Shown here: positions 1 to 64,000 of the stretch, piece after piece | Numbering within the stretch: position 1 is the first letter of the stretch | Layout: the number at the start of each line of letters is the position of its first letter | Source of the DNA: Minisyncoccota bacterium | GTDB taxonomy: Bacteria > Patescibacteriota > Minisyncoccia > Minisyncoccales > GCA-002788555 | Assembly (NCBI GenBank): GCA_028716825.1 | Contig: JAQUPA010000001.1 | Coordinates: forward strand, 13,071-77,070 | Reading direction: 5' to 3' | Length of the DNA: 64,000 nucleotides | Notes under the pieces: generated by a model | What the model was told of the DNA's origin: nothing | The model's input: only the letters and a program-made list of their open reading frames with translations | Database searches by the model: none | Program-made: the position numbers and the translations under genes

Positions 1-609
1 TAATATCAGCGCCACTTTTTATCATTTTCCTTGCATCGCTAAAGGTACGAATCGCTCCTGCAGCTTTTATCAAAAGACCAGGAGCTGATTTTTTCATTAT
101 CTTTATGTGTTTTGCTTTCTCCTCCAGCTCAGAATTACCTAACGGATCTTTTTCTGTTGCGGTTTTAACACAAATAGCGCCTGCTTTTTTCACTATTTTT
201 GATGCTATTTCTATCTCCTGGTTTGTTAAATATCCACTTCCTATAATCACTTTTGTAGGAGCAATTTTACAAATTTCTTTCAAGTCTTTTAAAACTTTTC
301 CGTATTTTTCGTATTTTAAATCAACCAAATTCATAACAATATCCACTTCGTCTGTTCCGTCTTTTTTTGCCTTTTTTACCATCTTTATTCTTTCTTTGTG
401 ACTGGAAAGACCAATTGGCGGATCAATTAAAGTAACCACTTTTATTCCTCCCCCTTTTAATTCTTCTTTTGTTGTTTTTGTCCAAGCTAATCTGACACAA
501 AGGCCTCTAAATTTATATTTTATACATTCTTTGCAACTTTTTTTTATATCTTTTTTTGTCGCATTCTCTTTAATATTTGTATGATCAATATATTTCGCAA
601 TATTCATAG
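1..609 (-). CDS. deoC: deoxyribose-phosphate aldolase, C-terminus cut by window edge
   Basis: Reverse-strand translation begins MNIAKYIDHTNIKENATKKDIKKSC... and carries the DeoC C-terminal motif KAAGAIRTFSDARKMIKSGADI (equivalent to KASGGIRT..A..MI.AGA.RIG). The start codon is the complement of 607-609. The + strand ORF 105-401 is its shadow. Confidence 0.85.
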
Positions 610-623
610 ATAGTCTTTTATAG

Positions 624-1742
624 CTAAACTGTTTTTGGCATTAAAATATAAAAATAAGTATTATCTCCAACTGGCCTTATTATAATAGGAGAGGTCGCGT
701 CATTAACACCCACTAAAACTTCACTTGAATTCATAATAGAAAGTCCATCGATAAAATATTTCCAATTGAGATTAATTTCCATTTCTTCTCCTTTAATTTT
801 CCCCTTAAGTTGCGATTGGGATTCTCCAATATTAGAAGAAGAAGCTAAAATAGACAACTTGCTGCTTTTGGGATGAAATTTGAGTTTAATGTCTTGAATT
901 TTACTTGAAAAAAGACCTGCTATTTTAATTTTATTATAAATCTCGTCTTTTTTAAAAATAGATTCTGTTTTAATTTTCTTTGGTATGATTTCTTTATACT
1001 CAGGAAAACTTCCTTCTATTAATCTTGACACAATATTAATTTGTGGATCTTTTTTATTTTTTGGATTAAAATTAAAGCTTATTTGTGATTTATCAACAAT
1101 AATACCAACATCACCCTCATATTCTGAAAATATATATCCAATTTCTATTGTTGTTTTTTGAGGAATAATTACTGAAAAATCTTTAATTTTCCCCGAAAGA
1201 TTAATAGTTTTTTCAGCCAAACGTATACTATCTGTTCCACAAATTATTAATTTATCCTTTTTAAAATTCACTAAAATTCCTGAAATTTCAGTTCTTGTAT
1301 CTAAAGGAGAAACAATATTAGAAACTTTAGAAAAACCAGAGATTAAATCTTTACTTTTTATATTAGTAATGGTTTTTTCTTTAATTTCAGGTAAAACCGG
1401 AAAATCTTTCGGATCTTGGCCTAAAATTTTAGCATTATAATCACCGCACTTTAAATTTACAATAAAATTATCGGTATTAATTTCTACATCTTGTTTTGGT
1501 AGGGAGTTTACAAATTCAGAAAAGATTTTTCCAGGAATTGATATTTTTCCTTTTTCTTTAGAATTTACCGGAATAGTTATCAAAATACCAATTTCAAGAT
1601 TAGTTGAGAAAAATTGTAAATTACCATTTTCAAGAGTTAGTAAAATATTATTTAAAACTGGTAATGTTAAATTTACTCCACAAACTCTAGATGAAATAGA
1701 AACAATTTTTTTAAGTTCTTCAGATGATATTTTAAATTTCAT
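624..1742 (-). CDS. dnaN: DNA polymerase III beta subunit (sliding clamp)
   Basis: 372 aa with a three-domain beta-clamp-like sequence. Sits immediately downstream of dnaA in the canonical dnaA-dnaN order. Confidence 0.85.
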   Translation of the reverse strand: MKFKISSEELKKIVSISSRVCGVNLTLPVLNNILLTLENGNLQFFSTNLEIGILITIPVNSKEKGKISIPGKIFSEFVNSLPKQDVEINTDNFIVNLKCGDYNAKILGQDPKDFPVLPEIKEKTITNIKSKDLISGFSKVSNIVSPLDTRTEISGILVNFKKDKLIICGTDSIRLAEKTINLSGKIKDFSVIIPQKTTIEIGYIFSEYEGDVGIIVDKSQISFNFNPKNKKDPQINIVSRLIEGSFPEYKEIIPKKIKTESIFKKDEIYNKIKIAGLFSSKIQDIKLKFHPKSSKLSILASSSNIGESQSQLKGKIKGEEMEINLNWKYFIDGLSIMNSSEVLVGVNDATSPIIIRPVGDNTYFYILMPKTV

Positions 1743-1912
1743 ATTTTTTATTATTATATTATATTTATTAAATTATTATTACTATTATTATAGTTGGGGA
1801 AAAGTGATAAAACTTATTTTTTTCTTTTAATTTAAACGACTTTTTTTATTTTTTTAAATAAGGATTATTTGTGGAAAAACTACTGAAAAATATTAATTAC
1901 TTTGGGAAAAAA
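1743..1912. promoter_or_regulatory. dnaA-dnaN intergenic region: extreme AT-rich tract (candidate DNA-unwinding element) plus DnaA-box-like TGTGGAAAA
   Basis: Roughly 60 nt of almost pure A/T at 1743-1800, then GTTGGGGAAAAG, TTTGTGGAAAAACT and TTGGGAAAAAA motifs. This resembles a bipartite oriC split between upstream of dnaA and the dnaA-dnaN spacer. Confidence 0.45.
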
Positions 1913-3265
1913 TTAAGTACTATATATCCTTTCTTTTAAAACCTCTATATCTTTGATAAATTCCCCATCTTTTTTAATCTTATCCTCAATTTTTTCACAG
2001 GCGTAGCCAACGGTTGTGTGATCTTTATTTCCTATTTTAACGCCAATTGATGGTAATGATAAATTTATTTCTTCTCTTAAAAGATACATTATTGTTTGTC
2101 TTGGTAATACAACTTCTTTTTTCCTGGTTTTTGATAAGATTTCCCTTTGGGAAATATTATAGAAATCACAAACAGTCTGGATAATTTTATCCGCTGATAA
2201 TTTTTTTCTTGGCTCTAAAATAATATTTTCAAGAGCATTTTTAACCTTTTCAAAACTTCTTTCTTGTTCAAAAATTATCAAAGCCTTAGTTAAAGCCCCT
2301 TCCAATTCCCTTATGTTCTTTTTAATATTTTTGGCTATAAATTCTAAAATTTCCTGAGGTAAAATTCCTCCTCTTTCTTCAATTTTTTCTTCAAGGATAG
2401 CCAATCTTTCTTCATAATCAGGGAAACTTATATCTACTATCATTCCGCCTTCAAATCTTGACCTTAATCTTTCTTCAATATTTTCTATAGAATGAGGAGG
2501 CCTATCGGAAGATAAAATAATTTGTTTATCATTTTCTTTAACGTTATTAAAAACCCTAAAAAACACTTCTTGGGTTCTTTCTTTACCAGCTAAAAATTCA
2601 ATATCATCCACAATAAGAACATCGAAATTACTATACATATCAACAACCTTTTCTATGCCTTGGTTCCTTATCGCATTTATGATTTGGCTTGTAAAATTCG
2701 GGCAAGGAATATACTTTACTTTTTTCTTTTTTCTTTCATTGATAGTTTCATTCCCTATTGCTTCTAAAATATGAGTTTTGCCAAGCCCTACCCCGCTGTA
2801 AATAAATAAAGGATTTATAGATCCTGCTTTTTTTAAAATAGACAAGGCGCAGGCATGGGCTAATTGGTTAAATTGGCCGACAATAAAATTTTGGAAAGTA
2901 TATTTTGGGTTAAGACCCGAGATTCTGTTTTGATAAAATTCTATTTGGGGTTGTGAAATATCATCAATAAGAGTTTGAGTTTTATTATTTTTAGATCTTC
3001 GGAGGTCTAAGTGCCCCGAAGATTTTGATATAACATATTTAATGTTTTGTATGTCGGGAGAAAAATTTTGGAAAGTTTTAAGTAAGTCTTTTTCAAATTT
3101 ATTATGAAGCCATTCTTTGACAAAAATATTTGGGACAGCAATAGTAACTTGATTATCTTTTTGTTGTTTTATATCAACATCCCGAAACCAGGTTATTAAG
3201 TTGGTTTTTGAAAATTTTCGTTCAAGCGAATTAATAACAGAGTGCCACAAGTGTTGGTTGTCCAT
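1913..3265 (-). CDS. dnaA: chromosomal replication initiator DnaA
   Basis: 450 aa. Walker A GVGLGKTHIL, an AAA+ core and a C-terminal DNA-binding domain (VGYACEKI). Divergent from rpmH. Confidence 0.95.
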   Translation of the reverse strand: MDNQHLWHSVINSLERKFSKTNLITWFRDVDIKQQKDNQVTIAVPNIFVKEWLHNKFEKDLLKTFQNFSPDIQNIKYVISKSSGHLDLRRSKNNKTQTLIDDISQPQIEFYQNRISGLNPKYTFQNFIVGQFNQLAHACALSILKKAGSINPLFIYSGVGLGKTHILEAIGNETINERKKKKVKYIPCPNFTSQIINAIRNQGIEKVVDMYSNFDVLIVDDIEFLAGKERTQEVFFRVFNNVKENDKQIILSSDRPPHSIENIEERLRSRFEGGMIVDISFPDYEERLAILEEKIEERGGILPQEILEFIAKNIKKNIRELEGALTKALIIFEQERSFEKVKNALENIILEPRKKLSADKIIQTVCDFYNISQREILSKTRKKEVVLPRQTIMYLLREEINLSLPSIGVKIGNKDHTTVGYACEKIEDKIKKDGEFIKDIEVLKERIYST

Positions 3266-3517
3266 GGCTTTTTGTGTTTAAATTTAATTAAAGAAAATCG
3301 AGAGTTAATTTTAATTTTTCCCCAAAAATTAGTCAAGGTAAAAAGATGGGGAAAACTTGTGGAAATTGGGGATATTTTATTTAATCTAAAATTATAAAGA
3401 AGAAGAAACAAATTGCAAGTTTTGTATTTATAATTTTGACATTTACAAGAGAAAAAGATATACTAAAAAAGTTAAAATTCAAAAAAAAGATAAAATAAAA
3501 ACATTTAAATCGTTCTT
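3266..3517. promoter_or_regulatory. dnaA upstream region / candidate oriC half carrying the dnaA and rpmH promoters
   Basis: AT-rich. Contains the inverted repeat TTTTCCCCA...TGGGGAAAA (3318-3356) and CTTGTGGAAAT (a DnaA-box-like 9-mer). Lies between the divergent dnaA and rpmH genes. Confidence 0.4.
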
Positions 3518-3652
3518 ATGAGCATAACTTATCAACCCAAAAATAAAAAAAGAAAAAAGACGCACGGTTTTAGAAAGAGATCAAAAACAAAGCCAGGCAA
3601 GAAAGTTTTAAAAAGAAGACGAGCAAAAAAAAGAAAAAAATTAACTCATTAA
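3518..3652 (+). CDS. rpmH: 50S ribosomal protein L34
   Basis: Translates to [44 protein letters not shown], which matches the L34 consensus (KRT.QPS...R..THGFR.R). It is absent from the ORF track because it is under 60 aa. Confidence 0.9.
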
Positions 3653-3653
3653 A

Positions 3654-3992
3654 ATGCTCCCTTCTAAGAATCGTCTAAATAAAAAAGAAGTTGAAACCAT
3701 ATTTAAAAAAGGGGAAAGTTTTAAATCAGATTTTTTGCTTTTAAAGATTTCCAAGAGCAAAAAACAATCCCCTCTTCGCTTTTCGGTTATAGTGCCAATT
3801 AAAGTATCAAAGAAAAGCACAGAAAGAAACAAAATAAAACGTCGGATAAGAGAAAGCTTAAGAAAAAAAATTAAAAACACTAAAGAAGTAGATGGAATTA
3901 TAATGGCTTTTCCAGAGATATTAGGTAAGCCTTACCAAGAAATCGATGAAGAACTAGACAAGTTGTTAAAAGCCAGTAATCTTTTGTTATGA
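3654..3992 (+). CDS. rnpA: ribonuclease P protein component
   Basis: 112 aa, basic, beginning LPSKNRLNKKEVETIFKKGESF, directly after rpmH (the conserved rpmH-rnpA-yidC order). Confidence 0.85.
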   Translation: MLPSKNRLNKKEVETIFKKGESFKSDFLLLKISKSKKQSPLRFSVIVPIKVSKKSTERNKIKRRIRESLRKKIKNTKEVDGIIMAFPEILGKPYQEIDEELDKLLKASNLLL

Positions 3993-4046
3993 GACAAACA
4001 GATGATTAAATAAGGAATAATTTTAATTTATAATTTTTAGATAACT

Positions 4047-4811
4047 TTGAATATGAACCCTCTAACTTTTATTTTTCAGAAAGTTCTCTATCAGCCATTT
4101 TTGAATATATTGGTTGTTTTTTACAACCTTCCAATGATTGATTTTGGGCTGGCTATAATTTTATTAACGATTTTAGTAAAGGCAGCGACTTGGAGACTTG
4201 ATACACATGCTATTTTAAAGCAAAGGGAGGCTCAAATAAAAGGAGCAGAAGTTCAGGAAGAGATGAAAGAACTTCAGGAAAAATACAAAGATGATCCGAT
4301 GAAACAAAGCGAAGAGATTAGAAAACTTTGGAAAGAAAAGAAGTTTAATCCTTTCTCAAGTTTCGCACCGATGATAGTACAAATAGTTATTTTGATTGCT
4401 CTTTTCCAGATTTTAAGAACAAATATTGGCCCTGAGCAGTTAAAGTTACTTTATCCATTTGTAAAAAACCCAGGAGAGATTAATCCTATGTTTTTGGGAA
4501 TTATAAACTTAGCAAAGGCAAGCCCTGTTTTGGCCGTATTAACCGGCGTTGTGCAGTTTATTTATTCAAAGCTTACTTTTTCCATGCAAAAAAAATATAA
4601 GCCAAAAACAAAGAAGAAAGATAAGAAAAAGAAAGAAGGCACTTTCCAAAAAGTAATGCAGAATCAAATGATTTATTTTTTGCCAATATTTACTGTGATT
4701 ATTTGTCTTACCTTGCCTGCGGCGTTACCTCTTTATTGGTCTTTATCTACTGCGGTTGGTATTTTACAAACAAAAATTGTTTATCGCAAAATAGAAGCCG
4801 AAAACAAATAA
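4047..4811 (+). CDS. yidC: membrane protein insertase YidC (short Gram-positive/CPR form)
   Basis: 254 aa with several TM helices, a charged coiled region and a Lys-rich tail. Position after rnpA. Confidence 0.85.
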   Translation: MNMNPLTFIFQKVLYQPFLNILVVFYNLPMIDFGLAIILLTILVKAATWRLDTHAILKQREAQIKGAEVQEEMKELQEKYKDDPMKQSEEIRKLWKEKKFNPFSSFAPMIVQIVILIALFQILRTNIGPEQLKLLYPFVKNPGEINPMFLGIINLAKASPVLAVLTGVVQFIYSKLTFSMQKKYKPKTKKKDKKKKEGTFQKVMQNQMIYFLPIFTVIICLTLPAALPLYWSLSTAVGILQTKIVYRKIEAENK

Positions 4812-4937
4812 CTCTTGATTTTTTTTGTATATATTGTATACTATTTATAGTTTGAGTATTTTGTTTGCTCTTTAAAAAATAAAATCCTTTTGGATTTTAA
4901 TTATAAATATATACGATCCTATGGGGAGGTGTCGAAG

Positions 4938-5288
4938 ATGAAGATGTTTGTTTTGATCTTCGTTTGCGTCCTGATAGCTGTAGCAGCTATATTCGTGGCA
5001 GGCTGTGGGACGAAAACCTACTACGACAAGGGAGGGAAAGAAGTTCCTCCGCCGGTAAAGCCCACTGAAGACGACATACTAAAGGCCATTGACAAGTATG
5101 CCGAGAAGTCAGGTGACTCCTATCAAGTGGTGGACATAAGCGTAGAATGGGGAGACTATTCTCATCAATACACCGCTTACGTGACGGTAGATGCGTGGAT
5201 TCCAGAAGAAGGAGTTTTCCGCACACAAACAATGATCATAGATTACAATGGCCAGTACTGGTATGTAGAAGGATGTGGCAATATATAA
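4938..5288 (+). CDS. small lipoprotein (hypothetical); gene is high-GC relative to neighbours
   Basis: Signal peptide plus lipobox (IFVAGCG). RBS GGGGAGGTG lies before ATG 4938. Local GC is about 50% against about 30% for the flanks. Confidence 0.6.
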   Translation: MKMFVLIFVCVLIAVAAIFVAGCGTKTYYDKGGKEVPPPVKPTEDDILKAIDKYAEKSGDSYQVVDISVEWGDYSHQYTAYVTVDAWIPEEGVFRTQTMIIDYNGQYWYVEGCGNI

Positions 5289-5298
5289 GGAGGTGTAT

Positions 5299-5328
5299 GA
5301 GGCGACGAAAGTCGCCTCATTGCTTTTT
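5299..5328 (+). terminator. rho-independent terminator
   Basis: Perfect hairpin GAGGCGACGAAAGTCGCCTC followed by ATTGCTTTTT. Confidence 0.8.
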
Positions 5329-5352
5329 AATAAAGAAGTAGGTATTAAAAAT

Positions 5353-6348
5353 TTAAAAGGCGTTCATAATAACTCCCACTTCTTCTTCCCATTTTGAATT
5401 TCCATTTTTACATTCATAAGTTATTTGGCCACCATCAGAGAGAGTTACTGGTGGATTTTCTCCGAGGTCCCGTTCATAACCACACCACCTTAATCTAAAT
5501 TCTTTTATGCCAGTTAATCTCTTATACATTTCAGTTCCAGCGTTTTTTGTACACGCCCTTATTCCTTCTTCCCAGGAGCCATATCTTTTGCAAGGGAGAC
5601 AGGCTATGCCACAAGGATTATTTGTTCCATAAAGCCCATTGCCCGACTGTAGATTTTGAAGGCCCATACTAGTTTCAGCGTTAGCAATGCCAAGCATAAA
5701 AGTTGGGTTAACGCCGTATTCTTTGCCCGTTTCAACATAGACATTCCCCTTTCCTATTAATGGGCTTTTAGGAAAGTTTGTTTTTAGATAATTTTCAATT
5801 TCCTCAGTCGTGGCTGCATTTGTGTCCCAAATATCAGAAGAGTTCCCACTACTGCTTGAGGGGCTTCCAGAAGAAGGATAATATTTAGACATATATTCTT
5901 CCACCATTTCTTTTAAAGAAGGCCCTTCGTAAACATACTCTTTAACGTTTAGGTCTTTTAATGTTAAAAGATTTGGGTTAATTAGCGCTAAAATTGAAGC
6001 TGAAAACAATATAATTATAAGCCCTAAGATCGCATTTAATACTTGCTCCCTTCCCTTTTCTAGCTTTGTAGGATTTCCAGAAGATGTCATTAATCGAAGC
6101 CCTCCGATTATTAACATTAACATTGCTAAGGCTCCTGCGCTAACTACGGCAAATCTATAAATATAGACAATATAATCAGGAAGAGTAGTTGTTGGGGCCT
6201 TGCCAAAAGCTTCTGGGTACTCAACTTCTGGCTCTATTTGAGCATAGGTTGTTTTAGGAGAGGCTAATTCCAAGAAAGATATAATCGCGATTAAAATCAA
6301 AAAAAAGGTAAAAGTTTTAGTAACTTTTTTGTATATAGATTTTCGCAT
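5353..6348 (-). CDS. VirB2/TrbC-type pilin module fused to a peptidoglycan-hydrolase-like (glucosaminidase/lysozyme-like) domain
   Basis: Signal peptide, then two closely spaced TM helices (YRFAVVSAGALAMLMLIIGGLRL...ILGLIIILFSASILALINPNL), the VirB2/TrbC topology. A Ser-rich linker follows. The C-terminal domain contains GVNPTFMLGIANAETSMG (resembles the glucosaminidase motif) and 6 Cys. Confidence 0.55.
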   Translation of the reverse strand: MRKSIYKKVTKTFTFFLILIAIISFLELASPKTTYAQIEPEVEYPEAFGKAPTTTLPDYIVYIYRFAVVSAGALAMLMLIIGGLRLMTSSGNPTKLEKGREQVLNAILGLIIILFSASILALINPNLLTLKDLNVKEYVYEGPSLKEMVEEYMSKYYPSSGSPSSSSGNSSDIWDTNAATTEEIENYLKTNFPKSPLIGKGNVYVETGKEYGVNPTFMLGIANAETSMGLQNLQSGNGLYGTNNPCGIACLPCKRYGSWEEGIRACTKNAGTEMYKRLTGIKEFRLRWCGYERDLGENPPVTLSDGGQITYECKNGNSKWEEEVGVIMNAF

Positions 6349-6352
6349 TATT

Positions 6353-7540
6353 TTATTTAATACAGGTACATCTTGGCATTATGTCAAGGTGGTCTGGTGC
6401 CGTATAGTAGCCTTTTTCGTATGCATACTCTGCTTCGCAAGCAGAAGTATACCCAAATTTATATCCCTCTAATCTTTTGCAATAATCCATGCAAAAATCA
6501 TGGTTTCCGCTTCTGCATTCAGGAATATTTTCTAAATTATTCTGTCCTTTAAAATAAGCAGCTGTGGTGCCGTCATTCTTACATAGACAAAAAGCAGGGT
6601 TTTTGCCCGAAGCGCTTAATTGAAAAGTTTGCACTGAGCTGAACGAATCTTCATGGGCCTGATAGCAGCTGCAAGCGACTGGATCTCCTCCATCTACATG
6701 ATTAAGTTTGGTACATTCAGAAGGAAGCCCACCTAATGCTCTGTCTTTTGGCGCTATTACTCCGTATACATTTTTATTATCTTTATGGTATTTTTGACAG
6801 AGACCCATGCAAAAGTTACCACAACTATTTGAAAGTCCTCCTTCCCTACCCTGACACTCACAGGTTTCTAAAGGTAGTCCTTCTGTACATTTAAAGTTTT
6901 TAAATTCGTCTGCATCAGGAGGACTACAGAGTGCACGAGTTAATAATTTTGCATATGCGCCTGAACTATTAACAGGAAGATCAAAAGAATTCCCCATACT
7001 TCCTAATTTTCCGAGCATTATTGAATTTGCGATAGCAATACCATTCGCAGTATAGATAAAATTCCCAGCCATTAAATCTTTTTTTATTTTATCTTCTTCG
7101 CCAGCATTACTTAATGTAGGTTCTTTTATGACTACATCTTTCAATCTTACAAGATCCGGGTTGATTGTTCTTAGGACAATATAAATACTAAAAAGAGCAA
7201 GTAGGCCTATAATTGAACGTGTTATTTTATCTCTTGCCGCAGCCTTGAGCTGGGGATTGGCAGCTGCGCCTGACCATTCTATACCGCCGATTATTATCAT
7301 AATTACTGCTAAAAAAGCGCCAACCCAAAAAGAAAATTGATAAACATACTTTATATATTCTGGTAGATTTGGTTCAGGCGGATTCCATGGATAAGTTACC
7401 TCCCAGCCTCCCCAATCTGCTGCAAAAGATAAATTAAAAATAAAAAACAGTGCAAAAACAAAAAGAATAGATAAGGCAAAAATGATTTTATTTCTCTTTT
7501 TCATATTTTTTATTTTATCCCCTATTTTGTTGGAACGCAA
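6353..7540 (-). CDS. VirB2/TrbC-type pilin module fused to a Cys-rich extracytoplasmic domain (paralog of 5353-6348)
   Basis: Same N-terminal architecture (signal peptide, then YQFSFWVGAFLAVIMIIIGGIEW...IIGLLALFSIYIVLRTINPDL). The ~200 aa C-terminal domain has 18 Cys, including CEC, CSC, CLC and CTC pairs. Confidence 0.55.
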   Translation of the reverse strand: MRSNKIGDKIKNMKKRNKIIFALSILFVFALFFIFNLSFAADWGGWEVTYPWNPPEPNLPEYIKYVYQFSFWVGAFLAVIMIIIGGIEWSGAAANPQLKAAARDKITRSIIGLLALFSIYIVLRTINPDLVRLKDVVIKEPTLSNAGEEDKIKKDLMAGNFIYTANGIAIANSIMLGKLGSMGNSFDLPVNSSGAYAKLLTRALCSPPDADEFKNFKCTEGLPLETCECQGREGGLSNSCGNFCMGLCQKYHKDNKNVYGVIAPKDRALGGLPSECTKLNHVDGGDPVACSCYQAHEDSFSSVQTFQLSASGKNPAFCLCKNDGTTAAYFKGQNNLENIPECRSGNHDFCMDYCKRLEGYKFGYTSACEAEYAYEKGYYTAPDHLDIMPRCTCIK

Positions 7541-8172
7541 GAAGCATTGCCTTTATCTCCTTGGTACCAAATAATTTTTGTGCTTTTTATGTCAACATTA
7601 TTTGTTTCTAAATAATTAAGGGCTCTTTTTTTGGCCTGTTTGCAGTCTTTTGAATTAATTATAATTGCAAAAGCGTTTTTATCTTCTAAGAAAGTTAAGT
7701 CAAAATATTGGCTAAAAAAAGGGATTTTATTTTCCATTTTAAGCATTAAAGCAGAATCTTGTTTTAAGGAAGCTTCTGTTTCTTTTCCTGTTTTAAAATT
7801 AATAACAAACGGTAGCCCCTTGAGGGGCGGATTTTTTTGGTTTTTTGTATTTAGAGTTATCTTGTAATTCTTGTTTTCCTCAAGAAAATTTATTGGTTCT
7901 ATTTTTAATGTTTTGTTTTCAATAGATGTTTTAAATTCAAAGACAGGAGATGTTTCTATTACAATTCCCTTCATGCTTTTTATTTGCGAATTAAAATATA
8001 TAAAAACATTTTTATCTATCGGGGCATCGTTGCTGTTATTTGAGGGAGAGCTGTATAATATAGAAGTTTTTGTTTCTTTTGTGAAGGAAGTTCCGCCTAG
8101 CAACCAGAACATCACCACAAAAAATAATATAATAGTAAAAATTCCTAAAAAAATTAATAATTTTGTTTTCAT
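7522..8172 (-). CDS. secreted/membrane-anchored hypothetical protein (T4SS island)
   Basis: N-terminal TM/signal, no recognisable domain. Its 3' end overlaps the next gene's start, suggesting translational coupling. Confidence 0.5.
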   Translation of the reverse strand: MKTKLLIFLGIFTIILFFVVMFWLLGGTSFTKETKTSILYSSPSNNSNDAPIDKNVFIYFNSQIKSMKGIVIETSPVFEFKTSIENKTLKIEPINFLEENKNYKITLNTKNQKNPPLKGLPFVINFKTGKETEASLKQDSALMLKMENKIPFFSQYFDLTFLEDKNAFAIIINSKDCKQAKKRALNYLETNNVDIKSTKIIWYQGDKGNASCVPTK

Positions 8173-8867
8173 CTTTCTTTTTCGTTTTTAATAATAAAAT
8201 TTGCGGCTTCCAGAATTGTATTTTCCGGAGCATTAGAACTTATTAAATAATAATAAGTTTTTTCATCTCTTTTTGCGTAGCCAAGATAAATAGTGTACGA
8301 ATATTCTATATCTCTAGTAGACTCATCTATTTGGTTATACTTAAATAAAATCGCCTTTTTACCATTTATAAGGGTTTTTTCCTCTAGTTGATTCTTGGGT
8401 AGATAAAAATTATTTTCTAAAAAATAAGGCTTAATTATTGTGCCTTCTATTAAAATAGTTTTTTTGTCTTTATTAAGAACAATAAGCCCATGATCTGAAT
8501 ATGATTTTCCTCCTTTCTTTATAAACTTTGTATTTTTTTCTGATAAGCTTTCGTTATTAACATCGTAATAAATTTCTATTTTTTCAGGAGTTTTTTCTCC
8601 TCGCCATAAATTAACCTTAAAAAGTTTATATTCTTTCGGCAGTTTTATAGGATATTTTATAGGCAGATCTGTTAAATTTTGTGCTTTTTTAAAAATATTT
8701 ATATATTTTTCTTCTGAATTTAATGGATCAAGTCCGTCTTTAAATGATTGAGTAAAAATTAAACCTTCTGGCGCTTTTTCTTTTTTATAGAAAAAAGAAA
8801 AAGACAAGATACTTAATATTATTAAAATTAATCCTGTGATAATAAAAATCTTCTTTTTTATTTGCAT
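8169..8867 (-). CDS. secreted/membrane-anchored hypothetical protein (T4SS island)
   Basis: N-terminal TM helix. Overlapping start/stop with neighbours. Confidence 0.5.
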   Translation of the reverse strand: MQIKKKIFIITGLILIILSILSFSFFYKKEKAPEGLIFTQSFKDGLDPLNSEEKYINIFKKAQNLTDLPIKYPIKLPKEYKLFKVNLWRGEKTPEKIEIYYDVNNESLSEKNTKFIKKGGKSYSDHGLIVLNKDKKTILIEGTIIKPYFLENNFYLPKNQLEEKTLINGKKAILFKYNQIDESTRDIEYSYTIYLGYAKRDEKTYYYLISSNAPENTILEAANFIIKNEKER

Positions 8868-9388
8868 GTTTTACAATTAGAAACATTAGCAGGGCTATTT
8901 TCTTCAATGCTTATGTTTTTTGGGTCTTCTGGTTGCCACTCTATGTCTAATTTTTTATAGTCAACCCCTTTTGACTTTATCCATTCCAATGCTTCTATTT
9001 TATACTGAGCATAATCTTCTTTATAGTTTTCAAATTGGTCAGCGTCGTTTAAATAGGCGTGGAGTTTTATTTTATATGATGCTTTATTTTTGCCACTGAG
9101 ATAATATTTAATTTCAAAATGGTCATTATAATACGGTAAGTATTTAGTTAATGGATTTTTGCTATAAAAATTTTCTAATTGCTTGTCTGCTTTTTTATAA
9201 TTTACTTCTGATTCTGTGTTTTCTTCGGGGTTTGTGGTTTTCTCGTTTGTGTCTCCCGTGCTTTGTTTTTTTTCTCCAATACCCCCTTGATTTATAAAGA
9301 ATATAGCGAAAAGTGCAATGATTATAATTAATGCAAGAATTGCAAATAAGAAAGAGATTGTTTGTTTACGTGTATTAAATATGCTCAT
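8858..9388 (-). CDS. membrane-anchored hypothetical protein (T4SS island)
   Basis: N-terminal TM helix and a charged extracellular region. Overlaps the upstream gene. Confidence 0.5.
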   Translation of the reverse strand: MSIFNTRKQTISFLFAILALIIIIALFAIFFINQGGIGEKKQSTGDTNEKTTNPEENTESEVNYKKADKQLENFYSKNPLTKYLPYYNDHFEIKYYLSGKNKASYKIKLHAYLNDADQFENYKEDYAQYKIEALEWIKSKGVDYKKLDIEWQPEDPKNISIEENSPANVSNCKTCK

Positions 9389-9400
9389 GTTTTAATTCTT

Positions 9401-10594
9401 TTATTTCATTATTCCTGGCACCGATGGCTCTTGGGTAGAAAAATGCATTCCGTCGCAGAAGGTATTAAAGTCTCCCATCCCACATTGTTCCTTACAGAGC
9501 CCCCAAATTGGCCAGCCATGTTTTTCAAAAACCGTAGCTACTTCAGGAGTAACTTTATATGGTCCATTACCACAATCACCAAAATTATAATTTTCATTTA
9601 TATCACAAGCAATCCCAAAGCGATGAGCTGATATCGAAGATGAGTTGCCGGAACTAGCGCCTTGTGCTTCTCTGAAACAACCGAGGGTAACGATAGGGTA
9701 TTTCATCTTGGTAAGTTCTGAGAAAATTGATTTTAAACTACCAACAACCAATTTATGTGCTGTTATTTTTCTTTTTACTTCTGAAGTGCCATTCCAAACC
9801 GTAACCTCAAAAGTTTCTAAATATTTATTTACGGCGTTACCATTTCCTCCGTACGCACCAGAGCTTAACATTTCTTTTAGACTAGCATCTAGAGCAGCTT
9901 TATCAACGCTTTCTCCTGACACACAATCGTCATTTTTTAATAATTTATAAATTGTCATTGCGCCAATATTTGAATCAGCGTGAGTCATCCCACTGTCTAT
10001 GCAGCCGTTCCAAGTCATATTTTGGTGTTGTCCATCTAAAAGGTTTACCACATAAGGAGATTTGTCGTACGGAGTATTTTTTGGTTGTCCGGGGCAAGAA
10101 TTCCCGTTTTTATCTAGCCCATCTCTGTACATGTATCCTCTATTGTAAGCTAAAAATGCATATCCAATAGCATCATCGTTGGGGTTTTCATTCAACTCCA
10201 TTTTATATACTGATTTTGCTTTGTTTTTAAGAAAATTAGCAGCTGCTAAGGTTGCTTCTTCTAACGTGGTGTATACAGTGCCATTGTCGGGGTTTTTAGT
10301 TCCTAATTTTTCACCAGAGACTGGAGATTTTTCAGGACTGCAGCCTCCTTCTCTAAAATGAACCGCTGCTAACATTTGCCAAGGAATTCCTACTTGTTTT
10401 GCAGCTTCTTGATATATTGGTTTATTTTGTTCGATTTTTGCTTTAATATCAGAACTTATTTCTGCACCCGCTATTACTGTTTCAACACAATTTGCGTCTC
10501 CGCAATAATCTTGAGCAGAAGCCTTAATAAAAATTAGGATTGTTAGCATAGTAACAAAAAAAGTTAATAACTTAATTTTTGTTTTTCTCATCAT
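9401..10594 (-). CDS. secreted cell-wall hydrolase with a C-terminal M15 (VanY-like) peptidase domain
   Basis: Signal peptide. The C-terminus has SAHRFGIACDIN and HGWPIWG...DGMHFS, matching peptidase M15 zinc-ligand motifs (SxHxxGxAxD ... WGG...D.MHFE). The N-terminal region with GIPWQMLAAVHFREGG may be a second lytic domain. Confidence 0.6.
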   Translation of the reverse strand: MMRKTKIKLLTFFVTMLTILIFIKASAQDYCGDANCVETVIAGAEISSDIKAKIEQNKPIYQEAAKQVGIPWQMLAAVHFREGGCSPEKSPVSGEKLGTKNPDNGTVYTTLEEATLAAANFLKNKAKSVYKMELNENPNDDAIGYAFLAYNRGYMYRDGLDKNGNSCPGQPKNTPYDKSPYVVNLLDGQHQNMTWNGCIDSGMTHADSNIGAMTIYKLLKNDDCVSGESVDKAALDASLKEMLSSGAYGGNGNAVNKYLETFEVTVWNGTSEVKRKITAHKLVVGSLKSIFSELTKMKYPIVTLGCFREAQGASSGNSSSISAHRFGIACDINENYNFGDCGNGPYKVTPEVATVFEKHGWPIWGLCKEQCGMGDFNTFCDGMHFSTQEPSVPGIMK

Positions 10595-11685
10595 TTATTT
10601 AAAAGCGATCTTAAGAAGGTATGAGGTTCTAAAAGTTGGGTGGGTTTTTGGACGTCATTTCCATACCATTGTGTAGAATTGGTTGTTCCAGCTGTATAAA
10701 GCTCAAAATGGCACATCGCACTTCCTCCAGAGGTGTTTGCTATTATATTTCCAATGTGTTGGCCTGATTGTATTTCTTGCCCCATACTAACTAACGGAGT
10801 GATTTCTGTATAGTGCGCAACATAGTCTCCGTGGTTAATCATCACACTGTCAGTCCCTGCAAAAAAATTTTTTATTATCAAGACGACTTTTCCTTCTTTT
10901 ATGGCATAAACCCTACAAGCTTCGGGGGCAGAGGAGGGGTTTGTAATTATTGATCTTGGACAAGTGCCTCGGGGCACGGTTATATCTAAGCCCGCATGCC
11001 TTCTGCCGCCACTTCTTTGTGCTCCGAACATGCCTCCATCTGGGCAGCTGGCTCCCGAATTTTGAGAACTGCCTGGAGTATAGCAGGGAGGAGAGTTTAT
11101 TCTGTTAATTGCTTCTTGAGATGGATTTTTAACTGGGAATCCGTTTCCGCTTAAGTCAGTAGTTGCCCCGTTTGGAGTAGCACAGACTTCTGGCTTCATC
11201 ATTTCTCCAAAGCCCATTATAAACAGAGGAGCCATAATCATAGTGGCTGCGATTACCAAATAAAGTGTTCTTCTTTCTTTAAGAACAGAGATTACGTTTA
11301 TTGTCCACATTGGCAGGAGACCTCCTATAAAAGGTATTTGTTCTAAGATGAAAGAAACTATTATTTGTTTTAAGTAGGCTTTTGATTTTCCTAAGACGCC
11401 GCTTACCCTTTGTCCCTCGTCTTTTACCTTCTCTGCAGATTTTTTAACACTAGCAGGTCCTTTTGTTGGTGTAGCCCCATGACGTTTTAACCAAGTTCCA
11501 ATAACTATTGCAGCAATAAGATCTATAAAAACGCTTACGAAGGGTATTGATGCGCTTACAATTAGCTCAAAAAGATTCGCAAAAATATCTGCAAGGTCGC
11601 AGATTATTGCGAAAGTTAACATTATAAGAAAAATCGGGCTCAGAGAACTTACTTTATTTTCTTCTTGTTCCATAAAAGAAATCAA
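10591..11685 (-). CDS. membrane-anchored M23 (LytM-type) metallopeptidase
   Basis: Multi-TM N-terminus. M23 motifs RRHAGLDI, INHGDYVAHY and CHFELY (HxxxD, HxH). Confidence 0.7.
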   Translation of the reverse strand: MISFMEQEENKVSSLSPIFLIMLTFAIICDLADIFANLFELIVSASIPFVSVFIDLIAAIVIGTWLKRHGATPTKGPASVKKSAEKVKDEGQRVSGVLGKSKAYLKQIIVSFILEQIPFIGGLLPMWTINVISVLKERRTLYLVIAATMIMAPLFIMGFGEMMKPEVCATPNGATTDLSGNGFPVKNPSQEAINRINSPPCYTPGSSQNSGASCPDGGMFGAQRSGGRRHAGLDITVPRGTCPRSIITNPSSAPEACRVYAIKEGKVVLIIKNFFAGTDSVMINHGDYVAHYTEITPLVSMGQEIQSGQHIGNIIANTSGGSAMCHFELYTAGTTNSTQWYGNDVQKPTQLLEPHTFLRSLLNK

Positions 11686-11688
11686 GCT

Positions 11689-13524
11689 TTATTTATTTTC
11701 TGTTTTCCTTTCAACCCCTTCGATCCCTTCTTCTAACTCCTCTTTGGCTTTTCTTATCGCCAAAATTTGTTCTGGATTTGTAGTGATAATTTGGTCTTCT
11801 CCAAAAGAGGCAACTACTTTTATGGCGGCATGTTTTGCGCCTGCGAAAAAGAGTCCTTCGCCAACTCTTGCCTGCAAAAGTAAATATCTTTCTTCTTTTG
11901 TTAAATTAAAAGTTTGACTTACCGTGTCTATGGTCGCTGGTGATTGTTTTAAGAGCATTTGGAGAGAAGAGTTCGAGATAATTGATTTTCCATATTCAGA
12001 TATCATAAAATCATTAACGTCTTGGGTGATTGTTGAAACACCAAGATAATATTTTCTTGCACGCTTTGCTATTCCAAAAAGGAAAGAAGCAGCTTCTTCG
12101 TGTTTCATCATAACCCAAGCTTCATCCACAATAAGATATCTTTTTTTGAGTTCTGATCTTATGATGTTCCATATATAGTGCAAAATTAAATACATTGCGA
12201 CTGGTCTTAATTCTTCCTCAAGGTCTCTTATTGAAAAGACTACCATTTTACTTCCTTCTAATTCTACGCTTGTGTGCCGGTTTAAAAATCCAGAGTAAGC
12301 GCCTGTAGTGTATTTTTCAAGACGTTTTGCGATAGACTCCCCTCCCTCCATTCCTTCAAGGACTTTTTGCAAGTCAGATAAAAGCGGAGGAGTTTGATTA
12401 TAAAAGTCAGAATCAGCAGTAATATCTCTTGCAGAATAAGTAAGATTTATTGCTTGGTCTATAATTGCATCTTCCTCTGGAGTTAGGCCTCCGAGCATTA
12501 AACGCAAGAGTCCCACAAGGTTTATTATATTTGAACGGAAAGTTCCTTCTTTTGGTTCTCCCTCAACAGCAGGAGGCAGATCAAAAGGATTTATGTGGTG
12601 GCTTGAGCTCAAAGAAATATTAAAATAAGATCCTCCTACTGTTTCTGCAAGGTATTTATATTCGTTTTCAGGGTCAATTACGATAACATCGATATCTTGA
12701 ATTAAAGAGCGGAAGATTTCTAATTTTTGGAAATAGCTTTTTCCGCTACCGCTTTTTGCAAAAGTTACCATATTTGCATTTTCGAGAGAAAATCTGTCAA
12801 AGATAATAAGAGAATTATTATGACGGTTTATCCCATAAAGTATGCCTCTGTCTGAAGTGAGCTCAAACGAAACAAAAGGAAAAACGGTAGATAGAGGCGA
12901 GGTGTTCATTGAGGTATTTGTGTTTAACTGGTCCATTGAAAGGGGCGAGACAGAATAAAAACCCTCTTTTTGGCGGAAAACAGCAGATTTTGTGTAAATA
13001 AGACTTGATTCAAAAATTTGAGTTATACTTTTTTCTATTTTTTCAAGCTGGCTTTTCTTGTCCGCATATATTGAAAAATATACTCCAACTTTAAACATTT
13101 TTTCTTCAGCCCTTGTCAATTTGTCCCTCAGTTCTTCAATGTTTTGTTGAGCAGCTTGTAGCCCTGGGTCTCTAATTAATCCCTTCTCTTCTCTTTCCAT
13201 AATTAGTGCTTCAACTTCTGTAAGTTTTTTCTGTAGTTGTCTTATAATCTTTTCTGTTGATACGGGATAGACAAAAATTGAAATATCAATTATTTCGTCC
13301 AAATTTATGATTGGGGAAAGCCAGCCCGTGGCAACTGTTTGAGGGAATGTTAAAACAAAAAAAGTTTTTGCGATTTTTTCCCCTATTTTTATATAATTTT
13401 GGAAAACCCCAACAGCTGATGGCGCTATAATGTCGTAAATATTGATAAGCCGTTCTTCTTTTTCTACTTGAAGTTCTTTTTTTGTCTCTGGATTTTCTTC
13501 TTCTTGTTTTTTTGTTGGGAACAT
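11689..13524 (-). CDS. virB4: type IV secretion/conjugation ATPase VirB4/TrbE/PrgJ-like
   Basis: 611 aa. Walker A FAKSGSGKSYF, Walker B LIVDEAWVMM. Size and layout are typical of VirB4. Confidence 0.85.
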   Translation of the reverse strand: MFPTKKQEEENPETKKELQVEKEERLINIYDIIAPSAVGVFQNYIKIGEKIAKTFFVLTFPQTVATGWLSPIINLDEIIDISIFVYPVSTEKIIRQLQKKLTEVEALIMEREEKGLIRDPGLQAAQQNIEELRDKLTRAEEKMFKVGVYFSIYADKKSQLEKIEKSITQIFESSLIYTKSAVFRQKEGFYSVSPLSMDQLNTNTSMNTSPLSTVFPFVSFELTSDRGILYGINRHNNSLIIFDRFSLENANMVTFAKSGSGKSYFQKLEIFRSLIQDIDVIVIDPENEYKYLAETVGGSYFNISLSSSHHINPFDLPPAVEGEPKEGTFRSNIINLVGLLRLMLGGLTPEEDAIIDQAINLTYSARDITADSDFYNQTPPLLSDLQKVLEGMEGGESIAKRLEKYTTGAYSGFLNRHTSVELEGSKMVVFSIRDLEEELRPVAMYLILHYIWNIIRSELKKRYLIVDEAWVMMKHEEAASFLFGIAKRARKYYLGVSTITQDVNDFMISEYGKSIISNSSLQMLLKQSPATIDTVSQTFNLTKEERYLLLQARVGEGLFFAGAKHAAIKVVASFGEDQIITTNPEQILAIRKAKEELEEGIEGVERKTENK

Positions 13525-13531
13525 AAAAATA

Positions 13532-14125
13532 TTAGTCTATTTTCGGGAAAATTGGCATTGTTTCTTTGTCGGTTTTGTCGGGATTATAAAAACCCCAAAG
13601 TAGTTCTACAATTTCATCGCTTCCGAGCAAGAGAGCGCTTACGCCTGTCCCACGAAGACCATTTATTACATATTGAGACCTTAAGTTAATTTGACTTTTC
13701 CATCTTTTAAATTCTTTGTCTGACATTTCTTTTACTGGCGGGTAAAAAGGCACAACAATATAGAAATTTTTTGATATTAAATTTGCCATTGAAGAGAGCG
13801 ATCTTATAAATTCACGATATTCATTTGCTTGGATTTTTAAAAGCTCATTTTCTTGTTTTGCTTCAACTTCTTCCAATTGTTTTAAGTAGGGTTTTAAGTT
13901 TAATTTTCTTGATTGAATAAGTATTTGAATTTCAAAATCAAGAGAATTTAGGAAGCTCTGAAATTGATAAATAACAGCTTCTTTTTCTTCGTCAGACATT
14001 AAGTCAAAATTAATGGATGAGGCCATTAAAATATTTCTCCAGCCGCCTTGTTTTAAGATGACGACATCTTCTTTTATTTTTTTTATTGTCACAAAGTCCT
14101 GGGTTGTTGCTTTTGCTCCAATCAT
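13532..14125 (-). CDS. hypothetical T4SS-associated protein
   Basis: 197 aa with no clear motif. Its position between the VirB3-like gene and VirB4 suggests a system component. Confidence 0.4.
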   Translation of the reverse strand: MIGAKATTQDFVTIKKIKEDVVILKQGGWRNILMASSINFDLMSDEEKEAVIYQFQSFLNSLDFEIQILIQSRKLNLKPYLKQLEEVEAKQENELLKIQANEYREFIRSLSSMANLISKNFYIVVPFYPPVKEMSDKEFKRWKSQINLRSQYVINGLRGTGVSALLLGSDEIVELLWGFYNPDKTDKETMPIFPKID

Positions 14126-14136
14126 AATATTTAAAA

Positions 14137-14598
14137 TTATTCTTTATTTTTAATAATATTGTTCTCGGGCCGAAATTCTTCTTCTGTTTCGTTCTTTTTC
14201 GCTTCTAACATCCAAGCCATTTTCTTTAATTTACTTTCTTCTGCCCTTCTTTGGGGTACGGTTTCTTCTTTTTTTTCTATAACTTTTTCAACCTCTTTTA
14301 AGGATACCATTTCTTGGCCTTTTTTAAACCAAATATATTCTTTTGGGTTTAAAAAATAAGAAATACCGTATGAGAATATTGAAACTAAATCTTGCCCTTG
14401 ATATTTAAACAGGGCAAAGGCTGCTCCTCCTCCGATAAGCAGAATACCCAAAAGGAAAGAAATAAAAATATTTTTAAAAATCAAATATAAAACTATAACA
14501 AAAATTAATGGACCAGCCATTAAGAAAAATTGTCTCAGAGAAAGAGGTCCTATAATTTTTGATTCTGATTCTATAAATTGGGGAACGTAATATTGCAT
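14137..14598 (-). CDS. VirB3/PrgI-like small membrane protein (putative)
   Basis: 153 aa with two adjacent TM helices near the N-terminus, located just upstream of VirB4 as in Gram-positive T4SS loci. Confidence 0.45.
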   Translation of the reverse strand: MQYYVPQFIESESKIIGPLSLRQFFLMAGPLIFVIVLYLIFKNIFISFLLGILLIGGGAAFALFKYQGQDLVSIFSYGISYFLNPKEYIWFKKGQEMVSLKEVEKVIEKKEETVPQRRAEESKLKKMAWMLEAKKNETEEEFRPENNIIKNKE

Positions 14599-15183
14599 TT
14601 ATTCTTTTTTGATTTTTTTACCAAGCGTTTCTCCCTCTGTTTTTGCTGATTCTAGTTCTTCCGAAAGTCCTTTTAAAATCTCGTTAATTTCATCTCGATC
14701 AGTTTTTTTCCTTACTTGTATTTTTTTTTCTTTTTTAACCTCCGGTGTATTTTCTATTTGGGAAGTTTTTTCTTCGGTAGATATCTTTAATGACGGGAAT
14801 TCTGTTTTTGCTCTCTCTTCGGCTTTTCCAATGATTGTGTCAATTGTGTCTTCCCCTGGTATTGTGGGTTCCCCTTCTGTTTTTGGATAAAGCATATCAA
14901 GACCCTCTTTGTAGTTTGAGAAAATCTGCGTTTCCATTTCTTTTGCAATATCTCGGCTTAACTCCTCGCTAAAACCAAATTCTTTTTTAATTTCTCCTGC
15001 CACTTTATTTTGCGACAAACTTCCATTTAGAACTTTTTCAAATATTGTATCGAGCTTATCTATGCCTTCGTCGCCTTCGCCCTTAATTTGGAACCGTCTT
15101 GCTATGTCGCAAACTTTCTCAAAATTTTTTCTATCTTTAAGAGCATTTTCTATGTTCTCTGGCAATTGATTTTCATCATCCAT
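14599..15183 (-). CDS. acidic/Lys-rich hypothetical protein
   Basis: 194 aa, highly charged, no TM helix. Confidence 0.4.
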   Translation of the reverse strand: MDDENQLPENIENALKDRKNFEKVCDIARRFQIKGEGDEGIDKLDTIFEKVLNGSLSQNKVAGEIKKEFGFSEELSRDIAKEMETQIFSNYKEGLDMLYPKTEGEPTIPGEDTIDTIIGKAEERAKTEFPSLKISTEEKTSQIENTPEVKKEKKIQVRKKTDRDEINEILKGLSEELESAKTEGETLGKKIKKE

Positions 15184-15228
15184 ATTTTTAATGAGTATTT
15201 TGGTAAAAAATTAAAAGTTTATGGGCTG

Positions 15229-17496
15229 CTATGACGTAAGGTCGATACCAGACTTTCTTATTAGTTGCGCATTTGGTCGTCCTGTTCCTCCTTTTGCTCT
15301 TGGTCCGCCAAGTTTTTCAATTAATTCATTTGCCTGGGAAGGATTTTGAACAATGTTTTGTATATTTGCTTTAACCGTGGTTATATATCCTGTTGGGTCA
15401 GCTGCTCGGTCTGGTGCTCCTTCTGTTAATCGAGCATGAATAGCTTTTCCTTTTTCTGGGCTTGAAAGTATTGTGCTTAAATCTTTTATATCAGAGGACC
15501 TTATTGTGGCTTCTACAACAAGCCTATCTTTTATGCCGCCTGCGCCATTATTTAAACTATCATCCCAGTAACTCTTTTTGGATGCACTAGTTTTTTCGTG
15601 GCGCGTCATTTTGCTAAATAGTAAATCAAGATTTTCTCTTCTGTTTAATCCTCGTGATGGGTTTGTTGAAACAATATGAGGGTTTGCTATCTCGGTTTTT
15701 TCTAGTAACTTTTTATATTTCGGATTTTTCTCTAGCTTTCCTTTTAATTTACCCCAGGCTCCTTGATCAATGTCTATGCCTTGCTTTTGGGCGGCTTCAA
15801 GGATTGCCCAAGCTCTTGCTTCTCTTCTTTTGCCAATTGTTGAATATCCTCCTATTTCTTTTCCGGCAAGTTCTGTTGCTGCTGCCCCAAGTCTCTTTTC
15901 ATCAAGGTTTGCGTACCTTGGCTGCCATTTTTTGTGATGTTTTTCTACTTCTTCAGGGCGATGTCCAGTAAGTGCCCCTGGTTTTATAGGCGTCCATTTA
16001 CTATCCTCGAGCTTGCTCGCCCAATTATATAAACTTGTTCCTGGTTTGCCAAAAACGCCTTTCCCTTTTTCGGCTCCTTTCAAGGCAGTATATCCAATAG
16101 CAGCTCCTGTGCCTACAGCTGTTAATTTGCCAAGTTTTTTGACTCCACCGATAACTTTAGCACCAACCGTGCCGCCACTTTTTACTGCTGCAAAAAGGCC
16201 AATTACCATTACGATAACAGGAAAACCTACCGTGACCAATAAAGCAATAATATTTCCAAGAAGTTCGTCTCCCACGATCGAAGCCATATCTATTGAACTT
16301 GAAACTTCTAACATTTGAGTTGCAAGGTATAAAAAGAAAGAAGCAGCAACTCCGATAAAGGACCACTGGATAACATATTGCCACCATTTTTTAAAATAGT
16401 CCCTTGTTGCAGGAAGAATGTAAGCGGCAAATGCAAGCGGCGCTAAAATTACAAGTAGCCAAATTGCAAGGTTTCTTACTAAAAAGAGAGCTGTCATTGT
16501 CATTAAAGTCCCTATTGCCATTACCATTGCAACAGCTGCTCCTATAAGATAAATTGTTGGTGCTAAGATTCCCGGATTAGGTTGATTACTTGCCCCTGCA
16601 CATTCAGCTAATATTTTATTTGCCTCGTCTTCGCTATATTTTTCACTCAAACTTTCGAGAATTGCCCAACCAGTTTCTTCTGCGTTTGGAGCTTTATCTT
16701 TTATGCATGCTTCGAAATCTGACCACTCACCTCCTAAGTTTCCACGAGGACCAGAAAGTTCTCCGCATGAGCCGTATCTCTCCTCGCATTGAGCTTTTCC
16801 AAGTACTGCCCAAGTTAAATACTGAGAAAACGTTGCTGCTGGCATTACACCACTAAATCCTGCTGAAGCAGTGGAAATAAATAAGCTTATATAATCGTTA
16901 TCTGCGTCTACTAATTTTTCAAAGCCAATGCCCCGGACAAAATAATAAACAATAATATTTCCAGCATCTACAATAAGCCCTACAAAAACAGGCGCAAAGT
17001 TGACAAGTAAAGCCATAATAATTAATACCGGGAGTAATTTTTTAATGCCATAAGCCTCAATTCCTAAAATTGTAGCAATTGCAATAGTAACAAAAGCCAA
17101 AATGAAGATCATGTTTGCCAGGGGCATAGTAACGTCTAGTCCAGCTTTAATGAAAGGATTATCTGCTTTTGTGAGAGAGAATCCCCCGATTTTATTTGTT
17201 GCTGACCATATTAGAGTATCTGTAAGTGCTTTAATAAAAATTCCTGCTAAAGAGGATATAAAGAAAGCCATAAGAGCAATTGGTCCTACGACAAGCAGGA
17301 ATAACAAAAGAAGTATAGATTTTGGGATAAATTGGTCAGCACCGAAAAGAGCAAACGCAAAACGGAAAGGAATTATTAGGCCTATTAAAATTAAAAAGAG
17401 CGAAATAAATACTACTTTTTTGTTTTTAGGATTCTTGCAAAAAGACCAAGAACGATAATAGAGATTTTTTATTTTTTGTTTCAGAGGCTCCTCCAT
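15229..17496 (-). CDS. polytopic membrane protein, VirB6/TrbL-like
   Basis: 755 aa with at least 8 TM helices in two blocks, an extracytoplasmic Cys-containing loop and a long charged C-terminal tail. This architecture resembles VirB6/TrbL. Confidence 0.55.
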   Translation of the reverse strand: MEEPLKQKIKNLYYRSWSFCKNPKNKKVVFISLFLILIGLIIPFRFAFALFGADQFIPKSILLLLFLLVVGPIALMAFFISSLAGIFIKALTDTLIWSATNKIGGFSLTKADNPFIKAGLDVTMPLANMIFILAFVTIAIATILGIEAYGIKKLLPVLIIMALLVNFAPVFVGLIVDAGNIIVYYFVRGIGFEKLVDADNDYISLFISTASAGFSGVMPAATFSQYLTWAVLGKAQCEERYGSCGELSGPRGNLGGEWSDFEACIKDKAPNAEETGWAILESLSEKYSEDEANKILAECAGASNQPNPGILAPTIYLIGAAVAMVMAIGTLMTMTALFLVRNLAIWLLVILAPLAFAAYILPATRDYFKKWWQYVIQWSFIGVAASFFLYLATQMLEVSSSIDMASIVGDELLGNIIALLVTVGFPVIVMVIGLFAAVKSGGTVGAKVIGGVKKLGKLTAVGTGAAIGYTALKGAEKGKGVFGKPGTSLYNWASKLEDSKWTPIKPGALTGHRPEEVEKHHKKWQPRYANLDEKRLGAAATELAGKEIGGYSTIGKRREARAWAILEAAQKQGIDIDQGAWGKLKGKLEKNPKYKKLLEKTEIANPHIVSTNPSRGLNRRENLDLLFSKMTRHEKTSASKKSYWDDSLNNGAGGIKDRLVVEATIRSSDIKDLSTILSSPEKGKAIHARLTEGAPDRAADPTGYITTVKANIQNIVQNPSQANELIEKLGGPRAKGGTGRPNAQLIRKSGIDLTS

Positions 17497-17530
17497 AAAA
17501 AAAGGAAATTATTTTCTTATTTTATTCGTT

Positions 17531-18352
17531 TTATTTCTTTTTTGCAAGGGTTTTGTAAATTTTAGTCCATTCGTCTATCGACAAACTTTGGGCCCTTCTT
17601 GAAAGATCAAGACAATGTTTCACGTGAAACATTTCTTTTTTACTTAAAACTTTCTGGAAATTATTTTTAAGCTGTTTTCGGGGCGAAGAAAACCCTGCTT
17701 TTACAATTTTAAAGAATTGATTAGCATTCATTATTTCATTTTTAGCTTTAATTAGAGGGCTTATTTTCAAAATAGCGCTATCAACTTTTGGTTTTGGCCA
17801 AAAACTATCTTTTTTAACTATTTTTACTATCTTGGGCGTTGCATAAATCTGAACTGCCACAGAAAGAAGAGACATATTTGGCGGTTTTTGACATATTCTT
17901 TTTGCAACCTCTTTTTGGACCATAAATACCATTAAAAAAGGAGGATTTTCCATTTCTAAGAATTTTCTAATTACAGGAGAAGTAATATAATAGGGCAAAT
18001 TTGCTACTACTTTATATTTTGTTCCAAAATTTTCTATTTTAGATTTGAGAATATCCTCCGGTATTATTTTTACGTTTTTAATATTTTTTATATCAAATTC
18101 TTGATTTAAAATTCGAGCCAATTCTTTATCTTTTTCAAAGGCGATTACTTTTTTTACCCTTTTTGCCAATTCTTTTGTAAGGGTTCCAAGTCCTGACCCT
18201 ACTTCAAGAATAAAATCTTCTTTTTTAAGATCTGCAGTCTCTATAACTTGATTTAATATTCCTTTTTCAATTAAAAAATTCTGTCCAAAATATTTTTTCG
18301 GCTTTAAATTATTTTTTTCAAGAGTTTCTTTAATCTTTTTTTTTAAACTCAT
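17531..18352 (-). CDS. rsmA: 16S rRNA (adenine1518/1519-N6)-dimethyltransferase
   Basis: FGQNFL motif and the SAM-binding segment LEVGSGLGTLT. Confidence 0.9.
   Translation of the reverse strand: MSLKKKIKETLEKNNLKPKKYFGQNFLIEKGILNQVIETADLKKEDFILEVGSGLGTLTKELAKRVKKVIAFEKDKELARILNQEFDIKNIKNVKIIPEDILKSKIENFGTKYKVVANLPYYITSPVIRKFLEMENPPFLMVFMVQKEVAKRICQKPPNMSLLSVAVQIYATPKIVKIVKKDSFWPKPKVDSAILKISPLIKAKNEIMNANQFFKIVKAGFSSPRKQLKNNFQKVLSKKEMFHVKHCLDLSRRAQSLSIDEWTKIYKTLAKKK
17614..17633. repeat. 20-bp perfect palindrome AATGTTTCACGTGAAACATT (inside rsmA)
   Basis: Read directly from the sequence. Encodes MFHVKH in rsmA. Confidence 0.9.
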
Positions 18353-18392
18353 TACTTGTTGTGCTATTTGTTATTAGTTTTATGCCATTAGT

Positions 18393-18956
18393 TTATTTGG
18401 CGCGCTCAACGTATTCCCCCTTTTGGGTATTTACAACCACAATGTCCCCTTTTTTTATGAAAAACGGCGTTTTTATCTCAGCGCCAGTTTCGAGAATTAC
18501 TGGTTTTGTACCTCCCTGGGCTGTATCTCCCTTAAAAGAAGATGGAGCTTCTTTGACTTCCAGGTTTATTTTTATTGGTAGTGTTATATCAAGGACCTCA
18601 TTATTAAATTCAATTGTTTCAACCATTATATTTGGCTTTAAAAATCTTTTTTTATCCCCTATTTTCTCTTCCGGAAGAAAAAATCGCTTTGAAGGATTTT
18701 TAGGATTAGAGAAGAAATATTGTCCTCTATGGTTATAAATATATTTAAATGTTTCACGTGAAACATCCGCTTCTTCAAAGTTATCCCCGGGCTTAAAATT
18801 TCTTTTAAGAAAGGCTCCTGTTTTTAAATTTTTAATTTTTGTTTGTAAGATCGCTCCACCCCTTCCAAGGTGTAAGTGTTTTGCCTCAATTACTTCAAAC
18901 GGTTGCTTTCCTAAAATAAAAATTACACCAGGTTTTAGTTCTCCTATATTCAGCAT
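18393..18956 (-). CDS. efp: elongation factor P
   Basis: 187 aa with three OB-like domains, including LHLGRGGAILQTKIKNLKTG. Confidence 0.85.
   Translation of the reverse strand: MLNIGELKPGVIFILGKQPFEVIEAKHLHLGRGGAILQTKIKNLKTGAFLKRNFKPGDNFEEADVSRETFKYIYNHRGQYFFSNPKNPSKRFFLPEEKIGDKKRFLKPNIMVETIEFNNEVLDITLPIKINLEVKEAPSSFKGDTAQGGTKPVILETGAEIKTPFFIKKGDIVVVNTQKGEYVERAK
18749..18766. repeat. 18-bp perfect palindrome ATGTTTCACGTGAAACAT (inside efp)
   Basis: Read directly from the sequence. It falls in a different reading frame from the rsmA copy. Confidence 0.9.
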
Positions 18957-18959
18957 AAG

Positions 18960-20420
18960 TTATTTAATCCAAAATTTATTTTTGTCTTCTTGATCAACTT
19001 CAATTTTTTTCTCTTTCACTCTTTTTTCTTTAGCTTTTAGTTCTTTTTCATTAAGTTTTGCTAATTCTTTTGTTCGTTTTTTTAAGAATTCTTTTTTATT
19101 TTTCTTTGGATCGTCAAGCACTTCGGACAAAAGGGCATTTAAAACCAATCCTACTCTTGGTCCTGATTTTGTTTTAAGAATTTTCATTATTTCATTTCCG
19201 TTTATTTTTAACATTTGAACAGAAATTGGGTCTCGTGAGACCTTGGATACCATATATTCAAAATGACGCAACCTATATGGCCTTGCTTTTGGAACGCCAG
19301 AGCCTTTTCTATCAGTAATTCTTAACTGTACAAGTTCTTCCATGTTTTCCTTGCCTACTTTTTTGAGTAGTCTTCTTACGGAGGATTCTGTCACAACCTC
19401 GGGGTCGTAAAAAAACATATGATTTCTTATTAAAGTGCCTACCTTTTCTACGGTTTTTTTGGGGAACCTTAGTCTTTCTAAAATTCCCATTGCAATTTTT
19501 GCTCCAACAATATCATGGTTATAAAAAGTTGCATCCGGCCCCTCCCCGCTTTTTGTCTGGGGCTTTGCAATATCATGGAAAAGAGCTGCCAGCCTTACAT
19601 TTAAATTGTAATTGTATTTTACAGCATACTTTAGAGATAAAAGTGCGTGCTGGAAAATTGTATATATGTGATGGCGGTTCTGGGAAACTCCAAAACCTTT
19701 TTCAAGCTCAGGAATAATATATTTTAAAAGATTTGTTTTATGTAGGAGCATAAGGCCATCATAAGCATATTCAGACATTATAATTTTTTCAAATTCTTCT
19801 TTTATTCTTTCTTTTGATATTGCTTGTAACCATGGGGCGTTCTTTTTAATAGCGCTTAAGGTTTTTTGTTCTATTTTCCAATCAACACCAAGGGTTGTTG
19901 CAAACCTTACGGCGCGCAATAACCTTAATGCGTCTTCTGAAAATCTTTTTTTTGGCTCCCCCACTGCTTTTATAATTTTGTTTTTAAGGTCTTTCCGCCC
20001 TAAAAAAGGATCAGTAATTGTTATTTCTTTTTTCTTGCCATCTGTTAGCTTGAGCGCGATTGCATTTACCGTAAAATCACGTCTTGCAAGGTCTTCTTCT
20101 ATTGTTTTTGCCCAATTTACTTTATCTGGGTGTCTTTTGTCGGTATATTTTTCCTCGTTTCTATAAGTCGTAATTTCAACCTCAAAAATGTCTTTTTTAT
20201 TTGTAGGAATTTTTACGGTAACTGTTCCGAATTTATTTTTATAAAAGCTGTCTGGAAACACCTTTTGAATTTCTTTTGGGTTTGCGTTTGTTGCAACGTC
20301 CCAGTCTTTTGGGATAGCTTTCCTTAAAACGTCTCTAACACAGCCACCTACAATATAAGCTTCAAAATTAGCTTTCTTTAGGTTTTTTATTACTAATTTT
20401 ACTTCTTTTGGGATTTCCAT
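18960..20420 (-). CDS. cca: CCA-adding tRNA nucleotidyltransferase with HD domain
   Basis: GGCVRD motif and an HD domain (LAALFHDIAKP). Confidence 0.85.
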   Translation of the reverse strand: MEIPKEVKLVIKNLKKANFEAYIVGGCVRDVLRKAIPKDWDVATNANPKEIQKVFPDSFYKNKFGTVTVKIPTNKKDIFEVEITTYRNEEKYTDKRHPDKVNWAKTIEEDLARRDFTVNAIALKLTDGKKKEITITDPFLGRKDLKNKIIKAVGEPKKRFSEDALRLLRAVRFATTLGVDWKIEQKTLSAIKKNAPWLQAISKERIKEEFEKIIMSEYAYDGLMLLHKTNLLKYIIPELEKGFGVSQNRHHIYTIFQHALLSLKYAVKYNYNLNVRLAALFHDIAKPQTKSGEGPDATFYNHDIVGAKIAMGILERLRFPKKTVEKVGTLIRNHMFFYDPEVVTESSVRRLLKKVGKENMEELVQLRITDRKGSGVPKARPYRLRHFEYMVSKVSRDPISVQMLKINGNEIMKILKTKSGPRVGLVLNALLSEVLDDPKKNKKEFLKKRTKELAKLNEKELKAKEKRVKEKKIEVDQEDKNKFWIK

Positions 20421-20489
20421 AATTGTGAATTTTGAATAACGAATAATGAATTGCGCTTATTTTATTCTATCTTTTTGATGTTTAATTTT

Positions 20490-20538
20490 CAAATGTTTCA
20501 CGTGAAACATTTGATAGTATTGTTTCACGTGAAACAAT
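20490..20538. promoter_or_regulatory. two tandem perfect palindromes (24 bp CAAATGTTTCACGTGAAACATTTG and 20 bp ATTGTTTCACGTGAAACAAT) upstream of cca, candidate operator
   Basis: Read directly from the sequence, 70-120 nt upstream of the cca start. They share the core TGTTTCACGTGAAACA. Confidence 0.6.
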
Positions 20539-20610
20539 CTTTGACTATTTTTTTAATTTTATTTAAAATTTTATCAGTGATGGTAGAATTTTGCGTTGTT
20601 GTTTATTTTT

Positions 20611-20682
20611 GCCCTCTTGGTATAATGGATAACACGCGACGCTTCGGACGTCGAGTTGGGGGTTCGAATCCCTCAGAGGGCA
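20611..20682 (+). tRNA. tRNA-Arg (anticodon TCG), CCA not encoded
   Basis: Acceptor GCCCTCT/AGAGGGC, D-arm GGTATAATGGATAA, anticodon stem CGACG/CGTCG with loop CTTCGGA, T-arm GGGGGTTCGAATCCCTC. Confidence 0.8.
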
Positions 20683-20699
20683 CGAGATAGCTAAAAATA

Positions 20700-20880
20700 G
20701 ATTAAAGGATGCGGGTTTCCCGAAATTGTCTGCGAGTGAAGGGAGTAATTACAATTTCGAGGATCCCGTTATCTCGAAATTTCCCCAAATAGATTTATTT
20801 ACAGACAAACGGGATCGCGAAAATCTAACTTCGCTCTACTTCAGAGATTTTCGGGACAAATCCTGCCGGGCGCATAAAAA
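20700..20880 (+). ncRNA. GC-enriched structured leader or small RNA between tRNA-Arg and the pilin gene (three consecutive stem-loops)
   Basis: Three pairings: CCCGAAATTGT/ACAATTTCGAGG, GATCCCGTT/AACGGGATC and CGAAAATCT/AGATTTTCG. GC is well above the local background. Confidence 0.35.
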
Positions 20881-20888
20881 TTAAAAAT

Positions 20889-21290
20889 ATGAAAAAAAAT
20901 TATAAATTATTTCTTTTAATATTTATTTTTATTATTTCTCCATTTATTATTCAGGCAGCTGGCTTGGTGCCTTGTGGTGGAGATGGTGAGCCTAGCTGTG
21001 GTCTTTGTCATCTCTTTGTAATGATAAGAAGCGTAATTGTATTCTTAACTGGAATTGCTGCTGTTGTGCTTGCAATAATGCTTATTGTTGGGGGAATTAT
21101 GTTTGTTACAGCACATGGGAATCCTGAATGGGTGACAAAAGCAAGAAAGACCATTACAGGAGCGATAATTGGTTTTCTGATAGTTATTATGTCTTGGATT
21201 ATTGTAAATTCGGTCATAACGTTTGCTACTGGCAGTGAGAATATATTTCAAAACATGGGTCCTTGGCATAAAATCCAATGTAATCCTTAA
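20889..21290 (+). CDS. stand-alone VirB2/TrbC-type pilin
   Basis: 133 aa. Signal peptide, then two TM helices (VIVFLTGIAAVVLAIMLIVGGIMFV and GAIIGFLIVIMSWIIVNSVITF). Same module as the N-termini of 5353-6348 and 6353-7540. Confidence 0.55.
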   Translation: MKKNYKLFLLIFIFIISPFIIQAAGLVPCGGDGEPSCGLCHLFVMIRSVIVFLTGIAAVVLAIMLIVGGIMFVTAHGNPEWVTKARKTITGAIIGFLIVIMSWIIVNSVITFATGSENIFQNMGPWHKIQCNP

Positions 21291-21432
21291 GCCATTTAAA
21301 CTCTTCAAGATTTAGATTGTTTTTAGCGAATTTAATTTTTTAACGAATCTTTTTTATTAAACCAGGATGGTAATATTTTGATTTGAGTATTTGACCCTTG
21401 AAAAAAATAATTAAATTTTATATAAACAAGAT

Positions 21433-21461
21433 ACAGACAATATTTATTGTCTGTTTTTTTA
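21433..21461 (+). terminator. rho-independent terminator
   Basis: ACAGACAATATTTATTGTCTGT hairpin followed by a T7 run. Confidence 0.7.
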
Positions 21462-21556
21462 ACCAAGGATTGTATCCATCCCGATTTTCTTTAAATTTAT
21501 GGTTTAGAAAATCGTGAATCCTCGAGTTCTTAATAAAATTAAAATTTTAACGAATT

Positions 21557-21630
21557 CGGGATAGCTCAACTGGCACCTGCCCGCCAACGTCCTGATCCGT
21601 AGGTGATGGCAGGCGGGGGATAGGAGTCAG
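21557..21630 (+). other. tRNA-like / GC-rich hairpin element of unknown identity
   Basis: Starts with the tRNA-like 5' part GGGATAGCTCAACTGG, but no D-stem partner or T-arm can be found. Contains a strong hairpin CCTGCCCGCC...GGTGATGGCAGG. GGGATAG is repeated at both ends. Confidence 0.3.
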
Positions 21631-21637
21631 TTTAAAT

Positions 21638-21710
21638 TGCCCCGTTAGCTCAATTGGTAGAGCAGATCCCTCTTAAGGATAAGGTTGAGCGTTCGAGTCG
21701 CTCACGGGGC
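21638..21710 (+). tRNA. tRNA-Lys (anticodon CTT), CCA not encoded
   Basis: Acceptor GCCCCGT/ACGGGGC, D-arm GCTCAATTGGTAGAGC, anticodon loop CTCTTAA, T-arm GAGCGTTCGAGTCGCTC. Confidence 0.85.
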
Positions 21711-21768
21711 ATAAATTTGACGGGATAAAAGTCTTGCCGGATGCAATAAAATTAATATTATTAAAAAT

Positions 21769-23073
21769 ATGGAAGAAATAGATTTAAAAACATTGTCGCT
21801 TGCGATAATGCAAATAGCAGAAGAAAAAGGCATTGCCAAAGACAAAGTAATTGAAGTTATAGAGACTGCCCTTGCTGCTGCCTATAAAAAAGAGTATGGC
21901 AAGAAAGAGGAAAAATATCATGCTAAGTTTGATAAGGACAGCGGAAAGGTGAATTTTTGTTTAGTAAAGAAAGTAGTTGATGATGATATGATTTTAGATG
22001 AAGATGAGGTTGAAGAAGAGGAAGAAGAAAAAACAGAAGAAAACGAAGAAAGAGAGCAAGATTTTGAAGAAGGGGAAGGAGAGAGGAAGGTTAAGTTCAA
22101 TGAATTTCGTCATATCAAAATAGAAGAAGCCGTAAAGACAAAAAAAGATGTAAAGCCGGGGGACGAAATAGAATTTCCTTTAAAAAAACCAGAAAGATTT
22201 GGCAGAATTGCAGCACAGACAGCAAAGCAAGTGCTTTTGCAGCGGATTAGAGAAGCGGAAAGGGAAGCGATATACTCTGAGTTTGATCAGAAAAAAGATG
22301 AAGTTATTTCTGGTATAATACAAAGAAAAGAAGGAGATCAGGTTTTTGTTGACGTCGGAAAGACTATCGCTTTTTTGCCCAGAGAAGAACAAATTCCGGG
22401 AGAGTTTTATAAAGTTGGAGCAAGAATGCGTTTTTATTGTATCGCTGTCAAAGAAACCCCAAGGGGCCCTGAAATTGCGATTTCACGATCGCACCCTAAA
22501 TTCTTATCAAAACTTTTTAAAATTGAAGTGCCTGAAATTACTTCTGATATAGTTGAAATTAAGGCCGTTGCAAGAGAAGCGGGTTCTCGTTCTAAAATTG
22601 CAGTTGCTGCAAGTGAGGAAGGCGTTGATCCAGTTGGAAGCTGCGTTGGTCAGCGCGGCACGAGAGTTAACGCTGTCATGCAGGAGCTTGGGAGGGAAAA
22701 AATTGATATTATTCCTTGGGATGAGAGACCTGAAAAGTTTATTGAAAATGCTTTATCTCCAGCAAAAATTATTAGCGTAAAAGTAAAAGGAAATAAGGCA
22801 GAGGTAAGAGTTCCAGAGGATCAAATATCTTTGGCTATTGGCAGAGACGGTCAAAACGTGAGGCTTGCAAGCGATCTTACTGGTTGGAAGATAGATGTGA
22901 AAACTATTGAAAAGGGCGAGGAAGAAGAAAAAGAAGAAAAAGAAGAAAAAAGAGACGAAGAAGAGAAAAAGGCAAAGAAAAATGTAGAAAAAGAAGATAA
23001 AAAAACAACCAAAAATTCAGCAAAAAATAAAAAGGCCAAAAAAGAAGAAAAAACTAAAGAAAATAAAAAATAA
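21769..23073 (+). CDS. nusA: transcription termination/antitermination factor NusA
   Basis: N-terminal domain, S1 and two KH domains (GSCVGQRGTRVNAV). Has an acidic insertion and a Lys/Glu-rich C-terminal tail. Confidence 0.85.
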   Translation: MEEIDLKTLSLAIMQIAEEKGIAKDKVIEVIETALAAAYKKEYGKKEEKYHAKFDKDSGKVNFCLVKKVVDDDMILDEDEVEEEEEEKTEENEEREQDFEEGEGERKVKFNEFRHIKIEEAVKTKKDVKPGDEIEFPLKKPERFGRIAAQTAKQVLLQRIREAEREAIYSEFDQKKDEVISGIIQRKEGDQVFVDVGKTIAFLPREEQIPGEFYKVGARMRFYCIAVKETPRGPEIAISRSHPKFLSKLFKIEVPEITSDIVEIKAVAREAGSRSKIAVAASEEGVDPVGSCVGQRGTRVNAVMQELGREKIDIIPWDERPEKFIENALSPAKIISVKVKGNKAEVRVPEDQISLAIGRDGQNVRLASDLTGWKIDVKTIEKGEEEEKEEKEEKRDEEEKKAKKNVEKEDKKTTKNSAKNKKAKKEEKTKENKK

Positions 23074-23081
23074 CTACGCAT

Positions 23082-23582
23082 TTGAATGCGAAAAACATGG
23101 AAATAAAAGTTCTCGTAGAAATTCCAAAAGGTTCAAGGCAAAAATATGAATATGATGAAGAGCTTGGAGCAATAAAGTTAGATAGAACTCTTTATTCTGC
23201 GATGTATTTTCCATTTGAATATGGTTCAATTAAAGAAACTTTAGGGGAAGATGGGGATCCTTTAGATGTTGTTTTGATTTCTAGTTTTCCTACTTTTCCA
23301 GGGTGTATTGTCGAGTCAGAAGTTATAGGTTATTTAGAAATGGAGGATGAGGCAGGTATTGATACAAAAATTATTGCAGTGCCAAAAGAGAAAATCGACC
23401 CAAGAATCACAACAAGGAAGATCGAAGATGTCCCAGAGCATACAAAGAAAGAAATTAAAGAATTCTTTGAAAATTATAAAAATTTAGAACCAGAAAAATG
23501 GGTTAAATTGAAAGATTTTAAGTCAAAAGAAGGGGCCGAAAAGATGATTGAAGAGGCTCAGAAAAGATATAAGGGGAAATAA
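23082..23582 (+). CDS. ppa: inorganic pyrophosphatase (family I)
   Basis: KYEYDEELG...DGDPLDVVLIS, the family I PPase signature region. Confidence 0.85.
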   Translation: MNAKNMEIKVLVEIPKGSRQKYEYDEELGAIKLDRTLYSAMYFPFEYGSIKETLGEDGDPLDVVLISSFPTFPGCIVESEVIGYLEMEDEAGIDTKIIAVPKEKIDPRITTRKIEDVPEHTKKEIKEFFENYKNLEPEKWVKLKDFKSKEGAEKMIEEAQKRYKGK

Positions 23583-23707
23583 AAAAAGAAGGCTTGACAA
23601 TTAGTTTTAAAAATAATAAAATAGAAAAGTAGAAAAAATGCAAAAGAATATGAGAATAAAGTTAGTTTTTAAAAGAAGCGGCTAGAAGACCAAGTTTTTT
23701 GGTTGAA

Positions 23708-23731
23708 GGCGCCGCTTCTGCGGCGTTTTTT
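23708..23731 (+). terminator. rho-independent terminator
   Basis: GGCGCCGCTTCTGCGGCG hairpin followed by TTTTTT. Confidence 0.65.
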
Positions 23732-23849
23732 AATTGAGAAGATTGACAGGAAAGAACTTTAAAAATTGAATTTACCCTATTAAATCCCGCAAAGCGGGAG
23801 CGACAAAGTCGCTATTCAATAGGGTAAGATAAGAATTTCTTTGGTGCGA

Positions 23850-26836
<2,987 letters not shown>

Positions 26837-26847
26837 AAGAAGTTCTT

Positions 26848-26913
26848 ATTTCGAGCGAAGCGAGAAAATGCTTCAGCTCCATTTCGAGCGAAGCGAGAAA
26901 ATGCTTCAGCTCC
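26848..26913 (+). repeat. perfect tandem duplication (2 x 33 bp ATTTCGAGCGAAGCGAGAAAATGCTTCAGCTCC) in the 23S-5S spacer
   Basis: Read directly from the sequence. Confidence 0.9.
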
Positions 26914-26944
26914 ATTTAACAAGGTAAATTTTGAGCTCATTATC

Positions 26945-27051
26945 TTGGTGATAATACTGGGCGGGCAATACCTCTTTCCATCCCGAACAGAGAAGTTAAG
27001 TCGTCCAAGGCCGATGATATTGCTTTTGCGAGAAAGTAGGTCGTCGCCAAG
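26945..27051 (+). rRNA. rrf: 5S ribosomal RNA
   Basis: CTTGGTGATAATACTGGGCGGG...CCATCCCGAACAGAGAAGTTAAG...GTCGTCGCCAAG, flanked by the processing-stem inverted repeat GAGCTCATTATC / GATAATGAGCTC. Confidence 0.85.
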
Positions 27052-27073
27052 ATAATGAGCTCAAAGAAGAAAA

Positions 27074-27099
27074 CGCCTTTCAAAAAGGCGATTTTTTTT
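27074..27099 (+). terminator. rRNA operon terminator
   Basis: CGCCTTTCAAAAAGGCG hairpin followed by ATTTTTTTT. Confidence 0.75.
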
Positions 27100-27122
27100 A
27101 TAAACTATAAGTTGTATCTTAT

Positions 27123-28850
27123 ATGAAGGACTACAAAGTAAAAACACAATTTAAAGAAATCCTAGAGCCAGAAGAGATATTACTCGATACCAAAGAAAGA
27201 AAAAATAAAGAAAAAGGTAAACTAGAGTTGCCGATACAAAATGGCGTTTTTTTTGTTGTTTTTTCTGTTTTTATATTGCTATTTTTATTATTACTTTTTA
27301 GGACCGTTTATTTTGTATCTGCAAAAGGAGAAGAGATGAGCGAGGCGGCAGTGGAAAATTATTTAAGGAAAGTTTACACAGAAGCACCAAGGGGCATTAT
27401 ATATTCTAAAGACAAAAAAGTGCTTGTTAAGAATGCTAAAGATGAAGAGGCAAAAAGTACAGAAAAAAAGAAAGAAAAAAAATATTATAGAAATTATATA
27501 GATAGTTTTTATTTCTCTTTTATTCTTGGTTATGAGAGAGAAGCAACAGAAGAAGATCTAAAAGGAGATACTGATTATTATGAACCAGGTGATTGGGTTG
27601 GGAAAGATGGAGTTGAAAAAGAGTATGAAAAATATCTACGGGGCAAAAAAGGCGTTAGAGAAAAAGTGGTGAACGCCAAAGGGAAAATTGTCTCAGACAA
27701 GGTCAAAAAAGAGCCAGAGATAGGGGATAGTCTTGTTTTAAACATAGATGCTGGACTTCAGAAAAAAATTTACAGAGAATTAAAGAGAAAATCTTCTGGC
27801 AATGATGCTGTAGGTATTGCCCTAAATCCTCAAAATGGAGCGGTTCTCGCGCTTGTTTCAATACCTTCAAATGACAATAATGTATTTTCAAAAAAATCAT
27901 TATCCGCAAGTTATCTTCGCAATCTTCAAAAGAGGGGGAGTATTTATAATATAAATAAAGCCATAAGCGGAAGATTTCCTTCGGGCTCAATTATAAAACC
28001 ATTAATTGCTTCCGCCGCCTTAGAGGAAGAAGTTGTATCTTCTCAGACAACAATTAACTGTACTGGCGAAGTTATAATTCCAAACCCTTGGTATCCAGAA
28101 AAACCCACAATAAAAAAAGACAACAAAACTCATGGTTTGACGGATTTAGAAAAAGCCATTGCAGAATCTTGTAATGTTTTTTTCTTCACAGTTGGAGGAG
28201 GTTATCAAGATATTAAGGGGCTTGGAATGTCAAAGATTAAAAAATATTTAGATTTATTTTATATAGAAGACGAATTGGGGATTGATTTACCGGGTGAAAT
28301 TGCTGGGTTTGTGCCTTCTAAAGATTGGTTTGAAAAAAAAATGAAAAAACAAATGCGCAGGAATTGGTCAATTTCTGATGTTTATGACGCTTCAATTGGC
28401 CAGGGATTTTTTTCCTCCCCTCCGCTTCATATGGCAGTTGCACTATCTGCAATTGCAAATGGTGGTAAAATTTATCAACCCCAAGTTGCAGATAAAATTG
28501 AAACTTCCAAAGGAAAAGTTTTAAAAGACATAAAGCCAAAAATTTTACAAAAAGACTTTATAAGTAAAGAAAATATCAAAATAGTGAAAGATGCAATGAA
28601 GTCTTGTGTTACCTCTTCTTCCGGTTCTTGCCGTCAGTTAAATTCTCTACCAGTATCTTCGGCTGGCAAAACGGGTACTGCAGAATCAGATAGGGGAGAC
28701 TTAACGCATGCTTGGTTTGTGTCTTTTGCTCCATATGAAAAACCTGAAATTTTCCTTTTAATTTTTGTTGAATACGGCGGCGGAGGCTCTGATGTTGCAG
28801 AACCTATCGCGAGAGAGGTTTTGGAATGGTATTTTAAAGATAAGAAATAA
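27123..28850 (+). CDS. penicillin-binding protein 2 / FtsI-type transpeptidase
   Basis: N-terminal TM helix. SxxK (SGSIIK), SxN (ESCN) and KTG (AGKTGTAE) motifs. Confidence 0.85.
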   Translation: MKDYKVKTQFKEILEPEEILLDTKERKNKEKGKLELPIQNGVFFVVFSVFILLFLLLLFRTVYFVSAKGEEMSEAAVENYLRKVYTEAPRGIIYSKDKKVLVKNAKDEEAKSTEKKKEKKYYRNYIDSFYFSFILGYEREATEEDLKGDTDYYEPGDWVGKDGVEKEYEKYLRGKKGVREKVVNAKGKIVSDKVKKEPEIGDSLVLNIDAGLQKKIYRELKRKSSGNDAVGIALNPQNGAVLALVSIPSNDNNVFSKKSLSASYLRNLQKRGSIYNINKAISGRFPSGSIIKPLIASAALEEEVVSSQTTINCTGEVIIPNPWYPEKPTIKKDNKTHGLTDLEKAIAESCNVFFFTVGGGYQDIKGLGMSKIKKYLDLFYIEDELGIDLPGEIAGFVPSKDWFEKKMKKQMRRNWSISDVYDASIGQGFFSSPPLHMAVALSAIANGGKIYQPQVADKIETSKGKVLKDIKPKILQKDFISKENIKIVKDAMKSCVTSSSGSCRQLNSLPVSSAGKTGTAESDRGDLTHAWFVSFAPYEKPEIFLLIFVEYGGGGSDVAEPIAREVLEWYFKDKK

Positions 28851-28913
28851 TAATTAAATATAAATAATGTTAAGACTTCTCTTATGAGAAGTCTTAATTT
28901 AACCTTTAAACCA

Positions 28914-28943
28914 TTGACAAAAATATATATGATATGTTATAAT
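28914..28943 (+). promoter_or_regulatory. sigma70-type promoter (TTGACA, 18 nt, TATAAT)
   Basis: TTGACA at 28914-28919 and TATAAT at 28938-28943. Confidence 0.6.
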
Positions 28944-28949
28944 ATAGAT

Positions 28950-29430
28950 GGAAAGGATAAAGATAGCACATTAAGATAAAAAGTGAGGGGAAAGGTTAGA
29001 TTGCGATCTCTTCGGACCAAATGCTTACAAAAGGTTAGCTCACAAAAGCTTTCCGGGTGGCAAAGGTCTGAGGAGGTCGCAACCACTTTTTCTCTCATTC
29101 GAAACATTGAGGCTATTTCCCCTGGGTCTTCGGACCTACATGGATGGCCACGGAGAGGACGAATTCTTTCGTCCTCTCCCACCTATTTGAATTTGTTAAT
29201 AATATTAGTAACTTCAAATAGGTGAACGAAAGGAGGTGAAAATTGGATAATAAAAAACAAGCAACAAAAGGACGCAAAATTTATCTTTCGGCTTCATGTG
29301 AGGTATGTACTTCCCTCGAGGAAGCAAAGGCTCTCACAGAGGGCCGAAAGTAAACATACAAGGCGAGGCTATGGTAGTATTACCTAGCCTCCCTATCTCT
29401 GAATTTTTCACTTTAAAGTTGAAAATTCAG
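28950..29430 (+). ncRNA. candidate structured non-coding RNA(s) of unknown identity, GC-rich relative to the genome
   Basis: Nested long-range helices, including a 16-bp helix with 3 G-U pairs (29003-29018 with 29065-29080). UUCG-loop hairpin GGTC-TTCG-GACC. 10-bp hairpin GGAGAGGACG/CGTCCTCTCC at 29152-29179. A downstream second structured half contains an AGGAGGTG-TTG mini-ORF of 36 codons. Confidence 0.4.
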
Positions 29431-29538
29431 AAATAGGTAATGTTGTTGACAAAGTTATCTTTATTTCGTATAATAGTAAATGTAAAAGAATATTTAATAA
29501 AGTATTCAAAAAAGGTCAAAATAAAAAAAACCAAAAAA

Positions 29539-30852
29539 ATGAAAAATATTAAGAATTTTTTAATTCAGAAAGCAAAAATATTGTTTTTGGGAGCATGCGT
29601 ATTTCAGCTTGCTTTTTTGCCAATTGGTCTTGCACCAAAAACAGCTCTTGCTGCCAGTTCCAACGATGTAATATATGGTGGAACATACTCTCTTTCTGAT
29701 TTAGCTGCAAAAATTAACTCAGGAAGCGATGGTAGACATGGTGATATTGGTGTTATTTTCAAGACTCTTGGAATTTATCCAAATGAATTCAACGGAAACA
29801 TTGATGGCGCAAATCGTCAAACTGTTGATGGTTGGGTTTATAAAGATGGGAGAGTCGTTTTGGCGAATGGCACAGTTGTTGCTTCCGGAAATGTTATTTC
29901 TGCAGGAAGAAGTAATCTTTCAGGATCTACACCAGATGTTTTTGGATTGCCAATCTATTGGAGACATCCCTCTGTGAGTTTTAATTCCTCAAGACTATCT
30001 GCTTTTATTCATATTGTAAATGGTAGGTTTTCTTGGGCGGTAGTTAAGTCTTGTGGAAATCCAATCAAGGTTTGGGGTTCACCTTCTGCTACTTTACATA
30101 AAGAAATAAGAAACGTTACAAGAAATAGCGGTTGGTCAACAGGCACTGTTGAAGGAAGAAGGGGAGATACAGTTGAGTATAGGCTTACTTATGACGTTGG
30201 TGACGAATCCTTAAATAATGTCTGGCTTTATGATGCTTTGCTAGCAAATACTGCTGATGGCAAAAAAAGCTACAGAGAATATTTATCTAACCCATGGGGG
30301 CTTGAACCATCGCAATATTTTCTTTGGTACCCAAGTGGAGTAGATATTGCAGGATATAAAGTTTCAAGAATGCTTGCTTGGTATGCTCCAGGAAGAGCTC
30401 CAAGAGCGCATGGTATTGCAACTTTTAGAGCAAAAGTAGAAAGTAATACACCAAAAGATACTTATATCTGTAATGACGCGGCTTTAAGAGCAGATAGGTT
30501 AGGAGTTCGTTTTAGTAACAAAGTTTGTGTTAAAATTATTGTTCCTTCGGGACCAACTCCAACACCAACTCCTACTCCAACACCAACACCAACGCCAACT
30601 CCTACTCCGACACCTACTTCTACTCCAACTCCAACTCCAACTCCAACACCTGAAGGTGAGGTCCTTGGAGCGTATGTTGAGAAGGAACTTCCAAAAATTC
30701 CAATCACAGGTGCTTCTTCGGCAGTAGCTCTAACATTTGTTTCTTCCGCATTGGGTTATGGAGCAGTTGCAAGAAAGAAACTCAAAGAAAAACTTTTGGG
30801 TTCAAAACTCCAGAACGCAATGGATATTGCAAGAAGGAAGAAAGGACTCTAA
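29539..30852 (+). CDS. cell-surface protein with signal peptide, (PT)n linker and sortase-type C-terminal sorting signal
   Basis: Signal peptide MKNIKNFLIQKAKILFLGACVFQLAFLP. A 30-residue PTPTPT... repeat at 30553-30650. C-terminus KIPITGASS, then a hydrophobic segment and an RKKLKEK tail (LPxTG-like). Confidence 0.65.
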   Translation: MKNIKNFLIQKAKILFLGACVFQLAFLPIGLAPKTALAASSNDVIYGGTYSLSDLAAKINSGSDGRHGDIGVIFKTLGIYPNEFNGNIDGANRQTVDGWVYKDGRVVLANGTVVASGNVISAGRSNLSGSTPDVFGLPIYWRHPSVSFNSSRLSAFIHIVNGRFSWAVVKSCGNPIKVWGSPSATLHKEIRNVTRNSGWSTGTVEGRRGDTVEYRLTYDVGDESLNNVWLYDALLANTADGKKSYREYLSNPWGLEPSQYFLWYPSGVDIAGYKVSRMLAWYAPGRAPRAHGIATFRAKVESNTPKDTYICNDAALRADRLGVRFSNKVCVKIIVPSGPTPTPTPTPTPTPTPTPTPTPTSTPTPTPTPTPEGEVLGAYVEKELPKIPITGASSAVALTFVSSALGYGAVARKKLKEKLLGSKLQNAMDIARRKKGL

Positions 30853-30882
30853 AAGTTAATAGCTATTTTAGCTAATTTAAAA

Positions 30883-30910
30883 CAGCCCCGCGTCGCGGGG
30901 CTGTTTTTGT
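30883..30910 (+). terminator. rho-independent terminator
   Basis: CAGCCCCGCGTCGCGGGGCTG hairpin followed by TTTTT. Confidence 0.8.
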
Positions 30911-30922
30911 TCATAAAAACCC

Positions 30923-30950
30923 TTGACAACAATTTTTATTTCCTTAAAAT
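30923..30950 (+). promoter_or_regulatory. groESL promoter (TTGACA, 16 nt, TAAAAT)
   Basis: TTGACA at 30923-30928 and TAAAAT at 30945-30950. Confidence 0.6.
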
Positions 30951-30956
30951 ACTAGA

Positions 30957-30983
30957 TTAGCAGTCAAAGGTCGAGAGTGCTAA
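30957..30983 (+). promoter_or_regulatory. CIRCE element (HrcA operator)
   Basis: TTAGCAGTC-N9-GAGTGCTAA against the consensus TTAGCACTC-N9-GAGTGCTAA, directly upstream of groES. Confidence 0.85.
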
Positions 30984-31003
30984 TTTAATGAATAAAAATA
31001 ATT

Positions 31004-32931
<1,928 letters not shown>

Positions 32932-33007
32932 AGTTTGGCTAAGAAAAGAAAAAAAGCTATAATTTAAAAGGGTAATCTTAGGGTTACCCTTTTAAAGTAG
33001 AAAAATT

Positions 33008-33988
33008 ATGAAAAAAACAAAAAAAGAATCCTCTGAATTGAGATTTGATATTGTTTCTGAGGATTGGATAGTTATTGCAACCGGCAGAGCAAAAAGACCA
33101 GAGAGTTTTCAAAAAGAAAGACGTAAAGAAAATTGGGAGAAAGGCGAATGTCCATTTTGTAATTTAAAAAGTCAATTATCACCAGTTTATGAATCACAAA
33201 ATATTACTGTAATTCCTAATTTATATCCTGCTTTTTCTGAAGAAAGTAAATTAGACGAGAGAGAAGTTGGACCCTACAAAAGAATGAATGGGGTGGGGTA
33301 CCACGAAGTTATTATTACAAAAGACCACAAAAAGCAGATGGCAGAATTTTCTATTAAAGAGACAAGAGAAGTGATTGATTGTTATCATAAAAGATATGTT
33401 GACTTAATGGACAAGAAATTTGTTAGCTATATTTCTATTTTTCATAATCATGGTAAAGAGGCGGGCGCTTCCATATCTCATCCTCATTCCCAGCTCATCG
33501 CAATTCCAATAATTGACCCCGATATCAAAAGATCTCTTAAGGGTTCAAAAAGATATTGGGAAAAGTACGGCCAGTGTCCCCACTGTACAATGATGAGATG
33601 GGACATTAAAGATAAACAAAGAATTATTTTTGAAAACAAAGATTTTGTTGTTCTCTGCCCTTACGCTTCCACCATAGCATTTGAGATGAGAATCTATCCT
33701 AAAAAACACGAAGCTTACTTTGAAAGGTTTGAAGAAGAAGAAAAGACAAATTTCGCAGAAGCTTTAAATATTGCTTTAAAATCTTTATTTAAAGGGCTCC
33801 AAGATCCTTCTTATAATTTCTTTTTACATACAGCTCCTTGTGATGGAAAGGATTATAGTCACTATCATTGGCACTTTGAAATTTTACCAAAAACAGATAT
33901 CCCAGCTGGTTTTGAGTTGGGAACCGGAATTGAGATTTGTACGATTGAGCCGGAAAGAGCAGCTGAGCATTTAAGGAAATTTATCTAA
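33008..33988 (+). CDS. galactose-1-phosphate uridylyltransferase-family (GalT-like HIT) nucleotidyltransferase
   Basis: CPFC zinc motif and the active-site HPHSQL (equivalent to HPHGQ). Confidence 0.7.
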   Translation: MKKTKKESSELRFDIVSEDWIVIATGRAKRPESFQKERRKENWEKGECPFCNLKSQLSPVYESQNITVIPNLYPAFSEESKLDEREVGPYKRMNGVGYHEVIITKDHKKQMAEFSIKETREVIDCYHKRYVDLMDKKFVSYISIFHNHGKEAGASISHPHSQLIAIPIIDPDIKRSLKGSKRYWEKYGQCPHCTMMRWDIKDKQRIIFENKDFVVLCPYASTIAFEMRIYPKKHEAYFERFEEEEKTNFAEALNIALKSLFKGLQDPSYNFFLHTAPCDGKDYSHYHWHFEILPKTDIPAGFELGTGIEICTIEPERAAEHLRKFI

Positions 33989-33989
33989 A

Positions 33990-35879
33990 TTAAATATTTT
34001 TGTAGGTAGGGTCTGTTTTTAATTCGTAGTATTTTCTTATAATTCTTCTTGCTCCAACAGCAGACCAGAGCTGAACTTTACTCATTCTGTAGTAGGCTTC
34101 TGGTTGTTCGTTAAAAAATTTCGGTGTTCCCCTTTCGTCAAAATGAACCTCGGGGACTGCTTTTAGTTCCGCAAATGTTTTTATTGTGTCTTCACAAATA
34201 TTTAGGAGAGTTTTTTTGATCAATTTTTGTAAATCTTTTGGCCAGTTTTCAGTAAGAGCTTTTTTAAGATGACGACTTAGTCCTAAAACACAGAAAGCGG
34301 TTTGCTTTGTCCATATTACAAGCCCGTGGTATTCTTGAGTTGTATATCCATATTTGTTATTTTTTGCAATAACCATAGGTCCAGAAGGTGTGTAAAAATA
34401 TTCTTTTGAAAGCAATCTTTCGCAGAAACTTCTTATTTCTTTTTGTGTACCGTCAAGATAAGTATAAAGATAAGCTTCATCCAGATTATTAATTTTCATT
34501 TTATCAAAACTAACACCTCCTTTTTTCTTTTTTGTGCCATATAAACAAAGCGCATAACCTATTCTATCTCTTTTATTTTTATTTATAAATTTATAATCAA
34601 TTTTTTTGTCCGTCCATTTTTTAATCAGCCTATCTATTTCTTTTGCCCTTTTTTGTAATCCCAATTTTGATTGGAATTTTTTAATCGTTAAAAGTGCTGC
34701 AGGATAGAAAACACAATTTACATCAAAAGGAGCAATAATAGGGTCAATTTTCTTGAAGGCCCAATGAGAATCTCTCCAATTACCGAAAGGATAATATTCT
34801 TCTTCGTTTTTTCTTAATTTTTCTGGTATTTTTTTAAAAGTTATAAGGTCCTTATTTTTTGCCTCATCTAGGATATATTTCGCAACTTTTCTTATTTTTT
34901 TATTGTTATTTTCTTTAGCAAGGAATGTTTCTGGTAAGTAATTTAATCCGATTATATAATTTGGTTCGATATCTATCATCCTTCTGTCATAAATATCTTT
35001 TCCGGCGATTTCATGCTCATATTTATATTCGCCAATTAGTTCTTCGTGCCAACCTTCGCCTTTTTTATTCACGTGAGAGATTGATTTTTCATACATATAG
35101 TTTATAACCTCAGGCCTTAGGTCGTGAGTTCCAAGTACTGCGCTTTCCATCCAATCTCTTGGGAAAATAGTTCCAAACCGGTCTCCAGACGTTTTCCCCC
35201 ATGTTATTAAGTGTTTTATTTCGATTTCTGTTCTTTCCATTATTCCTTTAACAGTTTTTTTATGTTTTCCAAAGAATTCATAATTGAAATCTTTAGCAGA
35301 GTAGAGAAAAAACTTCCTAAAAATTTTGTAGTTTATTTCATTTGTTTTTGCCTGGATAACAAAAGGTATTTCTTTCCCTTCCGTTTTTAGCTCAAACCCC
35401 AAAAGGGGAGAGGTTATTTTTTTTATTTTGATTTTTTTTGGGAATAAAAAATCTACTTGATAACAATATTCTCCGTAAGTTCTTTTGAAGATTATCTTTG
35501 TTAGTTTTTTACTAGAGGTTTTTTTTATGATTCTTGGGTAAGCCTTGCTAAAAAATTTATATCTTAGTTGTAGAAAATTTCCTGTCTTTTCTACTAGTTT
35601 TCTTAATGTTCTAATATCATCCATTATGGGATAGTAAAGATTGATTTTGCCTGCGAGAAAACTTCCTTGAATTTCAAGGTGTTGATTTATATTTTCTACT
35701 TTTTTTATTTTTATTTTATGGAGGGGTATATCGACTAAACCACAATATAAATGATTATTTGGGCCGATAATTCTAAACTGATCTAGTTCGTCAAAATCAA
35801 CATAATAGCCATTTGCTATCCAGAGATTTTTTTCAATTTTTACGCTATTTTTTTTCTGCGTAGTATTTATTCTGTCCAT
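33990..35879 (-). CDS. large hypothetical protein, possibly six-hairpin glycosidase-like (amylo-alpha-1,6-glucosidase-type C-terminal domain)
   Basis: 629 aa. FGTIFPRDWMESA and GYTTQEYHGLVIWTKQTAF are reminiscent of GDE_C-like (alpha/alpha)6 domains. Weak call. Confidence 0.35.
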   Translation of the reverse strand: MDRINTTQKKNSVKIEKNLWIANGYYVDFDELDQFRIIGPNNHLYCGLVDIPLHKIKIKKVENINQHLEIQGSFLAGKINLYYPIMDDIRTLRKLVEKTGNFLQLRYKFFSKAYPRIIKKTSSKKLTKIIFKRTYGEYCYQVDFLFPKKIKIKKITSPLLGFELKTEGKEIPFVIQAKTNEINYKIFRKFFLYSAKDFNYEFFGKHKKTVKGIMERTEIEIKHLITWGKTSGDRFGTIFPRDWMESAVLGTHDLRPEVINYMYEKSISHVNKKGEGWHEELIGEYKYEHEIAGKDIYDRRMIDIEPNYIIGLNYLPETFLAKENNNKKIRKVAKYILDEAKNKDLITFKKIPEKLRKNEEEYYPFGNWRDSHWAFKKIDPIIAPFDVNCVFYPAALLTIKKFQSKLGLQKRAKEIDRLIKKWTDKKIDYKFINKNKRDRIGYALCLYGTKKKKGGVSFDKMKINNLDEAYLYTYLDGTQKEIRSFCERLLSKEYFYTPSGPMVIAKNNKYGYTTQEYHGLVIWTKQTAFCVLGLSRHLKKALTENWPKDLQKLIKKTLLNICEDTIKTFAELKAVPEVHFDERGTPKFFNEQPEAYYRMSKVQLWSAVGARRIIRKYYELKTDPTYKNI

Positions 35880-36003
35880 ATCCCTTTAGTATTTAAAATT
35901 TCCTTAATTATTTTTTTTGAATATCTCAATTGCTTTTTCTGTTCGGGCGTTATTTTTTCTTCTTCTCCGGGTATTTGAGGAATTTTTTCAACATTATTCA
36001 TTT

Positions 36004-37089
36004 TTATTTTTTAGCCACTCTATAATATATTTTTTCATATTCATCTATCATCTTTTCTACGCCAAATTTGTTTTCAACCCACTTTCTGCAATCACTTCTT
36101 TTAATTTGACCAATTTTTTCCACAGCATCTACTGCTTGTTTTAAATTATTTACTATAAATCCTGTTTTTTTATCCTTGATAATTTCTGGCACAGAACCAT
36201 GTCCGAATGCTATAACTGGTGTTCCACATGCCATCGCTTCTGTCATTACAAGCCCGAAAGGCTCTTCCCACTGAATAGGAAATAGAAAACATTTTGCTTT
36301 CTTGTAAAGTTGCGGCATTTTTTTATAAGGGACAACTCCGATATATTGAATATTTTTGTATTTTAGATTCGGCTTTATTTCTTTTTTAAAATATTCCTCG
36401 TCAGTTATTTGTCCAGCAATCTTTAGGGGTACTTTTGTTATTTTTGCTATTTTACAAGCGACATGAATTCCCTTTTCTTTAGTTAATCTTCCTGCTGTGA
36501 GAAAAAAATCCCCGTCCTTTTTATTGAATTTATATTTTGTCATTTCTATGCCGTTATAAACTGTTCCAGCATATCTAAGGTTCGGAGCAGCTTTTCTTTG
36601 TGCTTTTGAAATAGAGACAAAAAATAGTTGAGGGTATTTTTTATAATATTGGAATATAAATTTTCTAAAAGGATCGTCTAAGGGATCGTGTATAGTGATA
36701 ACAGTTGGTATTTTAATAAGGGGAGCAAGGTGGAAAGCTCGGCGATAAGGGTGGACATGAATTAAGTCAAACATTCCTTTTTGGGCCATTTGATACATTT
36801 TTCCAACTAAAATATTTTCATACATTCCCACCATGCTACTATGAGTTACATTGCTTTTTGAAAACTTTTTCGTATTTTTATATAGAGATTTTTTTTCTTC
36901 CGAAATAAGTTTTGCTTTTGTTTTAGAATCAGAAGATCCAAAAAGATAAACTTTATGACCCCTTTTTACCATTCCTTCTGCGATCCACGACGTTAACCAG
37001 AGAGGAGCATAAATAGATTCTCCTGGTGGGGGAGTTGAATATTCGTTGCTGCAAAACATTGCTATTTTGAGTTTCCTTTTTTTTACCAT
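36004..37089 (-). CDS. glycosyltransferase family 4
   Basis: EPFGLVMTEAMACGTPVIA motif (the GT4 E-x7-E region). Confidence 0.8.
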   Translation of the reverse strand: MVKKRKLKIAMFCSNEYSTPPPGESIYAPLWLTSWIAEGMVKRGHKVYLFGSSDSKTKAKLISEEKKSLYKNTKKFSKSNVTHSSMVGMYENILVGKMYQMAQKGMFDLIHVHPYRRAFHLAPLIKIPTVITIHDPLDDPFRKFIFQYYKKYPQLFFVSISKAQRKAAPNLRYAGTVYNGIEMTKYKFNKKDGDFFLTAGRLTKEKGIHVACKIAKITKVPLKIAGQITDEEYFKKEIKPNLKYKNIQYIGVVPYKKMPQLYKKAKCFLFPIQWEEPFGLVMTEAMACGTPVIAFGHGSVPEIIKDKKTGFIVNNLKQAVDAVEKIGQIKRSDCRKWVENKFGVEKMIDEYEKIYYRVAKK

Positions 37090-37101
37090 AATTTTTTAAA
37101 A

Positions 37102-38148
37102 TTATTTTTTAGGTTTTATTATTTTTCTGTAGATTTTTTCATATCCATCTACCATTTTCTCAACAGTAAATTTTTCCTCAACCCACTTTCTACAATTTTC
37201 TCTTTTTATTGTATCAATTTTTTTTACTGCTTTCACTGCTTCTTTTACGTTTTTTACTACAAAACCAGTCTTTCCATTTTTTACAACTTCTCTTGCAGAG
37301 CCACGGTCAAAAACGATTACTGGCGTTCCACAAGCCATAGCCTCTGGCATTACAAGACCAAAAGGCTCTTCCCAGTTTATAGGTAGGATTAAAGCTTTTG
37401 CATTTTTTAAAAGTTTAACTTTTTCTGTATGGGCGATTTCTCCAATGAACTTTATTTTTCTTCCGTCAATCAATGGTTTTACTCCTTTTTTAAAGTATGG
37501 TTCATCAACAACATCTATTTTTGATGCCATCTTCATGGGAAGATTTGCTCCTTTCGCGATTTTTATCGCTTCAATCGCTCCCTTTTCTTCTGACATTCTG
37601 CCGAGAAAAGCTAAATAATTCCCGCCCTTTTTTGAGAAATCAAATTTTTTAACTTCAATGCCATTATAAACCGTGGCCACAAAGTTTAATTCTGGTAAAA
37701 ATTTTCTTTGAGCATTGCTTATTGAGACATAATTTAAGTGCTTTAATTCTTTATATGCAGGTTTTCTAGGTTTGTCGTTAATTGGTCCATGTAGAGTGCT
37801 TACGGTTGGTGTGTTAAGTAGTTCTGCTACACAAATGAACCTCCAATTAAGATGGCTATGAATAATGTCGGGTTTTAATTCTTTTATTTTTTTTATTGCT
37901 TTGTTTATGCCAACCCATTTCATTGTTTCTCTAAATCTTGAATCTCTGCTTAAAGGATATTTTCTCATGGCTTTCGGTAATACCGGTACTAGTTTAGCGC
38001 TTGTTTTAGAATCTCCCGACGCAAAAAGATAAACTTCGTGCCCTCTATTTATAAGTTCTTCTGTTATGCTATAGACAACACGTTCAACGCCTCCATATTT
38101 TTTTGCAGGAACGGGTTCTTCAAAGGCAGAAATTTGAACTATTTTCAT
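37102..38148 (-). CDS. glycosyltransferase family 4 (paralog)
   Basis: EPFGLVMPEAMACGTPVIV. About 45% identity to the neighbour. Confidence 0.8.
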   Translation of the reverse strand: MKIVQISAFEEPVPAKKYGGVERVVYSITEELINRGHEVYLFASGDSKTSAKLVPVLPKAMRKYPLSRDSRFRETMKWVGINKAIKKIKELKPDIIHSHLNWRFICVAELLNTPTVSTLHGPINDKPRKPAYKELKHLNYVSISNAQRKFLPELNFVATVYNGIEVKKFDFSKKGGNYLAFLGRMSEEKGAIEAIKIAKGANLPMKMASKIDVVDEPYFKKGVKPLIDGRKIKFIGEIAHTEKVKLLKNAKALILPINWEEPFGLVMPEAMACGTPVIVFDRGSAREVVKNGKTGFVVKNVKEAVKAVKKIDTIKRENCRKWVEEKFTVEKMVDGYEKIYRKIIKPKK

Positions 38149-38154
38149 TGAATT

Positions 38155-39441
38155 TTATATATACTTTTTATATTCGTCGCTAATTTTTTTTGCGATAAAA
38201 GGCCAAGAGTGATTTTTTGATACGTATTTATAGCCATTTTTAATGAGTTTTTCTTGGAGTCTTTTTGAAGAATATAGCATTTGGACTTTGTTTTTTATGT
38301 CAACGGGACTACGTGCTTTAAATAAAAGGCCTGTTTTTTTATGAGAAATTATTTCTTTTAATCCGCCAACGGCAGATACAATAACAGGTATTTTTGTTGC
38401 CATTCCTTCGAGTGCTACAAGACCGAACGGTTCATAGTAAGAGGGGACAATCAAAGCATCTGCGGCAGAATAAAAATTTCTTAATCTTCTGTGATTTATC
38501 ATACCGGTAAATTTAATGAGATTTTCAACTTTTTCTTTTTTTGCTTTCTCGAGTAATCTTTCATATTCTTTAAAATCTAAAACATTTTTTTCTTTGCCAT
38601 GTATTTTCCCTCCAACAATAACAATTTTAATATTTGGAATTTTCTTTTTTAGAAGTTTGGTTGCGGTTATTAAAGATCCAATTCCTTTACGCCACTCAAG
38701 TCGGCCAACGTACAAAAGTACAAAGTTTTTTTGGTCTATTCGTAAGCTCTCTCTCGCTTTTTCTTTTGAAAGTGGCTTAAATTTCTGAAGATTTACGCCC
38801 CCAGGGATAACTTTTACTTTTCCTGGAATGGAATCATAGATTTTAACCAGCGATTCTTTTTCGCTTTTTGCAAGACTTACGACTGCGTCAGCTCTCTCTA
38901 CCGTTTCTTTTTCTACGTCAAATCTTTTCTGAAAATAATCAGTTTCGTTTTTGTTCGTTAAATATTTCTTTTTTGTGGCTTGCCTGATTTTTCCTAAAGA
39001 ATGAAAGTTTTCAATAAGCGGTTTTGAAAATTGGCATTTTGCTTTTAACGCCATCCATGCTCCATCCCAGTAATGCCCATGGAAAACATCGTAGTTATCT
39101 TTAACTTCAATGAATTTCAAGAAATTTAAATAAACTTCTGGCAATATATTAAAAAGTTCGGTTTTTTGGACATAACTTTTCTTACCGCCTCTTAACCTAA
39201 CCACTCTTGCGTTTTTGTTGATTTGAGAAATATGTTTTTTATTTGTGGAGTCCCAACGAGTAAAGACATCTACTTTATGTCCTAATTTGCCGAGTTCTTC
39301 GGCTAAAGATCTTACGTAGATGTTTTGTCCTCCAGTTTCTTGAGAACCAAGATGTGCGAGGGGGTCGGAGTGTATGCTGAACATCGCTATTTTCAGAACG
39401 TTTTCCTTCCCGTTTTTAGTATTTTTTCCCATTTTAAGCAA
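38155..39441 (-). CDS. glycosyltransferase family 4, MshA/sucrose-phosphate-synthase-like
   Basis: GGQNIYV near the N-terminus and EPFGLVALEGMA near the C-terminus. Confidence 0.7.
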   Translation of the reverse strand: MLKMGKNTKNGKENVLKIAMFSIHSDPLAHLGSQETGGQNIYVRSLAEELGKLGHKVDVFTRWDSTNKKHISQINKNARVVRLRGGKKSYVQKTELFNILPEVYLNFLKFIEVKDNYDVFHGHYWDGAWMALKAKCQFSKPLIENFHSLGKIRQATKKKYLTNKNETDYFQKRFDVEKETVERADAVVSLAKSEKESLVKIYDSIPGKVKVIPGGVNLQKFKPLSKEKARESLRIDQKNFVLLYVGRLEWRKGIGSLITATKLLKKKIPNIKIVIVGGKIHGKEKNVLDFKEYERLLEKAKKEKVENLIKFTGMINHRRLRNFYSAADALIVPSYYEPFGLVALEGMATKIPVIVSAVGGLKEIISHKKTGLLFKARSPVDIKNKVQMLYSSKRLQEKLIKNGYKYVSKNHSWPFIAKKISDEYKKYI

Positions 39442-39602
39442 ATAAAAGAGAAATCCCTGGAAACATCCCAGAAATTAATCCAATCATCTATTTTATGTTA
39501 AATATTGGAAATTTTCAAGAATAAGCTTTTTGCTTGATTTTGAGCAATCATTGAAAAAAAACAAGAAATATGTTAAAAGGAAAAGGTAATTTTATAAAAA
39601 AC

Positions 39603-39788
39603 ATGAGGAAATGTGAAATTTGCGGGAAAACATATACTGTAAAAACCGTTCGAAAGAAATTAAGAGGTAAATATAATCCCACAAGCAAACAAAGGAAGTA
39701 TCCAAATTTACAATGGGTGCGTTTGCCATCTGGCAAGCGCGTCAAAGCTTGCACAAAGTGTATCAAGACCCTTTCAAAAACGAAATAG
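39603..39788 (+). CDS. rpmB: 50S ribosomal protein L28
   Basis: MRKCEICGK...NPTSKQRKYPNLQWVRL...ACTKCIKTL matches the L28 core (N.TKRRF.PNLQ). ATG 39603 is preferred over the upstream ATG 39570. Confidence 0.75.
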   Translation: MRKCEICGKTYTVKTVRKKLRGKYNPTSKQRKYPNLQWVRLPSGKRVKACTKCIKTLSKTK

Positions 39789-39802
39789 TTTCAATCAGAA
39801 GC

Positions 39803-39874
39803 CGGGGCATAGTATAATGGTTATTATGCAGGGCTGGGGGTCTTGTGACCTGGGTTCGATTCCCAGTGCCCCGA
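39803..39874 (+). tRNA. tRNA (probably Pro, anticodon GGG; anticodon arm weak)
   Basis: Acceptor CGGGGCA/TGCCCCG (7/7 paired), T-arm CTGGGTTCGATTCCCAG, D-loop AATGGTTA. The anticodon stem needs G-U pairs around the loop CTGGGGG. No CCA encoded. Confidence 0.55.
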
Positions 39875-39906
39875 AACAAAGGTCTTTTTAAAAACTTATA
39901 AGAACC

Positions 39907-40299
39907 ATGGAAGGACCATTTTCAAATTTAGACCAACCACCAAATGGACAAGAAAATAATGAAAAGAATTTAGAAGACCAGTTAAAGAAAACAAGCGAAG
40001 TATTAGAAAAAGCTGAGCAGCCAATGATTAATAGAAAACGTATGAATATTATAGGAGAACAAATACGTAAACTTGGCTTTTCAGATCAAAAGCAAAAAGA
40101 GATGATGCCGGTCTTGATAAAAAATGAAGAAATTATAAAGATGTGCGATGAAATTTTAGAATTAGAATCCAAAACTACTCCACAAGTAAATGCAGAAACC
40201 GATTTGACGACAAAGGAAGAGATAGAAATTAAAGAGGGACAGTTAAGATCAAAAATTGAGGAAGGATCTTTTGACGCTGAAGAAGAAAAAGCGGCTTAA
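39907..40299 (+). CDS. acidic hypothetical protein
   Basis: 130 aa, Glu/Lys-rich. A terminator-like hairpin follows at 40322-40349. Confidence 0.45.
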   Translation: MEGPFSNLDQPPNGQENNEKNLEDQLKKTSEVLEKAEQPMINRKRMNIIGEQIRKLGFSDQKQKEMMPVLIKNEEIIKMCDEILELESKTTPQVNAETDLTTKEEIEIKEGQLRSKIEEGSFDAEEEKAA

Positions 40300-40356
40300 T
40301 TGTTTAATAAATAAATTCGTAAAAGCGGGGCTTTACACTCCGCTTTTATATTAAAC

Positions 40357-40384
40357 TTGAAAAATAAAGAATTTATTGTATAAT
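40357..40384 (+). promoter_or_regulatory. sigma70-type promoter (TTGAAA, 16 nt, TATAAT)
   Basis: TTGAAA at 40357-40362 and TATAAT at 40379-40384. Confidence 0.5.
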
Positions 40385-40432
40385 AAAAGGGTTAGTCTAG
40401 TATATAACATAAAGAGTTTAGGAGGTGCGAAG

Positions 40433-40693
40433 GTGGATAAAAATAGAGCTAACCAATTGCGAAAAGCTGTGGATTCAGCGCTTAATGAAGTGCTGGAAGC
40501 AAAGACTGAGATAGATGAAGCCAAGGAAGAATGGCGAGAAATTGTATCTAGTCATTCAGTAAACAAAGCTGAGAAGATCATCGCAGAAAGGAATATTTTC
40601 CAAAGGGCTAAAGAAGCCCGGAGAAGACGAGACGAGGCCTGGAAAAAGTATTATAACTTATCCGATGAGTTAACCAGAATATTAAGGTCTTAA
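40433..40693 (+). CDS. small helical hypothetical protein (island gene A)
   Basis: GTG start 5 nt after TAGGAGGTG. GC about 45%. 86 aa, coiled-coil-like. Confidence 0.5.
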   Translation: MDKNRANQLRKAVDSALNEVLEAKTEIDEAKEEWREIVSSHSVNKAEKIIAERNIFQRAKEARRRRDEAWKKYYNLSDELTRILRS

Positions 40694-40712
40694 GGAACAG
40701 GGGGGGATAAGA

Positions 40713-40964
40713 TTGAATTTCGCAGATTCGTTGGATGAGAGGCTTTTTTGGAACGAAGAAGAGCGAAAGAGTGTCTTGCGAGAGATAGAACAACTTTCCA
40801 AAAAAGCAGACGAAACTTCTTCCGCCCGTCGCAAGAAAAAGATACTCACAAATATAGATGAGATGTGGAAGAAGAATTTCGATCTGTTCGACGAGTGGCT
40901 AAACATAGTTTCATGCCAAGCCGAAGAATTAGATAATGACGTAGAGCATCGAGAAAGGAGGTGA
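40713..40964 (+). CDS. small hypothetical protein (island gene B)
   Basis: TTG start after a GGGGGGG run. Its stop overlaps the RBS of gene C. Confidence 0.45.
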   Translation: MNFADSLDERLFWNEEERKSVLREIEQLSKKADETSSARRKKKILTNIDEMWKKNFDLFDEWLNIVSCQAEELDNDVEHRERR

Positions 40965-40969
40965 AAGAG

Positions 40970-41269
40970 ATGAAGCTTTCCATAGGACCTTTAAGTGTTT
41001 GGGTTTACAAAAAGATCTCTGCAGGGGGCAGAAGCGTGGTAACTGCGGAGCTCGAAAAAGATGACGGAACCGTTGTCATAGTTTCTCCCGATCTTTCAGG
41101 GCAGAAGGCCAACATAAGAGAGCTCTGCATTATACCAAATTTTCCTTCCTTCGAGGTCGCCTTCGAGGACGGTAATGTCTTACGTATATTCATCCAGGAT
41201 GACGAGATCATGGTCGTGGATTTACGTAGAGAGGTTACCAGAATTCCTTTTTACAAGAAGGAAACCTAG
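40970..41269 (+). CDS. small hypothetical protein (island gene C)
   Basis: ATG 5 nt after AAAGGAGGTG. 99 aa. Followed by a hairpin and T-run terminator at 41303-41329. Confidence 0.5.
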   Translation: MKLSIGPLSVWVYKKISAGGRSVVTAELEKDDGTVVIVSPDLSGQKANIRELCIIPNFPSFEVAFEDGNVLRIFIQDDEIMVVDLRREVTRIPFYKKET

Positions 41270-41476
41270 GTCAAGTAAGAAAAGATAAAGGAGGTGGTTC
41301 ATGCGGTCTGAAATACGGCCGCTTTTTTATTTCTGTTTTCAAATATATCTTAGCATCTTATTGACTTTTCAGGAAAATCATTTTATAAAATAAAGTAAGC
41401 ATTTTTAAATTAGTTCCTTAAAATTAAGGGATTTTTATATGTTTTGTAAGGTTGTTCGGAGAAGGGAAAAGAGAAG

Positions 41477-42118
41477 GTGGTGAAAATGAAAAAGTTTTGG
41501 ATTTATTTTGCAATTATAATGTCCGTCCTTTTGATAGGGGGTATTATAATAACTGCTGTTCTTGGCATTCTTGATGATATCTATGCTTGGGCTTGGGTGG
41601 GCCTTGTTATGTTGCTAATAGCAGTATTATTTATAGCGGCATACGGCGAATATATTATATCAGCCATCGGCCTTGTCGATTTGTACTTCTTCTTTGCAAT
41701 GATTTTCAACTTCCAATGGAAATACTTTCTGTATTTCTTAGCAACAAGTGCTATTCTTGTTCTTGTAGCTATTATATACGTATTTCTTAAAGAAATTGGA
41801 TTGGTTGATTTTGAAGAATTCTTTAGTTCCTCTGAAGGAAAAAGTTCTTCAGGGGGTTCTTCAGGGGGTTCTTCAGGAGATTCCTTTATAGGAAGCTCAA
41901 AGAGCAGGAAAGAAAAGGAATATTGCAGAAAGTGTGGAAGCTTTAACCATAGTACCTTTGCACATGGTAGTCATGCAGAAAAGTCTCCAAGCGAATGCAG
42001 GGAATGTGGAAGTCAATACCACATAACTTTGGATCACAAAGAGTGTGGAGTTTGTGAGAGTACAGAGCATGATACTTCAGAACATATACCATTCAGCGGT
42101 AAATTAGAAGGAGATTGA
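41477..42118 (+). CDS. membrane protein with C-terminal triple Cys/His repeat (zinc-ribbon-like)
   Basis: Four to five TM helices, an SSGGSSGGSSG linker, then three repeats CRKCGSFNHSTFAH / CRECGSQYHITLDH / CGVCESTEHDTSEH. ATG 41486 is the likelier start. Confidence 0.55.
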   Translation: MVKMKKFWIYFAIIMSVLLIGGIIITAVLGILDDIYAWAWVGLVMLLIAVLFIAAYGEYIISAIGLVDLYFFFAMIFNFQWKYFLYFLATSAILVLVAIIYVFLKEIGLVDFEEFFSSSEGKSSSGGSSGGSSGDSFIGSSKSRKEKEYCRKCGSFNHSTFAHGSHAEKSPSECRECGSQYHITLDHKECGVCESTEHDTSEHIPFSGKLEGD

Positions 42119-42150
42119 GTCCCTTATGGGCCAAGAGACAATATTAAAAC

Positions 42151-42186
42151 GCGGGAAGTCTAAGGATTTCCCGCCTGTTTTATTTT
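42151..42186 (+). terminator. rho-independent terminator
   Basis: GCGGGAAGTCTAAGGATTTCCCGC hairpin followed by CTGTTTTATTTT. Confidence 0.7.
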
Positions 42187-42246
42187 CAAATATAAAAACA
42201 AGATTATTTATTCCTGAAAGATTTTCGAGATTTGATTTTTTCCGCC

Positions 42247-42275
42247 TTGTAAAGGGAAGTTTTTTATGTTATACT
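42247..42275 (+). promoter_or_regulatory. sigma70-type promoter (TTGTAA, 17 nt, TATACT with extended TG)
   Basis: TTGTAA at 42247-42252 and TATACT at 42270-42275. Confidence 0.5.
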
Positions 42276-42362
42276 GTCTTTGGTTTGAGTTAACTCTCGT
42301 GTTTCTTATTTAAAGTTATCTTTAAATTTTGTACTCCGAGGGGATCAAACGGGGTCGATTAG

Positions 42363-42414
42363 TCCTTTGAAACAGCGGTTTTTTACCGCTCCTGCTTGGC
42401 AGGGTTTCAAAGGA
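42363..42414 (+). promoter_or_regulatory. three-way-junction RNA structure in the 5' UTR of the RRM protein gene
   Basis: P1 TCCTTTGAAAC/GTTTCAAAGGA (11 bp) encloses P2 AGCGG-TTTTTT-ACCGCT and P3 CCTGC-TTG-GCAGG. Confidence 0.5.
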
Positions 42415-42456
42415 TAAATGCCTGTTATTAAACAGGATAAAATTTAGAGAAAACGT

Positions 42457-42723
42457 ATGGAAGAAGCAAAAAACAAGCTCTACGTTGGAAACTTGGCATA
42501 TGAAATCAACGATGAAAAGCTGAAAGAAATTTTTTCAGCTGCCGGTGAAGTAACAGAAGCCGTTGTTATCATGGACAAGATTTCCGGACGTTCAAAGGGT
42601 TTTGGCTTTGTTACAATGAAAGATGACGCTGCAGCTGAAAAAGCTATTGAGCAGCTAAACGAAACAGACCTCGAAGGAAGGAAAATCATTGTTAACGTTG
42701 CAAGACCAATGCGCGAAAGATAA
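42457..42723 (+). CDS. RRM-domain RNA-binding protein
   Basis: RNP-2 LYVGNL and RNP-1 KGFGFVTM. Confidence 0.85.
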   Translation: MEEAKNKLYVGNLAYEINDEKLKEIFSAAGEVTEAVVIMDKISGRSKGFGFVTMKDDAAAEKAIEQLNETDLEGRKIIVNVARPMRER

Positions 42724-42744
42724 AATTGATTATCTTAGCAGAAA

Positions 42745-42772
42745 AAGCGGATCTTATTGATCCGCTTTTTTA
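42745..42772 (+). terminator. rho-independent terminator
   Basis: AAGCGGATCTTATTGATCCGCTT hairpin followed by TTTTT. Confidence 0.8.
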
Positions 42773-43025
42773 TTGTTTTTCTATAACTTGGTTGAAGGAG
42801 AAGAGTAATGGGAGGAAGAGGGTCGGCTTTAAAAGACCGTTTTCCCCGAAAGTGTTCCTGTAAACGGAATTACACTTCCGAGAGCTCTCTATTTTATCAA
42901 TTGAGTTTATTCTTGAATAAAATCGGAATTTATTGTATACATCAGAATTAACCTATTTAGCACATAGTGCCAAAAGAGGTTTAAAATATATAAAAAAAGG
43001 AGGAAGTTGAGTTAAAGGAGGGGAG

Positions 43026-43817
43026 GTGATTTGCTTGTCATTTAACGATAACCACAAACTGGAGCTTGAAAACGATGAGGACTTGGTAAAGCTGGCTCAG
43101 CAAGGAAACGAAGAAGCCCAGCGAGTCTTGTTAGAGCGTTATAAATACATAGCAAGCACGAAAGCAAGTTTGTATTTTCTTCCCGGAGGAGATCAAGACG
43201 ATTTATTCCAGGAAGGGATGATTGGCCTTTTTAAGGCAATTCGCGGTTATCAAGAGGGGCGCGATTCTTCTTTTAAGAGCTTTGCTTTTTTGTGCGTTTC
43301 TCGAAGTATAGTCACAGCACTAATACTAGCAAATCGCCGGAAGCACAAAGCTCTTGATGGTTATTCCTCTTTAGATAAATACGTTAGCCCAGATGGGGAA
43401 GAAGGCAATAACCATTTGCCGGCCAGCTACTTGGAAGATCCAGAAGAGATTTTTATCAACAATATAGAAAGAGAGGAGATGGAGGTCTTCTTACGAGAGA
43501 AGTTGTCACCCTTTGAATTTGCGGTAGTTCAGCTATTTATTCAAGGATTTTCTTACAGGGAAATAGCCAAAAAGCTGGGCATATCCGAAAAGCAGGTTGA
43601 CAATGCTCTCTGTAGAGCGAGGGTTAAGACCAAGCGGTATGCAGAATACATGGACACAAAGGATAAAAAAAAGGAGGTGTTAAAGGTGCCAATTAGCGGA
43701 TACACCATCTTTATGAAAGAGCAGTACAGAAAAGGACTAACAATGGATCAAGCTCTTGAGGCCTATAGAGAGCTATCACCGGAGAAGAAGGAAGTGTTGT
43801 CAAACGAAGCAAAGTAG
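43026..43817 (+). CDS. sigma-70 family sigma factor, SigH (Spo0H)-like, with a ~60 aa C-terminal extension
   Basis: Region 2 DLFQEGMIGLFKAIRGY...SFKSFAFLCVSRSIVTAL and region 4 SYREIAKKLGISEKQVDNALCRARVK, co-linear with Bacillus SigH. GTG 43026 or TTG 43035 start after AGGAGGGGAGGTG. Confidence 0.75.
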   Translation: MICLSFNDNHKLELENDEDLVKLAQQGNEEAQRVLLERYKYIASTKASLYFLPGGDQDDLFQEGMIGLFKAIRGYQEGRDSSFKSFAFLCVSRSIVTALILANRRKHKALDGYSSLDKYVSPDGEEGNNHLPASYLEDPEEIFINNIEREEMEVFLREKLSPFEFAVVQLFIQGFSYREIAKKLGISEKQVDNALCRARVKTKRYAEYMDTKDKKKEVLKVPISGYTIFMKEQYRKGLTMDQALEAYRELSPEKKEVLSNEAK

Positions 43818-43871
43818 ATAAGGGACTCTAATAAGGTTTTTCCTGAAGCTGAAAGAGGAGGTTCAGAACCG

Positions 43872-43988
43872 GTGATACCAGCGTCTCTGGAGGGAGTCTT
43901 CAAATCATTGAAGGTTTTCCTCGAAGAGGAGCTCGAGAGTACCAGGCGCAAGGAGGCAATCCTTACAGGATTGATCGACCTACTTTAG
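43872..43988 (+). CDS. possible 38-aa small ORF
   Basis: GAGGAGG sits 10 nt before GTG. Followed by the terminator at 44012-44039 (GCGGG-A-GTC-GCAA-GAC-C-CCCGC then TTTTT). Weak. Confidence 0.2.
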   Translation: MIPASLEGVFKSLKVFLEEELESTRRKEAILTGLIDLL

Positions 43989-44286
43989 ACATACACAATC
44001 GCAACATGTGGGCGGGAGTCGCAAGACCCCCGCTTTTTCTATTTAAATTAGCAGTCTAAACACTTGACTGCTAAATTTATTTTTTTATAATTAAGTATAT
44101 TTAGTAATTAAACAATTAAAAAATCCTGCATGTAATCTTGATTGCTGGATTTTTAAGAAACCGTTTTTTCTTTAAGTTATCTCTTTTTAAAAGACAACCC
44201 TTAAACAACCTACGCTTTCCGAAAACCAGCAATAAAACGGCTGGTTTTTTTACAAAAGGCCGAATTTTTAAACTATTTCAAAATTT

Positions 44287-44517
44287 ATGATCAAGAAAAA
44301 TTTTCACAGCGTTCCTCAGGGTGATGCTTGGGCAATAAAAAAAGAGGGTGTTGATAGGCCGGTTTCAAAACACAGAACACAGGCCATTGCAGAAGAAAAA
44401 ACTCGTGTTCTTGCTAGAAGGGTTGAAGTAGAAGCAATCTATCATAACAAACAGGGGATTATTAAAGGCAGAGATAGTTATGGAAATGATCCATGTCCAC
44501 CAAAAGACAAAAATTAA
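44287..44517 (+). CDS. DUF2188-family small protein
   Basis: HSVPQGDAWAIKKEG...RDSYGNDPCPPKDK matches the DUF2188 pattern (HVVP..GW.VK.EG ... DSYGNDP.PP). Confidence 0.6.
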   Translation: MIKKNFHSVPQGDAWAIKKEGVDRPVSKHRTQAIAEEKTRVLARRVEVEAIYHNKQGIIKGRDSYGNDPCPPKDKN

Positions 44518-44550
44518 AGGTCACAATATAAACTAACTAAAAATCAAAAT

Positions 44551-44730
44551 ATGGATTTTAATAAGTTTCTTAGTGAAATAAGAAAGAAAGATGGGGAAGA
44601 AACTGCTCGGAGAGCAAATACTCTTGTTAATTTTGAAACCTTAAAAGAGTTGCTTATCCGGAAAGAAATTATTTCAGAAGGAGAATTTAGAAAAGTCAGA
44701 GAAGAAGTTTGTGAAAGGTATAAAAAGTAG
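44551..44730 (+). CDS. 59-aa hypothetical protein (preferred over the antisense ORF 44544-44792)
   Basis: Co-directional with its neighbours. Charged helical peptide MDFNKFLSEIRKKDGEETARRAN... Confidence 0.3.
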   Translation: MDFNKFLSEIRKKDGEETARRANTLVNFETLKELLIRKEIISEGEFRKVREEVCERYKK

Positions 44731-44757
44731 ACAAGATCAAGGATAAAAAACTTAGGC

Positions 44758-45441
44758 ATGAAATGTTTATTTATTGATGAGACAGAATGCAAACAAAGAG
44801 ATCCTAATTTTTTCGGAGTCGGTGGACTTTTTGTTGACTCCTTTTTCTATAAAACCCTAAAAAGATCTTTTAAATCTTGTTTTGAGAGTTTGGGGTGGGA
44901 TGAGAAAAAGGAGCTTAAAGGAAGCTATCTATTTTCTTCACGGAAAGGAGATAAAAATGTGCCGGTGGATAAAAGAATTAAGCTTGTAAGGGAAATTGTT
45001 GATTGTACAAGAGCGAAACAGCGATCACGAATTAATTTTTATTTTACAAGCAACGGGAAAAAGAGAAGTGAAAAAAATTATTTATTCTTATTAAAGAAAA
45101 TAATTAAATCACTTAAAAATTATCCTGATAAAAACGATAAAAATTTAGTAATTATAACAATACATCAGTGTTCTGAATTTAAAGAAAAGAATATCAAAAA
45201 AATAATTAATGAAAATTTGAAGGCAAGACTAGTTTTATTTGAAAAACCCTTTATAATCCACTCAGAAAACGAAGCATGCGGTATGATTATTGTCGATATT
45301 TTAAACTACCTAAAAATGTGGATTGTCCTTAATCCCGAGGAGAAAAGTCAATTAAAATTATTTCCGAGTGTTAACCAAAAAAAATTAGCACAAGTTACAG
45401 AAATATTAGCAACAATTAAAAACATCAAAGATGTAAAATAG
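44758..45441 (+). CDS. hypothetical protein with a DUF3800-like N-terminus
   Basis: N-terminal MKCLFIDETE (the hhhDESG-like start typical of DUF3800). 227 aa. Confidence 0.4.
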   Translation: MKCLFIDETECKQRDPNFFGVGGLFVDSFFYKTLKRSFKSCFESLGWDEKKELKGSYLFSSRKGDKNVPVDKRIKLVREIVDCTRAKQRSRINFYFTSNGKKRSEKNYLFLLKKIIKSLKNYPDKNDKNLVIITIHQCSEFKEKNIKKIINENLKARLVLFEKPFIIHSENEACGMIIVDILNYLKMWIVLNPEEKSQLKLFPSVNQKKLAQVTEILATIKNIKDVK

Positions 45442-45467
45442 GAAATCTAATTTATAAATAAAAATTT

Positions 45468-46091
45468 ATGTCAAAAAATAAAGTAGATAATCCAATAGTA
45501 AAAGTAGACTACGAAGAAGCTAAAAAACTTGCAGATTTAGGTGCTATTGTTCAAGATTTAAGTTTTGTAATGAAAACGTGTTCGCGTCTTGAGAGACTAT
45601 TAAAAGAAAAATCCAAAGACAGTTTGTTAATCGAAAATATGTGGACTGCTGTATTAATAAGATATGCTAGATGTTTCGCAGACGGGAAAAGATTTGGTTT
45701 GTCAGAATCAATATTTGACAATTTAAATGGTGAGCCACATAAAGCGCACAAATTTTATCTTGATTTGAGAGACAAACATATTGCTCATTCTGTAAATCCA
45801 TTTGAGCAAGTGGCGGTAGGACTAATATTGTCTCCGCAGAACATTGAAAGTAAGAAGATAATTAAGGTTGTAACAATGACTATGAGGCATATGATAACAG
45901 ACATTGAGGGAGTTCATCAGCTTGGATGTTTAGCAAAGGTTTTATTAGAGGAAGCATGCAACATAGCCAAGCAATACGAAAAAGAGATATTAAAGAAAGC
46001 TAAAAGTATTCCTATTGATGGTTTATACAATTATCCCAGACTTCGTATGATTGCGCCTGGGCCTGAATCGGCAGATAAACCAAGGTCATAG
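45468..46091 (+). CDS. hypothetical protein
   Basis: 207 aa, no recognisable motif. Adjacent to the DUF3800-like gene. Confidence 0.4.
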   Translation: MSKNKVDNPIVKVDYEEAKKLADLGAIVQDLSFVMKTCSRLERLLKEKSKDSLLIENMWTAVLIRYARCFADGKRFGLSESIFDNLNGEPHKAHKFYLDLRDKHIAHSVNPFEQVAVGLILSPQNIESKKIIKVVTMTMRHMITDIEGVHQLGCLAKVLLEEACNIAKQYEKEILKKAKSIPIDGLYNYPRLRMIAPGPESADKPRS

Positions 46092-46134
46092 TGCAAAAAA
46101 CTAGAAAATTTATTTAATTAAGGAGTAAAAATTT

Positions 46135-46539
46135 ATGAATCAAGATGATTATAATGCAAGAAAAAGAAAAGAAGAATTATTTCATTTATTTAAAGAATCG
46201 GTATTAGGTCGTTTGAATTTCTCAATAATTGTTAGTACATTGTCAGCAACCTTGCTTATAGTTGCAACTTTTAACAAAGAGTTAATTCCGGTTAATGATT
46301 TTACAAAAACTCTTCTTACAATTTTATTATTGCTTATACCGAGTGGATTATTTCTATATCTTTATGAATTAAATCAGACTGGTGTTGATTCAGCAAAAGC
46401 CTTGAAAAAAGAAATTAATGAAGATTTGAAGCAAAGAAAAAAGAATATATTTCTTTGGTTTAGCGTCTATTTTCCGTGGATCGGCCTTGCCATTATATCG
46501 TTTGTTATTTTCTCAATAATTTGGATAATTTGGCGATAG
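46135..46539 (+). CDS. small membrane protein (3 TM helices)
   Basis: Hydrophobicity pattern. RBS AAGGAG before the ATG. Confidence 0.45.
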   Translation: MNQDDYNARKRKEELFHLFKESVLGRLNFSIIVSTLSATLLIVATFNKELIPVNDFTKTLLTILLLLIPSGLFLYLYELNQTGVDSAKALKKEINEDLKQRKKNIFLWFSVYFPWIGLAIISFVIFSIIWIIWR

Positions 46540-46686
46540 GTAAAGGCAAGGATTGCTGAAAATTGAAAAAATAAAATTAGACAGCCAATTTACAAATTTT
46601 TGTTTAAATATTTCCGCGATTTTGTTAGAATGAGTGGGTTAGGAGAATGATGAATCATGAATCACGAATAAAGCGAAAATAAATCT

Positions 46687-46917
46687 ATGAGAAGACAAAA
46701 AATTGGTATTATAATGATTGTTATAGGAGTATTGGGATATATTTATAATCCTTTAATGGATGCCGGGAGTAACTGTGTTCTTGATGGTGGTTGTGGTTTT
46801 GGTTCGGCTATGCCAAGAATACCTTATTTTTTAATTCCGATTTTCTTGATTATTTTAATCATCGGGATTATTCTTGCCGTCATTAAAGAGAAAAACCATG
46901 GCAAAAATGAAAACTAA
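46687..46917 (+). CDS. small membrane protein (2 TM helices) with a GGCGFG motif
   Basis: Hydrophobicity pattern. Confidence 0.4.
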   Translation: MRRQKIGIIMIVIGVLGYIYNPLMDAGSNCVLDGGCGFGSAMPRIPYFLIPIFLIILIIGIILAVIKEKNHGKNEN

Positions 46918-47302
46918 ACTCATTGCGCCGTGCGGGATGAATTGCAATATTTGTATGGCATATTTGCGAGAAAAAAATAAATGCCTTGGCTGTAGATATA
47001 TTACCCCAAAAAATTCTATTTCCCGCGTAAAGTGCAGGATTAAAAATTGCAAAAAGCTTAAAGAGACAAGCTCTGGCTTTTGTTTTTTGTGCAAAGATTT
47101 TCCCTGCAAGAGAATAAAGCATTTGGATAAAAGATACAGAACAAAATACAATATGAGCGAGATTGAAAACCTTTTATATATTAAAAAATTTGGAGTAAGA
47201 AAATTTATACAAAAAGAAAAGAAAAAATGGACCTGCAAAAAATGCGGTGGTACAATCTGTTGTCATAGAGGAGTATGCTTTAGCTGTGGTTCTAAGAAAT
47301 AA
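46898..47302 (+). CDS. Cys-rich DUF3795-like protein
   Basis: MAKMKTKLIAPCGMNCNICMAYLREKNKCLGCR...CRIKNC...CFLCKDFPCKR...CKKCGGTICCHRGVCFSCG. The CG.NC..C.AY...C.GC pattern is typical of DUF3795. Confidence 0.5.
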   Translation: MAKMKTKLIAPCGMNCNICMAYLREKNKCLGCRYITPKNSISRVKCRIKNCKKLKETSSGFCFLCKDFPCKRIKHLDKRYRTKYNMSEIENLLYIKKFGVRKFIQKEKKKWTCKKCGGTICCHRGVCFSCGSKK

Positions 47303-47407
47303 CTTTTTTAATACGAATTTTTATTTGACAATCTTAGGTTTTTTTGTTAATAATATATATAGCGATTTTGGGAAATTCCCAAAATCTTTTTATTTAAGGA
47401 GGCAAAG

Positions 47408-47641
47408 ATGGATAGGTATTTCTATACTTTCCGTTACCAGACAATTCCCAGCTGTAAAGATTTTCACCTGTCTGATATTTCTGTCAGAAGTATAAGGGCG
47501 GAAAACGAAGAAGCAGCAATCCAAAGGGCCAAGAAAATGGTCAAGGCCCAGGAAAGAAAGCTGAATAGCGGGTGTAAAATCTTTGAGTGCGATCTTATAC
47601 TGGTCGCCAAAGAGGTCTGGAGAAATCCAGATAATATCTAA
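47408..47641 (+). CDS. small hypothetical protein (high-GC)
   Basis: RBS AAGGAGG before the ATG. Followed by a terminator at 47667-47686 (CCCT-GCAA-AGGG then TTTTTT). Confidence 0.45.
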   Translation: MDRYFYTFRYQTIPSCKDFHLSDISVRSIRAENEEAAIQRAKKMVKAQERKLNSGCKIFECDLILVAKEVWRNPDNI

Positions 47642-47848
47642 TAAGGAGGTGAGCTCATCATTGAAAAACCCTGCAAAGGGTTTTTTCAATATAAATTACT
47701 TTTCTTTATTTTATAGAAAGAAATTGACAGAAGATTATTTTGTGCTATATTCTAAAATCCAAACAATGTTCTTTGATTTTGGTCTTTAAGTGGACCTTTA
47801 TATATTTCCCGTAAAGCCGTAGAAGAATAAGATATTTAGGAGGTTAAA

Positions 47849-49225
47849 ATGAGATCAAGAGACATTTTTGACAGTCTTTCGCCGATTGACTATCGATACT
47901 GGGACGAGGAAGTGGCGAGGTATCTCTCCGAGAATGGGTTCACCACTTACAAACTTCTAGTAGAGCTTGCGCTTGCAAAGGTGCTTCATCGTCAAGGTAT
48001 CTGCTCAAAAGCCGCTGTCCAAGAAATCGAGTCGGCTTGTAGTAAGGTGAGGACCGCTGAGGTGTATGACGAAGAAGATCGAATTCGTCACGACATCCGT
48101 GCCCTCGTAAACTGTATCCGCGCCAAGGTGAGCGAGAAAACGAAGCCATACGTTCATATGACGGCAACCTCGTATGACATCGTTGATTCAGCAAACGCTG
48201 TTCGTTACCAGGAGGTCGTTAAGGACGTACTTCTTCCAACACTCATGAACTTGGAAGAGGTTCTCATCGCGATTGCACTTCGCGAAGCCGAGACAGTACA
48301 GGTTGGTAGGACGCACGGCCAGCATGCAGTTCCGATTACTTTCGGATTCGCGATCGCCGGCTATGTGAGTCGCCTGGGCGGGTCAATTGAGAAGTTGAAA
48401 AAGCTTTCTTCTGAGCTTCCTGGGAAGTTCTCGGGAGCAGTCGGAGCATATAATGCTTCGTCGCTTTTCTTCGATGACCCCGAGGACTTTGAGGCCAAAG
48501 TGCTCGCCGAGTTAGACCTTAAGCCAGCTGGGCACTCAACGCAGATTGTGCCACCCGAACCTCTGACTCGGCTTTTCTGCGAAGTTACGATCGCGGCAGG
48601 AGTACTGGCCAACTTGGCCGATGATATGCGGCATCTCCAGCGGACGGAGATCGGAGAGGTGGGTGAGGAGTTTGAAGCGGCGCAGGTTGGATCTTCCACC
48701 ATGCCGCAGAAACGCAATCCCATCAACTTCGAGAACGTTAAGAGCTTATGGGAGATTGTTATGCCCCGCATCGTGACGGTGTTTATGGATCAGATCAGTG
48801 AGCATCAGCGCGACCTTACCAACTCTGCGTCTGCACGGACTTATGGCGAGGTTATCACCTACGTGGTTTCAATGGCAAAGCGCCTGACGCGCACGATGAA
48901 AAAGCTTACAGTTGATCGTGCTAACCTGGAGCGAAACCTTGCCATACAGGAAGGGTTGGTGGTTGCAGAGCCTCTCTATATCATCCTTGCAGCGTTGGGA
49001 CATCCTGATGCCCATGAGAAAGTGAGGATACTCACACTGCAGGCTCAAAGCGAGAAACGGCCGCTCCAAGAGGTTTTTGCCGATGACACAGAGATGAAAG
49101 TGTATCTTGAGAAGATGACGCCATATCAACGGCAGATCCTTTCAGATCCGTCTCTCTACATCGGCATTGCTGCAAAGAAAGCAAGAGATGTCGCAGAACA
49201 TTGGAAGCAAAGGTTAGGAGGTTGA
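47849..49225 (+). CDS. purB: adenylosuccinate lyase
   Basis: 458 aa, fumarate-lyase superfamily (GSSTMPQKRNP). GC about 52%, far above the background. RBS TAGGAGG. Confidence 0.85.
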   Translation: MRSRDIFDSLSPIDYRYWDEEVARYLSENGFTTYKLLVELALAKVLHRQGICSKAAVQEIESACSKVRTAEVYDEEDRIRHDIRALVNCIRAKVSEKTKPYVHMTATSYDIVDSANAVRYQEVVKDVLLPTLMNLEEVLIAIALREAETVQVGRTHGQHAVPITFGFAIAGYVSRLGGSIEKLKKLSSELPGKFSGAVGAYNASSLFFDDPEDFEAKVLAELDLKPAGHSTQIVPPEPLTRLFCEVTIAAGVLANLADDMRHLQRTEIGEVGEEFEAAQVGSSTMPQKRNPINFENVKSLWEIVMPRIVTVFMDQISEHQRDLTNSASARTYGEVITYVVSMAKRLTRTMKKLTVDRANLERNLAIQEGLVVAEPLYIILAALGHPDAHEKVRILTLQAQSEKRPLQEVFADDTEMKVYLEKMTPYQRQILSDPSLYIGIAAKKARDVAEHWKQRLGG

Positions 49226-49247
49226 ACTTCGAGGTATTTATGCCCGT

Positions 49248-49280
49248 GGGCGCTACTGTCAATTCAGTGGCGCCCTTTTC
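49248..49280. terminator. hairpin terminator between the convergent purB and porB genes
   Basis: GGGCGCTACTG...CAGTGGCGCCC followed by TTTTC. Confidence 0.6.
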
Positions 49281-49307
49281 ATTTAAGAAAATTTCTCTTT
49301 ATGAGTT

Positions 49308-50276
49308 TTATTTTTTTTCTTCAAGCTTTAATAGTCTCTTCCATTCTTTATTTACGATTTTTTGGAGTTCTTCTATTTTTTCAGGATAATCTTTCAAGTG
49401 AGCAAATCTTTTTTGCTGGTTTATAAATTCTTTAATTGGTTTTTCTTTTGCTGGTTTTATATTTACTATATATTTTCCATTTTCAACTTCATATAAAGGC
49501 CAGAAGTTTGTTTCTGTTGCAAGTTTTGAAATTTCAAGCGTTTTTGCGGGTGGGAATCCCCAGATTGTTGTGCAGGGGGCAAGTATAATTAATGCTGTTG
49601 GCCCTTTGGTCTCAATTGCTTTTTTTGCTTTTTTCTTTAAATCCTCAAGGTCATGGATTGCGGCCTGCGCAACATAAGGGCTTCTGTGTGCGACCAAGAT
49701 TTCTGTTAAATTTTTTCTTTGTTCTTCTTTGCCCTTTTTTACTTTTCCGGCTGGCGTTGTAGTTGTGTCAGCCCCCAGGGGGGTGGCCCCTGATCTTTGC
49801 CCGCCAGTATTTTGGTACCCTTCGTTATCATAAACTACCAAGGTAAAATCATGGCCCCGTTCAAATGCTCCCGAGATTGCCTGAAAGCCAATATCATATG
49901 CGCCCCCATCCCCGGCAAAAGCAACAAACTTTATTTTCTCTTCAAAGCCATTTTTCTTTCTGTATTTAAAAGCACTTTCAACACCTGCAATAGTTGAGGC
50001 AACATTTTCAAAGGCGTTATGTATGCAGGGGATATTCCAGGCATTATATGGATATATGGTTGAGGTAACTTCAAGGCACCCTGTTGCGACGCCAGCGACA
50101 ATGGGTTTTTCTGTTTGGGATAAAACATTATTTACAATTAAAGGGATTGCGCATCCCGCACAAGTTCTTCCTCCTGGTGAATATTTTGGATTATTCTTTT
50201 TTACTTCAGCCATGTTATTAGTTATTTGTTTTATGCTATTAGTTTTTTTACTTGATCCATTTGATTTTGTTATCAA
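49308..50276 (-). CDS. porB: 2-oxoacid:ferredoxin oxidoreductase beta subunit (TPP-binding)
   Basis: GDGG TPP motif (FAGDGGAYDIGF) and Cys ligands for the 4Fe-4S cluster. Confidence 0.8.
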   Translation of the reverse strand: MITKSNGSSKKTNSIKQITNNMAEVKKNNPKYSPGGRTCAGCAIPLIVNNVLSQTEKPIVAGVATGCLEVTSTIYPYNAWNIPCIHNAFENVASTIAGVESAFKYRKKNGFEEKIKFVAFAGDGGAYDIGFQAISGAFERGHDFTLVVYDNEGYQNTGGQRSGATPLGADTTTTPAGKVKKGKEEQRKNLTEILVAHRSPYVAQAAIHDLEDLKKKAKKAIETKGPTALIILAPCTTIWGFPPAKTLEISKLATETNFWPLYEVENGKYIVNIKPAKEKPIKEFINQQKRFAHLKDYPEKIEELQKIVNKEWKRLLKLEEKK

Positions 50277-51393
50277 CCTTCCCTTCTTTTAATTCTTTAA
50301 AAACTTTTTTAATATCTTTATCGTAAATATTTCTTCCTCCAAGACCAAAGACATATTTTTGCATTGGGATTTTATTTCCAAGTGCTTGTTTTATCTCTGC
50401 ATAAAGCGGGGGATTAGCTCCAAAAGAAAGGGACCTATCAAGAACTGCTATTGCTTTCTTGCCAGTTAAAGCTTTTTTTATTTCTTCGTATGGGAAAGGC
50501 CTGAAAATACGTGGTTTTAAAAGTCCTACTTTTTCTCCCTTTTTTCTTAATTTATCTATTTGTGCTTTTGCAGTTCCTGCAGTGGAGGACATTACAACAA
50601 TTGCATATTCTGCATCATCAAGCTGGTATTTTTCAAAATAATTATAGCTATTTCCCGTTATCTTTTTTAACTCTTCTCCTTCTTTTACTAAAATTTCTCT
50701 TGCATTTTCCATTGCTTCTTCCTGTGAAATTTTGAATTCAAAATATGAATCTGGCATTGAAAAAGGACCTACTAATGTTGGATTTTTAATATCAAGCAGA
50801 TTATAAGGCGGTTTATAACTTCCAAGAAAGTTTTTTATTACGCTATCTTCAAATAATTTTACCCTTTCTATTTGGTGAGTTGTTATAAAGCCGTCAATCA
50901 TTACCATGGCTGGCAATAAAACATTTTCATTTTTTGCAACTTTAAACGCCAAAATTAAATTTTCGTAAAATTCCTGAGCGCTTTCTGCATATATTTGAAT
51001 CCACCCAGAATCTCTTACCATCATTGTATCTGAATGATCGCAGTGAATGTTAATTGGAGCGGATAAGGCCCTGTTTGCAACTGGCATTAGGATTGGTAGG
51101 CGAAGACCCGAGGCGACATAAACAATTTCTGACATTAAAGCAAGACCTTGAGAAGAGGTTGCTGTCGCAGTTTTTACTCCCGCTGCCGCTGCACCCACTG
51201 CCGCTGACATTGCAGAGTGCTCGGATTCTACATTAATAAGCTCAGCGTCTGAATCTCCGTTTGCTACTATTTTTGCAAAGCCTTCTGCAATCGGAGATTG
51301 GGGAGTTATGGGATATACTGGAAAAACTTCAATTCCAATTTGACGCAAAGCCTCAGCACCAGCTTGTGCTCCAGATAAAGGTTTAATATTCAT
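50248..51393 (-). CDS. porA: 2-oxoacid:ferredoxin oxidoreductase alpha subunit
   Basis: 381 aa with a transketolase-like fold. Overlaps porB. Confidence 0.8.
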   Translation of the reverse strand: MNIKPLSGAQAGAEALRQIGIEVFPVYPITPQSPIAEGFAKIVANGDSDAELINVESEHSAMSAAVGAAAAGVKTATATSSQGLALMSEIVYVASGLRLPILMPVANRALSAPINIHCDHSDTMMVRDSGWIQIYAESAQEFYENLILAFKVAKNENVLLPAMVMIDGFITTHQIERVKLFEDSVIKNFLGSYKPPYNLLDIKNPTLVGPFSMPDSYFEFKISQEEAMENAREILVKEGEELKKITGNSYNYFEKYQLDDAEYAIVVMSSTAGTAKAQIDKLRKKGEKVGLLKPRIFRPFPYEEIKKALTGKKAIAVLDRSLSFGANPPLYAEIKQALGNKIPMQKYVFGLGGRNIYDKDIKKVFKELKEGKVDNKIKWIK

Positions 51394-51447
51394 AAATATG
51401 TTAAATGTTAAATCCTATAACTTAAAACTAAATCTTAAATGTTAAAT
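51394..51447. repeat. AT-rich repeat (AAATGTTAAATC units) flanking the four-helix-bundle gene, left arm
   Basis: TGTTAAATCCTATAACTTAAAACTAAATCTTAAATGTTAAATC is about 85% identical to 60880-60923. Confidence 0.6.
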
Positions 51448-51810
51448 CTATTTTTTGCCTCTTATAGTTATTAAGCTCGAGGCGATCATCTTGCTAATTT
51501 CGTTTGATTCTTTTATTAATGGTTCTAATTTTTTCTCAGTTATTAATTTACCATCTCTTAGAAGACAAAGCCAGTAAATTGTCTCGTTACAGCTTCTTAG
51601 AGCAATTTCGTAAAATCTTGAAAAATCTTTCTTAGAGCTTGCAGATTTTGCTTCAATTAAATTTGCTCCTATTGATGTAGCACTCCTCAATAATTGATCT
51701 GTAAAAATTAAATAAACTTTGTTTTTGGGAAAATCTTTTACAAAATTGATAATATCCAATGAAAATTTGTATGATCGGTAACGAATATTATTAGATTTCG
51801 GATTTGACAT
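51448..51810 (-). CDS. four-helix-bundle protein (23S rRNA intervening-sequence protein family)
   Basis: FPKNKVYLIFTDQLLRSATSIGANLIEAKSASSKKDFSRFYEIALRSCNETIYWLCLL matches the family pattern (FPK.E.Y.L..Q..RAA.SI..NIAEG..R.S.K.F..F..IA.GS..E). Confidence 0.75.
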   Translation of the reverse strand: MSNPKSNNIRYRSYKFSLDIINFVKDFPKNKVYLIFTDQLLRSATSIGANLIEAKSASSKKDFSRFYEIALRSCNETIYWLCLLRDGKLITEKKLEPLIKESNEISKMIASSLITIRGKK

Positions 51811-51842
51811 GTGGATATTGGATATAGGATTTGAGTTCTGAG
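51811..51842. repeat. AT-rich repeat, right arm (GGATATTGGATATAGGATTTGAG)
   Basis: Inverted orientation relative to the left arm. Confidence 0.45.
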
Positions 51843-52100
51843 TTATTCTTCAATCATTTTAATTGCTCCAGCGGGACATTTTTCAGAGCAAATTCCGCAG
51901 CCCTTGCAAAAGTCAGGATTAAATTTTATCTCATTTTTTTCTTTATCCAAAGAAAGGGAATTTTCAGGACAGGATTTTACGCATTGTTGGCAACGGATGC
52001 ATTTTTCATTGTCTATTTCCGGTCTTTGCGATTTCCAGGAACCTGTTTTGAATTTTTTGCTTGTGCCTGCTGGCAAAATTGGTAAATTTGGTTTTTCCAT
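51843..52100 (-). CDS. porD: 2-oxoacid:ferredoxin oxidoreductase delta subunit (2x[4Fe-4S] ferredoxin)
   Basis: CIRCQQCVKSCP and CKGCGICSEKCP. Confidence 0.8.
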   Translation of the reverse strand: MEKPNLPILPAGTSKKFKTGSWKSQRPEIDNEKCIRCQQCVKSCPENSLSLDKEKNEIKFNPDFCKGCGICSEKCPAGAIKMIEE

Positions 52101-52103
52101 ATT

Positions 52104-52493
52104 TTATTTTACAGCTTTAAAGATTTTTTTTCGATCTAAAAGCAGAAAGGTAATGGGAATAAGATATATAACTAAAAAAGATAGTAAGATAATTTTTATA
52201 GCTATAGAATTTTTTAAATAGTCTTTTAATATATAGAAGAAGTTCAATAAAAGAAATAACCCTATTGTTAGAACATAAAATAATGTTCCATACCACGCTA
52301 TTTTTTTCTTTTTTAATAAGAAAATACCACAAATTAAAGATATAATAAAATAAATAAGGCCCGCGATTATTGTTAATTCTCCTTTTAAAATTAAGGCAAG
52401 GAAAAAAAATCCATATATTATAGTTATCCACGCGGCAATTTTTGTTTTTATCGGTAAAGGATTTTCAGATTTTTTTATTTTTTGTTTTTCCAT
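52104..52493 (-). CDS. small polytopic membrane protein
   Basis: 129 aa with four hydrophobic helices. Confidence 0.45.
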   Translation of the reverse strand: MEKQKIKKSENPLPIKTKIAAWITIIYGFFFLALILKGELTIIAGLIYFIISLICGIFLLKKKKIAWYGTLFYVLTIGLFLLLNFFYILKDYLKNSIAIKIILLSFLVIYLIPITFLLLDRKKIFKAVK

Positions 52494-52547
52494 TTTTTAG
52501 ATTTCTTTACCCCGTTAAATCCCGCGGAGCGGGAACTGCTAAAACAA

Positions 52548-53162
52548 TTATTTAATGGGGTGAATTTGGTTATAACCCTTCTCAAGGGCTTTTATATTTT
52601 TTTCTAATATATCTTCTGGCAGAAATGAAAATTTTTCTTTAACTTCTTCTTTTATTGTATCAAGATCCAAAACATTTGTTGCCTTTAATATAGATCCAAG
52701 CATAGGAACGTTTGGAAGGTTTTTTTGGAAAAGGTCAAAAGAAATTTTTGTCGCGTCCACAACAAAAATTTTATATTTTCCGAAATTTTCTTTGATTTTT
52801 TCCTCTGGCATTGAAGAATTAAAAACTAAAATACCTTTTTCTTTGAGTCCATCTGTAAAATTAACAAGCCCAATTAAGGTATCGTCCAAAACTACAACAA
52901 CATCAGGATCTATTATTGGCTGGTTGCTTTTTATTTCCTCATTAGATATTTTTGTATAGTATTGGACAGGAGCGCCGGTTCTCTCGGGGCCGAATTCAGG
53001 GAAACTTTTTGCATATTTATCTGATCTTATTGCCCCGGTAGCTAAAATCTCAGCTGCGGTTTTACCACCCTGTCCTCCTCTTCCATGTATTCTTATTTGG
53101 AGCATAAATATAATTCTGATATAATGATTTATAATTTTAATATTTAAAAAGTCGCAAGTCAA
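52548..53162 (-). CDS. porG: 2-oxoacid:ferredoxin oxidoreductase gamma subunit
   Basis: HGRGGQGGKTAAEILA, as at the POR gamma N-terminus. Confidence 0.8.
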   Translation of the reverse strand: MTCDFLNIKIINHYIRIIFMLQIRIHGRGGQGGKTAAEILATGAIRSDKYAKSFPEFGPERTGAPVQYYTKISNEEIKSNQPIIDPDVVVVLDDTLIGLVNFTDGLKEKGILVFNSSMPEEKIKENFGKYKIFVVDATKISFDLFQKNLPNVPMLGSILKATNVLDLDTIKEEVKEKFSFLPEDILEKNIKALEKGYNQIHPIK

Positions 53163-53192
53163 ACCTTAATTTTAAATAATAAACAAAAAAAT

Positions 53193-55139
53193 ATGTTAAC
53201 AAAGAAGGGCGGTCTCTATTTTCCAAGTTCTGATTTTAAAAAAAGAGCGATTATCAAAAACAAAGAAATTTATAAAAAGTCATTAAAAAATCCGATTAAA
53301 TTTTGGGAAGAAGCAGCAAATGAAATTTTATGGCAGAAAAAATGGAATAAAACTTTCTCGCACAAGCCCCCTTATTTTAGCTGGTTCTCGGGCGGGAAAT
53401 TAAACATTACAGAAAATGCACTGGATAGAAATCTTGCAGAAAGAAGAAATAAGGTTGCATTAATCTGGGAGCCCGAGCCCTTTGAAGAAACACCAAGAAT
53501 TCTTACTTATTATGAACTTTATAGGGCGGTAAACAGGTGCGCCAATGCCTTAAGAAAAATGGGGGTTAAGAAGGGAGATAGGGTTGGAATTTATTTGCCA
53601 ATGATACCCGAGGTTTTAATTTCAATGCTTGCTTGCGCAAGAATTGGAGCTGTACACACAGTTGTTTTTTCGGCTTTTTCCTCCCAGGCCTTACAGGTGA
53701 GATTACAAGACACAGGAGCGAAGTTATTAATTACCGCTGATGGATATTATAGATCAGGCCAAGTTATAGATTTAAAAAAGAATGCTGATGAAGGAATTAA
53801 AAAAACAAAAGTTAAAAAAGTAATAGTAGTAAAAAGAGCAGGCAATAATGTTTCTATAAAGAAAGGAAAAGATTATTGGTGGAAGGATCTTATGAAAGGG
53901 GAGAGTGACTATTGCGAACCGGTTCAAATGGATAGCGAGGATTTGCAGTTTATTCTTTATACTTCAGGTTCAACCGGTAAGCCAAAAGGAATAGTTCATA
54001 CTTGCGGTGGCTTTACCGTTCAGGCTTATCTTACTTCAAAATTGATTTTTGACCTAAGGGATGATGATATTTTTTGGTCAACAGCAGACATTGGCTGGAT
54101 TACAGGGCATACATATTCATGCTATGGACCGTTATTAAATGGTGCAACTTTTGTTTTATTTGAAGGTTTGCCCAACTGGCCTTATCCAGAAAGGTGGTGT
54201 GATGTGATTGAAGAGCATGGAGTTACAACTTTCTATACTGCTCCTACCGCAATAAGAATGTTTCAGAAACAAATAAAAAAGATAAAACAAAAATTACAAA
54301 CTCTGCAAATTATAGTTTCAGTAGGTGAACCAATTAACGAAAAGGCATGGAATTGGTATTTTGAAGAAGTTGGCAAGAAGAATTGTCCTTTACTTGATAC
54401 TTGGTGGCAGACAGAGACAGGTGGAATTTTAGTAACTTCTTTACCGGGCATTGGACCCTTCAAGCCCACCTTTACAGGACTTCCATTGCCAGGCGTTAAA
54501 ATTGATATTTTAGACGATAAAGGAAAATCTTTACCCAAAAACAAAGAGGGTAATCTTGTTATCTTACCGCCCTTTACACCAGGTATGTTGCGAGGAGTTT
54601 ATAAGAATCACAAAAAATATGTTGAAACTTATTGGGCAGAGTATGGAGATAAAATTTACTTTACAAGCGATGGAGCGTATCGTGACAAAGATGGTCTTGT
54701 GAGAATTGTTGGCAGAGTGGATGATGTTATTAAGGTTGCAGGACATAGAGTCTCAACCGGAGAGATAGAAAATGCGATTACAAAAAACAAACACTTTATT
54801 GAATGTGCGGTTGTGGGTATGCCAGACGAGATTAAAGGTGAGGTTCCTGTAGCATTTGTTGTTTTATCCTCCAAGGGCGGACCAGCCTTGGGCTGGAAAG
54901 ATATAAAGGTGAGTGAAGAACTTAAAAAGGAAGTTACGGGCGAGGTAATGAAAAGTATTGGTCCTATCTCGCTGCCCAAAGAAATTTATTTTGTTCCTGA
55001 TTTGCCAAAAACAAGGAGCGGTAAAATAATGAGAAGAATTCTAAAGAGATTTTTTACAGGCGAGGAACTTGGAGATCTTTCAACTCTTGCAAATCCAGAA
55101 ATTGTTGCCACCATTAAAAAAATTGTCGGGATTAAATAA
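53193..55139 (+). CDS. acs: acetyl-CoA synthetase (AMP-forming)
   Basis: YTSGSTGKPKG, and 648 aa in length. Confidence 0.9.
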   Translation: MLTKKGGLYFPSSDFKKRAIIKNKEIYKKSLKNPIKFWEEAANEILWQKKWNKTFSHKPPYFSWFSGGKLNITENALDRNLAERRNKVALIWEPEPFEETPRILTYYELYRAVNRCANALRKMGVKKGDRVGIYLPMIPEVLISMLACARIGAVHTVVFSAFSSQALQVRLQDTGAKLLITADGYYRSGQVIDLKKNADEGIKKTKVKKVIVVKRAGNNVSIKKGKDYWWKDLMKGESDYCEPVQMDSEDLQFILYTSGSTGKPKGIVHTCGGFTVQAYLTSKLIFDLRDDDIFWSTADIGWITGHTYSCYGPLLNGATFVLFEGLPNWPYPERWCDVIEEHGVTTFYTAPTAIRMFQKQIKKIKQKLQTLQIIVSVGEPINEKAWNWYFEEVGKKNCPLLDTWWQTETGGILVTSLPGIGPFKPTFTGLPLPGVKIDILDDKGKSLPKNKEGNLVILPPFTPGMLRGVYKNHKKYVETYWAEYGDKIYFTSDGAYRDKDGLVRIVGRVDDVIKVAGHRVSTGEIENAITKNKHFIECAVVGMPDEIKGEVPVAFVVLSSKGGPALGWKDIKVSEELKKEVTGEVMKSIGPISLPKEIYFVPDLPKTRSGKIMRRILKRFFTGEELGDLSTLANPEIVATIKKIVGIK

Positions 55140-55143
55140 TTTT

Positions 55144-55692
55144 ATGATTTTCCCTCCAGAGTTTTTAGTTTTTCTTTTAGCGATGGCGCCAATTTCGGAA
55201 CTTAGAGGAGCTATTCCAACTGGCGTTGCAATTTTTGGTCTTTCTTTTTGGAAAGTTTTTTGCATTGCTTTTTTTGGAAATTTAATTCCCGTTGCCTTGA
55301 TCTTATTATTTTTAGAACCTGTTTCTAAATTTTTGCGAAAGAATTCAAAGTTTTTTGATAGATTTTTCAATTGGCTTTTTGAAAAAACTAGAAAAAAAGT
55401 TTCCCCCAAAATTAAAAATTACGAGAAGTTAGGGCTTACTTTGTTTGTCGCAATACCACTTCCAATAACTGGTGGTTGGACAGGAGCGGTCGCTGCTTTT
55501 TTATTAGGGTTACCTTTTAAAGTCGCTTTTCCTTTGATTACAATTGGCGTTTTTATAGCAGGTGTTATTGTTTCTATATTAACTTTGTCAGGCGTTGCTA
55601 TTGGAGAAGTTTTTGGATGGGTTACTTTTGTTCTAGCTATTTTGGTTATCTTATTTTTTTATTTTTTGTATAAGTTAATAACAAAGAAATAG
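55144..55692 (+). CDS. polytopic membrane protein (COG2426-like)
   Basis: ATG 55144 is preferred. Four to five TM helices. Confidence 0.5.
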   Translation: MIFPPEFLVFLLAMAPISELRGAIPTGVAIFGLSFWKVFCIAFFGNLIPVALILLFLEPVSKFLRKNSKFFDRFFNWLFEKTRKKVSPKIKNYEKLGLTLFVAIPLPITGGWTGAVAAFLLGLPFKVAFPLITIGVFIAGVIVSILTLSGVAIGEVFGWVTFVLAILVILFFYFLYKLITKK

Positions 55693-55697
55693 TAAAA

Positions 55698-56825
55698 ATG
55701 AAAATTTGTTTTGTTTCTGCTCATCCAATGACATATCCCGGGGGCGTTCAAAATCATATTTTAGCTTTAAAAAAAGAATATGAAAAAAGAGGGCATGAAG
55801 TAAAAATAATTTATGCCAAAGATAAATCATCTAAGAATGGAAAGAAAGACGAAATTTTATTTGGTAGGTCAGTTTATCTTCCTGGTAATGCTTCAAAAGC
55901 GAATCTAAGCTTAGAGTTTAACACCAGAAATATTAAAAAAAACTTAGAAAAAGAGGATTTTGATGTTTTACATTTTCAAAACTTTGGGATTTTTTTGCCT
56001 TGGCAGGTATTAAGGGCTTCAAGAAAAATAAAAGGAAAAAGGGCTTTGAACGTTTTAACTTTGCATGCTTTTTGGGATGCTTCAAGAATGCTCAAGATAT
56101 TATCAGGATTTTTTAGTAGTTATTTTTTGCCAAAGTTTGACGCGTTAATTACTGTATCTGAGCCAGTTTCAAAGCAAATAAGGTATAATGGTATATCTGA
56201 AATTATACCAAACGGCATCGACCTTAAAAATTTTTCTCCAGAGGGCGAGAAAATAAAAAAATTCTGCGATGATAAAATAAACATTCTTTTTGTTGGCAGA
56301 ATTGAAGAGAGGAAGGGATTGATTTATCTTTTAAAAGCTTTTGAAATTTTGAAAGCAAAATATAAAGACATAAGATTAATAGTTGTGGGTGATGGTTTTG
56401 ATAGGAAAAAAATGGAGAGATTTGCAGAGTATAGAAAAATTCAGGATGTTTTTTTTGAGGGCGAGGCTACAAACGAAGAGTTACCAAGATATTACAGGAC
56501 AGCTGATATTTGTTGTTTTCCTGCGATATTCGGAGAAGCTTTTGGAATAGTTTTACTTGAGGCTATGGCCTCAGGAAAACCGGTAGTGGCTTTTTCCAAT
56601 GCGGGCTATAAAGAAGTTTTAGTTGCAAAAGGAAAGGATTTTCTTGTAGAACCAAAGAATATTAAAGGATTATCAGAAAAGTTAGAGAGATTAATTCAGA
56701 ATAAAGAATTAAGAGAAAGCCTTGGTAATTGGGGTAGAATAGAGGCGGAGAAATATTCCTGGCTCAAGATTGCCTCTAAATCTTTAAATTTTTATGATAA
56801 GGTGATAAAATCAAAATCACAATAA
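55698..56825 (+). CDS. glycosyltransferase family 4
   Basis: EAFGIVLLEAMASGKPVVA. Confidence 0.8.
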   Translation: MKICFVSAHPMTYPGGVQNHILALKKEYEKRGHEVKIIYAKDKSSKNGKKDEILFGRSVYLPGNASKANLSLEFNTRNIKKNLEKEDFDVLHFQNFGIFLPWQVLRASRKIKGKRALNVLTLHAFWDASRMLKILSGFFSSYFLPKFDALITVSEPVSKQIRYNGISEIIPNGIDLKNFSPEGEKIKKFCDDKINILFVGRIEERKGLIYLLKAFEILKAKYKDIRLIVVGDGFDRKKMERFAEYRKIQDVFFEGEATNEELPRYYRTADICCFPAIFGEAFGIVLLEAMASGKPVVAFSNAGYKEVLVAKGKDFLVEPKNIKGLSEKLERLIQNKELRESLGNWGRIEAEKYSWLKIASKSLNFYDKVIKSKSQ

Positions 56826-56832
56826 AATTTTT

Positions 56833-58626
56833 ATGGATAATATTACAAAAAAAGAGTTAAGGAAGATGATATTTTTTTCCCAGGAAAGAATTGAAAAAAA
56901 CAAAGAAAAAATTAACAAGATTAATGTTTTTCCCGTACCGGATCAGGACACGGGTGGCAACTTAGCAAAGACGCTTGGAGGAATTAAAGAATCAATTGAA
57001 AATAAAAAATTTAAAGATTTAGATGAACTTGCAAATGCCGCACTTGATGGTGCGCTTGAGGCAGCTCAAGGGAATGCCGGTGTAATTTATACCGGATTTT
57101 TGGCCGGATTTTTGCCGGCTTTTCAGAACAGAAATCCAATCAATGCTGAAAAATTATCAACAGCCATGAGAGAAGGAGCCATTAAAGCGAGGCAGTCAAT
57201 TCAAGATCCAAAAGACGGCACAATTCTTGATGTAATTGACGCTGCCGCAGAGACCATTGAAAAAGAATCAAAGAAAGATAAAGACATAGTATCTCTTTTT
57301 AAGAAGGCAACAAAAATGGCAAATGAAGCTTTACTTGCGACCCGTGATAAAATGGAAGTTTTTAAAAAAGCAAATGTAGTTGATGCAGGTGGACTTGGAT
57401 ATCTTATAATACTTGAAAGCTATGTTGATGCTCTTGAGGGTAGCGAGCTTAGAGAAGAAGAAGAGAGATCGTCCGAAAAAGTAAGAAAGTTTGTACAAAC
57501 AATCTCTTTTAGGTACGAAGTTGTTTTTTTAATTAAGAACCAGAGAATAAAAAGAGAAGAATTAGCAAATAGGCTTGAAAAAATTGGTGATTCCATTGAA
57601 ATTTTGGAAGTACAAGACAAAACAAAAGTTCATGTTCATACTGATGATCCGGATGAAGTAAAGAAAATAGCAAGGGATGCGGGAGAAATTCAGAACTTAA
57701 GAACAGAAGACATAGCAAAGGAAGTTGCAGGAGAGATTTCCGTAAAAGAAAGTTCGATTGGTATTGTTGTTGAAGAAACTTCTGATATGCCACAAAAGAT
57801 AATTGATAAATACAGGCTTGGTTTTGTAAATCACATTATAGATTGGCCAGAGGGAGAAAAATTATCTGGAGATAATATTTATCAAAAAATGAGAGAAGCT
57901 GACAAAAAAGGAATTAAGTCTCTTCCAAAAACATCTCAGGCTTCTCCTAAAAAATTTCGGGATATTTTTCAGAAGGAGTTTAAAAAATTGCCAAAAAACG
58001 CAGAAATTATTTCGATTTCACTATCCTCAAAGCTCTCGGGCGCATTTAATTCTGCTAATCAAGCAAAACAAATAATGCCAAATCCCGCAAAGGTTTTCAT
58101 TTTTGATTCTTTAAATGTTAGTGCGGGGCTTGCTCTTTTTATTTTAAGAGCGATAGAGCTAAACGGAGAAAAAAGAGATTGTGGCGAAATTATAAAGAAA
58201 CTAAAAAATTTAATTCCCAATATTTATTTGTATGGCGTTGTTGAAGATCCGAAATGGTTAGAATCTGGCGGGAGAATGAGTCATTCTCAGGCTGTTTGGG
58301 TAAAAAGAATGCAAAAAATAGGTATTCGTCCTTTAATCACGGTGAAGAAAGGAAAGATTGAAAAAGGAGGAATTTGTTTTGGAGTTAAGGATTTATCAAC
58401 AGCTGTTTTTAAGAAAATAAAAAGAACCTCAAGAAAAGCAAGAAGTTCGGGTAAGAAGATAAGAGTAATCATTAATCACTGCGATAACAAAGAAGAGGCA
58501 GAAAAGTTGAGGAAGAAACTAAAAGAGATTAAAGCAGAAGTTCCGTATATAAATTTGGTAAGTCCTGTTATCGGGGTTCATGTAGGACCGGGTACTTTAA
58601 TTGCTGCATGGACAATCATTAATTAA
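56833..58626 (+). CDS. DAK2-domain fatty-acid kinase subunit (FakA-like) with a C-terminal DegV-like domain
   Basis: DAK2 motif VFPVPDQDTGGNL. C-terminal SSKLSGAFNSANQAK. Confidence 0.7.
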   Translation: MDNITKKELRKMIFFSQERIEKNKEKINKINVFPVPDQDTGGNLAKTLGGIKESIENKKFKDLDELANAALDGALEAAQGNAGVIYTGFLAGFLPAFQNRNPINAEKLSTAMREGAIKARQSIQDPKDGTILDVIDAAAETIEKESKKDKDIVSLFKKATKMANEALLATRDKMEVFKKANVVDAGGLGYLIILESYVDALEGSELREEEERSSEKVRKFVQTISFRYEVVFLIKNQRIKREELANRLEKIGDSIEILEVQDKTKVHVHTDDPDEVKKIARDAGEIQNLRTEDIAKEVAGEISVKESSIGIVVEETSDMPQKIIDKYRLGFVNHIIDWPEGEKLSGDNIYQKMREADKKGIKSLPKTSQASPKKFRDIFQKEFKKLPKNAEIISISLSSKLSGAFNSANQAKQIMPNPAKVFIFDSLNVSAGLALFILRAIELNGEKRDCGEIIKKLKNLIPNIYLYGVVEDPKWLESGGRMSHSQAVWVKRMQKIGIRPLITVKKGKIEKGGICFGVKDLSTAVFKKIKRTSRKARSSGKKIRVIINHCDNKEEAEKLRKKLKEIKAEVPYINLVSPVIGVHVGPGTLIAAWTIIN

Positions 58627-58631
58627 AAATT

Positions 58632-59333
58632 ATGAAAAGCAAAATAAATCACATTGTAATTATCCCAGACGGCAACAGAAGGTGGGCAAGGAGGAGAGGT
58701 ATTTCGCCGCAAAGAGGTCACAGGAGAGGCATTAAAACGTTAGAGAAAATTTTAGAGAAAGCCAGAGATATGGGCATTAAATATTTTACTTTCTGGACCG
58801 CTTCCTGGGATAATTTAACTAAGAGGTCGGAGAAAGAAATTGATTATTTATTTAATGTTTTGGAAGAGCAATTTAGAAGAGTGCTTGATGATGAAAGGAC
58901 TTTTCAAAATAAAGTAAGGGTTAATGTTTTTGGCAGATGGATAGACATTACCCCAGGGAAAACTCAAGCAGTAATAAAAGAACTTATAGCAAAAACCCGT
59001 ACCTTCAACAAACATGTTCTAACTTTCCTCCTAGCTTACAATGGAACAGATGAAATGATAAACTGCGTAGAAGAGATATCAAAGAAAGGTATAAAAAAAA
59101 TAAACAAAGATACAATAAAAAACCATCTTTGGACAAAAGATCTTCCACCGGTAGATCTTGTAATACGCACAGGATGTGAAGAAGATCCACACATGTCAGC
59201 AGGATTTATGATGTGGGATACAGCATACTCCCAGCTTTACTTTACAAAAACCCTTTTTCCTGCATTCACCCCAAAAGAGTTTGAGAAAATCATAAAGAAC
59301 TTCTCAAAAAGAGAAAGGAGGATGGGGAAGTAG
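58632..59333 (+). CDS. uppS: undecaprenyl-diphosphate synthase
   Basis: HIVIIPDGNRRWA. Confidence 0.9.
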   Translation: MKSKINHIVIIPDGNRRWARRRGISPQRGHRRGIKTLEKILEKARDMGIKYFTFWTASWDNLTKRSEKEIDYLFNVLEEQFRRVLDDERTFQNKVRVNVFGRWIDITPGKTQAVIKELIAKTRTFNKHVLTFLLAYNGTDEMINCVEEISKKGIKKINKDTIKNHLWTKDLPPVDLVIRTGCEEDPHMSAGFMMWDTAYSQLYFTKTLFPAFTPKEFEKIIKNFSKRERRMGK

Positions 59334-59358
59334 AGAGAGTTAATAACAAACAAAAAAC

Positions 59359-59988
59359 ATGATTGAAATAATTTATTTATTTATAATTTTTTTATTATCG
59401 TATTTTATCGGTTCTTTCCCGACGGCTTATTTTGTGACAAAGAAATTTACAGACAAGGATATAAGAAAAGAGGGAACTGGTAATGTTGGGGCTATGAACA
59501 CTTCCAGAGCTACAGGGAAGTTTTATTTATTCTTTTTAGTTCTTCTGGGAGATGTTTTAAAAGGAGCATTGCCTGTATATATTGTTAAAAATTTAAATCT
59601 TGGCGATTATTCTATTTTAGCAATCACTTTTTGTGGTTTTGGTGTTGTTTTGGGTCACTGTTATTCTGCTTATTTTAAAATCAAAGATGGAAGTTTCGCG
59701 GGCGGGAAAGCAATTGCTTCAATGAGCGGGATTTTGGGTGTTTTGAATTTTTATTATTTATTTTTACCCTGGGTTTCTGTTTGTATTCTCTATATAATTT
59801 TTTCGGGCTATTTATTTTTGGGTCAGTTTATGGCTAATTTATTTTTACCAATTATAAGCTATATTTTAGTTCCTCAATATTTTTGGTTATGTTTTTTGTC
59901 TGCGATTCCGATTTTCTTTAAGCAAAAATCAAGATTTATCCCAATGTTAAAAGGGAGAGAACCTAAATGGTATTGGAAAAAAAGATAA
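59359..59988 (+). CDS. plsY: glycerol-3-phosphate acyltransferase PlsY
   Basis: GTGNVGAMN motif. Polytopic. Confidence 0.8.
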   Translation: MIEIIYLFIIFLLSYFIGSFPTAYFVTKKFTDKDIRKEGTGNVGAMNTSRATGKFYLFFLVLLGDVLKGALPVYIVKNLNLGDYSILAITFCGFGVVLGHCYSAYFKIKDGSFAGGKAIASMSGILGVLNFYYLFLPWVSVCILYIIFSGYLFLGQFMANLFLPIISYILVPQYFWLCFLSAIPIFFKQKSRFIPMLKGREPKWYWKKR

Positions 59989-60869
59989 AAAAAGAATTAA
60001 GAAATAAAAAATCCCAAAACAAAATTGGAGTTGTTGCAGATGATGTTTGTTCTTTACCAGAAGAATTTTTGAAAAAAAACAGAATAGAGATCGTAAAAAT
60101 GAGATTGTTTTTTGAAGAACTTAAAAAACAACCCGAAAAGGATATATATCAAATAATGAAAGAAACGAAAGCTTATCCTAAAACTTCAGCACCCTCGCCT
60201 GGGCAGTTTCTTAAGTCTTATAATAAAGCCCTTAAGATAAATGAGAAAATTGTTGTAATTACAATAAGCTCTAAGCTTTCCGGCGCTTTTAATACCGCGA
60301 ATCAAGCAAAAAAATTAATATCCATTCCTTCTAAAATTAATATAGTAGATTCATTTTCAGCCGTTGCCGCAGAGGGGCTTCTTGTTATAAAAGCAATTAA
60401 TCTAATTAAAGAAAAAAAAGATTTAAAGAAAATTAAAAATGAATTAGAGACTGTAAAAAAAAGAATAAAAATGTTTGCTTTTCTTGAAACAACTTATTGG
60501 GTAGAAAAGATAGGAAGAATTTCTAAAAAAAGAGCTTTCGGATTTAAATTTTTGAAATTATTTGGAGTGATGCCGATTATCGGCATAAAAAGAGAAGAGG
60601 TAGGTCTTGTGGGATTTAATTTCTGGACTACAAAAAATTATAAAGCAGTTTTTCATCAATTAAAAAAAGAAACTAAAAGGGCAAAAAAGCAATCAAAAAG
60701 ATTGATAGTTGGAATAAATTATACAGATAATAAGGACACAGCTTTTTGGTTAAAAGAAAAAATAGAAAGAAAACTTCAGGCAAGAGTCATTTTTGTGAGT
60801 ATGGTACCTTTAATTGTCGGCGCAAATTCTGGTCCCGGAACATTAATTGCAGCAAGTTATATAGAATAA
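59967..60869 (+). CDS. DegV-family fatty-acid-binding protein (FakB-like)
   Basis: SSKLSGAFNTANQAKK. Confidence 0.75.
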   Translation: MVLEKKIKKELRNKKSQNKIGVVADDVCSLPEEFLKKNRIEIVKMRLFFEELKKQPEKDIYQIMKETKAYPKTSAPSPGQFLKSYNKALKINEKIVVITISSKLSGAFNTANQAKKLISIPSKINIVDSFSAVAAEGLLVIKAINLIKEKKDLKKIKNELETVKKRIKMFAFLETTYWVEKIGRISKKRAFGFKFLKLFGVMPIIGIKREEVGLVGFNFWTTKNYKAVFHQLKKETKRAKKQSKRLIVGINYTDNKDTAFWLKEKIERKLQARVIFVSMVPLIVGANSGPGTLIAASYIE

Positions 60870-60870
60870 T

Positions 60871-60990
60871 AATCTCAAATGTTATATCCTATAACTCAAA
60901 ACCATATCCGAAATGTTAAATGTAACAATTGTAAAAAGATTTAAGATTTAACATTTGGATTTAAGATAAAGGATTTAAGTTTTAAGATAT
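60871..60990. repeat. cargo-less copy of the same inverted-repeat element
   Basis: AAATGTTATATCCTATAACTCAAAACCATATCCGAAATGTTAAATG ... GATTTAACATTTGGATTTAAGATAAAGGATTTAAGTTTTAAG. The inverted arms lie adjacent to each other with no ORF between them. Confidence 0.55.
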
Positions 60991-60995
60991 TTTTT

Positions 60996-62516
60996 ATGGC
61001 TATAAAATTATTTTCATCAGCGATAATTGGACTGGAGGCTATTCCAATTGAAGTTGAAGTTGATTTTTCTCCCGGTCTCCATAGTTTTTCTATTGTTGGC
61101 TTAGGAGATAAAGCAGTTGAGGAATCAAAAGAAAGAGTGTCTTCAGCTGTTAAAAATACAGGCGCAAAACCACCTCAGCATCATAATAGGAGAATTACTG
61201 TAAACTTGGCCCCTGCTGATATAAAAAAACAAGGGCCAGGATATGATCTTGCAATTGCAGTTGGTTTTCTTCTGGCCTCTGGTCAAATGAAAAATATTGA
61301 TGTATCTGATAAATTATTTATCGGTGAACTTTCTTTGGACGGCACTTTGCGTAAAACAAATGGCATTTTACCCATTGCTTCTTTGGCAAAAGAAAAATTA
61401 AAAACACTGGTCTTACCAAAGGAAAATGAAAAAGAAGCAGAGTTGGTTGAAGGGCTTAAAATTTTGTCAGTAAATAATTTGGACGAACTTTTAAAAACTT
61501 TAGAAAAAGAAGAAAAAGAATATATAAAAATAGGGAATGGCGCAGAAGAAATTAATCCTGTTTTAAAAACCGACATAGATTTTGCTTATATTAAAGGGCA
61601 GGATCGTGCAAAAAGAGCTTTTGAGATTGCAGCGGCTGGAGGGCATAATATCTTTTTGTCAGGGCCTCCAGGAGGAGGGAAAACTCTTTTATCTCGCGCC
61701 CTACCGTCGATTCTTCCTCGTTTAGACAAAAACGAAATTTTAGAGATAACAAAAATTTATAGCGTTGCAGGACTTTTATCTTCAAAACAACCAATCTTAG
61801 AAGAAAGACCCTTTAGGGCTCCACACCATTCTTCGTCAACAGCGGCTTTAATCGGCGGTGGCTCGAAGATTAAGCCGGGGGAAATTACTTTAGCCCATCG
61901 TGGAGTTTTGTTTTTAGATGAATTCCCAGAATTTCATAGAGACGTGATTGAAGCTTTGCGCCAGCCCATGGAAGATGGAATTGTTCAGGTGTCTCGTGCT
62001 ACAGAAACTCTTTTATTCCCTGCAAATTTTACTTTAGTTGCAGCCTCAAACCCTTGTCCTTGCGGATTTTTAAATGATTCGCAAAAAGAATGTAATTGTA
62101 CTTCTTCTCAAATATTACGATACCAGCGAAAGTTGTCAGGGCCAATTTTAGATAGGATTGATATTAAAATTGAAGTTCCACGAATTGGTTTTGATAAATT
62201 GTCTTCAGGAAAAGTTGCAGAAGAGAGCAAAAAAATAAGAGAAAGAGTTGAACTCGCCAGAGAAATTCAACAAAAAAGAGGTTTTATAAATAGTGATATT
62301 AGTATCCCAAAAATAAAAGAATATTGTAAAATAGATAATGCCTCAGAAGATCTTTTAAGAATGGCGATGCAAAAATTAAATTTATCGCCAAGAAGTTATC
62401 ATAAAGTGTTGAAAGTTTCTCGTACTATTGCAGACCTTGATGGTAAAGATAATATCGCAAAAGAACATCTTGCAGAGGCAATTAGTTATCAGGATAAAAA
62501 AGAAAATTATGTATGA
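60996..62516 (+). CDS. Mg-chelatase-like AAA+ ATPase YifB/ComM
   Basis: GPPGGGKT Walker A. 506 aa. Confidence 0.85.
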   Translation: MAIKLFSSAIIGLEAIPIEVEVDFSPGLHSFSIVGLGDKAVEESKERVSSAVKNTGAKPPQHHNRRITVNLAPADIKKQGPGYDLAIAVGFLLASGQMKNIDVSDKLFIGELSLDGTLRKTNGILPIASLAKEKLKTLVLPKENEKEAELVEGLKILSVNNLDELLKTLEKEEKEYIKIGNGAEEINPVLKTDIDFAYIKGQDRAKRAFEIAAAGGHNIFLSGPPGGGKTLLSRALPSILPRLDKNEILEITKIYSVAGLLSSKQPILEERPFRAPHHSSSTAALIGGGSKIKPGEITLAHRGVLFLDEFPEFHRDVIEALRQPMEDGIVQVSRATETLLFPANFTLVAASNPCPCGFLNDSQKECNCTSSQILRYQRKLSGPILDRIDIKIEVPRIGFDKLSSGKVAEESKKIRERVELAREIQQKRGFINSDISIPKIKEYCKIDNASEDLLRMAMQKLNLSPRSYHKVLKVSRTIADLDGKDNIAKEHLAEAISYQDKKENYV

Positions 62517-63435
62517 TGTAATTATTATCGGTGGCGGACCTGCTGGCGTTGCAGCAGGAATATATTGCGCAAGAAAAAACTTGAAAGTAATTTTGTTAAC
62601 AAAAGATCTTGAGGGTCAAATTTTTGACTCACCCAAAGTTGAAAATTATCCGGGCTTTAAAGAAATTTCCGGCATTAATCTTTCCGCAAAATTAAAAGAA
62701 CATTTATTAAATTTTTCTTCGAATATTGAAATTAAAGAAGGGTTTTTTGTAAAGAAAATAGAGAGGATAGAAGATAATAATTTCCAAATTGCAACAGAAG
62801 ACGGAAAAAAGTTTATTTCAAAAGTTATTATTATTGCTAGTGGTGCAAGCCCTAGAAAGTTAGATGTTCCGGGCGCTAAAGAATTTGAAGGGAAAGGAGT
62901 TTCTTTCTGTGAAACTTGCGATGGACCTTTTTTAAAAGAGAAGGATGTTGTTGTTGTTGGAAGCGGAAATGCAGGCCTTGAAGCCGCAGAAGAACTTGCG
63001 AGCTATACAAATAAAGTTTGTGTTTTGGAAATTAAAAACAAATTAGTTGGAGATGAATTTTTAGCAAAAAGATTAGAAAAAAAAGGAAATGTAGAAATTA
63101 TTTTTAATGTTGAATTAAAAAAGATAAAAGGAGAGAATTTTGTTGAAAAAATTATATATTTTGATAAAAAGGAAGGGCAAGAGAAACAATTAAATGTTTC
63201 TGGAATATTTGTGAAAGTAGGACAGTTCCCAAATAGTGATTTCGCAGAAGACTCTTTAGAGATAAATGAGCGGAAAGAAATCATAATAAATCCAAAGACA
63301 TTAGAGACCTCAGAAGAAGGAATCTTTGCAGCGGGGGATGTTACTGATATTTCTTATAAACAATATATTATAGCAGCGGGTGAGGGAGCGAAAGCCGCTT
63401 TATCAGCTTATAATTATTTAAAAAATAAAAAGTAA
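62509..63435 (+). CDS. trxB: thioredoxin-disulfide reductase
   Basis: GGGPAGVAAG FAD motif and CETCDG redox motif. Start at ATG 62509. Confidence 0.8.
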   Translation: MYDVIIIGGGPAGVAAGIYCARKNLKVILLTKDLEGQIFDSPKVENYPGFKEISGINLSAKLKEHLLNFSSNIEIKEGFFVKKIERIEDNNFQIATEDGKKFISKVIIIASGASPRKLDVPGAKEFEGKGVSFCETCDGPFLKEKDVVVVGSGNAGLEAAEELASYTNKVCVLEIKNKLVGDEFLAKRLEKKGNVEIIFNVELKKIKGENFVEKIIYFDKKEGQEKQLNVSGIFVKVGQFPNSDFAEDSLEINERKEIIINPKTLETSEEGIFAAGDVTDISYKQYIIAAGEGAKAALSAYNYLKNKK

Positions 63436-63436
63436 A

Positions 63437-64000
63437 ATGATGAATTTTTCACAACTTATATCTGAGGTTTTAAAATATATTGAAAAAATTCCAATGTTGA
63501 AGATTGGATTTATTATTGTTGGAGGCATTATTGCTTATATTTTAATAAAGACTTTTGGCGAAATCTGGATAATGAAAATGATGAAAAGAAAATATAGGAA
63601 AAGAGATAAAGAAGCTCTTCAAAAAAGAACACAAACACTACATCAGACATTAACCACTGCTTTAAAAATCGTTATTATCTTTACTGGGTTTTTATTGATT
63701 TTAGATGAAATCGGTATTAATCTTGCTCCTTTTGTTGCGGGTGCTGGAATTGTGGGTCTTGCTGTTGGATTTGGTTCGCAGAGCTTGGTAAAAGATTTTG
63801 TCTCTGGTACTTTTATTTTAGTAGAAGATCAATTTAGGAAGGGGGATAAAGTTAAGATAGGAGGTTTCGAGGGCAAGGTTGAGAATTTCACTTTACGGAG
63901 AACTTTGCTAAGAGACGATAAAGACAATTTGCATTATATTCCGAATAACCAAATAAATTTTGTATCAAACCTAACAAAAGGGAAAGAAGGGAAAACCAAA
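63437..64000 (+). CDS. mechanosensitive channel MscS family (3' end outside window)
   Basis: GIVGLAVGFGSQSLVKDFVSG. Confidence 0.75.
   Translation, partial: MMNFSQLISEVLKYIEKIPMLKIGFIIVGGIIAYILIKTFGEIWIMKMMKRKYRKRDKEALQKRTQTLHQTLTTALKIVIIFTGFLLILDEIGINLAPFVAGAGIVGLAVGFGSQSLVKDFVSGTFILVEDQFRKGDKVKIGGFEGKVENFTLRRTLLRDDKDNLHYIPNNQINFVSNLTKGKEGKTK

Follow-up and report, generated by a model that had tools for sequence, protein, structure and literature searches.

An origin-proximal type IV secretion cluster with pilin-domain fusion proteins in a Candidatus Pacebacteria genome

Does the block of type IV secretion system (T4SS) genes at positions 5353-17496 of the 64-kb stretch of DNA analyzed here (the window) form a conjugation-like island, as an earlier note on this DNA supposed, or is it a resident part of the chromosome, and what might it do there? 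We consider it quite probable (roughly 85%) that the locus is the native, vertically inherited, origin-proximal T4SS of Candidatus Pacebacteria (class Paceibacteria, Patescibacteria/CPR), belonging to a Patescibacteria-specific VirB4 clade that stems from the conjugation machinery (MPF-FATA) of monoderms. It matches the Patescibacteria-clade, MPF-FATA-derived, origin-proximal and relaxase-less T4SS known from papers of 2023-2025; such a chromosomal cluster is carried beside the origin by most ultra-small CPR bacteria, and the copy here is a typical and native one.

Gene content and translocon core

From the ORF list, a run of 12 tightly packed, intact ORFs, all on the minus strand, fills 5353-17496 exactly, which agrees with the co-directional packing described earlier; the 13 genes then counted come down to 12, as no gap within the range is big enough for a further gene. 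The T4SS reaches outside this range to a third pilin gene at 20889-21290 (+), and with it the system has three genes for pilin-domain proteins besides four domains of the peptidoglycan-hydrolase type, so the description of the system as 'minimal' does not hold. Family assignments given below are above curated cut-offs except where marked otherwise, and HMM searches of the block proteins (Pfam and NCBIfam) gave above-cut-off matches for both VirB4 and VirB6. The VirB4, VirB6-like and VirB3-like proteins named in the earlier note were all recovered.

The first gene of the core (15229..17496, -) encodes an extended, 755-aa polytopic channel protein of the VirB6/TrbL type (Pfam TrbL, 37.7 bits vs cut-off 25.9), in which about eight segments are hydrophobic, a hydrophilic loop at residues ~185-310 contains Cys, and the C-terminal domain, 300 aa long, is hydrophilic; its homologues lie beside rsmA, in the same position, in 30 of a set of 50 related loci (species-level; VirB4 identity down to 54%). 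Between virB6 and prgI, a charged 194-aa protein with no membrane segment (14599..15183, -) had no Pfam or NCBIfam match; phmmer found positional homologues just ahead of PrgI in 14 of the related loci, and its gene is a conserved accessory one. The PrgI-family (VirB3-like) small membrane protein of 153 aa (14137..14598, -; Pfam PrgI, 35 bits vs cut-off 27) is encoded immediately upstream of TrsD-VirB4 and was found in 49 of the 50 loci. The TrsD-like protein of 197 aa (13532..14125, -) aligns with positions 1-171 of NCBIfam conju_CD1110 and with the N-terminus of a fused VirB4 of 804 aa (P0058), matches TrsD NF041427 as well, and shares 76% identity with the PF26593 'TraC-like' ORF of related locus L003. 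Its stop codon and the following ATG are in different frames, and a separate TrsD-like ORF is present in all 50 loci; it is the VirB4 N-terminal domain, carried on an ORF of its own.

The VirB4 ATPase body (611 aa; 11689..13524, -) carries intact Walker A (AKSGSGKS) and Walker B (LIVDE) motifs and matches NCBIfam conju_CD1110 over profile positions 185-730 (360.8 bits vs cut-off 325), Pfam P-loop_TraG (87 bits, E = 1e-24) and the Gram-positive VirB4 in PDB 4ag5 (E = 3e-41). At least 8000 candidates were scored in the database search, all at E <= 1e-10; the 120 matches listed were 59-100% identical, those with a named source were nearly all from Patescibacteria MAGs, and one match, 100% identical, was a 'Candidatus Pacebacteria' MAG protein. 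Identity is 54-85% across Paceibacteria-type lineages and 27-36% with the nearest plasmid VirB4 (Bacillota/Actinomycetota), and by this similarity ranking the protein appears to belong to a Patescibacteria-specific clade.

The published survey of exactly this clade reports TrsD as the most frequent component, PF18895 pilins and no relaxase, with Paceibacteria T4SS lying near dnaA, dnaN, rnpA and ksgA (PMC12102498). Nothing essential differs here from the Paceibacteria arrangement of that Patescibacteria-clade T4SS (Quinonero-Coronel et al. 2025, PMC12102498): both have the Patescibacteria-type VirB4, a separate TrsD-like ORF, PrgI/VirB3, VirB6, PF18895 pilins and a hydrolase with an M23 domain; neither has a relaxase or T4CP close by, and both lie beside dnaA, dnaN, rnpA, rpmH and ksgA (rsmA). 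Particular to this locus are its lysozyme-like + M15 hydrolase, three orphan anchored proteins, and the pilin-GH73 and pilin-Cys-rich fusions, long pilin-enzyme fusions being undiscussed in that paper. The Bacillota MPF-FATA systems (such as Clostridium perfringens plasmid NZ_CP143494.1 and pCF10 Prg/Pcf) share the order PrgI(VirB3)-VirB4-wall hydrolase, preceded by a protein of VirB6 type, and the VirB4 here passes the CD1110-family cut-off. The plasmid and the core are collinear (PrgI, VirB4, hydrolase), but the core is without the plasmid's relaxase and VirD4. The C. perfringens plasmid has a single 783-aa VirB4, only ~30% identical to that of the window, together with a relaxase, MobC and VirD4, and no VirB2-like pilins. 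Having the VirB4 N-terminus on a small ORF of its own recalls the pGO1 Trs system (the ORF matched TrsD under the curated cut-off). Of the Mycoplasma ICE models (Mbov_0395 pilin-like, Mbov_0397 VirB4), the 'pilin-like conjugal transfer protein' was matched by the pilin domains and VirB4_plasma by VirB4, likewise under the cut-offs; those systems are conjugative and include relaxase and T4CP, unlike this locus in the window searched.

A Pfam search across every ORF of 250 aa or more in the 64-kb window found no relaxase, VirD4 or VirB11, and tblastn of the window with the C. perfringens plasmid VirD4 and relaxase found neither, in agreement with the absence reported in the earlier note. Since relaxase, coupling protein and VirB11 are all missing from its neighborhood, plasmid transfer is an unlikely role. 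Thus, from the earlier picture of a minimal CPR-type T4SS island serving host contact rather than plasmid transfer, the CPR type and the improbability of transfer stand, whereas 'minimal' and 'island' do not.

Wall hydrolases, anchored proteins and pilin-domain fusions

The two cell-wall hydrolases (M23 and M15) proposed earlier are both supported by Pfam. Following VirB4 is a membrane-anchored hydrolase (10591..11685, -) with a C-terminal M23 (LytM-type) domain (Peptidase_M23, 37.5 bits) and a polytopic N-domain (four segments, residues ~10-170), which in relatives is found right after VirB4, alone or fused to Peptidase_C39_2. When aligned with what we take to be the lysostaphin reference sequence, its Zn ligands are kept and both catalytic His are replaced (YxHL to YTE, HxH to MCH), replacements shared with locus L003; the hydrolase may be inactive because of this non-canonical active site. 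The secreted bifunctional wall hydrolase (9401..10594, -) joins a C-terminal metallopeptidase (Peptidase_M15_4, 36.5 bits) to a lysozyme/lytic-transglycosylase-like N-domain (residues ~45-220; AF2 model, pLDDT above 90), for which the top 50 Foldseek PDB matches were nearly all lytic transglycosylases, g-type lysozymes and related cell-wall glycosidases, including MltF, MltE, GEWL and FlgJ (E ~1e-2, probability 0.99). Glu82 and an AYNRG motif are invariant among the homologues, and pairings of this N-domain with Amidase_2, M23 or C39_2 occur among them; the protein is the functional equivalent of VirB1.

Three small ORFs encode lineage-specific, bitopic exported surface proteins with one N-terminal hydrophobic anchor apiece, and correspond to the three secreted proteins claimed before. 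The 176-aa protein (8858..9388, -; hydrophobic segment at residues 14-32) is lineage-specific, having no credible family match in Pfam or NCBIfam and no homologue among 83 related loci. The 232-aa protein (8169..8867, -) was the sole candidate modeled for a VirB8-like component and was rejected as such on its modeled RseB/MucB/LolA-like alpha/beta fold; no VirB8-like component was found. The 216-aa protein (7522..8172, -) carries a bacterial Ig-like domain (Pfam Big_5, 27.4 bits vs cut-off 23.6) and has no homologue in the related loci.

The two pilin-fusion proteins of the earlier note are indeed VirB2-like PF18895 (T4SS_pilin) proteins whose C-terminal extensions are long and extracellular. 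One (6353..7540, -; 27.1 bits vs cut-off 26.6) has a signal peptide, two hydrophobic helices (residues ~60-125) and a Cys-rich C-terminal module of 270 aa with 18 Cys, for which the sole match was the corresponding pilin ORF of L003. The other (5353..6348, -; 35.1 bits) continues through a Ser-rich linker into a module that matches Pfam Glucosaminidase (E = 4e-5, under its cut-off), an NCBIfam peptidoglycan hydrolase model (E = 4e-7) and PDB cell-wall hydrolases (E ~0.5, with the catalytic 'ET' aligned); these weak but consistent matches make it a probable GH73-type N-acetylglucosaminidase. The short VirB2-like pilin beyond the block (20889..21290, +) is of canonical size (133 aa), with a signal peptide and two hydrophobic helices (T4SS_pilin, 36.5 bits vs cut-off 26.6); its orthologue in L003 (142 aa) is a neighbor of nusA and that in L001 (202 aa) follows VirB4, and it is the best candidate for a major pilin. 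Among the 99 pilin-domain ORFs of related loci, 75 have a C-terminal extension of more than 100 aa. A domain scan of 101 pilin-domain proteins (these 99 and two from the window) recognized SLT (17), GDSL lipase (3), M23 (2), C39_2 (1) and glucosaminidase (1). The least-described feature of these systems is that most pilin-domain proteins are long fusions, and that roughly one pilin-domain protein in four bears a recognizable envelope-hydrolase domain.

Possible role of the system

T4SS function in Patescibacteria has been called 'completely unknown' (PMC11665869). The mechanism of assembly and display that we propose is, taken as a whole, tentative, with somewhat less than an even chance of being right. 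VirB4, VirB3 and VirB6 would form an assembly motor independent of a coupling protein, which would pull membrane-inserted pilin-domain proteins out of the membrane; in Agrobacterium, VirB4 acts as a pilin dislocase. The pilin-domain proteins would be built into a short surface fiber or a conduit across the cell's own wall, opened for it by the hydrolases of the locus, and the pilin-borne hydrolase and Cys-rich modules would be displayed to the host cell envelope, setting up a contact through which material could pass between cells. Every accessory protein has an N-terminal signal or anchor and is therefore exported by Sec rather than recruited from the cytoplasm, and these Sec-type N-termini, together with the long C-terminal extensions in 75 of 99 pilin-domain ORFs and the domains recognized in the pilin-domain proteins, are consistent with the model. 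Against it are the non-canonical M23 active site and the VirB8-like component that was not found; moreover, pilin domains that bear modules of 200-900 aa might be unable to polymerize.

The Saccharibacteria counterpart, in Southlakia epibionticum ML1 (SEML1_0006-0019), is essential for epibiotic growth and is without a recognizable coupling protein or relaxase (Wang et al. 2023, PMC10633639). Like the present locus, it is monoderm-type, with pilin genes in the cluster and genes for peptidase/lysozyme following virB4, and, judging from its low locus tags, it probably lies near the origin too. ML1, however, is of a different class (Saccharimonadia), essentiality is shown only for ML1, and it has six divergent pilins in an array against three pilin-domain genes here, two of them long fusions.

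It is unlikely, at perhaps one chance in five, that the system works inward, as a ComB/Ced-like importer that brings in host DNA, RNA or nucleotides by way of the pilus or conduit and feeds a nucleotide-auxotrophic cell. In its favor, the locus is without coupling protein and relaxase, and T4SS has been proposed as a nucleotide-acquisition route because ComEC competence is dispensable and T4SS essential in S. epibionticum (PMC11665869); moreover, a cultivated relative is reported to feed on host RNA, and the tubes at the interface may be T4SS pili (bioRxiv 10.64898/2026.06.21.733656). The NCBIfam CedB match (43 bits vs cut-off 700) is far under its cut-off, however, and reflects general VirB4 similarity; Pfam and NCBIfam found no nuclease, DNA-/RNA-binding protein or ComEC-like channel among the cluster proteins, the many wall hydrolases and surface modules do not themselves favor import, and import is not demonstrated for any Patescibacteria T4SS.

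Somewhat less likely again is an outward translocator that injects cytoplasmic effectors or DNA into the host by means of a coupling protein, and possibly a relaxase, encoded elsewhere. Most Patescibacteria genomes have VirD4 homologues, mostly far from virB4 (PMC12102498), and the window is 64 kb of the genome, so a VirD4 homologue is likely to lie elsewhere in it; effector delivery has also been speculated on (PMC11665869). Nevertheless, the VirD4 homologue of S. epibionticum is non-essential though its T4SS is essential (PMC12102498, citing PMC10633639), just 103 Patescibacteria genomes out of 3,035 yielded a relaxase (PMC12102498), and the cluster offers no candidate cytoplasmic effector, its accessory proteins all having Sec-type N-termini.

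Composition and chromosomal setting

The native origin of the cluster bears on a further reading, that of a recently acquired ICE or genomic island whose T4SS moves the element, for which the VirB4 family, otherwise known from conjugative plasmids and ICEs, might speak. The contrast of about 40% GC in the island and 30% in the core genes claimed earlier is incorrect: GC is 35.4% in the block and 34.2% in the rest of the window (rRNA excluded), and GC3 is 26.7% and 27.0%. The composition is not non-canonical either, as block and rest lie equally far from the window mean in codon usage (distance 0.110 each; Mann-Whitney p = 0.87), and tetranucleotide distances across the block fall in the lower, typical part of the window's range. 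Certain block genes do attain 37-40% GC, but the excess sits in codon positions 1-2 and thus reflects amino-acid content; the 40.8% at 5001-6000 is owed partly to an unrelated GC-rich lipoprotein gene outside the block (4938-5288, +).

The block does run opposite to rpmH-rnpA-yidC, so that the strand switch after yidC reported earlier is real. The minus-strand run, however, does not stop at the block but goes on to 20420, taking in rsmA, efp and cca, which are housekeeping genes, and relatives keep the same orientation; the switch is therefore not an insertion signature. No direct repeat flanking the block was found, nor any Pfam-recognizable integrase among the window ORFs scanned, three mid-sized ones of which had no Pfam match at all. 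The order rsmA-VirB6-x-PrgI-TrsD-VirB4-...-yidC-rnpA-dnaA-dnaN recurs in most of the 50 related Paceibacteria loci, the cluster occupying the slot between rsmA and yidC/rnpA/dnaA/dnaN; it is a long-resident module of the chromosome, passed on vertically. With native composition and a conserved slot, and with relaxase, T4CP, integrase and repeats not found in the window, the ICE or island reading is largely refuted and very improbable.

Slighter still is the chance of a decaying, non-functional relic of an ancient conjugation system, as might be read from the VirB4 in two ORFs, the replaced catalytic histidines of M23, and the VirB8, T4CP and relaxase not found in the window, given that the split VirB4 is the conserved state of the clade (50/50 loci; also PMC12102498), VirB4 is well conserved across Paceibacteria-type lineages (54-85%) with Walker motifs intact, none of the 12 closely packed ORFs is broken, and the homologous Saccharibacteria system is essential (PMC10633639).

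The block adjoins the replication origin, marked by dnaA, dnaN, rpmH, rnpA and yidC and by four canonical parS sites at 17.6-20.5 kb. A conspicuous 16-nt palindrome upstream of the operon is parS.

Gene content of the locus and its known relatives

From our annotation of the type IV secretion (T4SS) gene cluster at 5353-17496 on the minus strand, 12 ORFs fill the range, overlapping or spaced by no more than 45 nt, and leave no space for a thirteenth; the earlier note had counted 13 genes, and its gene list was otherwise essentially right by Pfam/NCBIfam matches and hydropathy. Reading along the minus strand, the block carries a TrbL/VirB6 protein (15229-17496; Pfam TrbL, 37.7 bits, above cut-off), a 194-aa ORF (14599-15183) with neither a family match in Pfam/NCBIfam nor a membrane segment in the hydropathy scan, the VirB3-like PrgI (14137-14598; Pfam PrgI, 35 bits, above cut-off), a TrsD-like ORF of 197 aa (13532-14125; TrsD, NF041427), a VirB4 of 611 aa (11689-13524; conju_CD1110, 360.8 bits with a cut-off of 325; P-loop_TraG, E = 1e-24), a Peptidase_M23 protein (10591-11685), a Peptidase_M15_4 protein (9401-10594), ORFs of 176 aa (8858-9388) and 232 aa (8169-8867), a Big_5 protein of 216 aa (7522-8172), and two T4SS_pilin (PF18895) proteins (6353-7540 and 5353-6348; 27.1 and 35.1 bits, above cut-offs). 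The M23, M15_4, and Big_5 assignments exceed the curated Pfam/NCBIfam cut-offs. A simple hydropathy scan gave about eight membrane segments in VirB6 and four in the M23 protein, a signal peptide in the M15 protein, one N-terminal anchor apiece in the 216-, 232-, and 176-aa ORFs, and a signal peptide with two hydrophobic helices in each of the two block pilin proteins. In 14 related loci, the ORF immediately upstream of PrgI is a positional homologue of the 194-aa ORF. The promoter/terminator scan yielded no more sites than shuffled sequence, and the operon structure is therefore read from gene spacing alone (gaps of ≤45 nt).

The nucleotide-binding motifs of VirB4 are intact (Walker A AKSGSGKS, Walker B LIVDE), and its closest solved structure is a Gram-positive VirB4 (PDB 4ag5, E = 3e-41). 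The ATPase spans positions 185-730 of the CD1110 profile and the TrsD-like ORF positions 1-171; the latter is 76% identical to a relative's ORF annotated as PF26593 ‘TraC-like’, and the N-terminus of a rare fused version of 804 aa aligns with it. On these alignments, 13532-14125 is the N-terminal domain of VirB4 as a separate ORF. The two pieces lie in different reading frames, and every one of the 50 related loci examined shows the split, which is the normal state of the clade rather than decay. The frame difference and the retention of the split in all relatives also rule out that in-frame read-through or an alternative code fuses the 197-aa piece to the 611-aa one. At least 8000 database candidates for VirB4 were found at E ≤ 1e-10. 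The 120 matches listed are 59-100% identical, nearly all those with a named source are Patescibacteria (CPR) MAGs, and one match of 100% identity is a protein of a ‘Candidatus Pacebacteria’ MAG. The best plasmid matches, from Bacillota and Actinomycetota, reach 27-36% identity, several being annotated as CD1110 family. By similarity ranking, VirB4 thus appears to group with Patescibacteria VirB4 and not with plasmid/ICE VirB4.

A survey of 3,035 Patescibacteria genomes described a monophyletic VirB4 clade nested in MPF-FATA, in which virB4 has TrsD, PrgI/VirB3, VirB6, PF18895 pilins, and hydrolases (M23 among them) nearby; TrsD is the commonest T4SS component, a relaxase is almost never present, the coupling protein (T4CP, VirD4) is usually elsewhere in the genome, and the Paceibacteria cluster lies close to dnaA, dnaN, rnpA, rpmH, and ksgA (PMC12102498). 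The window locus shares every defining feature of this clade that could be tested: PrgI, VirB6, a separate TrsD-like ORF, and PF18895 pilins are all present, and a relaxase is likewise absent from the 64-kb window. The T4SS reading of the earlier note is correct, the VirB4 and VirB6 HMM matches that it had named as the check being above their cut-offs, and the locus is a typical example of a system that has been described before. In a Bacillota plasmid whose VirB4 is of the CD1110 family, the PrgI-VirB4-hydrolase core is the same but, unlike in the window, VirB4 is unsplit and a relaxase, MobC, and VirD4 lie beside the core. The Saccharibacteria counterpart SEML1_0006-0019, its pilin array included, is essential for epibiotic growth by Tn-seq and has no recognisable coupling protein or relaxase (PMC10633639). 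Few machines are known to be indispensable to the epibiotic lifestyle of this very large, mostly uncultured radiation, and the Patescibacteria T4SS is one of them. The present locus adds a complete and clean case from Paceibacteria with its parts itemised: VirB4 in two pieces, an extended VirB6, three pilin-domain genes, three orphan surface proteins, and four domains of the wall-hydrolase type.

Composition, synteny, and origin-proximal position

The block had been described as an island of non-canonical composition, with about 40% GC against about 30% in core genes. We found 35.4% GC in the block and 34.2% in the rest of the window (rRNA excluded), and GC3 of 26.7% and 27.0%, respectively. 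Block genes that reach 37-40% GC have the excess confined to codon positions 1 and 2, which is indicative of amino-acid content as its source. The median codon-usage distance from the window mean is 0.110 both inside and outside the block (p = 0.87), and tetranucleotide distances across the block (0.13-0.18) fall in the lower, typical part of the window's range. GC of the 5-6 kb interval is inflated because a gene for a 116-aa lipoprotein abuts the block (4938-5288, plus strand, between yidC and the block; lipobox VAGC, good RBS). This gene, at 44% GC and GC3 0.49, is a clear compositional outlier, has no homologue in related loci or family libraries, and may have been acquired; a strong terminator with a 10-bp stem follows at 5297-5320. 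The GC-rich stretch 4812-5352 was also considered as a structured RNA and rejected, since it has no Rfam match at E ≤ 1 and consists of the lipoprotein gene and its terminator.

We then compared the chromosomal context across related loci, 80 fetched from distinct GTDB species and three closer ones from metagenomes. Among the 50 loci of at least 15 kb, TrsD is present in 50, VirB4 in 50, PrgI in 49, and VirB6 in 30, together with rsmA (39), yidC (38), dnaA (36), and dnaN (33). In the window, the block lies between rsmA (ksgA) and the set dnaN, dnaA, rpmH, rnpA, and yidC; this order recurs in 33-39 of the 50 loci, and in most loci the relative orientation is the same too (annotated example L003, a close relative). 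The break in gene direction after yidC, which the earlier note had pointed out, does exist; it also takes in rsmA, efp, and cca, and with order and orientation kept in most of the loci it is ancestral. The closest relative (L001, ERZ4756918 NODE_570, 139-12614; VirB4 85% identical) has a rearranged module, in which VirB6-rsmA-efp-cca and PrgI-TrsD-VirB4-pilin are on opposite strands, and carries Peptidase_C39_2 instead of M23 on the conserved post-VirB4 membrane domain.

No direct repeats were found flanking the block, and among the window ORFs scanned, three of them mid-sized ORFs without a Pfam match, none is a Pfam-recognisable integrase. Relaxase, VirD4, and VirB11 are missing from the 64-kb window (Pfam, ORFs of at least 250 aa), as had been noticed from the sequence, and tblastn of the window with a CD1115-family VirD4 and a relaxase gave nothing better than E = 1. 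Compared with a conjugative element, the locus thus lacks, within the 64-kb window, a T4CP, a relaxase, a recognisable integrase, atypical composition, and patchy distribution. The reading as an ICE or island was rejected, since the composition is native, the position is conserved among relatives, and no mobility genes were found in the window. Neither foreign composition nor island status, either of which would have set the locus apart, holds true, and the general picture is unchanged. Horizontal acquisition is more plausible for the window's strongest codon-usage outliers than for the T4SS block; these are the adenylosuccinate lyase gene (47849-49225, plus strand; 51% GC, GC3 0.55) and a sigma-70-family gene (43026-43817, plus strand; 42% GC, GC3 0.46).

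A 16-nt palindrome, TGTTTCACGTGAAACA, has exact copies at 17616-17631, 18750-18765, 20494-20509, and 20521-20536 and none elsewhere in the 64 kb; the 18-mer was found in at least 120 metagenome contigs, which span 26-72% GC and often carry it in clusters, and a literature search returns ParB/parS papers. The palindrome is the canonical chromosomal parS (ParB site) in an ordinary origin-proximal cluster, and a role as operator of the T4SS operon is ruled out on that identity. Two of the four copies are intragenic, one in rsmA and one in efp. The copy in rsmA has reshaped the coding sequence around it, which reads MFHVKH at a place where the residues of relatives are unrelated. The parS cluster is an independent marker that, with dnaN, dnaA, rpmH, rnpA, and yidC, places the region near the origin. 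A DnaA-box search found 24 matches with one mismatch where 15.7 were expected; the dnaA-rpmH spacer had none, and the search did not locate oriC. Elsewhere in the window, 23S and 5S rRNA genes lie at 23845-27052 (plus strand), directly downstream of nusA and ppa, with no 16S rRNA gene in the 64 kb, and the rRNA operon is thus unlinked. For two further ORFs, 29440-30852 (plus strand, 470 aa) and 33990-35879 (minus strand, 629 aa), no family match was credible; the former, with a proline/acidic repeat region and faint internalin and S-layer similarity, may encode a surface protein.

Pilin-domain proteins and wall hydrolases

Besides the two long fusions of the block, the window has one short pilin-domain gene, located beyond the flagged range and flanked by tRNA-Arg and tRNA-Lys (20889-21290, plus strand). 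It encodes a VirB2-like pilin of 133 aa (PF18895, 36.5 bits) with a signal peptide and two hydrophobic helices, and orthologues were found in the two closest relatives. Being of canonical VirB2 size, it is a better candidate for the major fibre subunit than the long fusions. Its leader (20690-20888, about 200 nt, GC-richer) folds unusually well (z = -3.4; 0 of 200 shuffles as good); it matches nothing in Rfam, and its sequence is not conserved across related loci.

An iterated HMM search found 99 pilin-domain ORFs in 63 related loci, with a median of 328 aa and a maximum of 1062 aa; 75 of the 99 continue for more than 100 aa after the pilin domain (long examples are L055:12262-15450, L034:12099-14786, and L003:15113-16507). 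A Pfam domain scan of these together with two from the window (101 proteins) identified fused SLT (17), GDSL lipase (3), and M23 (2) domains, and C39_2, glucosaminidase, SLT_3, LTD, and crystallin once each, so that about a quarter of the set carries a recognisable hydrolase or lipase domain. One of the block pilins probably carries a GH73 module as well. The survey supports a predicted role of the pilin domain as a carrier. In the literature searched, we found no description of pilin-enzyme fusions at Paceibacteria loci, and their prevalence there is the sole aspect of the system absent from that literature.

The locus holds four wall-hydrolase-type domains, counting the probable GH73 module. 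A VirB1-type wall hydrolase adjoining virB4, a feature of conjugative MPF-FATA T4SS, is present: the M23 protein lies directly downstream of virB4 and is followed by the lysozyme/LT-like and M15 protein. The polytopic N-domain of the M23 protein recurs right after virB4 in relatives, alone or fused to Peptidase_C39_2 instead of M23. Within the M23 domain (residues ~225-335) the zinc ligands HxxxD and the final His are kept; compared with what we take to be the lysostaphin sequence, both catalytic histidines are replaced (YxHL to YTE/YGE, HxH to MCH), so its activity is uncertain. The same replacements occur in the pilin-M23 fusion of the close relative L003 (15113-16507), and the domain appears to form a conserved non-canonical subfamily. 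The N-domain of the M15 protein (residues 45-220) was modelled by AlphaFold2 with pLDDT >90 from a 17-sequence alignment, and nearly all of the top 50 Foldseek hits in the PDB are lytic transglycosylases, goose-type lysozymes, and related cell-wall glycosidases (MltF, MltE, GEWL, FlgJ; E ~1e-2, probability up to 0.99). An invariant Glu and an AYNRG motif are consistent with a lysozyme/LT fold. Homologues of this N-domain (P0127-P0137) pair with Amidase_2, M23, M23+Amidase_2, C39_2, or PF26571, not with M15, and by these domain pairings it is a shuffled module.

Genes downstream of virB4 turn over fast across related loci. None of the fetched loci has a counterpart of the M15, 176-aa, or Big_5 protein, although in L001 the M15 gene runs off the locus end. 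A set of 1.84 billion representative proteins contains only 12 relatives of the 232-aa bitopic protein. This protein is the one VirB8 candidate modelled among the bitopic ORFs; its model (pLDDT 80) resembles RseB/MucB/LpqN/LolA and not VirB8, and this comparison of predicted folds rules it out as the missing VirB8 (NTF2-fold, PrgL/TraM/TcpC type).

Proposed working of the machine

VirB6, PrgI, and the two-piece VirB4 would form the membrane machine, and the hydrolases would open the producer's own wall and probably that of the host too. VirB4 is a pilin dislocase in Agrobacterium, and here it could pull the pilin-domain proteins out of the membrane to build a surface fibre or conduit that touches the host. 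All accessory proteins carry Sec-type N-termini in the hydropathy scan, and with these routed by Sec and no coupling protein present in the window we favour a predicted role in assembly and display that is independent of a coupling protein.

Reviews call the role of Patescibacteria T4SS unknown, with effector delivery and nucleic-acid uptake as guesses (incl. PMC11665869), and two alternatives to the assembly and display role are live. Export through a T4CP would draw on a protein that in this clade is usually encoded away from the cluster (PMC12102498), and the Sec-type N-termini of the accessory proteins point to the other route. Import of host nucleic acid through the same machine agrees with a 2026 preprint, which reports structures that may be T4SS pili where a relative that feeds on RNA touches its host (bioRxiv 10.64898/2026.06.21.733656). 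Compared with ComB/Ced DNA import, VirB4 scores 43 bits to CedB, far below the cut-off of 700, and the cluster holds no import partners of the ComEC/CedA type.

Under coupling-protein-independent display, a two-helix membrane hairpin extracted by VirB4 would bear fused envelope-degrading enzymes and binding modules to the host surface; the modules seen on pilin domains are SLT, GH73, M23, C39-like, GDSL lipase, and Cys-rich. Tentatively, with a probability of roughly one in four, the VirB2-like domain of Paceibacteria could be, besides a fibre subunit, a general module for T4SS-dependent export and display, an ‘enzyme-armed’ pilus breaching the host wall. The comparison across loci shows a conserved core (VirB6, the 194-aa protein, PrgI, TrsD, VirB4, and the post-VirB4 membrane domain) joined to a fast-turnover cassette of hydrolases and pilin fusions, a pattern expected of host-specific contact or attack functions.

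Follow-up and report, generated by a model that had tools for sequence, protein, structure and literature searches.

Why would a secretion-system pilin be joined to an enzyme? The question is raised by two adjacent genes (A and B) in a 64,000-nucleotide stretch of CPR DNA that was analysed as a whole (the window). Their products are predicted to begin like VirB2-like pilins and continue into large C-terminal domains. The T4SS is conserved across Patescibacteria and adjoins the replication origin. In the one species tested, epibiotic growth requires it; both the T4SS and an array of VirB2-like pilins were found to be essential in Ca. Southlakia epibionticum (PMC10633639). A 2024 perspective called the T4SS role in Saccharibacteria 'completely unknown' (PMC11665869), and a 2025 survey of the Patescibacteria T4SS in 3,035 genomes counted every PF18895 match as a small VirB2 pilin (PMC12102498). 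The pilin-cargo design described here hints at what this CPR secretion system does.

Gene models and genomic setting

The gene A product was 100% identical to P0001 ('glucosaminidase domain-containing protein, Ca. Pacebacteria'). The longest ORF of gene B extended over 6353-7540 on the minus strand (395 aa, TTG at 7540). The ATG at 7504, which gives a 383-aa product, is most likely the true start, because it matches the deposited protein P0009, lies ~14 nt downstream of a purine-rich GGGGA, and leaves no overlap with the upstream gene, whose end is at 7522. The strings YRFAVVSAGALAMLMLIIGG and YQFSFWVGAFLAVIMIIIGG, quoted in a preliminary description of this DNA, were both found in translated ORFs A and B. 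Identical or orthologous copies of both proteins, full-length and with the same architecture, were present in at least four independent assemblies. An ORF or gene-fusion artefact was ruled out, since the full-length architectures recur in this way.

A same-strand operon (5353-17496) holds the genes for VirB6, PrgI/VirB3, TrsD, VirB4, and cell-wall hydrolases (M23, then M15), followed by B and A (Table 1). The operon order, adjoining yidC-rnpA-dnaA, was repeated in three other assemblies (L003-L005), and in four assemblies this operon had the A and B positions at its very end. These findings demonstrate that A and B are the final two genes of a chromosomal, oriC-proximal T4SS operon in a Paceibacteria-type CPR bacterium, and that the operon corresponds to the published Patescibacteria T4SS (PMC12102498, PMC10633639). 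The slot upstream of gene B is occupied by a Big_5 or a PEGA protein in relatives (synteny with L003-L005). Only three pilin modules were found in the window: those of A and B, and a 133-aa pilin, which is a candidate for the major subunit. A similar short pilin (P0033) was found on the L003 contig.

Table 1. Positions of genes A and B, their domains, and neighbouring T4SS genes in the window
Feature	Coordinates	Strand	Details
Gene A	5353..6348	minus	331 aa, ATG; pilin-module / GH73-like glucosaminidase fusion; last gene of operon
Gene A signal peptide	6241..6348	minus	aa 1-36; predicted cleavage TYA↓QIEPE, inferred from sequence
Gene A pilin module	5959..6240	minus	aa 37-130: EVEYP motif, TM1, basic loop SSGNPTKLEKGREQ, TM2, INPNLL
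Gene A linker		minus	aa 157-172; Ser/Gly-rich, low model confidence; precedes GH73-like domain
Gene A GH73-like domain	5356..5832	minus	aa 173-331
Candidate catalytic Glu225 of A	codon 5674-5676	minus	aligned to LytB Glu585
Gene B	6353..7504	minus	383 aa, ATG 7504; pilin-module / Cys-rich fusion
Gene B signal peptide	7421-7504	minus	aa 1-28; predicted cleavage SFA↓A
Gene B pilin module	7139..7420	minus	aa 29-122, directly after signal peptide
Gene B linker and Cys-rich domain	6356..7138	minus	aa 123-383, 18 Cys
Ig-like (Big_5) membrane-anchored protein	7522..8172	minus	PF13205 6e-6; immediately upstream of gene B
Secreted Peptidase_M15_4 protein (cell-wall peptidase)	9401..10594	minus	PF13539 7e-9
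Membrane-anchored Peptidase_M23 protein	10591..11685	minus	PF01551 3e-9, NCBIfam endopeptidase matches; directly downstream of VirB4
VirB4-like ATPase	11689..13524	minus	PF19044 TraG P-loop 1e-24
TrsD/TraC-like protein (N-terminal part of VirB4)	13532..14125	minus	NCBIfam VirB4_plasma 3e-11, TrsD 7e-8
PrgI/VirB3-like protein	14137..14598	minus	PF12666 2e-8
VirB6/TrbL-like polytopic membrane protein	15229..17496	minus	PF04610 2.4e-9; first gene of cluster
Short T4SS_pilin gene	20889..21290	plus	133 aa, canonical; candidate major pilin; PF18895 5e-9

The N-terminal modules

Each protein had three hydrophobic segments, an N-terminal signal-like stretch followed by two helices. The signal-peptidase-I-type sites TYA↓Q (A) and SFA↓A (B) were conserved among orthologues. 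The signal peptide of A has a basic n-region and a 15-residue hydrophobic core, and its xxA↓Q site was kept in P0002-P0004 and in L004. AF2 models folded the two helices into a hairpin in A (residues 56-87 and 93-123, pLDDT 82-94) and in B (residues 47-79 and 84-114, pLDDT ~90). The inter-helix loops were net basic in both proteins (4 K/R vs 2-3 D/E). The preliminary description, which had proposed a signal peptide and two adjacent TM helices in both proteins, was thus borne out on this point. Because of the hairpin topology, the C-terminal domains are predicted to lie outside the cytoplasmic membrane.

Both proteins matched PF18895 (T4SS_pilin) above the curated Pfam gathering cut-off of 26.6 bits: A with 35.1 bits (1.4e-8, residues 67-120) and B with 27.1 bits (4.3e-6). 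A module-profile search retrieved short T4SS_pilin members (best E 2e-23), and the hairpins of A and B kept family motifs that are common to the short pilins. Neither protein matched PF04956 (classical TrbC/VirB2) at E<=0.1. The two families overlap, because some PF18895 members also match PF04956 (10 of 120 short members among the matches listed, and 6 of 57 long members). No solved conjugative pilin was found in the PDB by phmmer and profile searches with both proteins and with two pilin-module profiles; the matches were only chance membrane proteins, and a sequence link to the solved structures was rejected. The sole pilin among fold matches was the A. pernix conjugative pilin 8dfu, amid hundreds of generic helical hairpins. 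Judged by sequence, the N-terminal modules of A and B share ancestry with the VirB2-like pilins of Patescibacteria. The VirB2/TrbC-type assignment made earlier therefore stands in part: the PF18895 scores and the operon with VirB4, VirB3, and VirB6 agree with it, whereas the classical family PF04956 was unmatched. An unrelated anchor, or the lack of any pilin-like match, had been named as evidence against a pilin; neither was seen.

The modules do not end where a T4SS_pilin does. About 200 (A) and 260 (B) further residues follow TM2, and the full lengths of 331 and 383 aa exceed the about 100-160 aa of that family. The 120 homologues among the matches listed were 68-161 aa long; the query's own parent proteins are missing from that list, which suggests a length limit. 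The large extensions past the hairpin, put at 200-250 aa in the preliminary description, were confirmed as part of the ORFs. The two proteins had also been called paralogous. This holds only up to about residue 150 (32% identity, E 3e-18), and beyond it the C-terminal domains show no relationship to each other.

C-terminal domains and their exchange

Residues 203-270 of A matched PF01832 (Glucosaminidase) with 24.6-26.2 bits (E 4e-5 to 1.4e-5), below the gathering score of 30.2 bits and covering profile positions 3-80 of 123. Precomputed PF01832 matches were present for the orthologues P0002 and P0004 and for the cargo homologues P0005 and P0006. The domain also matched an NCBIfam peptidoglycan hydrolase family (4e-7). 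The top six Foldseek matches were LytB (three entries), SagB (two entries, SagB and SagB-SpdC of S. aureus at ranks 4-5), and Acp, with E 0.04-0.9 and probability up to 1.0, for a model in which pLDDT was >80 only at residues 171-220 and 251-270. Profile comparison with the PDB gave the phage cell wall hydrolase 8yxk (2e-3) and LytB (0.017). Glu225 of A (motif NAETS) was invariant in six homologues and aligned with LytB Glu585, the single essential acid of that enzyme (PMC4633669); the E585Q mutant chain has Q in this column. Six cysteines lie in this compact domain, and the YA(S/T)D tetrad has at most a counterpart in YERD at residues 291-294, unaligned by the tools used. These matches and the model suggest that A carries a GH73-like domain, of the peptidoglycan N-acetylglucosaminidase type, with a conserved candidate proton-donor Glu, in agreement with the glucosaminidase resemblance noted earlier. 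Pfam searches gave no SLT or CHAP match in A or B. A phage holin/endolysin reading of A was rejected: the PHROG endolysin match was weak (E 0.009), no phage genes were nearby, and the context is a T4SS operon.

Protein B contains exactly 18 cysteines, all at residues 193-381 of the 383-aa form, and the CEC (215-217), CSC (278-280), CLC (306-308), and CTC (379-381) motifs were present just as first described. Of these cysteines, 13 were invariant across six orthologues. Identity among the orthologues was 64-93% in the pilin module vs 30-77% in the C-terminal domain; the module is thus better conserved than its cargo, more than a mere anchor would need. Relaxing the threshold to E<=10 brought no Pfam match for the C-terminal domain, and no PDB entry matched it by sequence or fold, the fold matches being limited to the hairpin. 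Relatives of the Cys-rich domain were detectable only within a narrow lineage, and in GTDB species representatives the B family was found in a single genome. Neither of the labels given to this domain earlier, adhesin or toxin, was directly supported by these results; in the docking account below, B would probably be an adhesin-like protein.

Comparison with relatives revealed that the C-terminal domain changes while the module stays. Over 121 residues, the module of A and its syntenic counterpart in L004 were 57% identical, and the similarity ended at the linker (residue 137). In L004 and L005 the A-orthologous module is followed by a different Cys-rich cargo of ~300 aa, unrelated to that of A. 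Conversely, P0005 and P0006 have the GH73 cargo of A attached to an ordinary anchor with one TM helix. A further pilin subfamily includes modules that are 89% identical yet bear unrelated cargo; of its 56 metagenomic loci, 34 encode cargo of 100 aa or more, in at least 10 unrelated groups. Among the 57 long family members, 14 bore SLT, M15_4, VanY, C39_2, NlpC/P60, or SLT_3 domains. Closely similar modules elsewhere in CPR carry SLT or C39 domains, and many other cargo domains belong to no recognised family. Tandem multi-pilin polyproteins are also present in databases and dominate the best 150 of 92,903 matches in an exhaustive module-profile search. Some fusions elsewhere are not beside a T4SS cluster, and the A-type module had no matches in JGI metagenomes. 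A broad alignment of modules contained no stretch conserved enough to serve for such scans.

These findings indicate that the pilin-plus-cargo architecture is real, modular, and recurrent in CPR. The sequence comparisons show that the pilin module is the conserved part and that the C-terminal domain is cargo, exchanged at one constant point directly past TM2. The module frequently carries peptidoglycan hydrolases or fast-evolving Cys-rich domains, swapped between close relatives. The architecture, originally proposed as unusual, is so only relative to textbook pilins; within CPR it recurs. No description of pilin-cargo fusions was found in PMC10633639, in PMC12102498 and its supplement, or in the other literature searched.

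Possible functions and comparison with known systems

We consider it about an even chance (probability ~0.5) that the pilin module docks extracellular cargo to the T4SS or its pilus. Sec would insert A and B, and to the T4SS the hairpin would then pass for a normal pilin, its possible docking partners being VirB4, VirB3, and VirB6. VirB4 is the pilin dislocase of classical T4SSs. This would keep the cargo at the secretion apparatus, or let it assemble with the 133-aa pilin as a minor subunit. A may cut glycan strands locally, in the role of VirB1, on the cell's own wall, the host wall, or both, and B would probably serve in touching or recognising the host surface. The delivery at the pilus tip suggested in the preliminary description is purely speculative. 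CPR bacteria have shown no T4SS pilus so far, and Gram-positive-type T4SSs are normally without pili (PMC12102498, PMC12857230); a pilus-like structure in Patescibacteria is only a possibility (PMC12857230). By a rough estimate, a 20-30 kDa domain on each subunit would crowd a VirB2-type lattice, and at most a minor-subunit role seems plausible. Most Patescibacteria genomes seem to be without VirB1 (PMC12102498), and the missing function may reside within pilin genes. The Patescibacteria T4SS may present proteins at the host interface instead of moving DNA, and what pilin arrays offer may be a range of different cargo and not a set of antigenic variants.

It is possible, if somewhat doubtful, that the hairpin was co-opted purely as a membrane anchor. 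A and B would then be VirB1 equivalents that stay in the CPR cell's own membrane at the T4SS base and not in the filament; A would open the cell's own peptidoglycan for channel assembly, like PrgK or pIP501 TraG, and B would be a structural or periplasm-like accessory. The hydrolases of monoderm T4SSs do consist of an N-terminal TM anchor and extracellular hydrolase domains (summarised in PMC12102498), a TM-anchored M23 peptidase is encoded in the same operon, and the single-TM forms P0005 and P0006 carry the same GH73 cargo. An anchor would not need the short-pilin family motifs that the hairpin keeps, nor conservation far beyond that of the cargo; reuse of the module with many unrelated cargo types also argues against this account. 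The unobserved CPR pilus (PMC12857230) and the crowding that large cargo would presumably cause among pilus subunits fit a place at the base, whereas the Cys-rich, fast-evolving domain suits surface exposure better.

The module may otherwise be an export carrier, cut after TM2 near INP(D/N)L to yield soluble cargo and a normal-sized pilin, which we regard as improbable. Neither a protease gene nor cleavage-site evidence was found, and soluble protein export needs a signal peptide alone. Classical TrbC/VirB2 pilins undergo C-terminal proteolytic maturation, tandem multi-pilin polyproteins would likewise need processing into monomers, and in the fusions a conserved junction motif is followed by a low-confidence linker. 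However, INPxL was present in 23 of the 120 short cargo-less pilins among the matches listed; it is thus not a fusion-specific processing signal, and INP(D/N)L was ruled out as a fusion-specific junction or cleavage motif. It is very improbable that A is a SagB-like anchored glucosaminidase trimming nascent glycan, with B an unrelated envelope protein and the T4SS location incidental. S. aureus SagB and SagB-SpdC are among the fold matches of A, and membrane-anchored GH73 enzymes are known in housekeeping roles; however, four assemblies agree in the place at the end of the T4SS operon, and the anchor of A is homologous to T4SS pilins. Moreover, GH73 function is dispensable at this locus, because L004 and L005 have non-enzymatic Cys-rich cargo there on the pilin module.

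We suggest, as a rather speculative extension of cargo docking, that the Patescibacteria T4SS_pilin hairpin is a general cargo carrier in a polymorphic pilin-effector system, with a pilus decorated by exchangeable domains. Sec would insert the fusion, VirB4 would extract it like a pilin, and the T4SS would polymerise or present it. The decorations would be hydrolases (GH73, SLT, M15, C39, NlpC/P60) and Cys-rich binding domains, with which the bacterium would fasten onto the host cell wall and break through it. If so, the T4SS and its pilin arrays would serve cargo delivery, not DNA transfer, in epibiotic growth.

A and B share with the published VirB2-like pilins of Patescibacteria (PMC10633639, PMC12102498) the PF18895 family and the topology of signal peptide plus hairpin. 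The loci also correspond: an MPF-FATA-like operon (VirB6, PrgI/VirB3, TrsD, VirB4, cell-wall hydrolases), a chromosomal site near dnaA, and more than one divergent pilin gene. The published pilins are treated as small, whereas A and B bear an enzyme or Cys-rich domain past TM2. The best profile and fold matches of the A cargo, LytB (S. pneumoniae), SagB/Atl (S. aureus), Acp (C. perfringens), and 8yxk, have the proton-donor Glu in common with A, but their N-terminal partner domains are unlike its own. Like the VirB1-type hydrolases PrgK (pCF10), TraG (pIP501), and CD419/TrsG, A is encoded in a T4SS operon and is predicted to be a membrane-anchored extracytoplasmic hydrolase. These proteins presumably open the wall locally for the apparatus, a role that A presumably shares; their catalytic domains are SLT and CHAP (or M23) and their TM anchor is a common one, whereas A has a GH73-like domain and a pilin homologue as its anchor.

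Two further systems are similar in principle. In FlgJ of beta/gamma-proteobacteria, a component of a trans-envelope rod or filament machine, here a flagellar rod-assembly domain, is likewise fused to GH73, which confines wall cleavage to the very site that the structure has to cross (PMC4752226, PMC8517470). FlgJ is exported through the flagellar type III channel, whereas A would be a Sec-inserted hairpin, and the N-terminal parts are unrelated in sequence. Type 4 pilins are an unrelated superfamily with a class III signal peptide and a single N-terminal helix. Their prepilin motif (G↓F(T/S)L(I/V)E-type) is absent in A and B, which have instead a long signal peptide with an AxA-type, signal-peptidase-I-type site and the two TM helices of a VirB2-like hairpin. 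The modular type 4 pilin PilB of S. sanguinis nevertheless follows the same principle, a pilin module with a functional domain grafted C-terminally: its adhesive module gives the filament a new function from the position of a minor subunit (PMC8179133).

Two proteins with a shared pilin module

Genes A and B are separated by 4 nt on the same strand, and each product is 100% identical to a protein of an 84,474-bp Candidatus Pacebacteria MAG contig. The ATG at 7504 is the likely start of B; it is favored because it yields the deposited 383-aa protein P0009, lies 17 nt past the stop of the upstream gene, and is located behind a purine-rich stretch. As had been stated from the sequence alone, both proteins have a signal-peptide-like stretch and two helices (three hydrophobic segments each) followed by a large domain. 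The two helices form a hairpin with pLDDT ~90 in the AlphaFold2 models. Predicted signal peptidase I sites (TYA/QIEPE in A, SFA/ADWGGWE in B) are kept in orthologues. The inter-helix loop is net basic in both proteins, which fits an out-in-out topology that puts the whole region downstream of the second helix on the outer side of the membrane. The cargo (the C-terminal domain after the second helix) is extracytoplasmic by this predicted topology. A and B share 32% identity across the first ~150 residues (E 3e-18) and no relation beyond; the proposed paralogy thus applies to the N-terminal module only.

Both proteins exceeded the curated cut-off of Pfam T4SS_pilin (PF18895; 26.6 bits), with 35.1 bits for A and 27.1 bits for B. 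However, neither matched the classical TrbC/VirB2 model PF04956, and sequence profiles of the module found no solved conjugative pilin. Other members of PF18895 do co-match PF04956, and the NCBIfam model "pilin-like conjugal transfer protein" (Mycoplasma ICEs) gave a weak match to all three modules of the window, i.e., those of A, B, and a short pilin; no further pilin module was found in the window. A and B can therefore be placed firmly in the Patescibacteria VirB2-like family, whereas their membership in classical VirB2/TrbC, the type originally named, is indirect.

Positions of genes A and B and of other features in the window
Feature	Position	Strand	Properties
Gene A	5353-6348	minus	ORF, 331 aa
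Gene B, longest ORF	6353-7540	minus	395 aa from TTG
Three small conserved operon genes	7522-9388	minus	proteins N-terminally anchored or charged
Fourth conserved operon gene	14599-15183		protein N-terminally anchored or charged
Short canonical pilin gene with flanks	20611-21712		alone between tRNA-Arg and tRNA-Lys
Short pilin ORF	20889-21290	opposite to T4SS operon	133 aa; PF18895 above cut-off; ~3.4 kb from VirB6 end of operon
23S and 5S rRNA genes	23845-27052		ORFs listed within are spurious
Secreted protein	29440-30852		470 aa; long (PT)n repeat, C-terminal hydrophobic anchor
G+C-rich stretch	47849-50000		G+C 0.47 vs ~0.33 elsewhere, across 458-aa ORF

The 470-aa secreted protein is probably a surface protein tethered to the wall or the membrane; its family matches were limited to the low-complexity repeat. 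No 16S gene was found in the 64-kb window, and the rRNA operon is apparently unlinked. The 458-aa ORF looks by eye like an adenylosuccinate-lyase-family protein, and its G+C-rich stretch is possibly a recent horizontal acquisition.

C-terminal domains of A and B

The resemblance to a glucosaminidase noted earlier for one of the proteins was supported: several results indicate that the C-terminal domain of A is a GH73-like enzyme with a candidate catalytic Glu. Pfam Glucosaminidase scored 26.2 bits (E 1.4e-5), under its cut-off of 30.2 bits; an NCBIfam peptidoglycan hydrolase model matched at 4e-7. The best Foldseek matches in the PDB were the GH73 enzymes LytB, SagB, and Acp, and a profile of the domain found phage cell wall hydrolase 8yxk (E 2e-3) and LytB (E 0.017). 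Invariant Glu225 of A aligned on Glu585 of LytB, the single essential acid of that enzyme (PMC4633669); the E585Q mutant chain had Q in the same column. YERD (residues 291-294), aligned by no tool, may correspond to the YASD tetrad.

All 18 cysteines of B, including the CxC motifs quoted in the preliminary description, were located within residues 193-381, and 13 of these columns are invariant in six orthologues. This domain (model confidence 50-85) had no Pfam, NCBIfam, or PHROG family match and no sequence match in the PDB, where fold matches were limited to the hairpin. The family is tiny: a search of 5.8 billion proteins yielded seven homologues, full-length or partial, and in GTDB a single species representative had a member. 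Identity among orthologues was 30-77% for the cargo vs 64-93% for the module, indicating that the cargo of B evolves much faster. A 549-aa Cys-rich pilin fusion of a Magasanikbacteria MAG (P0016; locus L002, 9215-11650) is encoded directly downstream of a DsbA/Thioredoxin_4 gene, an arrangement that could mean that Cys-rich cargo is folded oxidatively. Its gene is far from T4SS genes; pilin fusions are thus not confined to the secretion cluster.

Cargo swapping behind a conserved module

The most informative result of the analysis is modularity. In locus L004, the gene in the place of A encodes a protein with 57% identity to A over residues 17-137, where similarity ends; L004 and L005 have a different ~300-aa Cys-rich domain in place of GH73, and L003 has the GH73 form. 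In one subfamily, the modules of P0249 and P0258 are 89% identical and their C-termini unrelated. This subfamily (loci L007-L062, JGI metagenomes) has closely similar modules and the loop motif SAGNNASMEKAK. In 34 of its 56 loci the module is followed by 100 or more residues of cargo, which form no fewer than 10 groups without relation to one another. SLT alone was clearly recognized by Pfam; several other domains, judged from an H..D...HxH pattern, look like LAS/M15 metallopeptidases.

The module profile matched 92,903 clusters at 50% identity. Recognizable wall-hydrolase domains were present on 14 of the 57 long members scanned (SLT on nine; M15_4, VanY, C39_2, NlpC/P60, and SLT_3 on one each). 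The pilin-plus-cargo design, initially considered unusual, is not rare within CPR. Among the matches listed, many single ORFs (P0143-P0287, e.g., P0143, P0162, and P0178) consist of 2-17 tandem hairpin modules. P0143 (1775 aa) had 17 matched stretches by profile search and 16 by local HMM; P0162 (501 aa) has six modules with gaps of at most 1 residue; P0144 and P0172 end in an SLT domain. Such ORFs may be real polytopic proteins, processed polyproteins, or gene-calling merges.

Genomic setting and possible role

Genes A and B immediately adjoin dnaN, dnaA, rnpA, and yidC, indicating that the locus adjoins the replication origin. The minus-strand operon upstream encodes, in order, a VirB6/TrbL-like protein, a 194-aa protein, PrgI/VirB3, a TrsD/TraC-like protein, VirB4, a TM-anchored M23 peptidase, an M15_4 peptidase, two small anchored proteins, a Big_5 Ig-like protein, B, and A. 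Three further assemblies (L003, L004, L005) have identical gene order ending in yidC-rnpA-dnaA-dnaN; the hydrolases after VirB4 differ among them (NlpC/P60 plus GH73-like region, or C39_2 plus M15). The operon is of the oriC-proximal, relaxase-poor, MPF-FATA-like Patescibacteria T4SS type (Wang et al. 2023, PMC10633639; Quinonero-Coronel et al. 2025, PMC12102498), which includes VirB2-like pilin genes, unusual for monoderm systems. The four conserved genes listed in the table, with family matches absent or weakly Ig-like (Big_5 here, PEGA in relatives), may encode missing VirB8-like or other structural parts.

The module is homologous to T4SS pilins, and A and B belong to a T4SS operon. The favored reading, considered about evenly balanced (probability ~0.5), is that the T4SS handles the hairpin as a pilin, with cargo held at the apparatus or co-assembled. 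Sec would insert the hairpin, the T4SS would then treat it as a pilin, and the cargo would be kept at the apparatus or joined with the short pilin as a minor subunit. A could then perform VirB1-type local cleavage of the cell's own or a host wall, and B could serve contact or recognition. Two points speak against incorporation into a filament: a CPR T4SS pilus has never been seen, and bulky cargo would, by rough estimate, crowd the pilus lattice. P0005 and P0006 have the GH73 domain on an ordinary anchor with a single TM segment, and a VirB1-like role in which the hairpin is only an anchor is a rather doubtful alternative; the module is strongly conserved compared with the cargo and is combined with many kinds of it, which favors a role beyond simple anchoring. 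Carriage of the cargo followed by release is improbable, and a housekeeping role like that of SagB, a fold match of A, very improbable. The initial interpretation as a whole was partly supported; the underlying observation was confirmed.

In the literature searched, VirB2-like pilins fused to an enzyme or a Cys-rich domain were not described. The 2025 survey took VirB2 as a small protein, and VirB1 was apparently absent from most genomes (PMC12102498); the fusion design is directly relevant to the function of the Patescibacteria T4SS. By membership, A and B are closest to Patescibacteria VirB2-like pilins; by function, to the membrane-anchored VirB1-like hydrolases of Gram-positive T4SSs; and by design, to FlgJ, in which a rod-assembly domain is fused to GH73 (PMC4752226, PMC8517470), and to modular type IV pilins, exemplified by S. 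sanguinis PilB (PMC8179133).

Follow-up and report, generated by a model that had tools for sequence, protein, structure and literature searches.

Four probable parS sites in the chromosome origin region of a Parcubacteria bacterium, one of them embedded in efp

We examined 64 kb of DNA from a Parcubacteria (CPR) bacterium, a stretch referred to as a whole as the window, and conclude that four perfect palindromes in it are very probably chromosomal parS sites, i.e. centromere-like loading sites for ParB (Spo0J). ParS is a short DNA "centromere", gripped by ParB to separate newly copied bacterial chromosomes. Such sites were first described in the late 1990s, and the comparative genomics of Livny et al. 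2007 reportedly found parS in most bacterial phyla. All four palindromes match the parS consensus TGTTNCACGTGAAACA, and all are identical at 16/16 positions to the optimal sequence, TGTTTCACGTGAAACA.

The latter has been named the optimal B. subtilis parS (PMC4333373), and it fits the consensus TGTTNCACGTGAAACA that PMC7022226 gives for B. subtilis, C. glutamicum and Burkholderia chromosome I. The TGTTTCACGTGAAACA string occurs in 27 papers, and the 20 listed among them are all on ParB/parS. The chromosomes in Table 1 of PMC7022226 carry 2–22 parS sites each, nearly all in the ori domain; the sites described here are few and, within the 64 kb visible, origin-proximal (Table 1).

Four exact copies of TGTTTCACGTGAAACA occur in the window, against a mean of 0.00 in 100 dinucleotide-preserving shuffles, and relaxing the search to three mismatches adds no further site (shuffle mean 0.31). 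The copies span 2.9 kb; for four sites placed at random in the 64-kb window, clustering this tight has P ~ 3.6e-4. Those in rsmA and efp are read in two different frames, and the other two form an intergenic tandem pair 69–118 bp upstream of the cca start codon, with 11 bp between the 16-bp cores and 27 bp between their centres. Symmetry continues past the core by 2, 1, 5 and 2 extra pairs in sites 1 to 4, above the chance level of 0.27 per step. We assign no function to this extension because more distant relatives do not keep it. A scan flagged the 26-bp palindrome as terminator-like on the + strand; this reading was rejected, since the stem consists of the parS sequence itself and the palindrome does not follow the end of any + strand gene.

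A preliminary description of this DNA, made from the sequence, had noted the four perfect palindromes and their shared core and had proposed counting the 16-mer against shuffles, which for the window gave the result above. Its gene calls for rsmA, efp and cca agree with Pfam, and its remark that the efp copy lies in another frame than the rsmA copy is borne out by the encoded peptides. Its palindrome lengths of 20, 18 and 20 bp stand, while the one given as 24 bp measures 26 bp, and the extended palindromes of the tandem pair, put at 6 bp apart, are separated by 4 bp.

Table 1. Features of the origin region in window coordinates; parS sites and promoters are predictions
Feature	Coordinates	Strand	Maximal perfect palindrome	Remarks
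dnaN	624-1742	-		
Probable oriC neighbourhood	1743-3517			gene order and 15%-GC spacer
dnaA-dnaN spacer	1743-1912			15% GC
dnaA	1913-3265	-		
dnaA-rpmH spacer	3266-3517			
rpmH	3518-3652	+		then rnpA and yidC, diverging on the + strand
rsmA	17531-18352	-		Pfam RrnaAD, 6e-57
parS site 1	17616-17631		20 bp, 17614-17633	exact 16-bp consensus; 3' part of rsmA, nt 722-737 of 822; encodes MFHVKH
efp	18393-18956	-		Pfam
parS site 2	18750-18765		18 bp, 18749-18766	exact 16-bp consensus; inside efp, nt 192-207 of 564; encodes (D)VSRET
cca	18960-20420	-		Pfam
Predicted sigma-70-like cca promoter	20464-20492	-		TTGAAA, 17-nt spacer, TAGAAT; 10/12; consensus match only
parS site 3	20494-20509		26 bp, 20489-20514	exact consensus; intergenic; adjoins -35 hexamer of predicted cca promoter
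parS site 4	20521-20536		20 bp, 20519-20538	exact consensus; 4 bp upstream of -35 hexamer of predicted tRNA-Arg promoter
Predicted sigma-70-like tRNA-Arg(TCG) promoter	20541-20569	+		TTGACT, 17-nt spacer, TAAAAT; 10/12; consensus match only
tRNA-Arg(TCG)	20611-20683			

The genes dnaN-dnaA and rpmH-rnpA-yidC at 0.6–4.8 kb make up a canonical oriC neighbourhood, whose gene order is the same in relatives, and the four palindromes lie 14.4–17.3 kb from dnaA. We infer the exact position of oriC from the order of the genes and the spacer of 15% GC, because E. coli-type DnaA boxes were not found strongly clustered in the window; matches to the E. coli consensus with at most one mismatch number 24 and are scattered, five of them at 1090–2604, within and around dnaN and dnaA. 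Measured at third codon positions, GC skew on the + strand is positive in all gene blocks between 3.6 and 64 kb, irrespective of their coding strand, and offers no indication of an origin further right than 3.6 kb. The tandem pair itself was considered as the origin, given a GC-skew minimum and a strand switch at ~20.5 kb, and was rejected: third-position skew stays positive for the minus-strand blocks on both sides, so the switch at ~20.5 kb is a change of transcription direction.

In 895 kb of DNA from 93 related loci, all sites that are exact or have one mismatch lie at orthologous positions (efp, rsmA or upstream of cca), and the sole site with two mismatches is a remnant upstream of cca in L003. 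The 683 kb of wider-clade DNA contain two copies, both at the orthologous efp position. It is the efp copy, not the promoter pair, that is most conserved in the clade: it is exact at the same nucleotide (nt 192) in loci L001, L002, L004, L005, L006, L007, L010 and L011, whose EF-P proteins are 61–97% identical (only 61–74% in some of the lineages). At this site 5/5 codons of VSRET are identical, compared with a codon identity of 0.55–0.58 at other conserved residues, and the VSRET peptide occupies the position in 13/120 EF-P homologues among the matches listed.

The other copies have narrower distributions. The rsmA site falls in a variable stretch of RsmA and is lineage-specific, occurring only in the window and in a 97%-identical relative, where a synonymous TTC codon turns it into TGTTCCACGTGAAACA; it is absent from L003, L004 and L006. 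Upstream of cca, the orthologue of site 3 is exact in L001 and L002, both of which also have the tandem pair at the identical 27-bp spacing; it reads TGTTTCATGTGAAACA in L004 and L005, and in L003 it is the degenerate remnant just mentioned. In one relative (L003/L008), ~37 kb of origin region hold no efp site and only a decayed remnant; either this relative has its sites elsewhere, or the clade can lose the system.

Selection appears to act on the DNA sequence itself, independently of coding context. Four perfect copies, together with the codon-level conservation in efp, point to ongoing purifying selection by a binder with the specificity of ParB. Because the constraint is at the DNA level, the peptide signatures MFHVKH in RsmA and VSRET in EF-P would be by-products of it. 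The preliminary description had taken the intragenic copies as a hint of a DNA-level function and had pictured recognition sites for a dimeric DNA-binding protein. Both ideas gain support here, the first from the presence of copies within genes, which opposes a purely promoter-based function, and the second from the parS match, which makes ParB the predicted protein. What the description overlooked is the identity of the 16-mer with the optimal parS and the presence of dnaA/oriC 14–17 kb away in the window.

Few, clustered, orthologous sites lying both in and between genes speak against DNA uptake, restriction and a classical operator as their function, all of which had been suggested. DNA uptake or some other self-recognition would find possible machinery in the window, namely a T4SS-like block (5353–17496) and a ComM-type Mg-chelatase-like ATPase (60996–62516), and copies inside genes would suit it. 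Uptake sequences (DUS/USS), however, recur roughly once per kb genome-wide, at a high and nearly uniform density that amounts to hundreds to thousands of copies, whereas the 61 kb of the window outside the cluster contain none and, in the 895 kb from relatives, the sites that are exact or have one mismatch are confined to orthologous positions; we give this idea next to no chance.

The idea that CACGTG is the core of a restriction-modification or methyltransferase target fares equally badly, although the core is a 6-bp palindrome of the kind typical of type II targets. CACGTG occurs five times in the window against a Markov expectation of 1.6, and four of the five are the parS sites. The one copy outside them, at 35070, has only TCACGTGA in common with the parS sites and amounts to neither avoidance nor enrichment. 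The scanned ORFs of the window yielded neither a DNA methyltransferase nor an endonuclease, and a 6-bp target would not account for a conserved 16-bp sequence.

The tandem pair deserves separate consideration, since the region's two best promoter-like matches lie immediately on either side of it, diverging towards cca and tRNA-Arg, and it adjoins both -35 hexamers. By their consensus matches the two are putative promoters. The preliminary description saw in the pair the operators of a dimeric regulator and called for a search for the cognate helix-turn-helix (HTH) protein, with roadblocks as one role for the intragenic copies. A perfect palindrome would indeed suit a dimeric HTH protein, and a dedicated transcription factor for cca and/or tRNA-Arg could in principle use all four sites in this way. 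We nevertheless consider it very improbable. No regulator gene adjoins the sites, and the only sigma/HTH protein in the window is encoded at 43026–43817. Rather than being confined to promoters, two of the four copies sit deep inside efp and rsmA, and the efp-internal one is the copy that the clade has conserved best. The sequence is the universal parS consensus, and no regulatory logic common to cca, efp and rsmA is obvious. According to the review PMC7022226, ParB has auxiliary roles in the regulation of gene expression, and these would account for any local effect. What survives of the roadblock or regulatory idea is a possible side effect of ParB bound between the promoter-like sites of cca and tRNA-Arg.

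The parS reading assumes that the source genome encodes a cognate ParB, with a ParB_N CTPase domain and HTH_ParB. Neither parB nor parA was found in the window by Pfam, which covered essentially all ORFs of at least 80 aa and included a rescan of the unannotated ones at E<=1, nor by six-frame tblastn of the window and the 93 related loci (895 kb), for which the queries were Pfam-validated Spo0J and Soj sequences and a ParB consensus. The contigs of six relatives gave none in the 10 kb beyond dnaN either, and the searchable literature yielded no paper documenting ParABS or parS in CPR/Parcubacteria. The absence of parB from the DNA of relatives says little, because what was sampled there is the neighbourhoods of efp and dnaN.

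Two further explanations deserve mention. (i) The sites might be relics, or some other protein than ParB might bind them, the lineage having lost ParAB. The lack of parA and parB in the window and in ~0.9 Mb of clade DNA fits this, as does the decay of sites in one relative (L003). On the other hand, relics would hardly remain as four perfect copies, with efp conserved codon by codon down to 61–74% EF-P identity, a pattern that implies purifying selection, and the failure to detect parB in the sampled efp and dnaN neighbourhoods tells little; we hold this to be very unlikely. (ii) The clade may have lost canonical ParAB, or have a highly divergent ParB encoded far from the origin; the perfectly conserved parS sites, above all the one in efp, would then be recognised by another factor, or a remodelled one, for partition or SMC loading. 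We rate this only slightly higher, as an outside chance; if true, it would be a CPR-specific variant of chromosome segregation. In a milder variant, ParB on the tandem pair may genuinely regulate cca and tRNA-Arg through their divergent promoters.

If the sites are parS, as we favour, their action can be outlined from established ParABS biology, from which we infer the following steps. A ParB dimer encoded elsewhere in the Parcubacteria genome would recognise each 16-bp palindrome through its helix-turn-helix domains, bind CTP, close into a clamp and slide onto flanking DNA. The four sites within 2.9 kb would jointly nucleate one origin-proximal partition complex of several kb. That complex would bring about the separation of sister origins after replication through its movement by ParA, should the genome encode one, through loading of SMC condensin, or through both. 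ParB on the tandem pair may secondarily dampen the cca and tRNA-Arg promoters, as a side effect and not as its primary role.

The four palindromes are an already known kind of element, real but ordinary. They most resemble the parS sites of the type Ia ParABS system of B. subtilis (Spo0J/ParB), with which they share the same 16-bp optimal sequence, perfect dyad symmetry, a low copy number (four), origin-proximal clustering and occurrence in both coding and intergenic DNA; the first B. subtilis parS site was found inside spo0J itself. They differ from that system in their host, a Parcubacteria bacterium, and in the placement of one site within efp, where it is conserved across a subclade. They also depart from the common arrangement with parAB near oriC, since here parAB is next to neither oriC nor the sites. 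The Noc-binding sites (NBS) of Firmicutes have a different consensus, roughly ATTTCCCGGGAAAT, and are dispersed around the chromosome, sparing only the terminus region. They are likewise 16-bp palindromes and are bound by a CTP-using ParB paralogue; an NBS identity was rejected for the present sites because of their exact match to parS and their clustering.

Among individual species listed in Table 1 of PMC7022226, Hyphomonas neptunium has TGTTTCACGTGAAACA as its parS, with two sites of exactly this sequence, and Streptococcus pneumoniae, which lacks ParA, has a similarly small number, four, of origin-proximal sites. The parS of both species is backed by ChIP and genetics, whereas the present sites are predicted from sequence.

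Together with dnaA and dnaN, the four sites mark the window as the chromosome origin region. They would imply that a ParB-type system for segregation or SMC loading has been retained in this reduced CPR genome. The parS site embedded in efp offers an example of a centromere site constraining coding sequence across a Parcubacteria subclade, and could serve as a lineage marker.

The four palindromes share the 16-mer TGTTTCACGTGAAACA, of which the window holds exactly four exact copies (dinucleotide-preserving shuffles predict 0); a search allowing up to 3 mismatches found no further site in the whole 64 kb. Exact search with outward extension confirmed the four palindromes of the preliminary description, and Pfam its calls of rsmA, efp and cca, with small corrections: the longest palindrome is 26 bp rather than 24 bp, and the two upstream of cca are 4 bp apart, not 6 bp. 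In this tandem pair 11 bp separate the two 16-bp cores, whose centres are 27 bp from each other, and the rsmA and efp copies are read in different frames. Four random sites would cluster within 2.9 kb with P about 3.6e-4.

Features of the window around the palindromes and the replication origin region
Feature	Coordinates	Strand	Remarks
dnaN	624-1742	-
dnaA	1913-3265	-
rpmH	3518-3652	+
rnpA	3654-3992	+
yidC	4047-4811	+
T4SS-like block	5353-17496	-	between yidC and rsmA
T4SS-like block, further part	20889-21290	+
TraG/VirB4-like P-loop ATPase	11689-13524		T4SS-like block
PrgI	14137-14598		T4SS-like block
TrbL/VirB6-like protein	15229-17496		T4SS-like block
rsmA	17531-18352	-
parS site 1	17616-17631		rsmA nt 722-737 of 822, read as MFHVKH; perfect palindrome 20 bp
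efp	18393-18956	-
parS site 2	18750-18765		efp nt 192-207 of 564, read as (D)VSRET; perfect palindrome 18 bp
cca	18960-20420	-
Predicted cca promoter, -35	20487-20492		sigma-70-like consensus match
parS site 3	20494-20509		tandem pair; perfect palindrome 26 bp
parS site 4	20521-20536		tandem pair; perfect palindrome 20 bp
Predicted tRNA-Arg promoter, -35	20541-20546		sigma-70-like consensus match
23S rRNA	23845-26835		downstream of nusA-ppa
5S rRNA	26944-27052		downstream of nusA-ppa
23S_rRNA_IVP family gene	51448-51810	-	PF05635, 2e-28; among POR subunit genes

A full-text literature search with the exact 16-mer matched 27 papers, and each of the 20 listed deals with ParB-parS. Table 1 of PMC7022226 gives exactly TGTTTCACGTGAAACA as the parS of Hyphomonas neptunium (2/2), tGTTNCACGTGAAACa for Burkholderia chromosome I, and 4/4 parS sites for S. 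pneumoniae; for B. subtilis, where 8 of the 10 sites are in the ori domain, and for C. glutamicum (10/10) its consensus is TGTTNCACGTGAAACA. On these grounds the four palindromes match the canonical chromosomal centromere site perfectly. They are very probably a canonical origin-proximal parS cluster of a Parcubacteria chromosome, and thus belong to a well-known type of element. What is seen directly is that the sites are identical in sequence to parS, few, clustered, close to the origin and conserved as DNA.

The window covers a bacterial chromosome's origin region, with the classical divergent arrangement of dnaA and rpmH; the distance from the dnaA start to the parS sites is 14.4-17.3 kb, and these are followed to the right by tRNA-Arg, a pilin gene, tRNA-Lys, nusA, ppa and the 23S and 5S rRNA genes. 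The dnaA-dnaN spacer (1743-1912, 15% GC) is a candidate DNA-unwinding element; the dnaA-rpmH spacer (3266-3517) is 24% GC when taken as far as rnpA (3266-3653). DnaA boxes of the E. coli type, a consensus from which this lineage's own may differ, are scattered and form no convincing cluster, so the exact origin was placed by gene order. Cumulative GC skew reaches its minimum at about 20.5 kb, where the gene strand also switches, which would put it at the tandem pair. Third-codon-position skew on the plus strand speaks against this: it is positive in all gene blocks between 3.6 and 64 kb on either gene strand (+0.09 to +0.15 in the three minus-strand blocks, +0.15 to +0.33 in the plus-strand blocks), and only +0.03 in dnaN/dnaA. 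Since its sign is independent of gene strand, the switch marks where transcription changes direction; most likely the origin is at dnaA. No 16S rRNA gene occurs in the whole 64 kb; thus the rRNA genes are unlinked.

Judged by its EF-P and DnaN homologues, the window belongs to the Parcubacteria group within the CPR/Patescibacteria, and the gene order cca-efp-rsmA-T4SS block-yidC-rnpA-rpmH / dnaA-dnaN is kept in the relatives' contigs. The T4SS-like block, of CPR type and beside the origin region, also encodes several T4SS_pilin proteins, Big_5 and M15 and M23 peptidases, and is syntenic in six related loci (L003, L004, L006, L008, L009 and L090).

At 97% EF-P identity (L001/L002), parS stands at all four positions, the rsmA copy being TGTTCCACGTGAAACA through a synonymous TTC codon. 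The exact efp site persists at 70% (L004/L005, with a 1-mismatch site upstream of cca) and at 73% (L006/L007). L003 (72%) has lost it, VLRQI replacing VSRET, and its one remaining trace of parS is a decayed sequence with 2 mismatches upstream of cca, TGTTTCATGAGAAACA (7843-7858); a LAGLIDADG homing-endonuclease ORF (7872-8366), directly upstream of cca, adjoins this remnant. A metagenome scan with the EF-P alignment added 80 loci (683 kb) of the wider clade, in which a search tolerating 2 mismatches picked up just two parS-like sites. Each is exact and begins at efp nt 192, in the loci closest to the window (63% and 61% identity); four more dnaN neighbourhoods held none. The related DNA amounts to 895 kb, and all its sites with no mismatch or one mismatch stand at positions orthologous to sites of the window. 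The window, L004 and L006 share all five VSRET codons, compared with a codon identity of 0.55-0.58 at other conserved residues, and VSRET occurs here in 13/120 best EF-P homologues, including 11 of the closest 26. The rsmA site, in an RsmA segment variable among relatives, is present only in the window's own lineage. Old, strictly DNA-conserved sites with lineage-specific gains and losses fit what would be protein-binding DNA indifferent to coding context.

Other functions had been proposed for the motif. An uptake sequence has the wrong density, with 0 copies in the window's other 61 kb and essentially none in relatives. As for a restriction target, CACGTG occurs once outside the parS sites versus 1.6 expected (at 35070, unrelated to the motif), and no R-M genes were found among the window's ORFs scanned. 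A classical operator accounts neither for the copies inside genes nor for the efp copy being the most conserved of all in the clade, and has no linked regulator. The tandem pair is flanked by the region's two best sigma-70-like matches, which are divergent and score 10/12 each, and one may speculate that ParB occupancy modulates the cca and tRNA-Arg promoters as a secondary effect. A terminator-scan match at the 26-bp palindrome is the parS stem, and no plus-strand gene ends there. On the plus strand site 1 is followed by TCTTTTTT (17614-17643), so that it looks like an intrinsic terminator of antisense transcripts in rsmA. It was not called by the terminator scan, and in so AT-rich a genome the likeness is probably due to chance.

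We also note some peculiarities of the window: (i) Four stretches of 0.9-1.3 kb (40300-41476, 42119-43025, 43818-44757 and 46540-47848) have neither an ORF of at least 80 aa nor an Rfam match, unusual in a compact CPR genome, and alternate with small proteins of unknown function (41477-42118, 44758-46539). (ii) GC reaches 0.47 at 48000-50000, the rest of the window, rRNA genes aside, being at about 0.34; this stretch, covering adenylosuccinate lyase (47849-49225) and the start of the pyruvate:ferredoxin oxidoreductase cluster, may be horizontally acquired. (iii) The 23S_rRNA_IVP gene has a homologue between cca and efp in L006 (1192-1455).

Pfam scans and six-frame tblastn with Spo0J and Soj queries (Pfam-checked: ParB_N 6e-39, HTH_ParB 2e-39, AAA_31 3e-76) detected no parB or parA in the window. 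Neither was present in 93 related loci, an absence of little weight because these sample the efp and dnaN neighbourhoods only. The cognate ParB is therefore assumed, and our literature search on ParABS in CPR bacteria yielded no paper. That a binder with ParB specificity exists is suggested by the four perfect sites, which are evidently under purifying selection. By established ParABS biology, the HTH domains of ParB dimers would recognise each palindrome as a nucleation site; the dimers would then bind CTP, form closed clamps and slide along to adjoining DNA; the partition complex would be moved by ParA and would serve as a loading platform for the SMC-ScpAB condensin (PMC7022226). Four sites in 2.9 kb would be expected to form one ParB domain of several kb.

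Retention of an efp-embedded parS across the subclade is a minor curiosity. The cluster is of use in annotation, as an origin marker, and as evidence that a reduced genome has a segregation system of the ParB type.

Follow-up and report, generated by a model that had tools for sequence, protein, structure and literature searches.

Comparative sequence analysis of a tRNA-Arg/pilin locus in a Minisyncoccota bacterium: a strain-specific three-hairpin repeat copy in a tRNA gene fragment

A 64,000-nt stretch of DNA from a Minisyncoccota bacterium (hereafter called the window) contains a tRNA-Arg gene followed by a pilin gene, and the spacer between them folds into consecutive hairpins. This arrangement raises the question of whether the hairpins serve the pilin gene or reached this position for other reasons. 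A reading of the letters alone (hereafter the sequence-only reading) had proposed either a cis-regulatory leader RNA for pilin expression or the remnant of an attachment site at a tRNA-adjacent integration site. Comparison with relatives identifies the "structured leader" as a strain-specific three-hairpin repeat copy located in the T-loop of a second tRNA-Arg gene fragment. It is thus probable, in our view, that the spacer is genomic debris, composed of a fragment left by tRNA turnover and an inserted repeat element, and not a leader designed for the pilin gene. The features of the locus are as follows.

20541-20589, + strand: promoter-like sites 5' of tRNA-Arg (consensus scan; TTGACT-17-TAAAAT and TTTAAA-16-TG-TAGAAT)
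20611-20683, + strand: intact tRNA-Arg(TCG), "type 1" (called by both ARAGORN and Rfam)
20684-20706, + strand: 23-nt linker, CGAGATAGCTAAAAATAGATTAAA region (read from the sequence)
20707-20717, + strand: type-2 tRNA-Arg fragment, part a, GGATGCGGGTT (identical to L001 tRNA-Arg 3587-3660, alignment A1)
20718-20856, no strand assigned: ins1, a 139-nt palindromic three-hairpin repeat element (absent from L001; ends TCCCGA...TCGGGA)
20718-20763, no strand assigned: hairpin module 1 (stem 20721-20729/20751-20759)
20764-20815, no strand assigned: hairpin module 2 (stem GATCCCGTT / AACGGGATC, 20762-20770/20808-20816)
20816-20856, no strand assigned: hairpin module 3, CGAAAATCT...AGATTTTCG-GGA (stem 20818-20826/20845-20853)
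20857-20874, + strand: type-2 tRNA-Arg fragment, part b, CAAATCCTGCCGGGCGCA (identical to L001)
20889-21290, + strand: VirB2-like T4SS pilin gene, 133 aa (Pfam PF18895, homologs P0001-P0008, synteny)
21433-21461, + strand: intrinsic-terminator-like hairpin followed by a T-run, 3' of the pilin gene (kept in L001 and L002)
21479-21561, no strand assigned: ins2, an 83-nt second hairpin element (absent from L001; ends TCCCGA...TCGGGA)

The pilin gene, the spacer and their counterparts in relatives

The product of the 20889-21290 reading frame matches the Pfam T4SS_pilin family PF18895 (E 5e-9, 36.5 bits, gathering cut-off 26.6). It carries a signal peptide followed by the motif AAGLVPCGG, and its translation reads as a hydrophobic N-terminus and two hydrophobic stretches. 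The same pilin module is found again in the ORFs at 5353-6348 and 6353-7540 (tblastn E 5e-8), which confirms the earlier statement that the 133-aa protein shares its module with two fusion proteins; these paralogous modules are located close to a TrbL/VirB6-like gene. VirB2-like pilins (PF18895) of Patescibacteria were treated in PMC12102498, where tRNA is nowhere mentioned. The protein described here resembles them in its PF18895 match and differs in being encoded as a stand-alone gene between two tRNA genes. The spacer is neighboured by cca, the pilin gene and nusA, whose synteny is preserved throughout the clade; the pilin, CCA enzyme and NusA of the window matched no record in exact look-ups.

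The spacer between tRNA-Arg and the pilin ORF measures 205 nt (20684-20888), in agreement with the distance of about 200 nt given before. The three consecutive stem-loops reported in it are likewise present, as three perfect 9-bp inverted repeats (20721-20729/20751-20759, 20762-20770/20808-20816 and 20818-20826/20845-20853). The whole spacer folds at -54.6 kcal/mol (z = -2.8; 3 of 200 shuffles as good), while the minimum-energy fold of the ins1 copy alone is one long rod (-47.1) and not three hairpins (-34.4). Its GC content is 39.5% (41% in the insert alone), compared with 35.1% for the whole window and 23% for the two adjacent intergenic regions; the spacer is thus GC-rich for intergenic DNA here, only modestly so, and the description "unusually GC-rich" holds in its direction and not in its degree. 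The sole ORF across ins1, of 52 aa, was rejected as a gene because a homolog search found none.

Among the relatives, the closest strain L001 is identical to the window at 158 of 158 positions upstream and at 604 of 614 over the pilin gene and the downstream region, and the pilin protein is 100% identical. The L001 pilin is called as a 204-aa protein that runs through a tRNA. When the window is aligned with L001 and L002, one clean 139-nt gap appears at 20718-20856, flanked by GGATGCGGGTT and CAAATCCTGCCGGGCGCA, which when joined give the 3' end of the L001 tRNA-Arg. Part a covers the variable loop, the 5' strand of the T-stem, T54 and T55; part b covers T-loop positions 56-60, the 3' strands of the T-stem and the acceptor stem, and A73. 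Together they form the last 29 nt of a tRNA-Arg allele that differs from the window's own and is intact in L001. The ins1 element therefore splits the fragment exactly between T-loop positions 55 and 56 (T55/C56). Nothing of the target is duplicated and nothing is lost: the empty L001 site reads GGGTT|CAAAT, and the filled site in the window adds exactly the element, a presence/absence polymorphism between the two strains.

The strains also differ in which tRNA-Arg they keep. The window's type-1 gene has the T-loop TTCGAAT, and the same allele occurs in L002, whereas L001 has an intact type-2 gene together with a 25-nt 5' remnant, GCTCTCATGGTATAATGAAAAAAAC, identical to the type-1 5' end at 20 of 25 positions by hand count. 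These remains point to a locus that would have carried two different tRNA-Arg(TCG) alleles over time, with turnover leaving a fragment behind. The window would have kept type 1 intact and, of type 2, the final 29 nt from the variable loop to A73, and its sister strain L001 type 2 intact and the 25-nt remnant that resembles type 1. The 139-nt three-module palindrome would then have been inserted between T55 and C56 of the remnant T-loop. The linker at 20684-20706 may be the decayed D-arm of the type-2 tRNA, which it weakly resembles.

A second element, ins2, is found on the other side of the pilin gene. It is related to ins1, lies 620 nt from it and interrupts a tRNA-Lys remnant between positions 7 and 8. 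Replacement of tRNA alleles is evident on both the Arg and the Lys sides of the locus. A homolog of ins2 in L025, 74% identical, splits the D-loop of a tRNA-Ala pseudogene. In silico removal of ins1 or ins2 led to no additional tRNA prediction in the window.

The pilin gene itself appears to be an old resident. The order tRNA-Arg, pilin, tRNA-Lys recurs in about 19 loci of related Parcubacteria. Wherever the pilin gene comes straight after the tRNA in such loci, no more than 100 nt, and mostly fewer than 50, separate the tRNA from the first ATG. This conserved order, with its short gaps, indicates that the pilin gene is ancestral here and not tRNA-targeted cargo, contrary to the suggestion that it had been integrated at a tRNA. 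In L012, a 100-nt spacer contains a different hairpin; long spacers are thus not unique to the window's strain. The promoter-like sites at 20541-20589 are the presumed start of a transcript comprising tRNA-Arg and the pilin gene. If the two are co-transcribed in this way, the element would be a 5' UTR passenger in the window's strain, where it may incidentally affect pilin translation or mRNA stability.

A widespread family of hairpin modules

Each hairpin module of ins1 is bounded by TCC-CG...CG-GGA, and the whole element has terminal inverted repeats of 15 nt (TCCCGAAAtTgTCTG / CAGAgAtTTTCGGGA) that are 87% complementary. No further copy of ins1 or ins2 was found in the 64-kb window; with a single three-module copy in this segment of the genome, the element does not rank there as a high-copy repeat. 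Elsewhere, the terminal hairpin (module 3) is present in at least 120 metagenome contigs and at least 134 sites, and nhmmer recovered full-length homologs of ins1 with E values down to 3e-15. Seventeen full-length copies align across all three modules. Over the three local hairpins, 93.6% of the cells in this alignment are paired and 14 pairs are changed on both sides; none of 500 shuffles scored as high, and slid controls collapsed. Module 1 accounts for seven covarying pairs with 95.6% of cells paired, and the proximal stem of module 2 is 99% paired and nearly invariant, while the invariance of module 3 in alignment A2 is a product of the search pattern and adds no independent support. Pseudoknot-like helices across modules have weaker support than the local hairpins (82.7% of cells paired against 93.6%), and they arise because all arms are variants of one sequence. 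The helices contain 17 G·U and 20 A·C mismatches in 690 cells, with no strand bias, and this near-equality suggests that the hairpins are kept as a DNA palindrome rather than as a one-strand RNA.

Homologous copies occur in either orientation and in a range of unrelated settings, for example in tRNA fragments and between ribosomal protein genes. The arrangement of an intact tRNA, a short spacer and a 3' tRNA fragment with the element at T-loop 55/56 occurs in L049, in L102 and twice in L052, where a nested insertion was also found. Insertions in the D-loop of 5' tRNA fragments beside an intact gene occur in L118, L104 and L074, and the L104 copy is reversed relative to its tRNA. CAA directly follows 10 of 19 three-module copies, and more than half of all three-module copies stand immediately 5' of CAA(A/G/T)T, a motif that a TTCAAAT-type T-loop supplies. 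A more general rule of insertion into hairpin loops was rejected, as a flank test was not significant (mean stem 4.1 bp, control 4.0). In a two-module subfamily, the terminal hairpin is held in common and the flank sequences differ.

One filled-versus-empty comparison for each insert, together with the copy number, suggests that the element is mobile, presumably mobilised in trans by an enzyme. No transposase recurs among the neighbours within 1.5 kb of the copies, and the search brought up no other gene for mobilisation; the only ORFs that recur there are small GIY-YIG and 23S_rRNA_IVP genes, and in L002, L025 and L149 ORFs of one or the other type lie inside long inverted repeats. A six-frame search of the window found no GIY-YIG motif. 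A long-range search for cargo between matching ends returned only housekeeping genes (uL2, EF-Tu) between separate copies. Phage and plasmid collections held no match to the element, and a degenerate hairpin pattern matched viral contigs 14 times, in no case with complementary arms, which marks these as chance matches.

On this evidence, ins1 belongs to a set of short, ORF-less palindromic repeats found in Parcubacteria-like and other uncultured bacteria, whose copies would survive only where they are harmless: in fragments or pseudogenes of tRNAs, within other palindromes and between genes. The modular family is apparently undescribed and very widespread; its copies make no target duplication, nest in one another and accumulate in tRNA gene fragments. 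When compared by blastx with the window and with named CPR loci, only a few homolog contigs could be linked to the lineage (L052 with 58% and L116 with 54% identity). Contigs that seem to come from different phyla carry an identical terminal hairpin, which would also be in keeping with a conserved role, for instance as a protein-binding site, instead of a purely selfish repeat.

Other explanations of the hairpins

We regard it as improbable that a tRNA-targeting integrative element left the whole spacer behind as its scar, namely an attR/attL copy of the tRNA-Arg 3' end in which the hairpins are what remained after a deletion. The block from the variable loop to the 3' end is the segment duplicated by integrases that use the T-loop sublocation, and the tRNA fragment spans just this block; it derives, however, from a different allele than the intact upstream tRNA. 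Tyrosine integrase recombination duplicates the crossover segment, whereas nothing is duplicated here, and the interval from cca to nusA contains no integrase. Similar 3' fragments lie 3' of intact tRNAs in L049 and L052, and the allele replacement on the Arg and Lys sides would also suit such a history. In the window, only 23 nt and the 139-nt element separate the intact tRNA from the fragment, and an element of 139-155 nt also occurs at many non-tRNA sites, which makes it a unit in its own right. The idea of an attachment-site remnant thus survives in one part, the 29-nt tRNA-Arg 3' fragment in the spacer, and fails in the other, since the stem-loops belong to a separate inserted element.

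It also seems quite unlikely that the elements are ORF-less derivatives (PATEs) of single-strand transposons of the IS200/IS605 type, which a Y1 HUH transposase would mobilise through their subterminal hairpins. Such derivatives would share with the family the missing target duplication and the hairpins at both ends, and many three-module copies prefer a short sequence at one end (on the other strand, 3' of nTTG). The ends of IS200/IS605 elements are not known to be inverted repeats of each other, though, and the perfect terminal inverted repeats seen here are atypical for them. The two-module subfamily, with the same terminal hairpin and different flanks, does not suit this origin either; nor is a TnpA or TnpB gene among the recurring neighbours, and a substrate used as top strand only would not be expected to lack strand asymmetry.

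Intervening sequences in functional tRNA genes, comparable to 23S rRNA IVSs or archaeal-type tRNA introns and removed or tolerated at the RNA level, make a very unlikely explanation. Every examined host copy is a fragment or decayed pseudogene, usually beside an intact, insert-free tRNA, even though the insertions in tRNA hosts fall at unpaired positions (T-loop, D-loop, anticodon loop and the 7/8 junction). After brute-force in silico splicing of the 134 sites, ARAGORN called 18 tRNAs that span the junction, and the nine examined were all artefacts, fragments or decayed copies. The 23S_rRNA_IVP and GIY-YIG genes that recur nearby would favour such a reading, as the same two ORF types were reported in non-intron inserts of CPR rRNA genes (PMC11270868); the absence of strand asymmetry, the reversed copy in L104 and the many copies outside RNA genes oppose it.

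Least credible of all, and highly improbable, is a cis-regulatory leader RNA (riboswitch, attenuator or protein-binding 5' UTR) controlling pilin expression: the element does stand between a promoter-like site and the pilin ATG, the spacer folds better than shuffles, the hairpins are conserved with covariation, and the local and cross-module pairings are mutually exclusive, but the element is missing from the closest strain and all syntenic relatives, its homologs lie in tRNA fragments, between ribosomal protein genes and beside unrelated genes in both orientations, G·U is no commoner than A·C, and no Rfam family matches. The three stem-loops are missing from the orthologous spacer in both L001 and L002, an observation that the sequence-only reading had named beforehand as speaking against a leader; about 19 other Parcubacteria loci in which the genes are ordered in this way lack them as well. 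Rfam, searched over 20400-21800 at the gathering score and at E <= 10, gave no match in the spacer, so that no RNA family, housekeeping or other, was found there; four homolog-bearing loci also gave no matching family. For this locus a false lead is thereby removed, with no evidence for a pilin riboswitch or leader and with the pilin gene not being island cargo. Repeats of this kind disrupt tRNA prediction, give rise to spurious ORFs, such as the 204-aa call of the L001 pilin, and can lead searches for structured RNAs astray.

Related systems and tRNA gene turnover

Rickettsia palindromic elements, Correia elements, ERIC and REP/BIME are examples of bacterial MITEs and palindromic repeats. With these the family shares a length of 100-150 bp, the absence of ORFs, terminal inverted repeats, hairpin folding, multiple copies and presence/absence polymorphism, and ins1 itself shows the MITE features of a length below about 300 bp, no accepted ORF and terminal inverted repeats. 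It differs from them in the three TCC-CG...CG-GGA modules, in a terminal hairpin common to apparently distant lineages, and in lacking target-site duplication, a MITE trait missing at ins1, ins2 and L118. Bacterial MITEs and palindromic repeats were reviewed in PMC3184786.

Organelle genomes provide another comparison: the yeast mitochondrial GC clusters, e.g., GC42, with a duplicated AG target (PMC4478555), the repetitive hairpin-forming elements of sponge mitochondria (PMC2800124), and the double-hairpin elements of Allomyces and the Neurospora palindromes flanking tRNA genes, as cited in PMC4478555. Like these clusters (PMC4478555, PMC2800124), the family consists of short GC-rich hairpin repeats in an AT-rich genome, with constrained hairpins, merging or nesting into arrays, strain polymorphism and frequent proximity to tRNA genes. 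Unlike them, it is bacterial and unrelated in sequence, and it shows no duplication, in contrast to the AG of GC42.

Closer to the host lineage are the short, uncharacterised non-intron inserts in CPR rRNA genes (Tsurumaki et al. 2024, PMC11270868), a study in which tRNA is nowhere mentioned. These inserts and 23S rRNA IVSs resemble the present family as extended hairpins at loop positions of structural RNA genes; both occur as ORF-less forms below 200 bp and as forms with 23S_rRNA_IVP or GIY-YIG genes, both lack a group I or II intron core, and both are found in CPR bacteria. Those inserts reside in functional rRNA, whereas the present family is hosted by fragments of tRNA genes and by intergenic DNA. 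The family may link inserts in rRNA genes with the turnover of tRNA genes and with variation between strains in very small genomes.

In phage T4, SegB is a free-standing GIY-YIG homing endonuclease encoded in a tRNA gene cluster (PMC2330249). Loci related to ours likewise have small GIY-YIG genes between tRNA gene copies, with tRNA alleles being replaced; unlike SegB, the encoded proteins comprise the catalytic domain only (75-108 aa), and cleavage by them is putative. The link between these genes and the hairpins is one of proximity only. It is conceivable, though we hold it doubtful, that the hairpin modules and the catalytic-domain-only GIY-YIG genes, perhaps with the IVS-protein genes, form one system that attacks the loops of tRNA genes and drives the exchange of the resident tRNA for a resistant allele. 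Such a system would leave pairs of a broken fragment next to an intact tRNA, and the window would record one round of its activity. The T-loop TTCAAAT of the type-2 tRNA-Arg presents the ^CAAAT target; this tRNA would have been struck and replaced by type 1 (TTCGAAT), and the neighbouring tRNA-Lys would have been replaced likewise.

The tRNA-Arg and pilin locus

The pilin gene lies on the same strand as a tRNA gene and is separated from it by a spacer of 205 nt that contains a palindromic insert.

Features of the tRNA-Arg side of the locus
20611-20683, plus strand: tRNA-Arg(TCG), concordant in ARAGORN and Rfam
20718-20856: ins1, the 139-nt palindromic insert of three hairpins
20889-21290, same strand as tRNA-Arg: T4SS pilin ORF, 133 aa (Pfam PF18895, above gathering score)

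The pilin ORF has a hydrophobic N-terminus, and tblastn places the same module within two larger ORFs (5353-6348 and 6353-7540), as the sequence-only reading had stated. The locus has a promoter-like site 5' of tRNA-Arg and a conserved terminator-like hairpin 3' of the pilin gene. A 16-nt palindrome, TGTTTCACGTGAAACA, occurs in two perfect copies (20494-20509 and 20521-20536) in the stretch that separates the cca start codon from the promoter-like site; both are present in L001, the contig of a near-identical strain, and one in L002, the contig of a second relative. By appearance, these copies are putative operators through which a dimeric regulator would control the divergent cca and tRNA-Arg-pilin promoters.

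The spacer has a G+C content of 39.5%, versus 23% in adjacent intergenic DNA and 35% overall, contains three perfect 9-bp inverted repeats, and folds better than its shuffled versions (z = -2.8), which together confirm the earlier description of a GC-rich, structured region. The Rfam search proposed at that stage returned no family for the spacer, even at E <= 10.

The CCA-adding enzyme encoded by the neighboring cca gene was used to scan species-representative genomes, which gave 31 loci, all from Parcubacteria/Paceibacteria MAGs and with amino-acid identity of at most 63%. tRNA-Arg(TCG) adjoins cca in most of them, and in about 19 (L003-L033) a pilin homolog lies between tRNA-Arg and tRNA-Lys(CTT), as at 20611-21712 of the window. 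In loci where the pilin gene comes immediately after the tRNA, its first in-frame ATG lies no more than 100 nt, and in most cases fewer than 50 nt, beyond the tRNA 3' end; three or four loci have 0.9-2.8 kb of other DNA between tRNA-Arg and pilin. Because of this synteny with short distances, the tRNA-Arg/pilin/tRNA-Lys arrangement is considered ancestral and the long structured spacer peculiar to the window strain. The recurrence of this order in relatives also contradicts the idea of a pilin gene inserted at a tRNA-adjacent integration site; pilin is not cargo. The short tRNA-to-ATG gap suggests a tRNA-punctuated transcript and a nearly leaderless pilin mRNA, which is probably released by cleavage from a transcript starting with the tRNA.

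On the 3' side of cca in L003-L030, the distance from tRNA-Pro(CGG) to tRNA-Ala(CGC) is 2-5 nt in six loci and 470-2370 nt in ten others, where the gap is occupied by inserted genes of several kinds (a methyltransferase with a restriction-like ORF, an HAD-like ORF, tgt, and surface-repeat proteins). The interval between these two tRNA genes looks like a second hotspot of insertion.

Broken tRNA alleles on both sides of pilin

A homology search with the pilin retrieved one protein 100% identical in the pilin part (L001) and another 78% identical (L002). Both contigs share the gene order rRNA methyltransferase, efp, and cca on the minus strand, followed by tRNA-Arg, pilin, tRNA-Lys, nusA, and ppa, and in both the pilin directly follows the tRNA, with 13 nt from tRNA-Arg to the ATG in L001 and 23 nt in L002. 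In the three-way alignment, L001 has one clean 139-nt gap opposite 20718-20856, so that the comparison of 3' flanks that had been suggested finds the hairpin stretch missing there. The flanks of the gap, GGATGCGGGTT and CAAATCCTGCCGGGCGCA, when joined, reproduce the 3'-terminal 29 nt of the L001 tRNA-Arg (type 2, GCGCCCGTAGCTC...), which is an allele other than the intact tRNA of the window and L002 (type 1, GCCCTCTTGG...). The insert begins with TCCCGA and finishes with TCGGGA, with no duplication. Since the flanks correspond to the 3' end of an allele differing from the intact window tRNA, the spacer is what remains of the 3' part of a second tRNA-Arg gene, interrupted by ins1 between T-loop positions 55 and 56.

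At 3555-3586, just upstream of its type-2 tRNA-Arg, L001 carries GCTCTCATGGTATAATGAAAAAAAC, which matches the type-1 5' end at 20 of 25 positions. As a side observation, TGGTATAAT within it doubles, by sequence, as an extended -10 box. The window and L001 are identical at 158/158 positions upstream and at 604/614 over the pilin and downstream sequence; within flanks that are 98-100% identical, each strain keeps part of the tRNA-Arg allele that is intact in the other.

Two layers of debris, a tRNA-Arg remnant and an inserted repeat, best account for the spacer. The first would be left from tRNA-Arg allele turnover, while the second would be a modular palindromic repeat inserted precisely into that remnant. 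An attachment-site remnant, as proposed earlier, is supported for the 29-nt tRNA fragment only and not for the rest of the spacer, and the alternative proposal of a cis-regulatory pilin leader is rejected.

The tRNA-Lys side of the locus also contains an insert and remnants of an older allele.

Features of the tRNA-Lys side of the locus
21472-21478 and 21562-21575: 5' remnant of the older tRNA-Lys allele
21479-21561: ins2, 83 nt, TCCCGA...TCGGGA, missing from L001 in the three-way alignment
21576-21637: GC-rich filler, 62 nt
21638-21712: functional tRNA-Lys(CTT)
21733-21745: 3' remnant of the older tRNA-Lys allele

The functional tRNA-Lys of the window and L001 is placed between the 5' and 3' remnants of an older tRNA-Lys gene, and ins2 separates positions 7 and 8 of the 5' remnant; L002 has this older allele in intact form. 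The end of the new tRNA-Lys is repeated as GACGGG at 21719-21724. A full-length ins2 homolog (74% identical, E 1e-9) in the related locus L025 divides a tRNA-Ala pseudogene in its D-loop; beyond it come another TCCCGA-bounded unit, with a GIY-YIG ORF (Pfam E 3.5e-15), and then an intact tRNA-Ala enclosed by an inverted repeat.

The three-hairpin repeat family

The terminal hairpin of ins1 (TCCCGAAAATCT, 12-20 nt, AGATTTTCG) was used as a search pattern in a metagenome collection and was found at no fewer than 134 sites in at least 120 contigs. By our own estimate, few chance matches to its 21 specified bases are expected, and the matching contigs are homologous well past the pattern itself. 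With ins1 as the query, nhmmer gave full-length matches with E down to 3e-15. The window contains a single copy of the three-module family. No copies of the ins1 type were found in phage or plasmid records, and none beyond chance matches in viral contigs.

Seventeen full-length copies of 139-155 nt could be aligned over all three modules, and covariation in this alignment supports the three hairpins: they are 93.6% paired, with 14 pairs altered on both sides, values reached by 0/500 shuffles, while slid controls drop to 26-53% paired. Hairpin 1, free of the search-pattern constraint, has seven covarying pairs; the invariance of hairpin 3 is a product of the search pattern only. Cross-module helices (alignment columns 9-20 with 95-108 and 54-63 with 148-157) have 83% of cells paired, some covarying, and are weaker than the local hairpins; they arise because all arms are variants of one sequence of about 18 nt. 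Such complementarity would permit a rod or pseudoknot-like alternative fold, and the predicted minimum-energy structure of the window copy is a rod (-47.1 versus -34.4 kcal/mol). G.U and A.C mismatches are about equally frequent in the helices (17 and 20), which suggests that the element is palindromic DNA and not an RNA read from one strand.

The element most resembles rRNA intervening sequences, bacterial repeats of the MITE or REP type, and the GC-rich hairpin clusters found in AT-rich mitochondrial genomes (PMC4478555, PMC2800124). A MITE is expected to leave a target duplication, but none is present at ins1. An intervening sequence or intron requires an intact host gene, whereas all tRNA hosts examined are fragments or decayed copies.

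Insertion sites and neighboring genes

As in the window, an intact tRNA, a short spacer, and a 3' tRNA fragment with the element at T-loop 55/56 follow one another in L049 and, twice, in L052, where one copy has extra modules nested in its first hairpin. The L102 copy occupies the same T-loop position of a 3' fragment, and an intact tRNA was not seen in the stretch read. The copy in L104 is reversed relative to its tRNA. CAA(A/G/T)T, which a TTCAAAT-type T-loop supplies, follows 10 of 19 three-module copies; a general preference for hairpin loops was tested and was not significant.

The terminal hairpin is shared by a two-module relative, which resides in the D-loop of 5' tRNA fragments; these stop in the anticodon loop and immediately precede an intact tRNA of matching type. 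L118 (1840-2300, minus strand) has three tandem 153-nt units before an intact tRNA-Met, each made up of a 27-nt leader and tRNA-Met positions 1-35, the D-loop of which carries a 99-nt insert of two hairpins. Comparable D-loop cases involve tRNA-Arg(TCT), Asn, Ala, Leu, and Phe genes, and double units resembling those of L118 occur in L067, L076, and L143. The L118 fragments end at 35/36, the same position at which tRNA-Ala is broken in L024 and L025, between anticodon positions 35 and 36. Additional copies occupy other palindromes or ordinary intergenic DNA; rplB, for instance, has copies on either side. Two-module copies also flank a Thr-Tyr-Gly-Thr tRNA cluster with tuf in L141 (1581-3427) and L158. 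We take the EF-Tu of these contigs to be Bacteroidota-like in appearance; if so, the terminal hairpin would be common to different phyla.

Two small ORF families recur within 1.5 kb of the copies: 23S_rRNA_IVP (six loci) and a blastp cluster with only the GIY-YIG catalytic domain (five loci), with Pfam supporting 2/2 and 3/3 of the representatives tested, respectively. Three of the five GIY-YIG loci (L092, L108, L150) are beside intact or broken tRNA copies, L149 is inside a long inverted repeat, and L154 has neither. In L025 (3540-4150, Ala), L029 (2000-2400, Pro), L108 (about 3950-4750, Asn), and L092 (1-650, Met), a small GIY-YIG gene separates a broken copy of the tRNA from an intact one; in L029, the order is a tRNA-Pro-like pseudogene broken in the T-loop, the ORF, and intact tRNA-Pro. 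Hairpin copies are linked with GIY-YIG and IVP ORFs by proximity only. That the hairpins and GIY-YIG genes form one system breaking and replacing tRNA genes is compatible with the data, but it is unproven and we consider it unlikely.

Non-intron inserts in CPR rRNA genes carry the same two ORF types, and many are ORF-less and shorter than 200 bp; tRNA is not mentioned in that report (PMC11270868). L002 has a 115-aa 23S_rRNA_IVP gene (PF05635) with a flanking inverted repeat of about 26 bp, inserted between efp and cca (2840-3300); the window and L001 both lack it. Compared with the bacterial LSU model, the 23S rRNA gene of the window has an additional palindromic hairpin of some 45 nt (24186-24232), TCGGGAATTTTTCTCTC TTTT GAGAGAAAAATTTCTGAGGA, whose ends are not of the TCCCGA...TCGGGA type.
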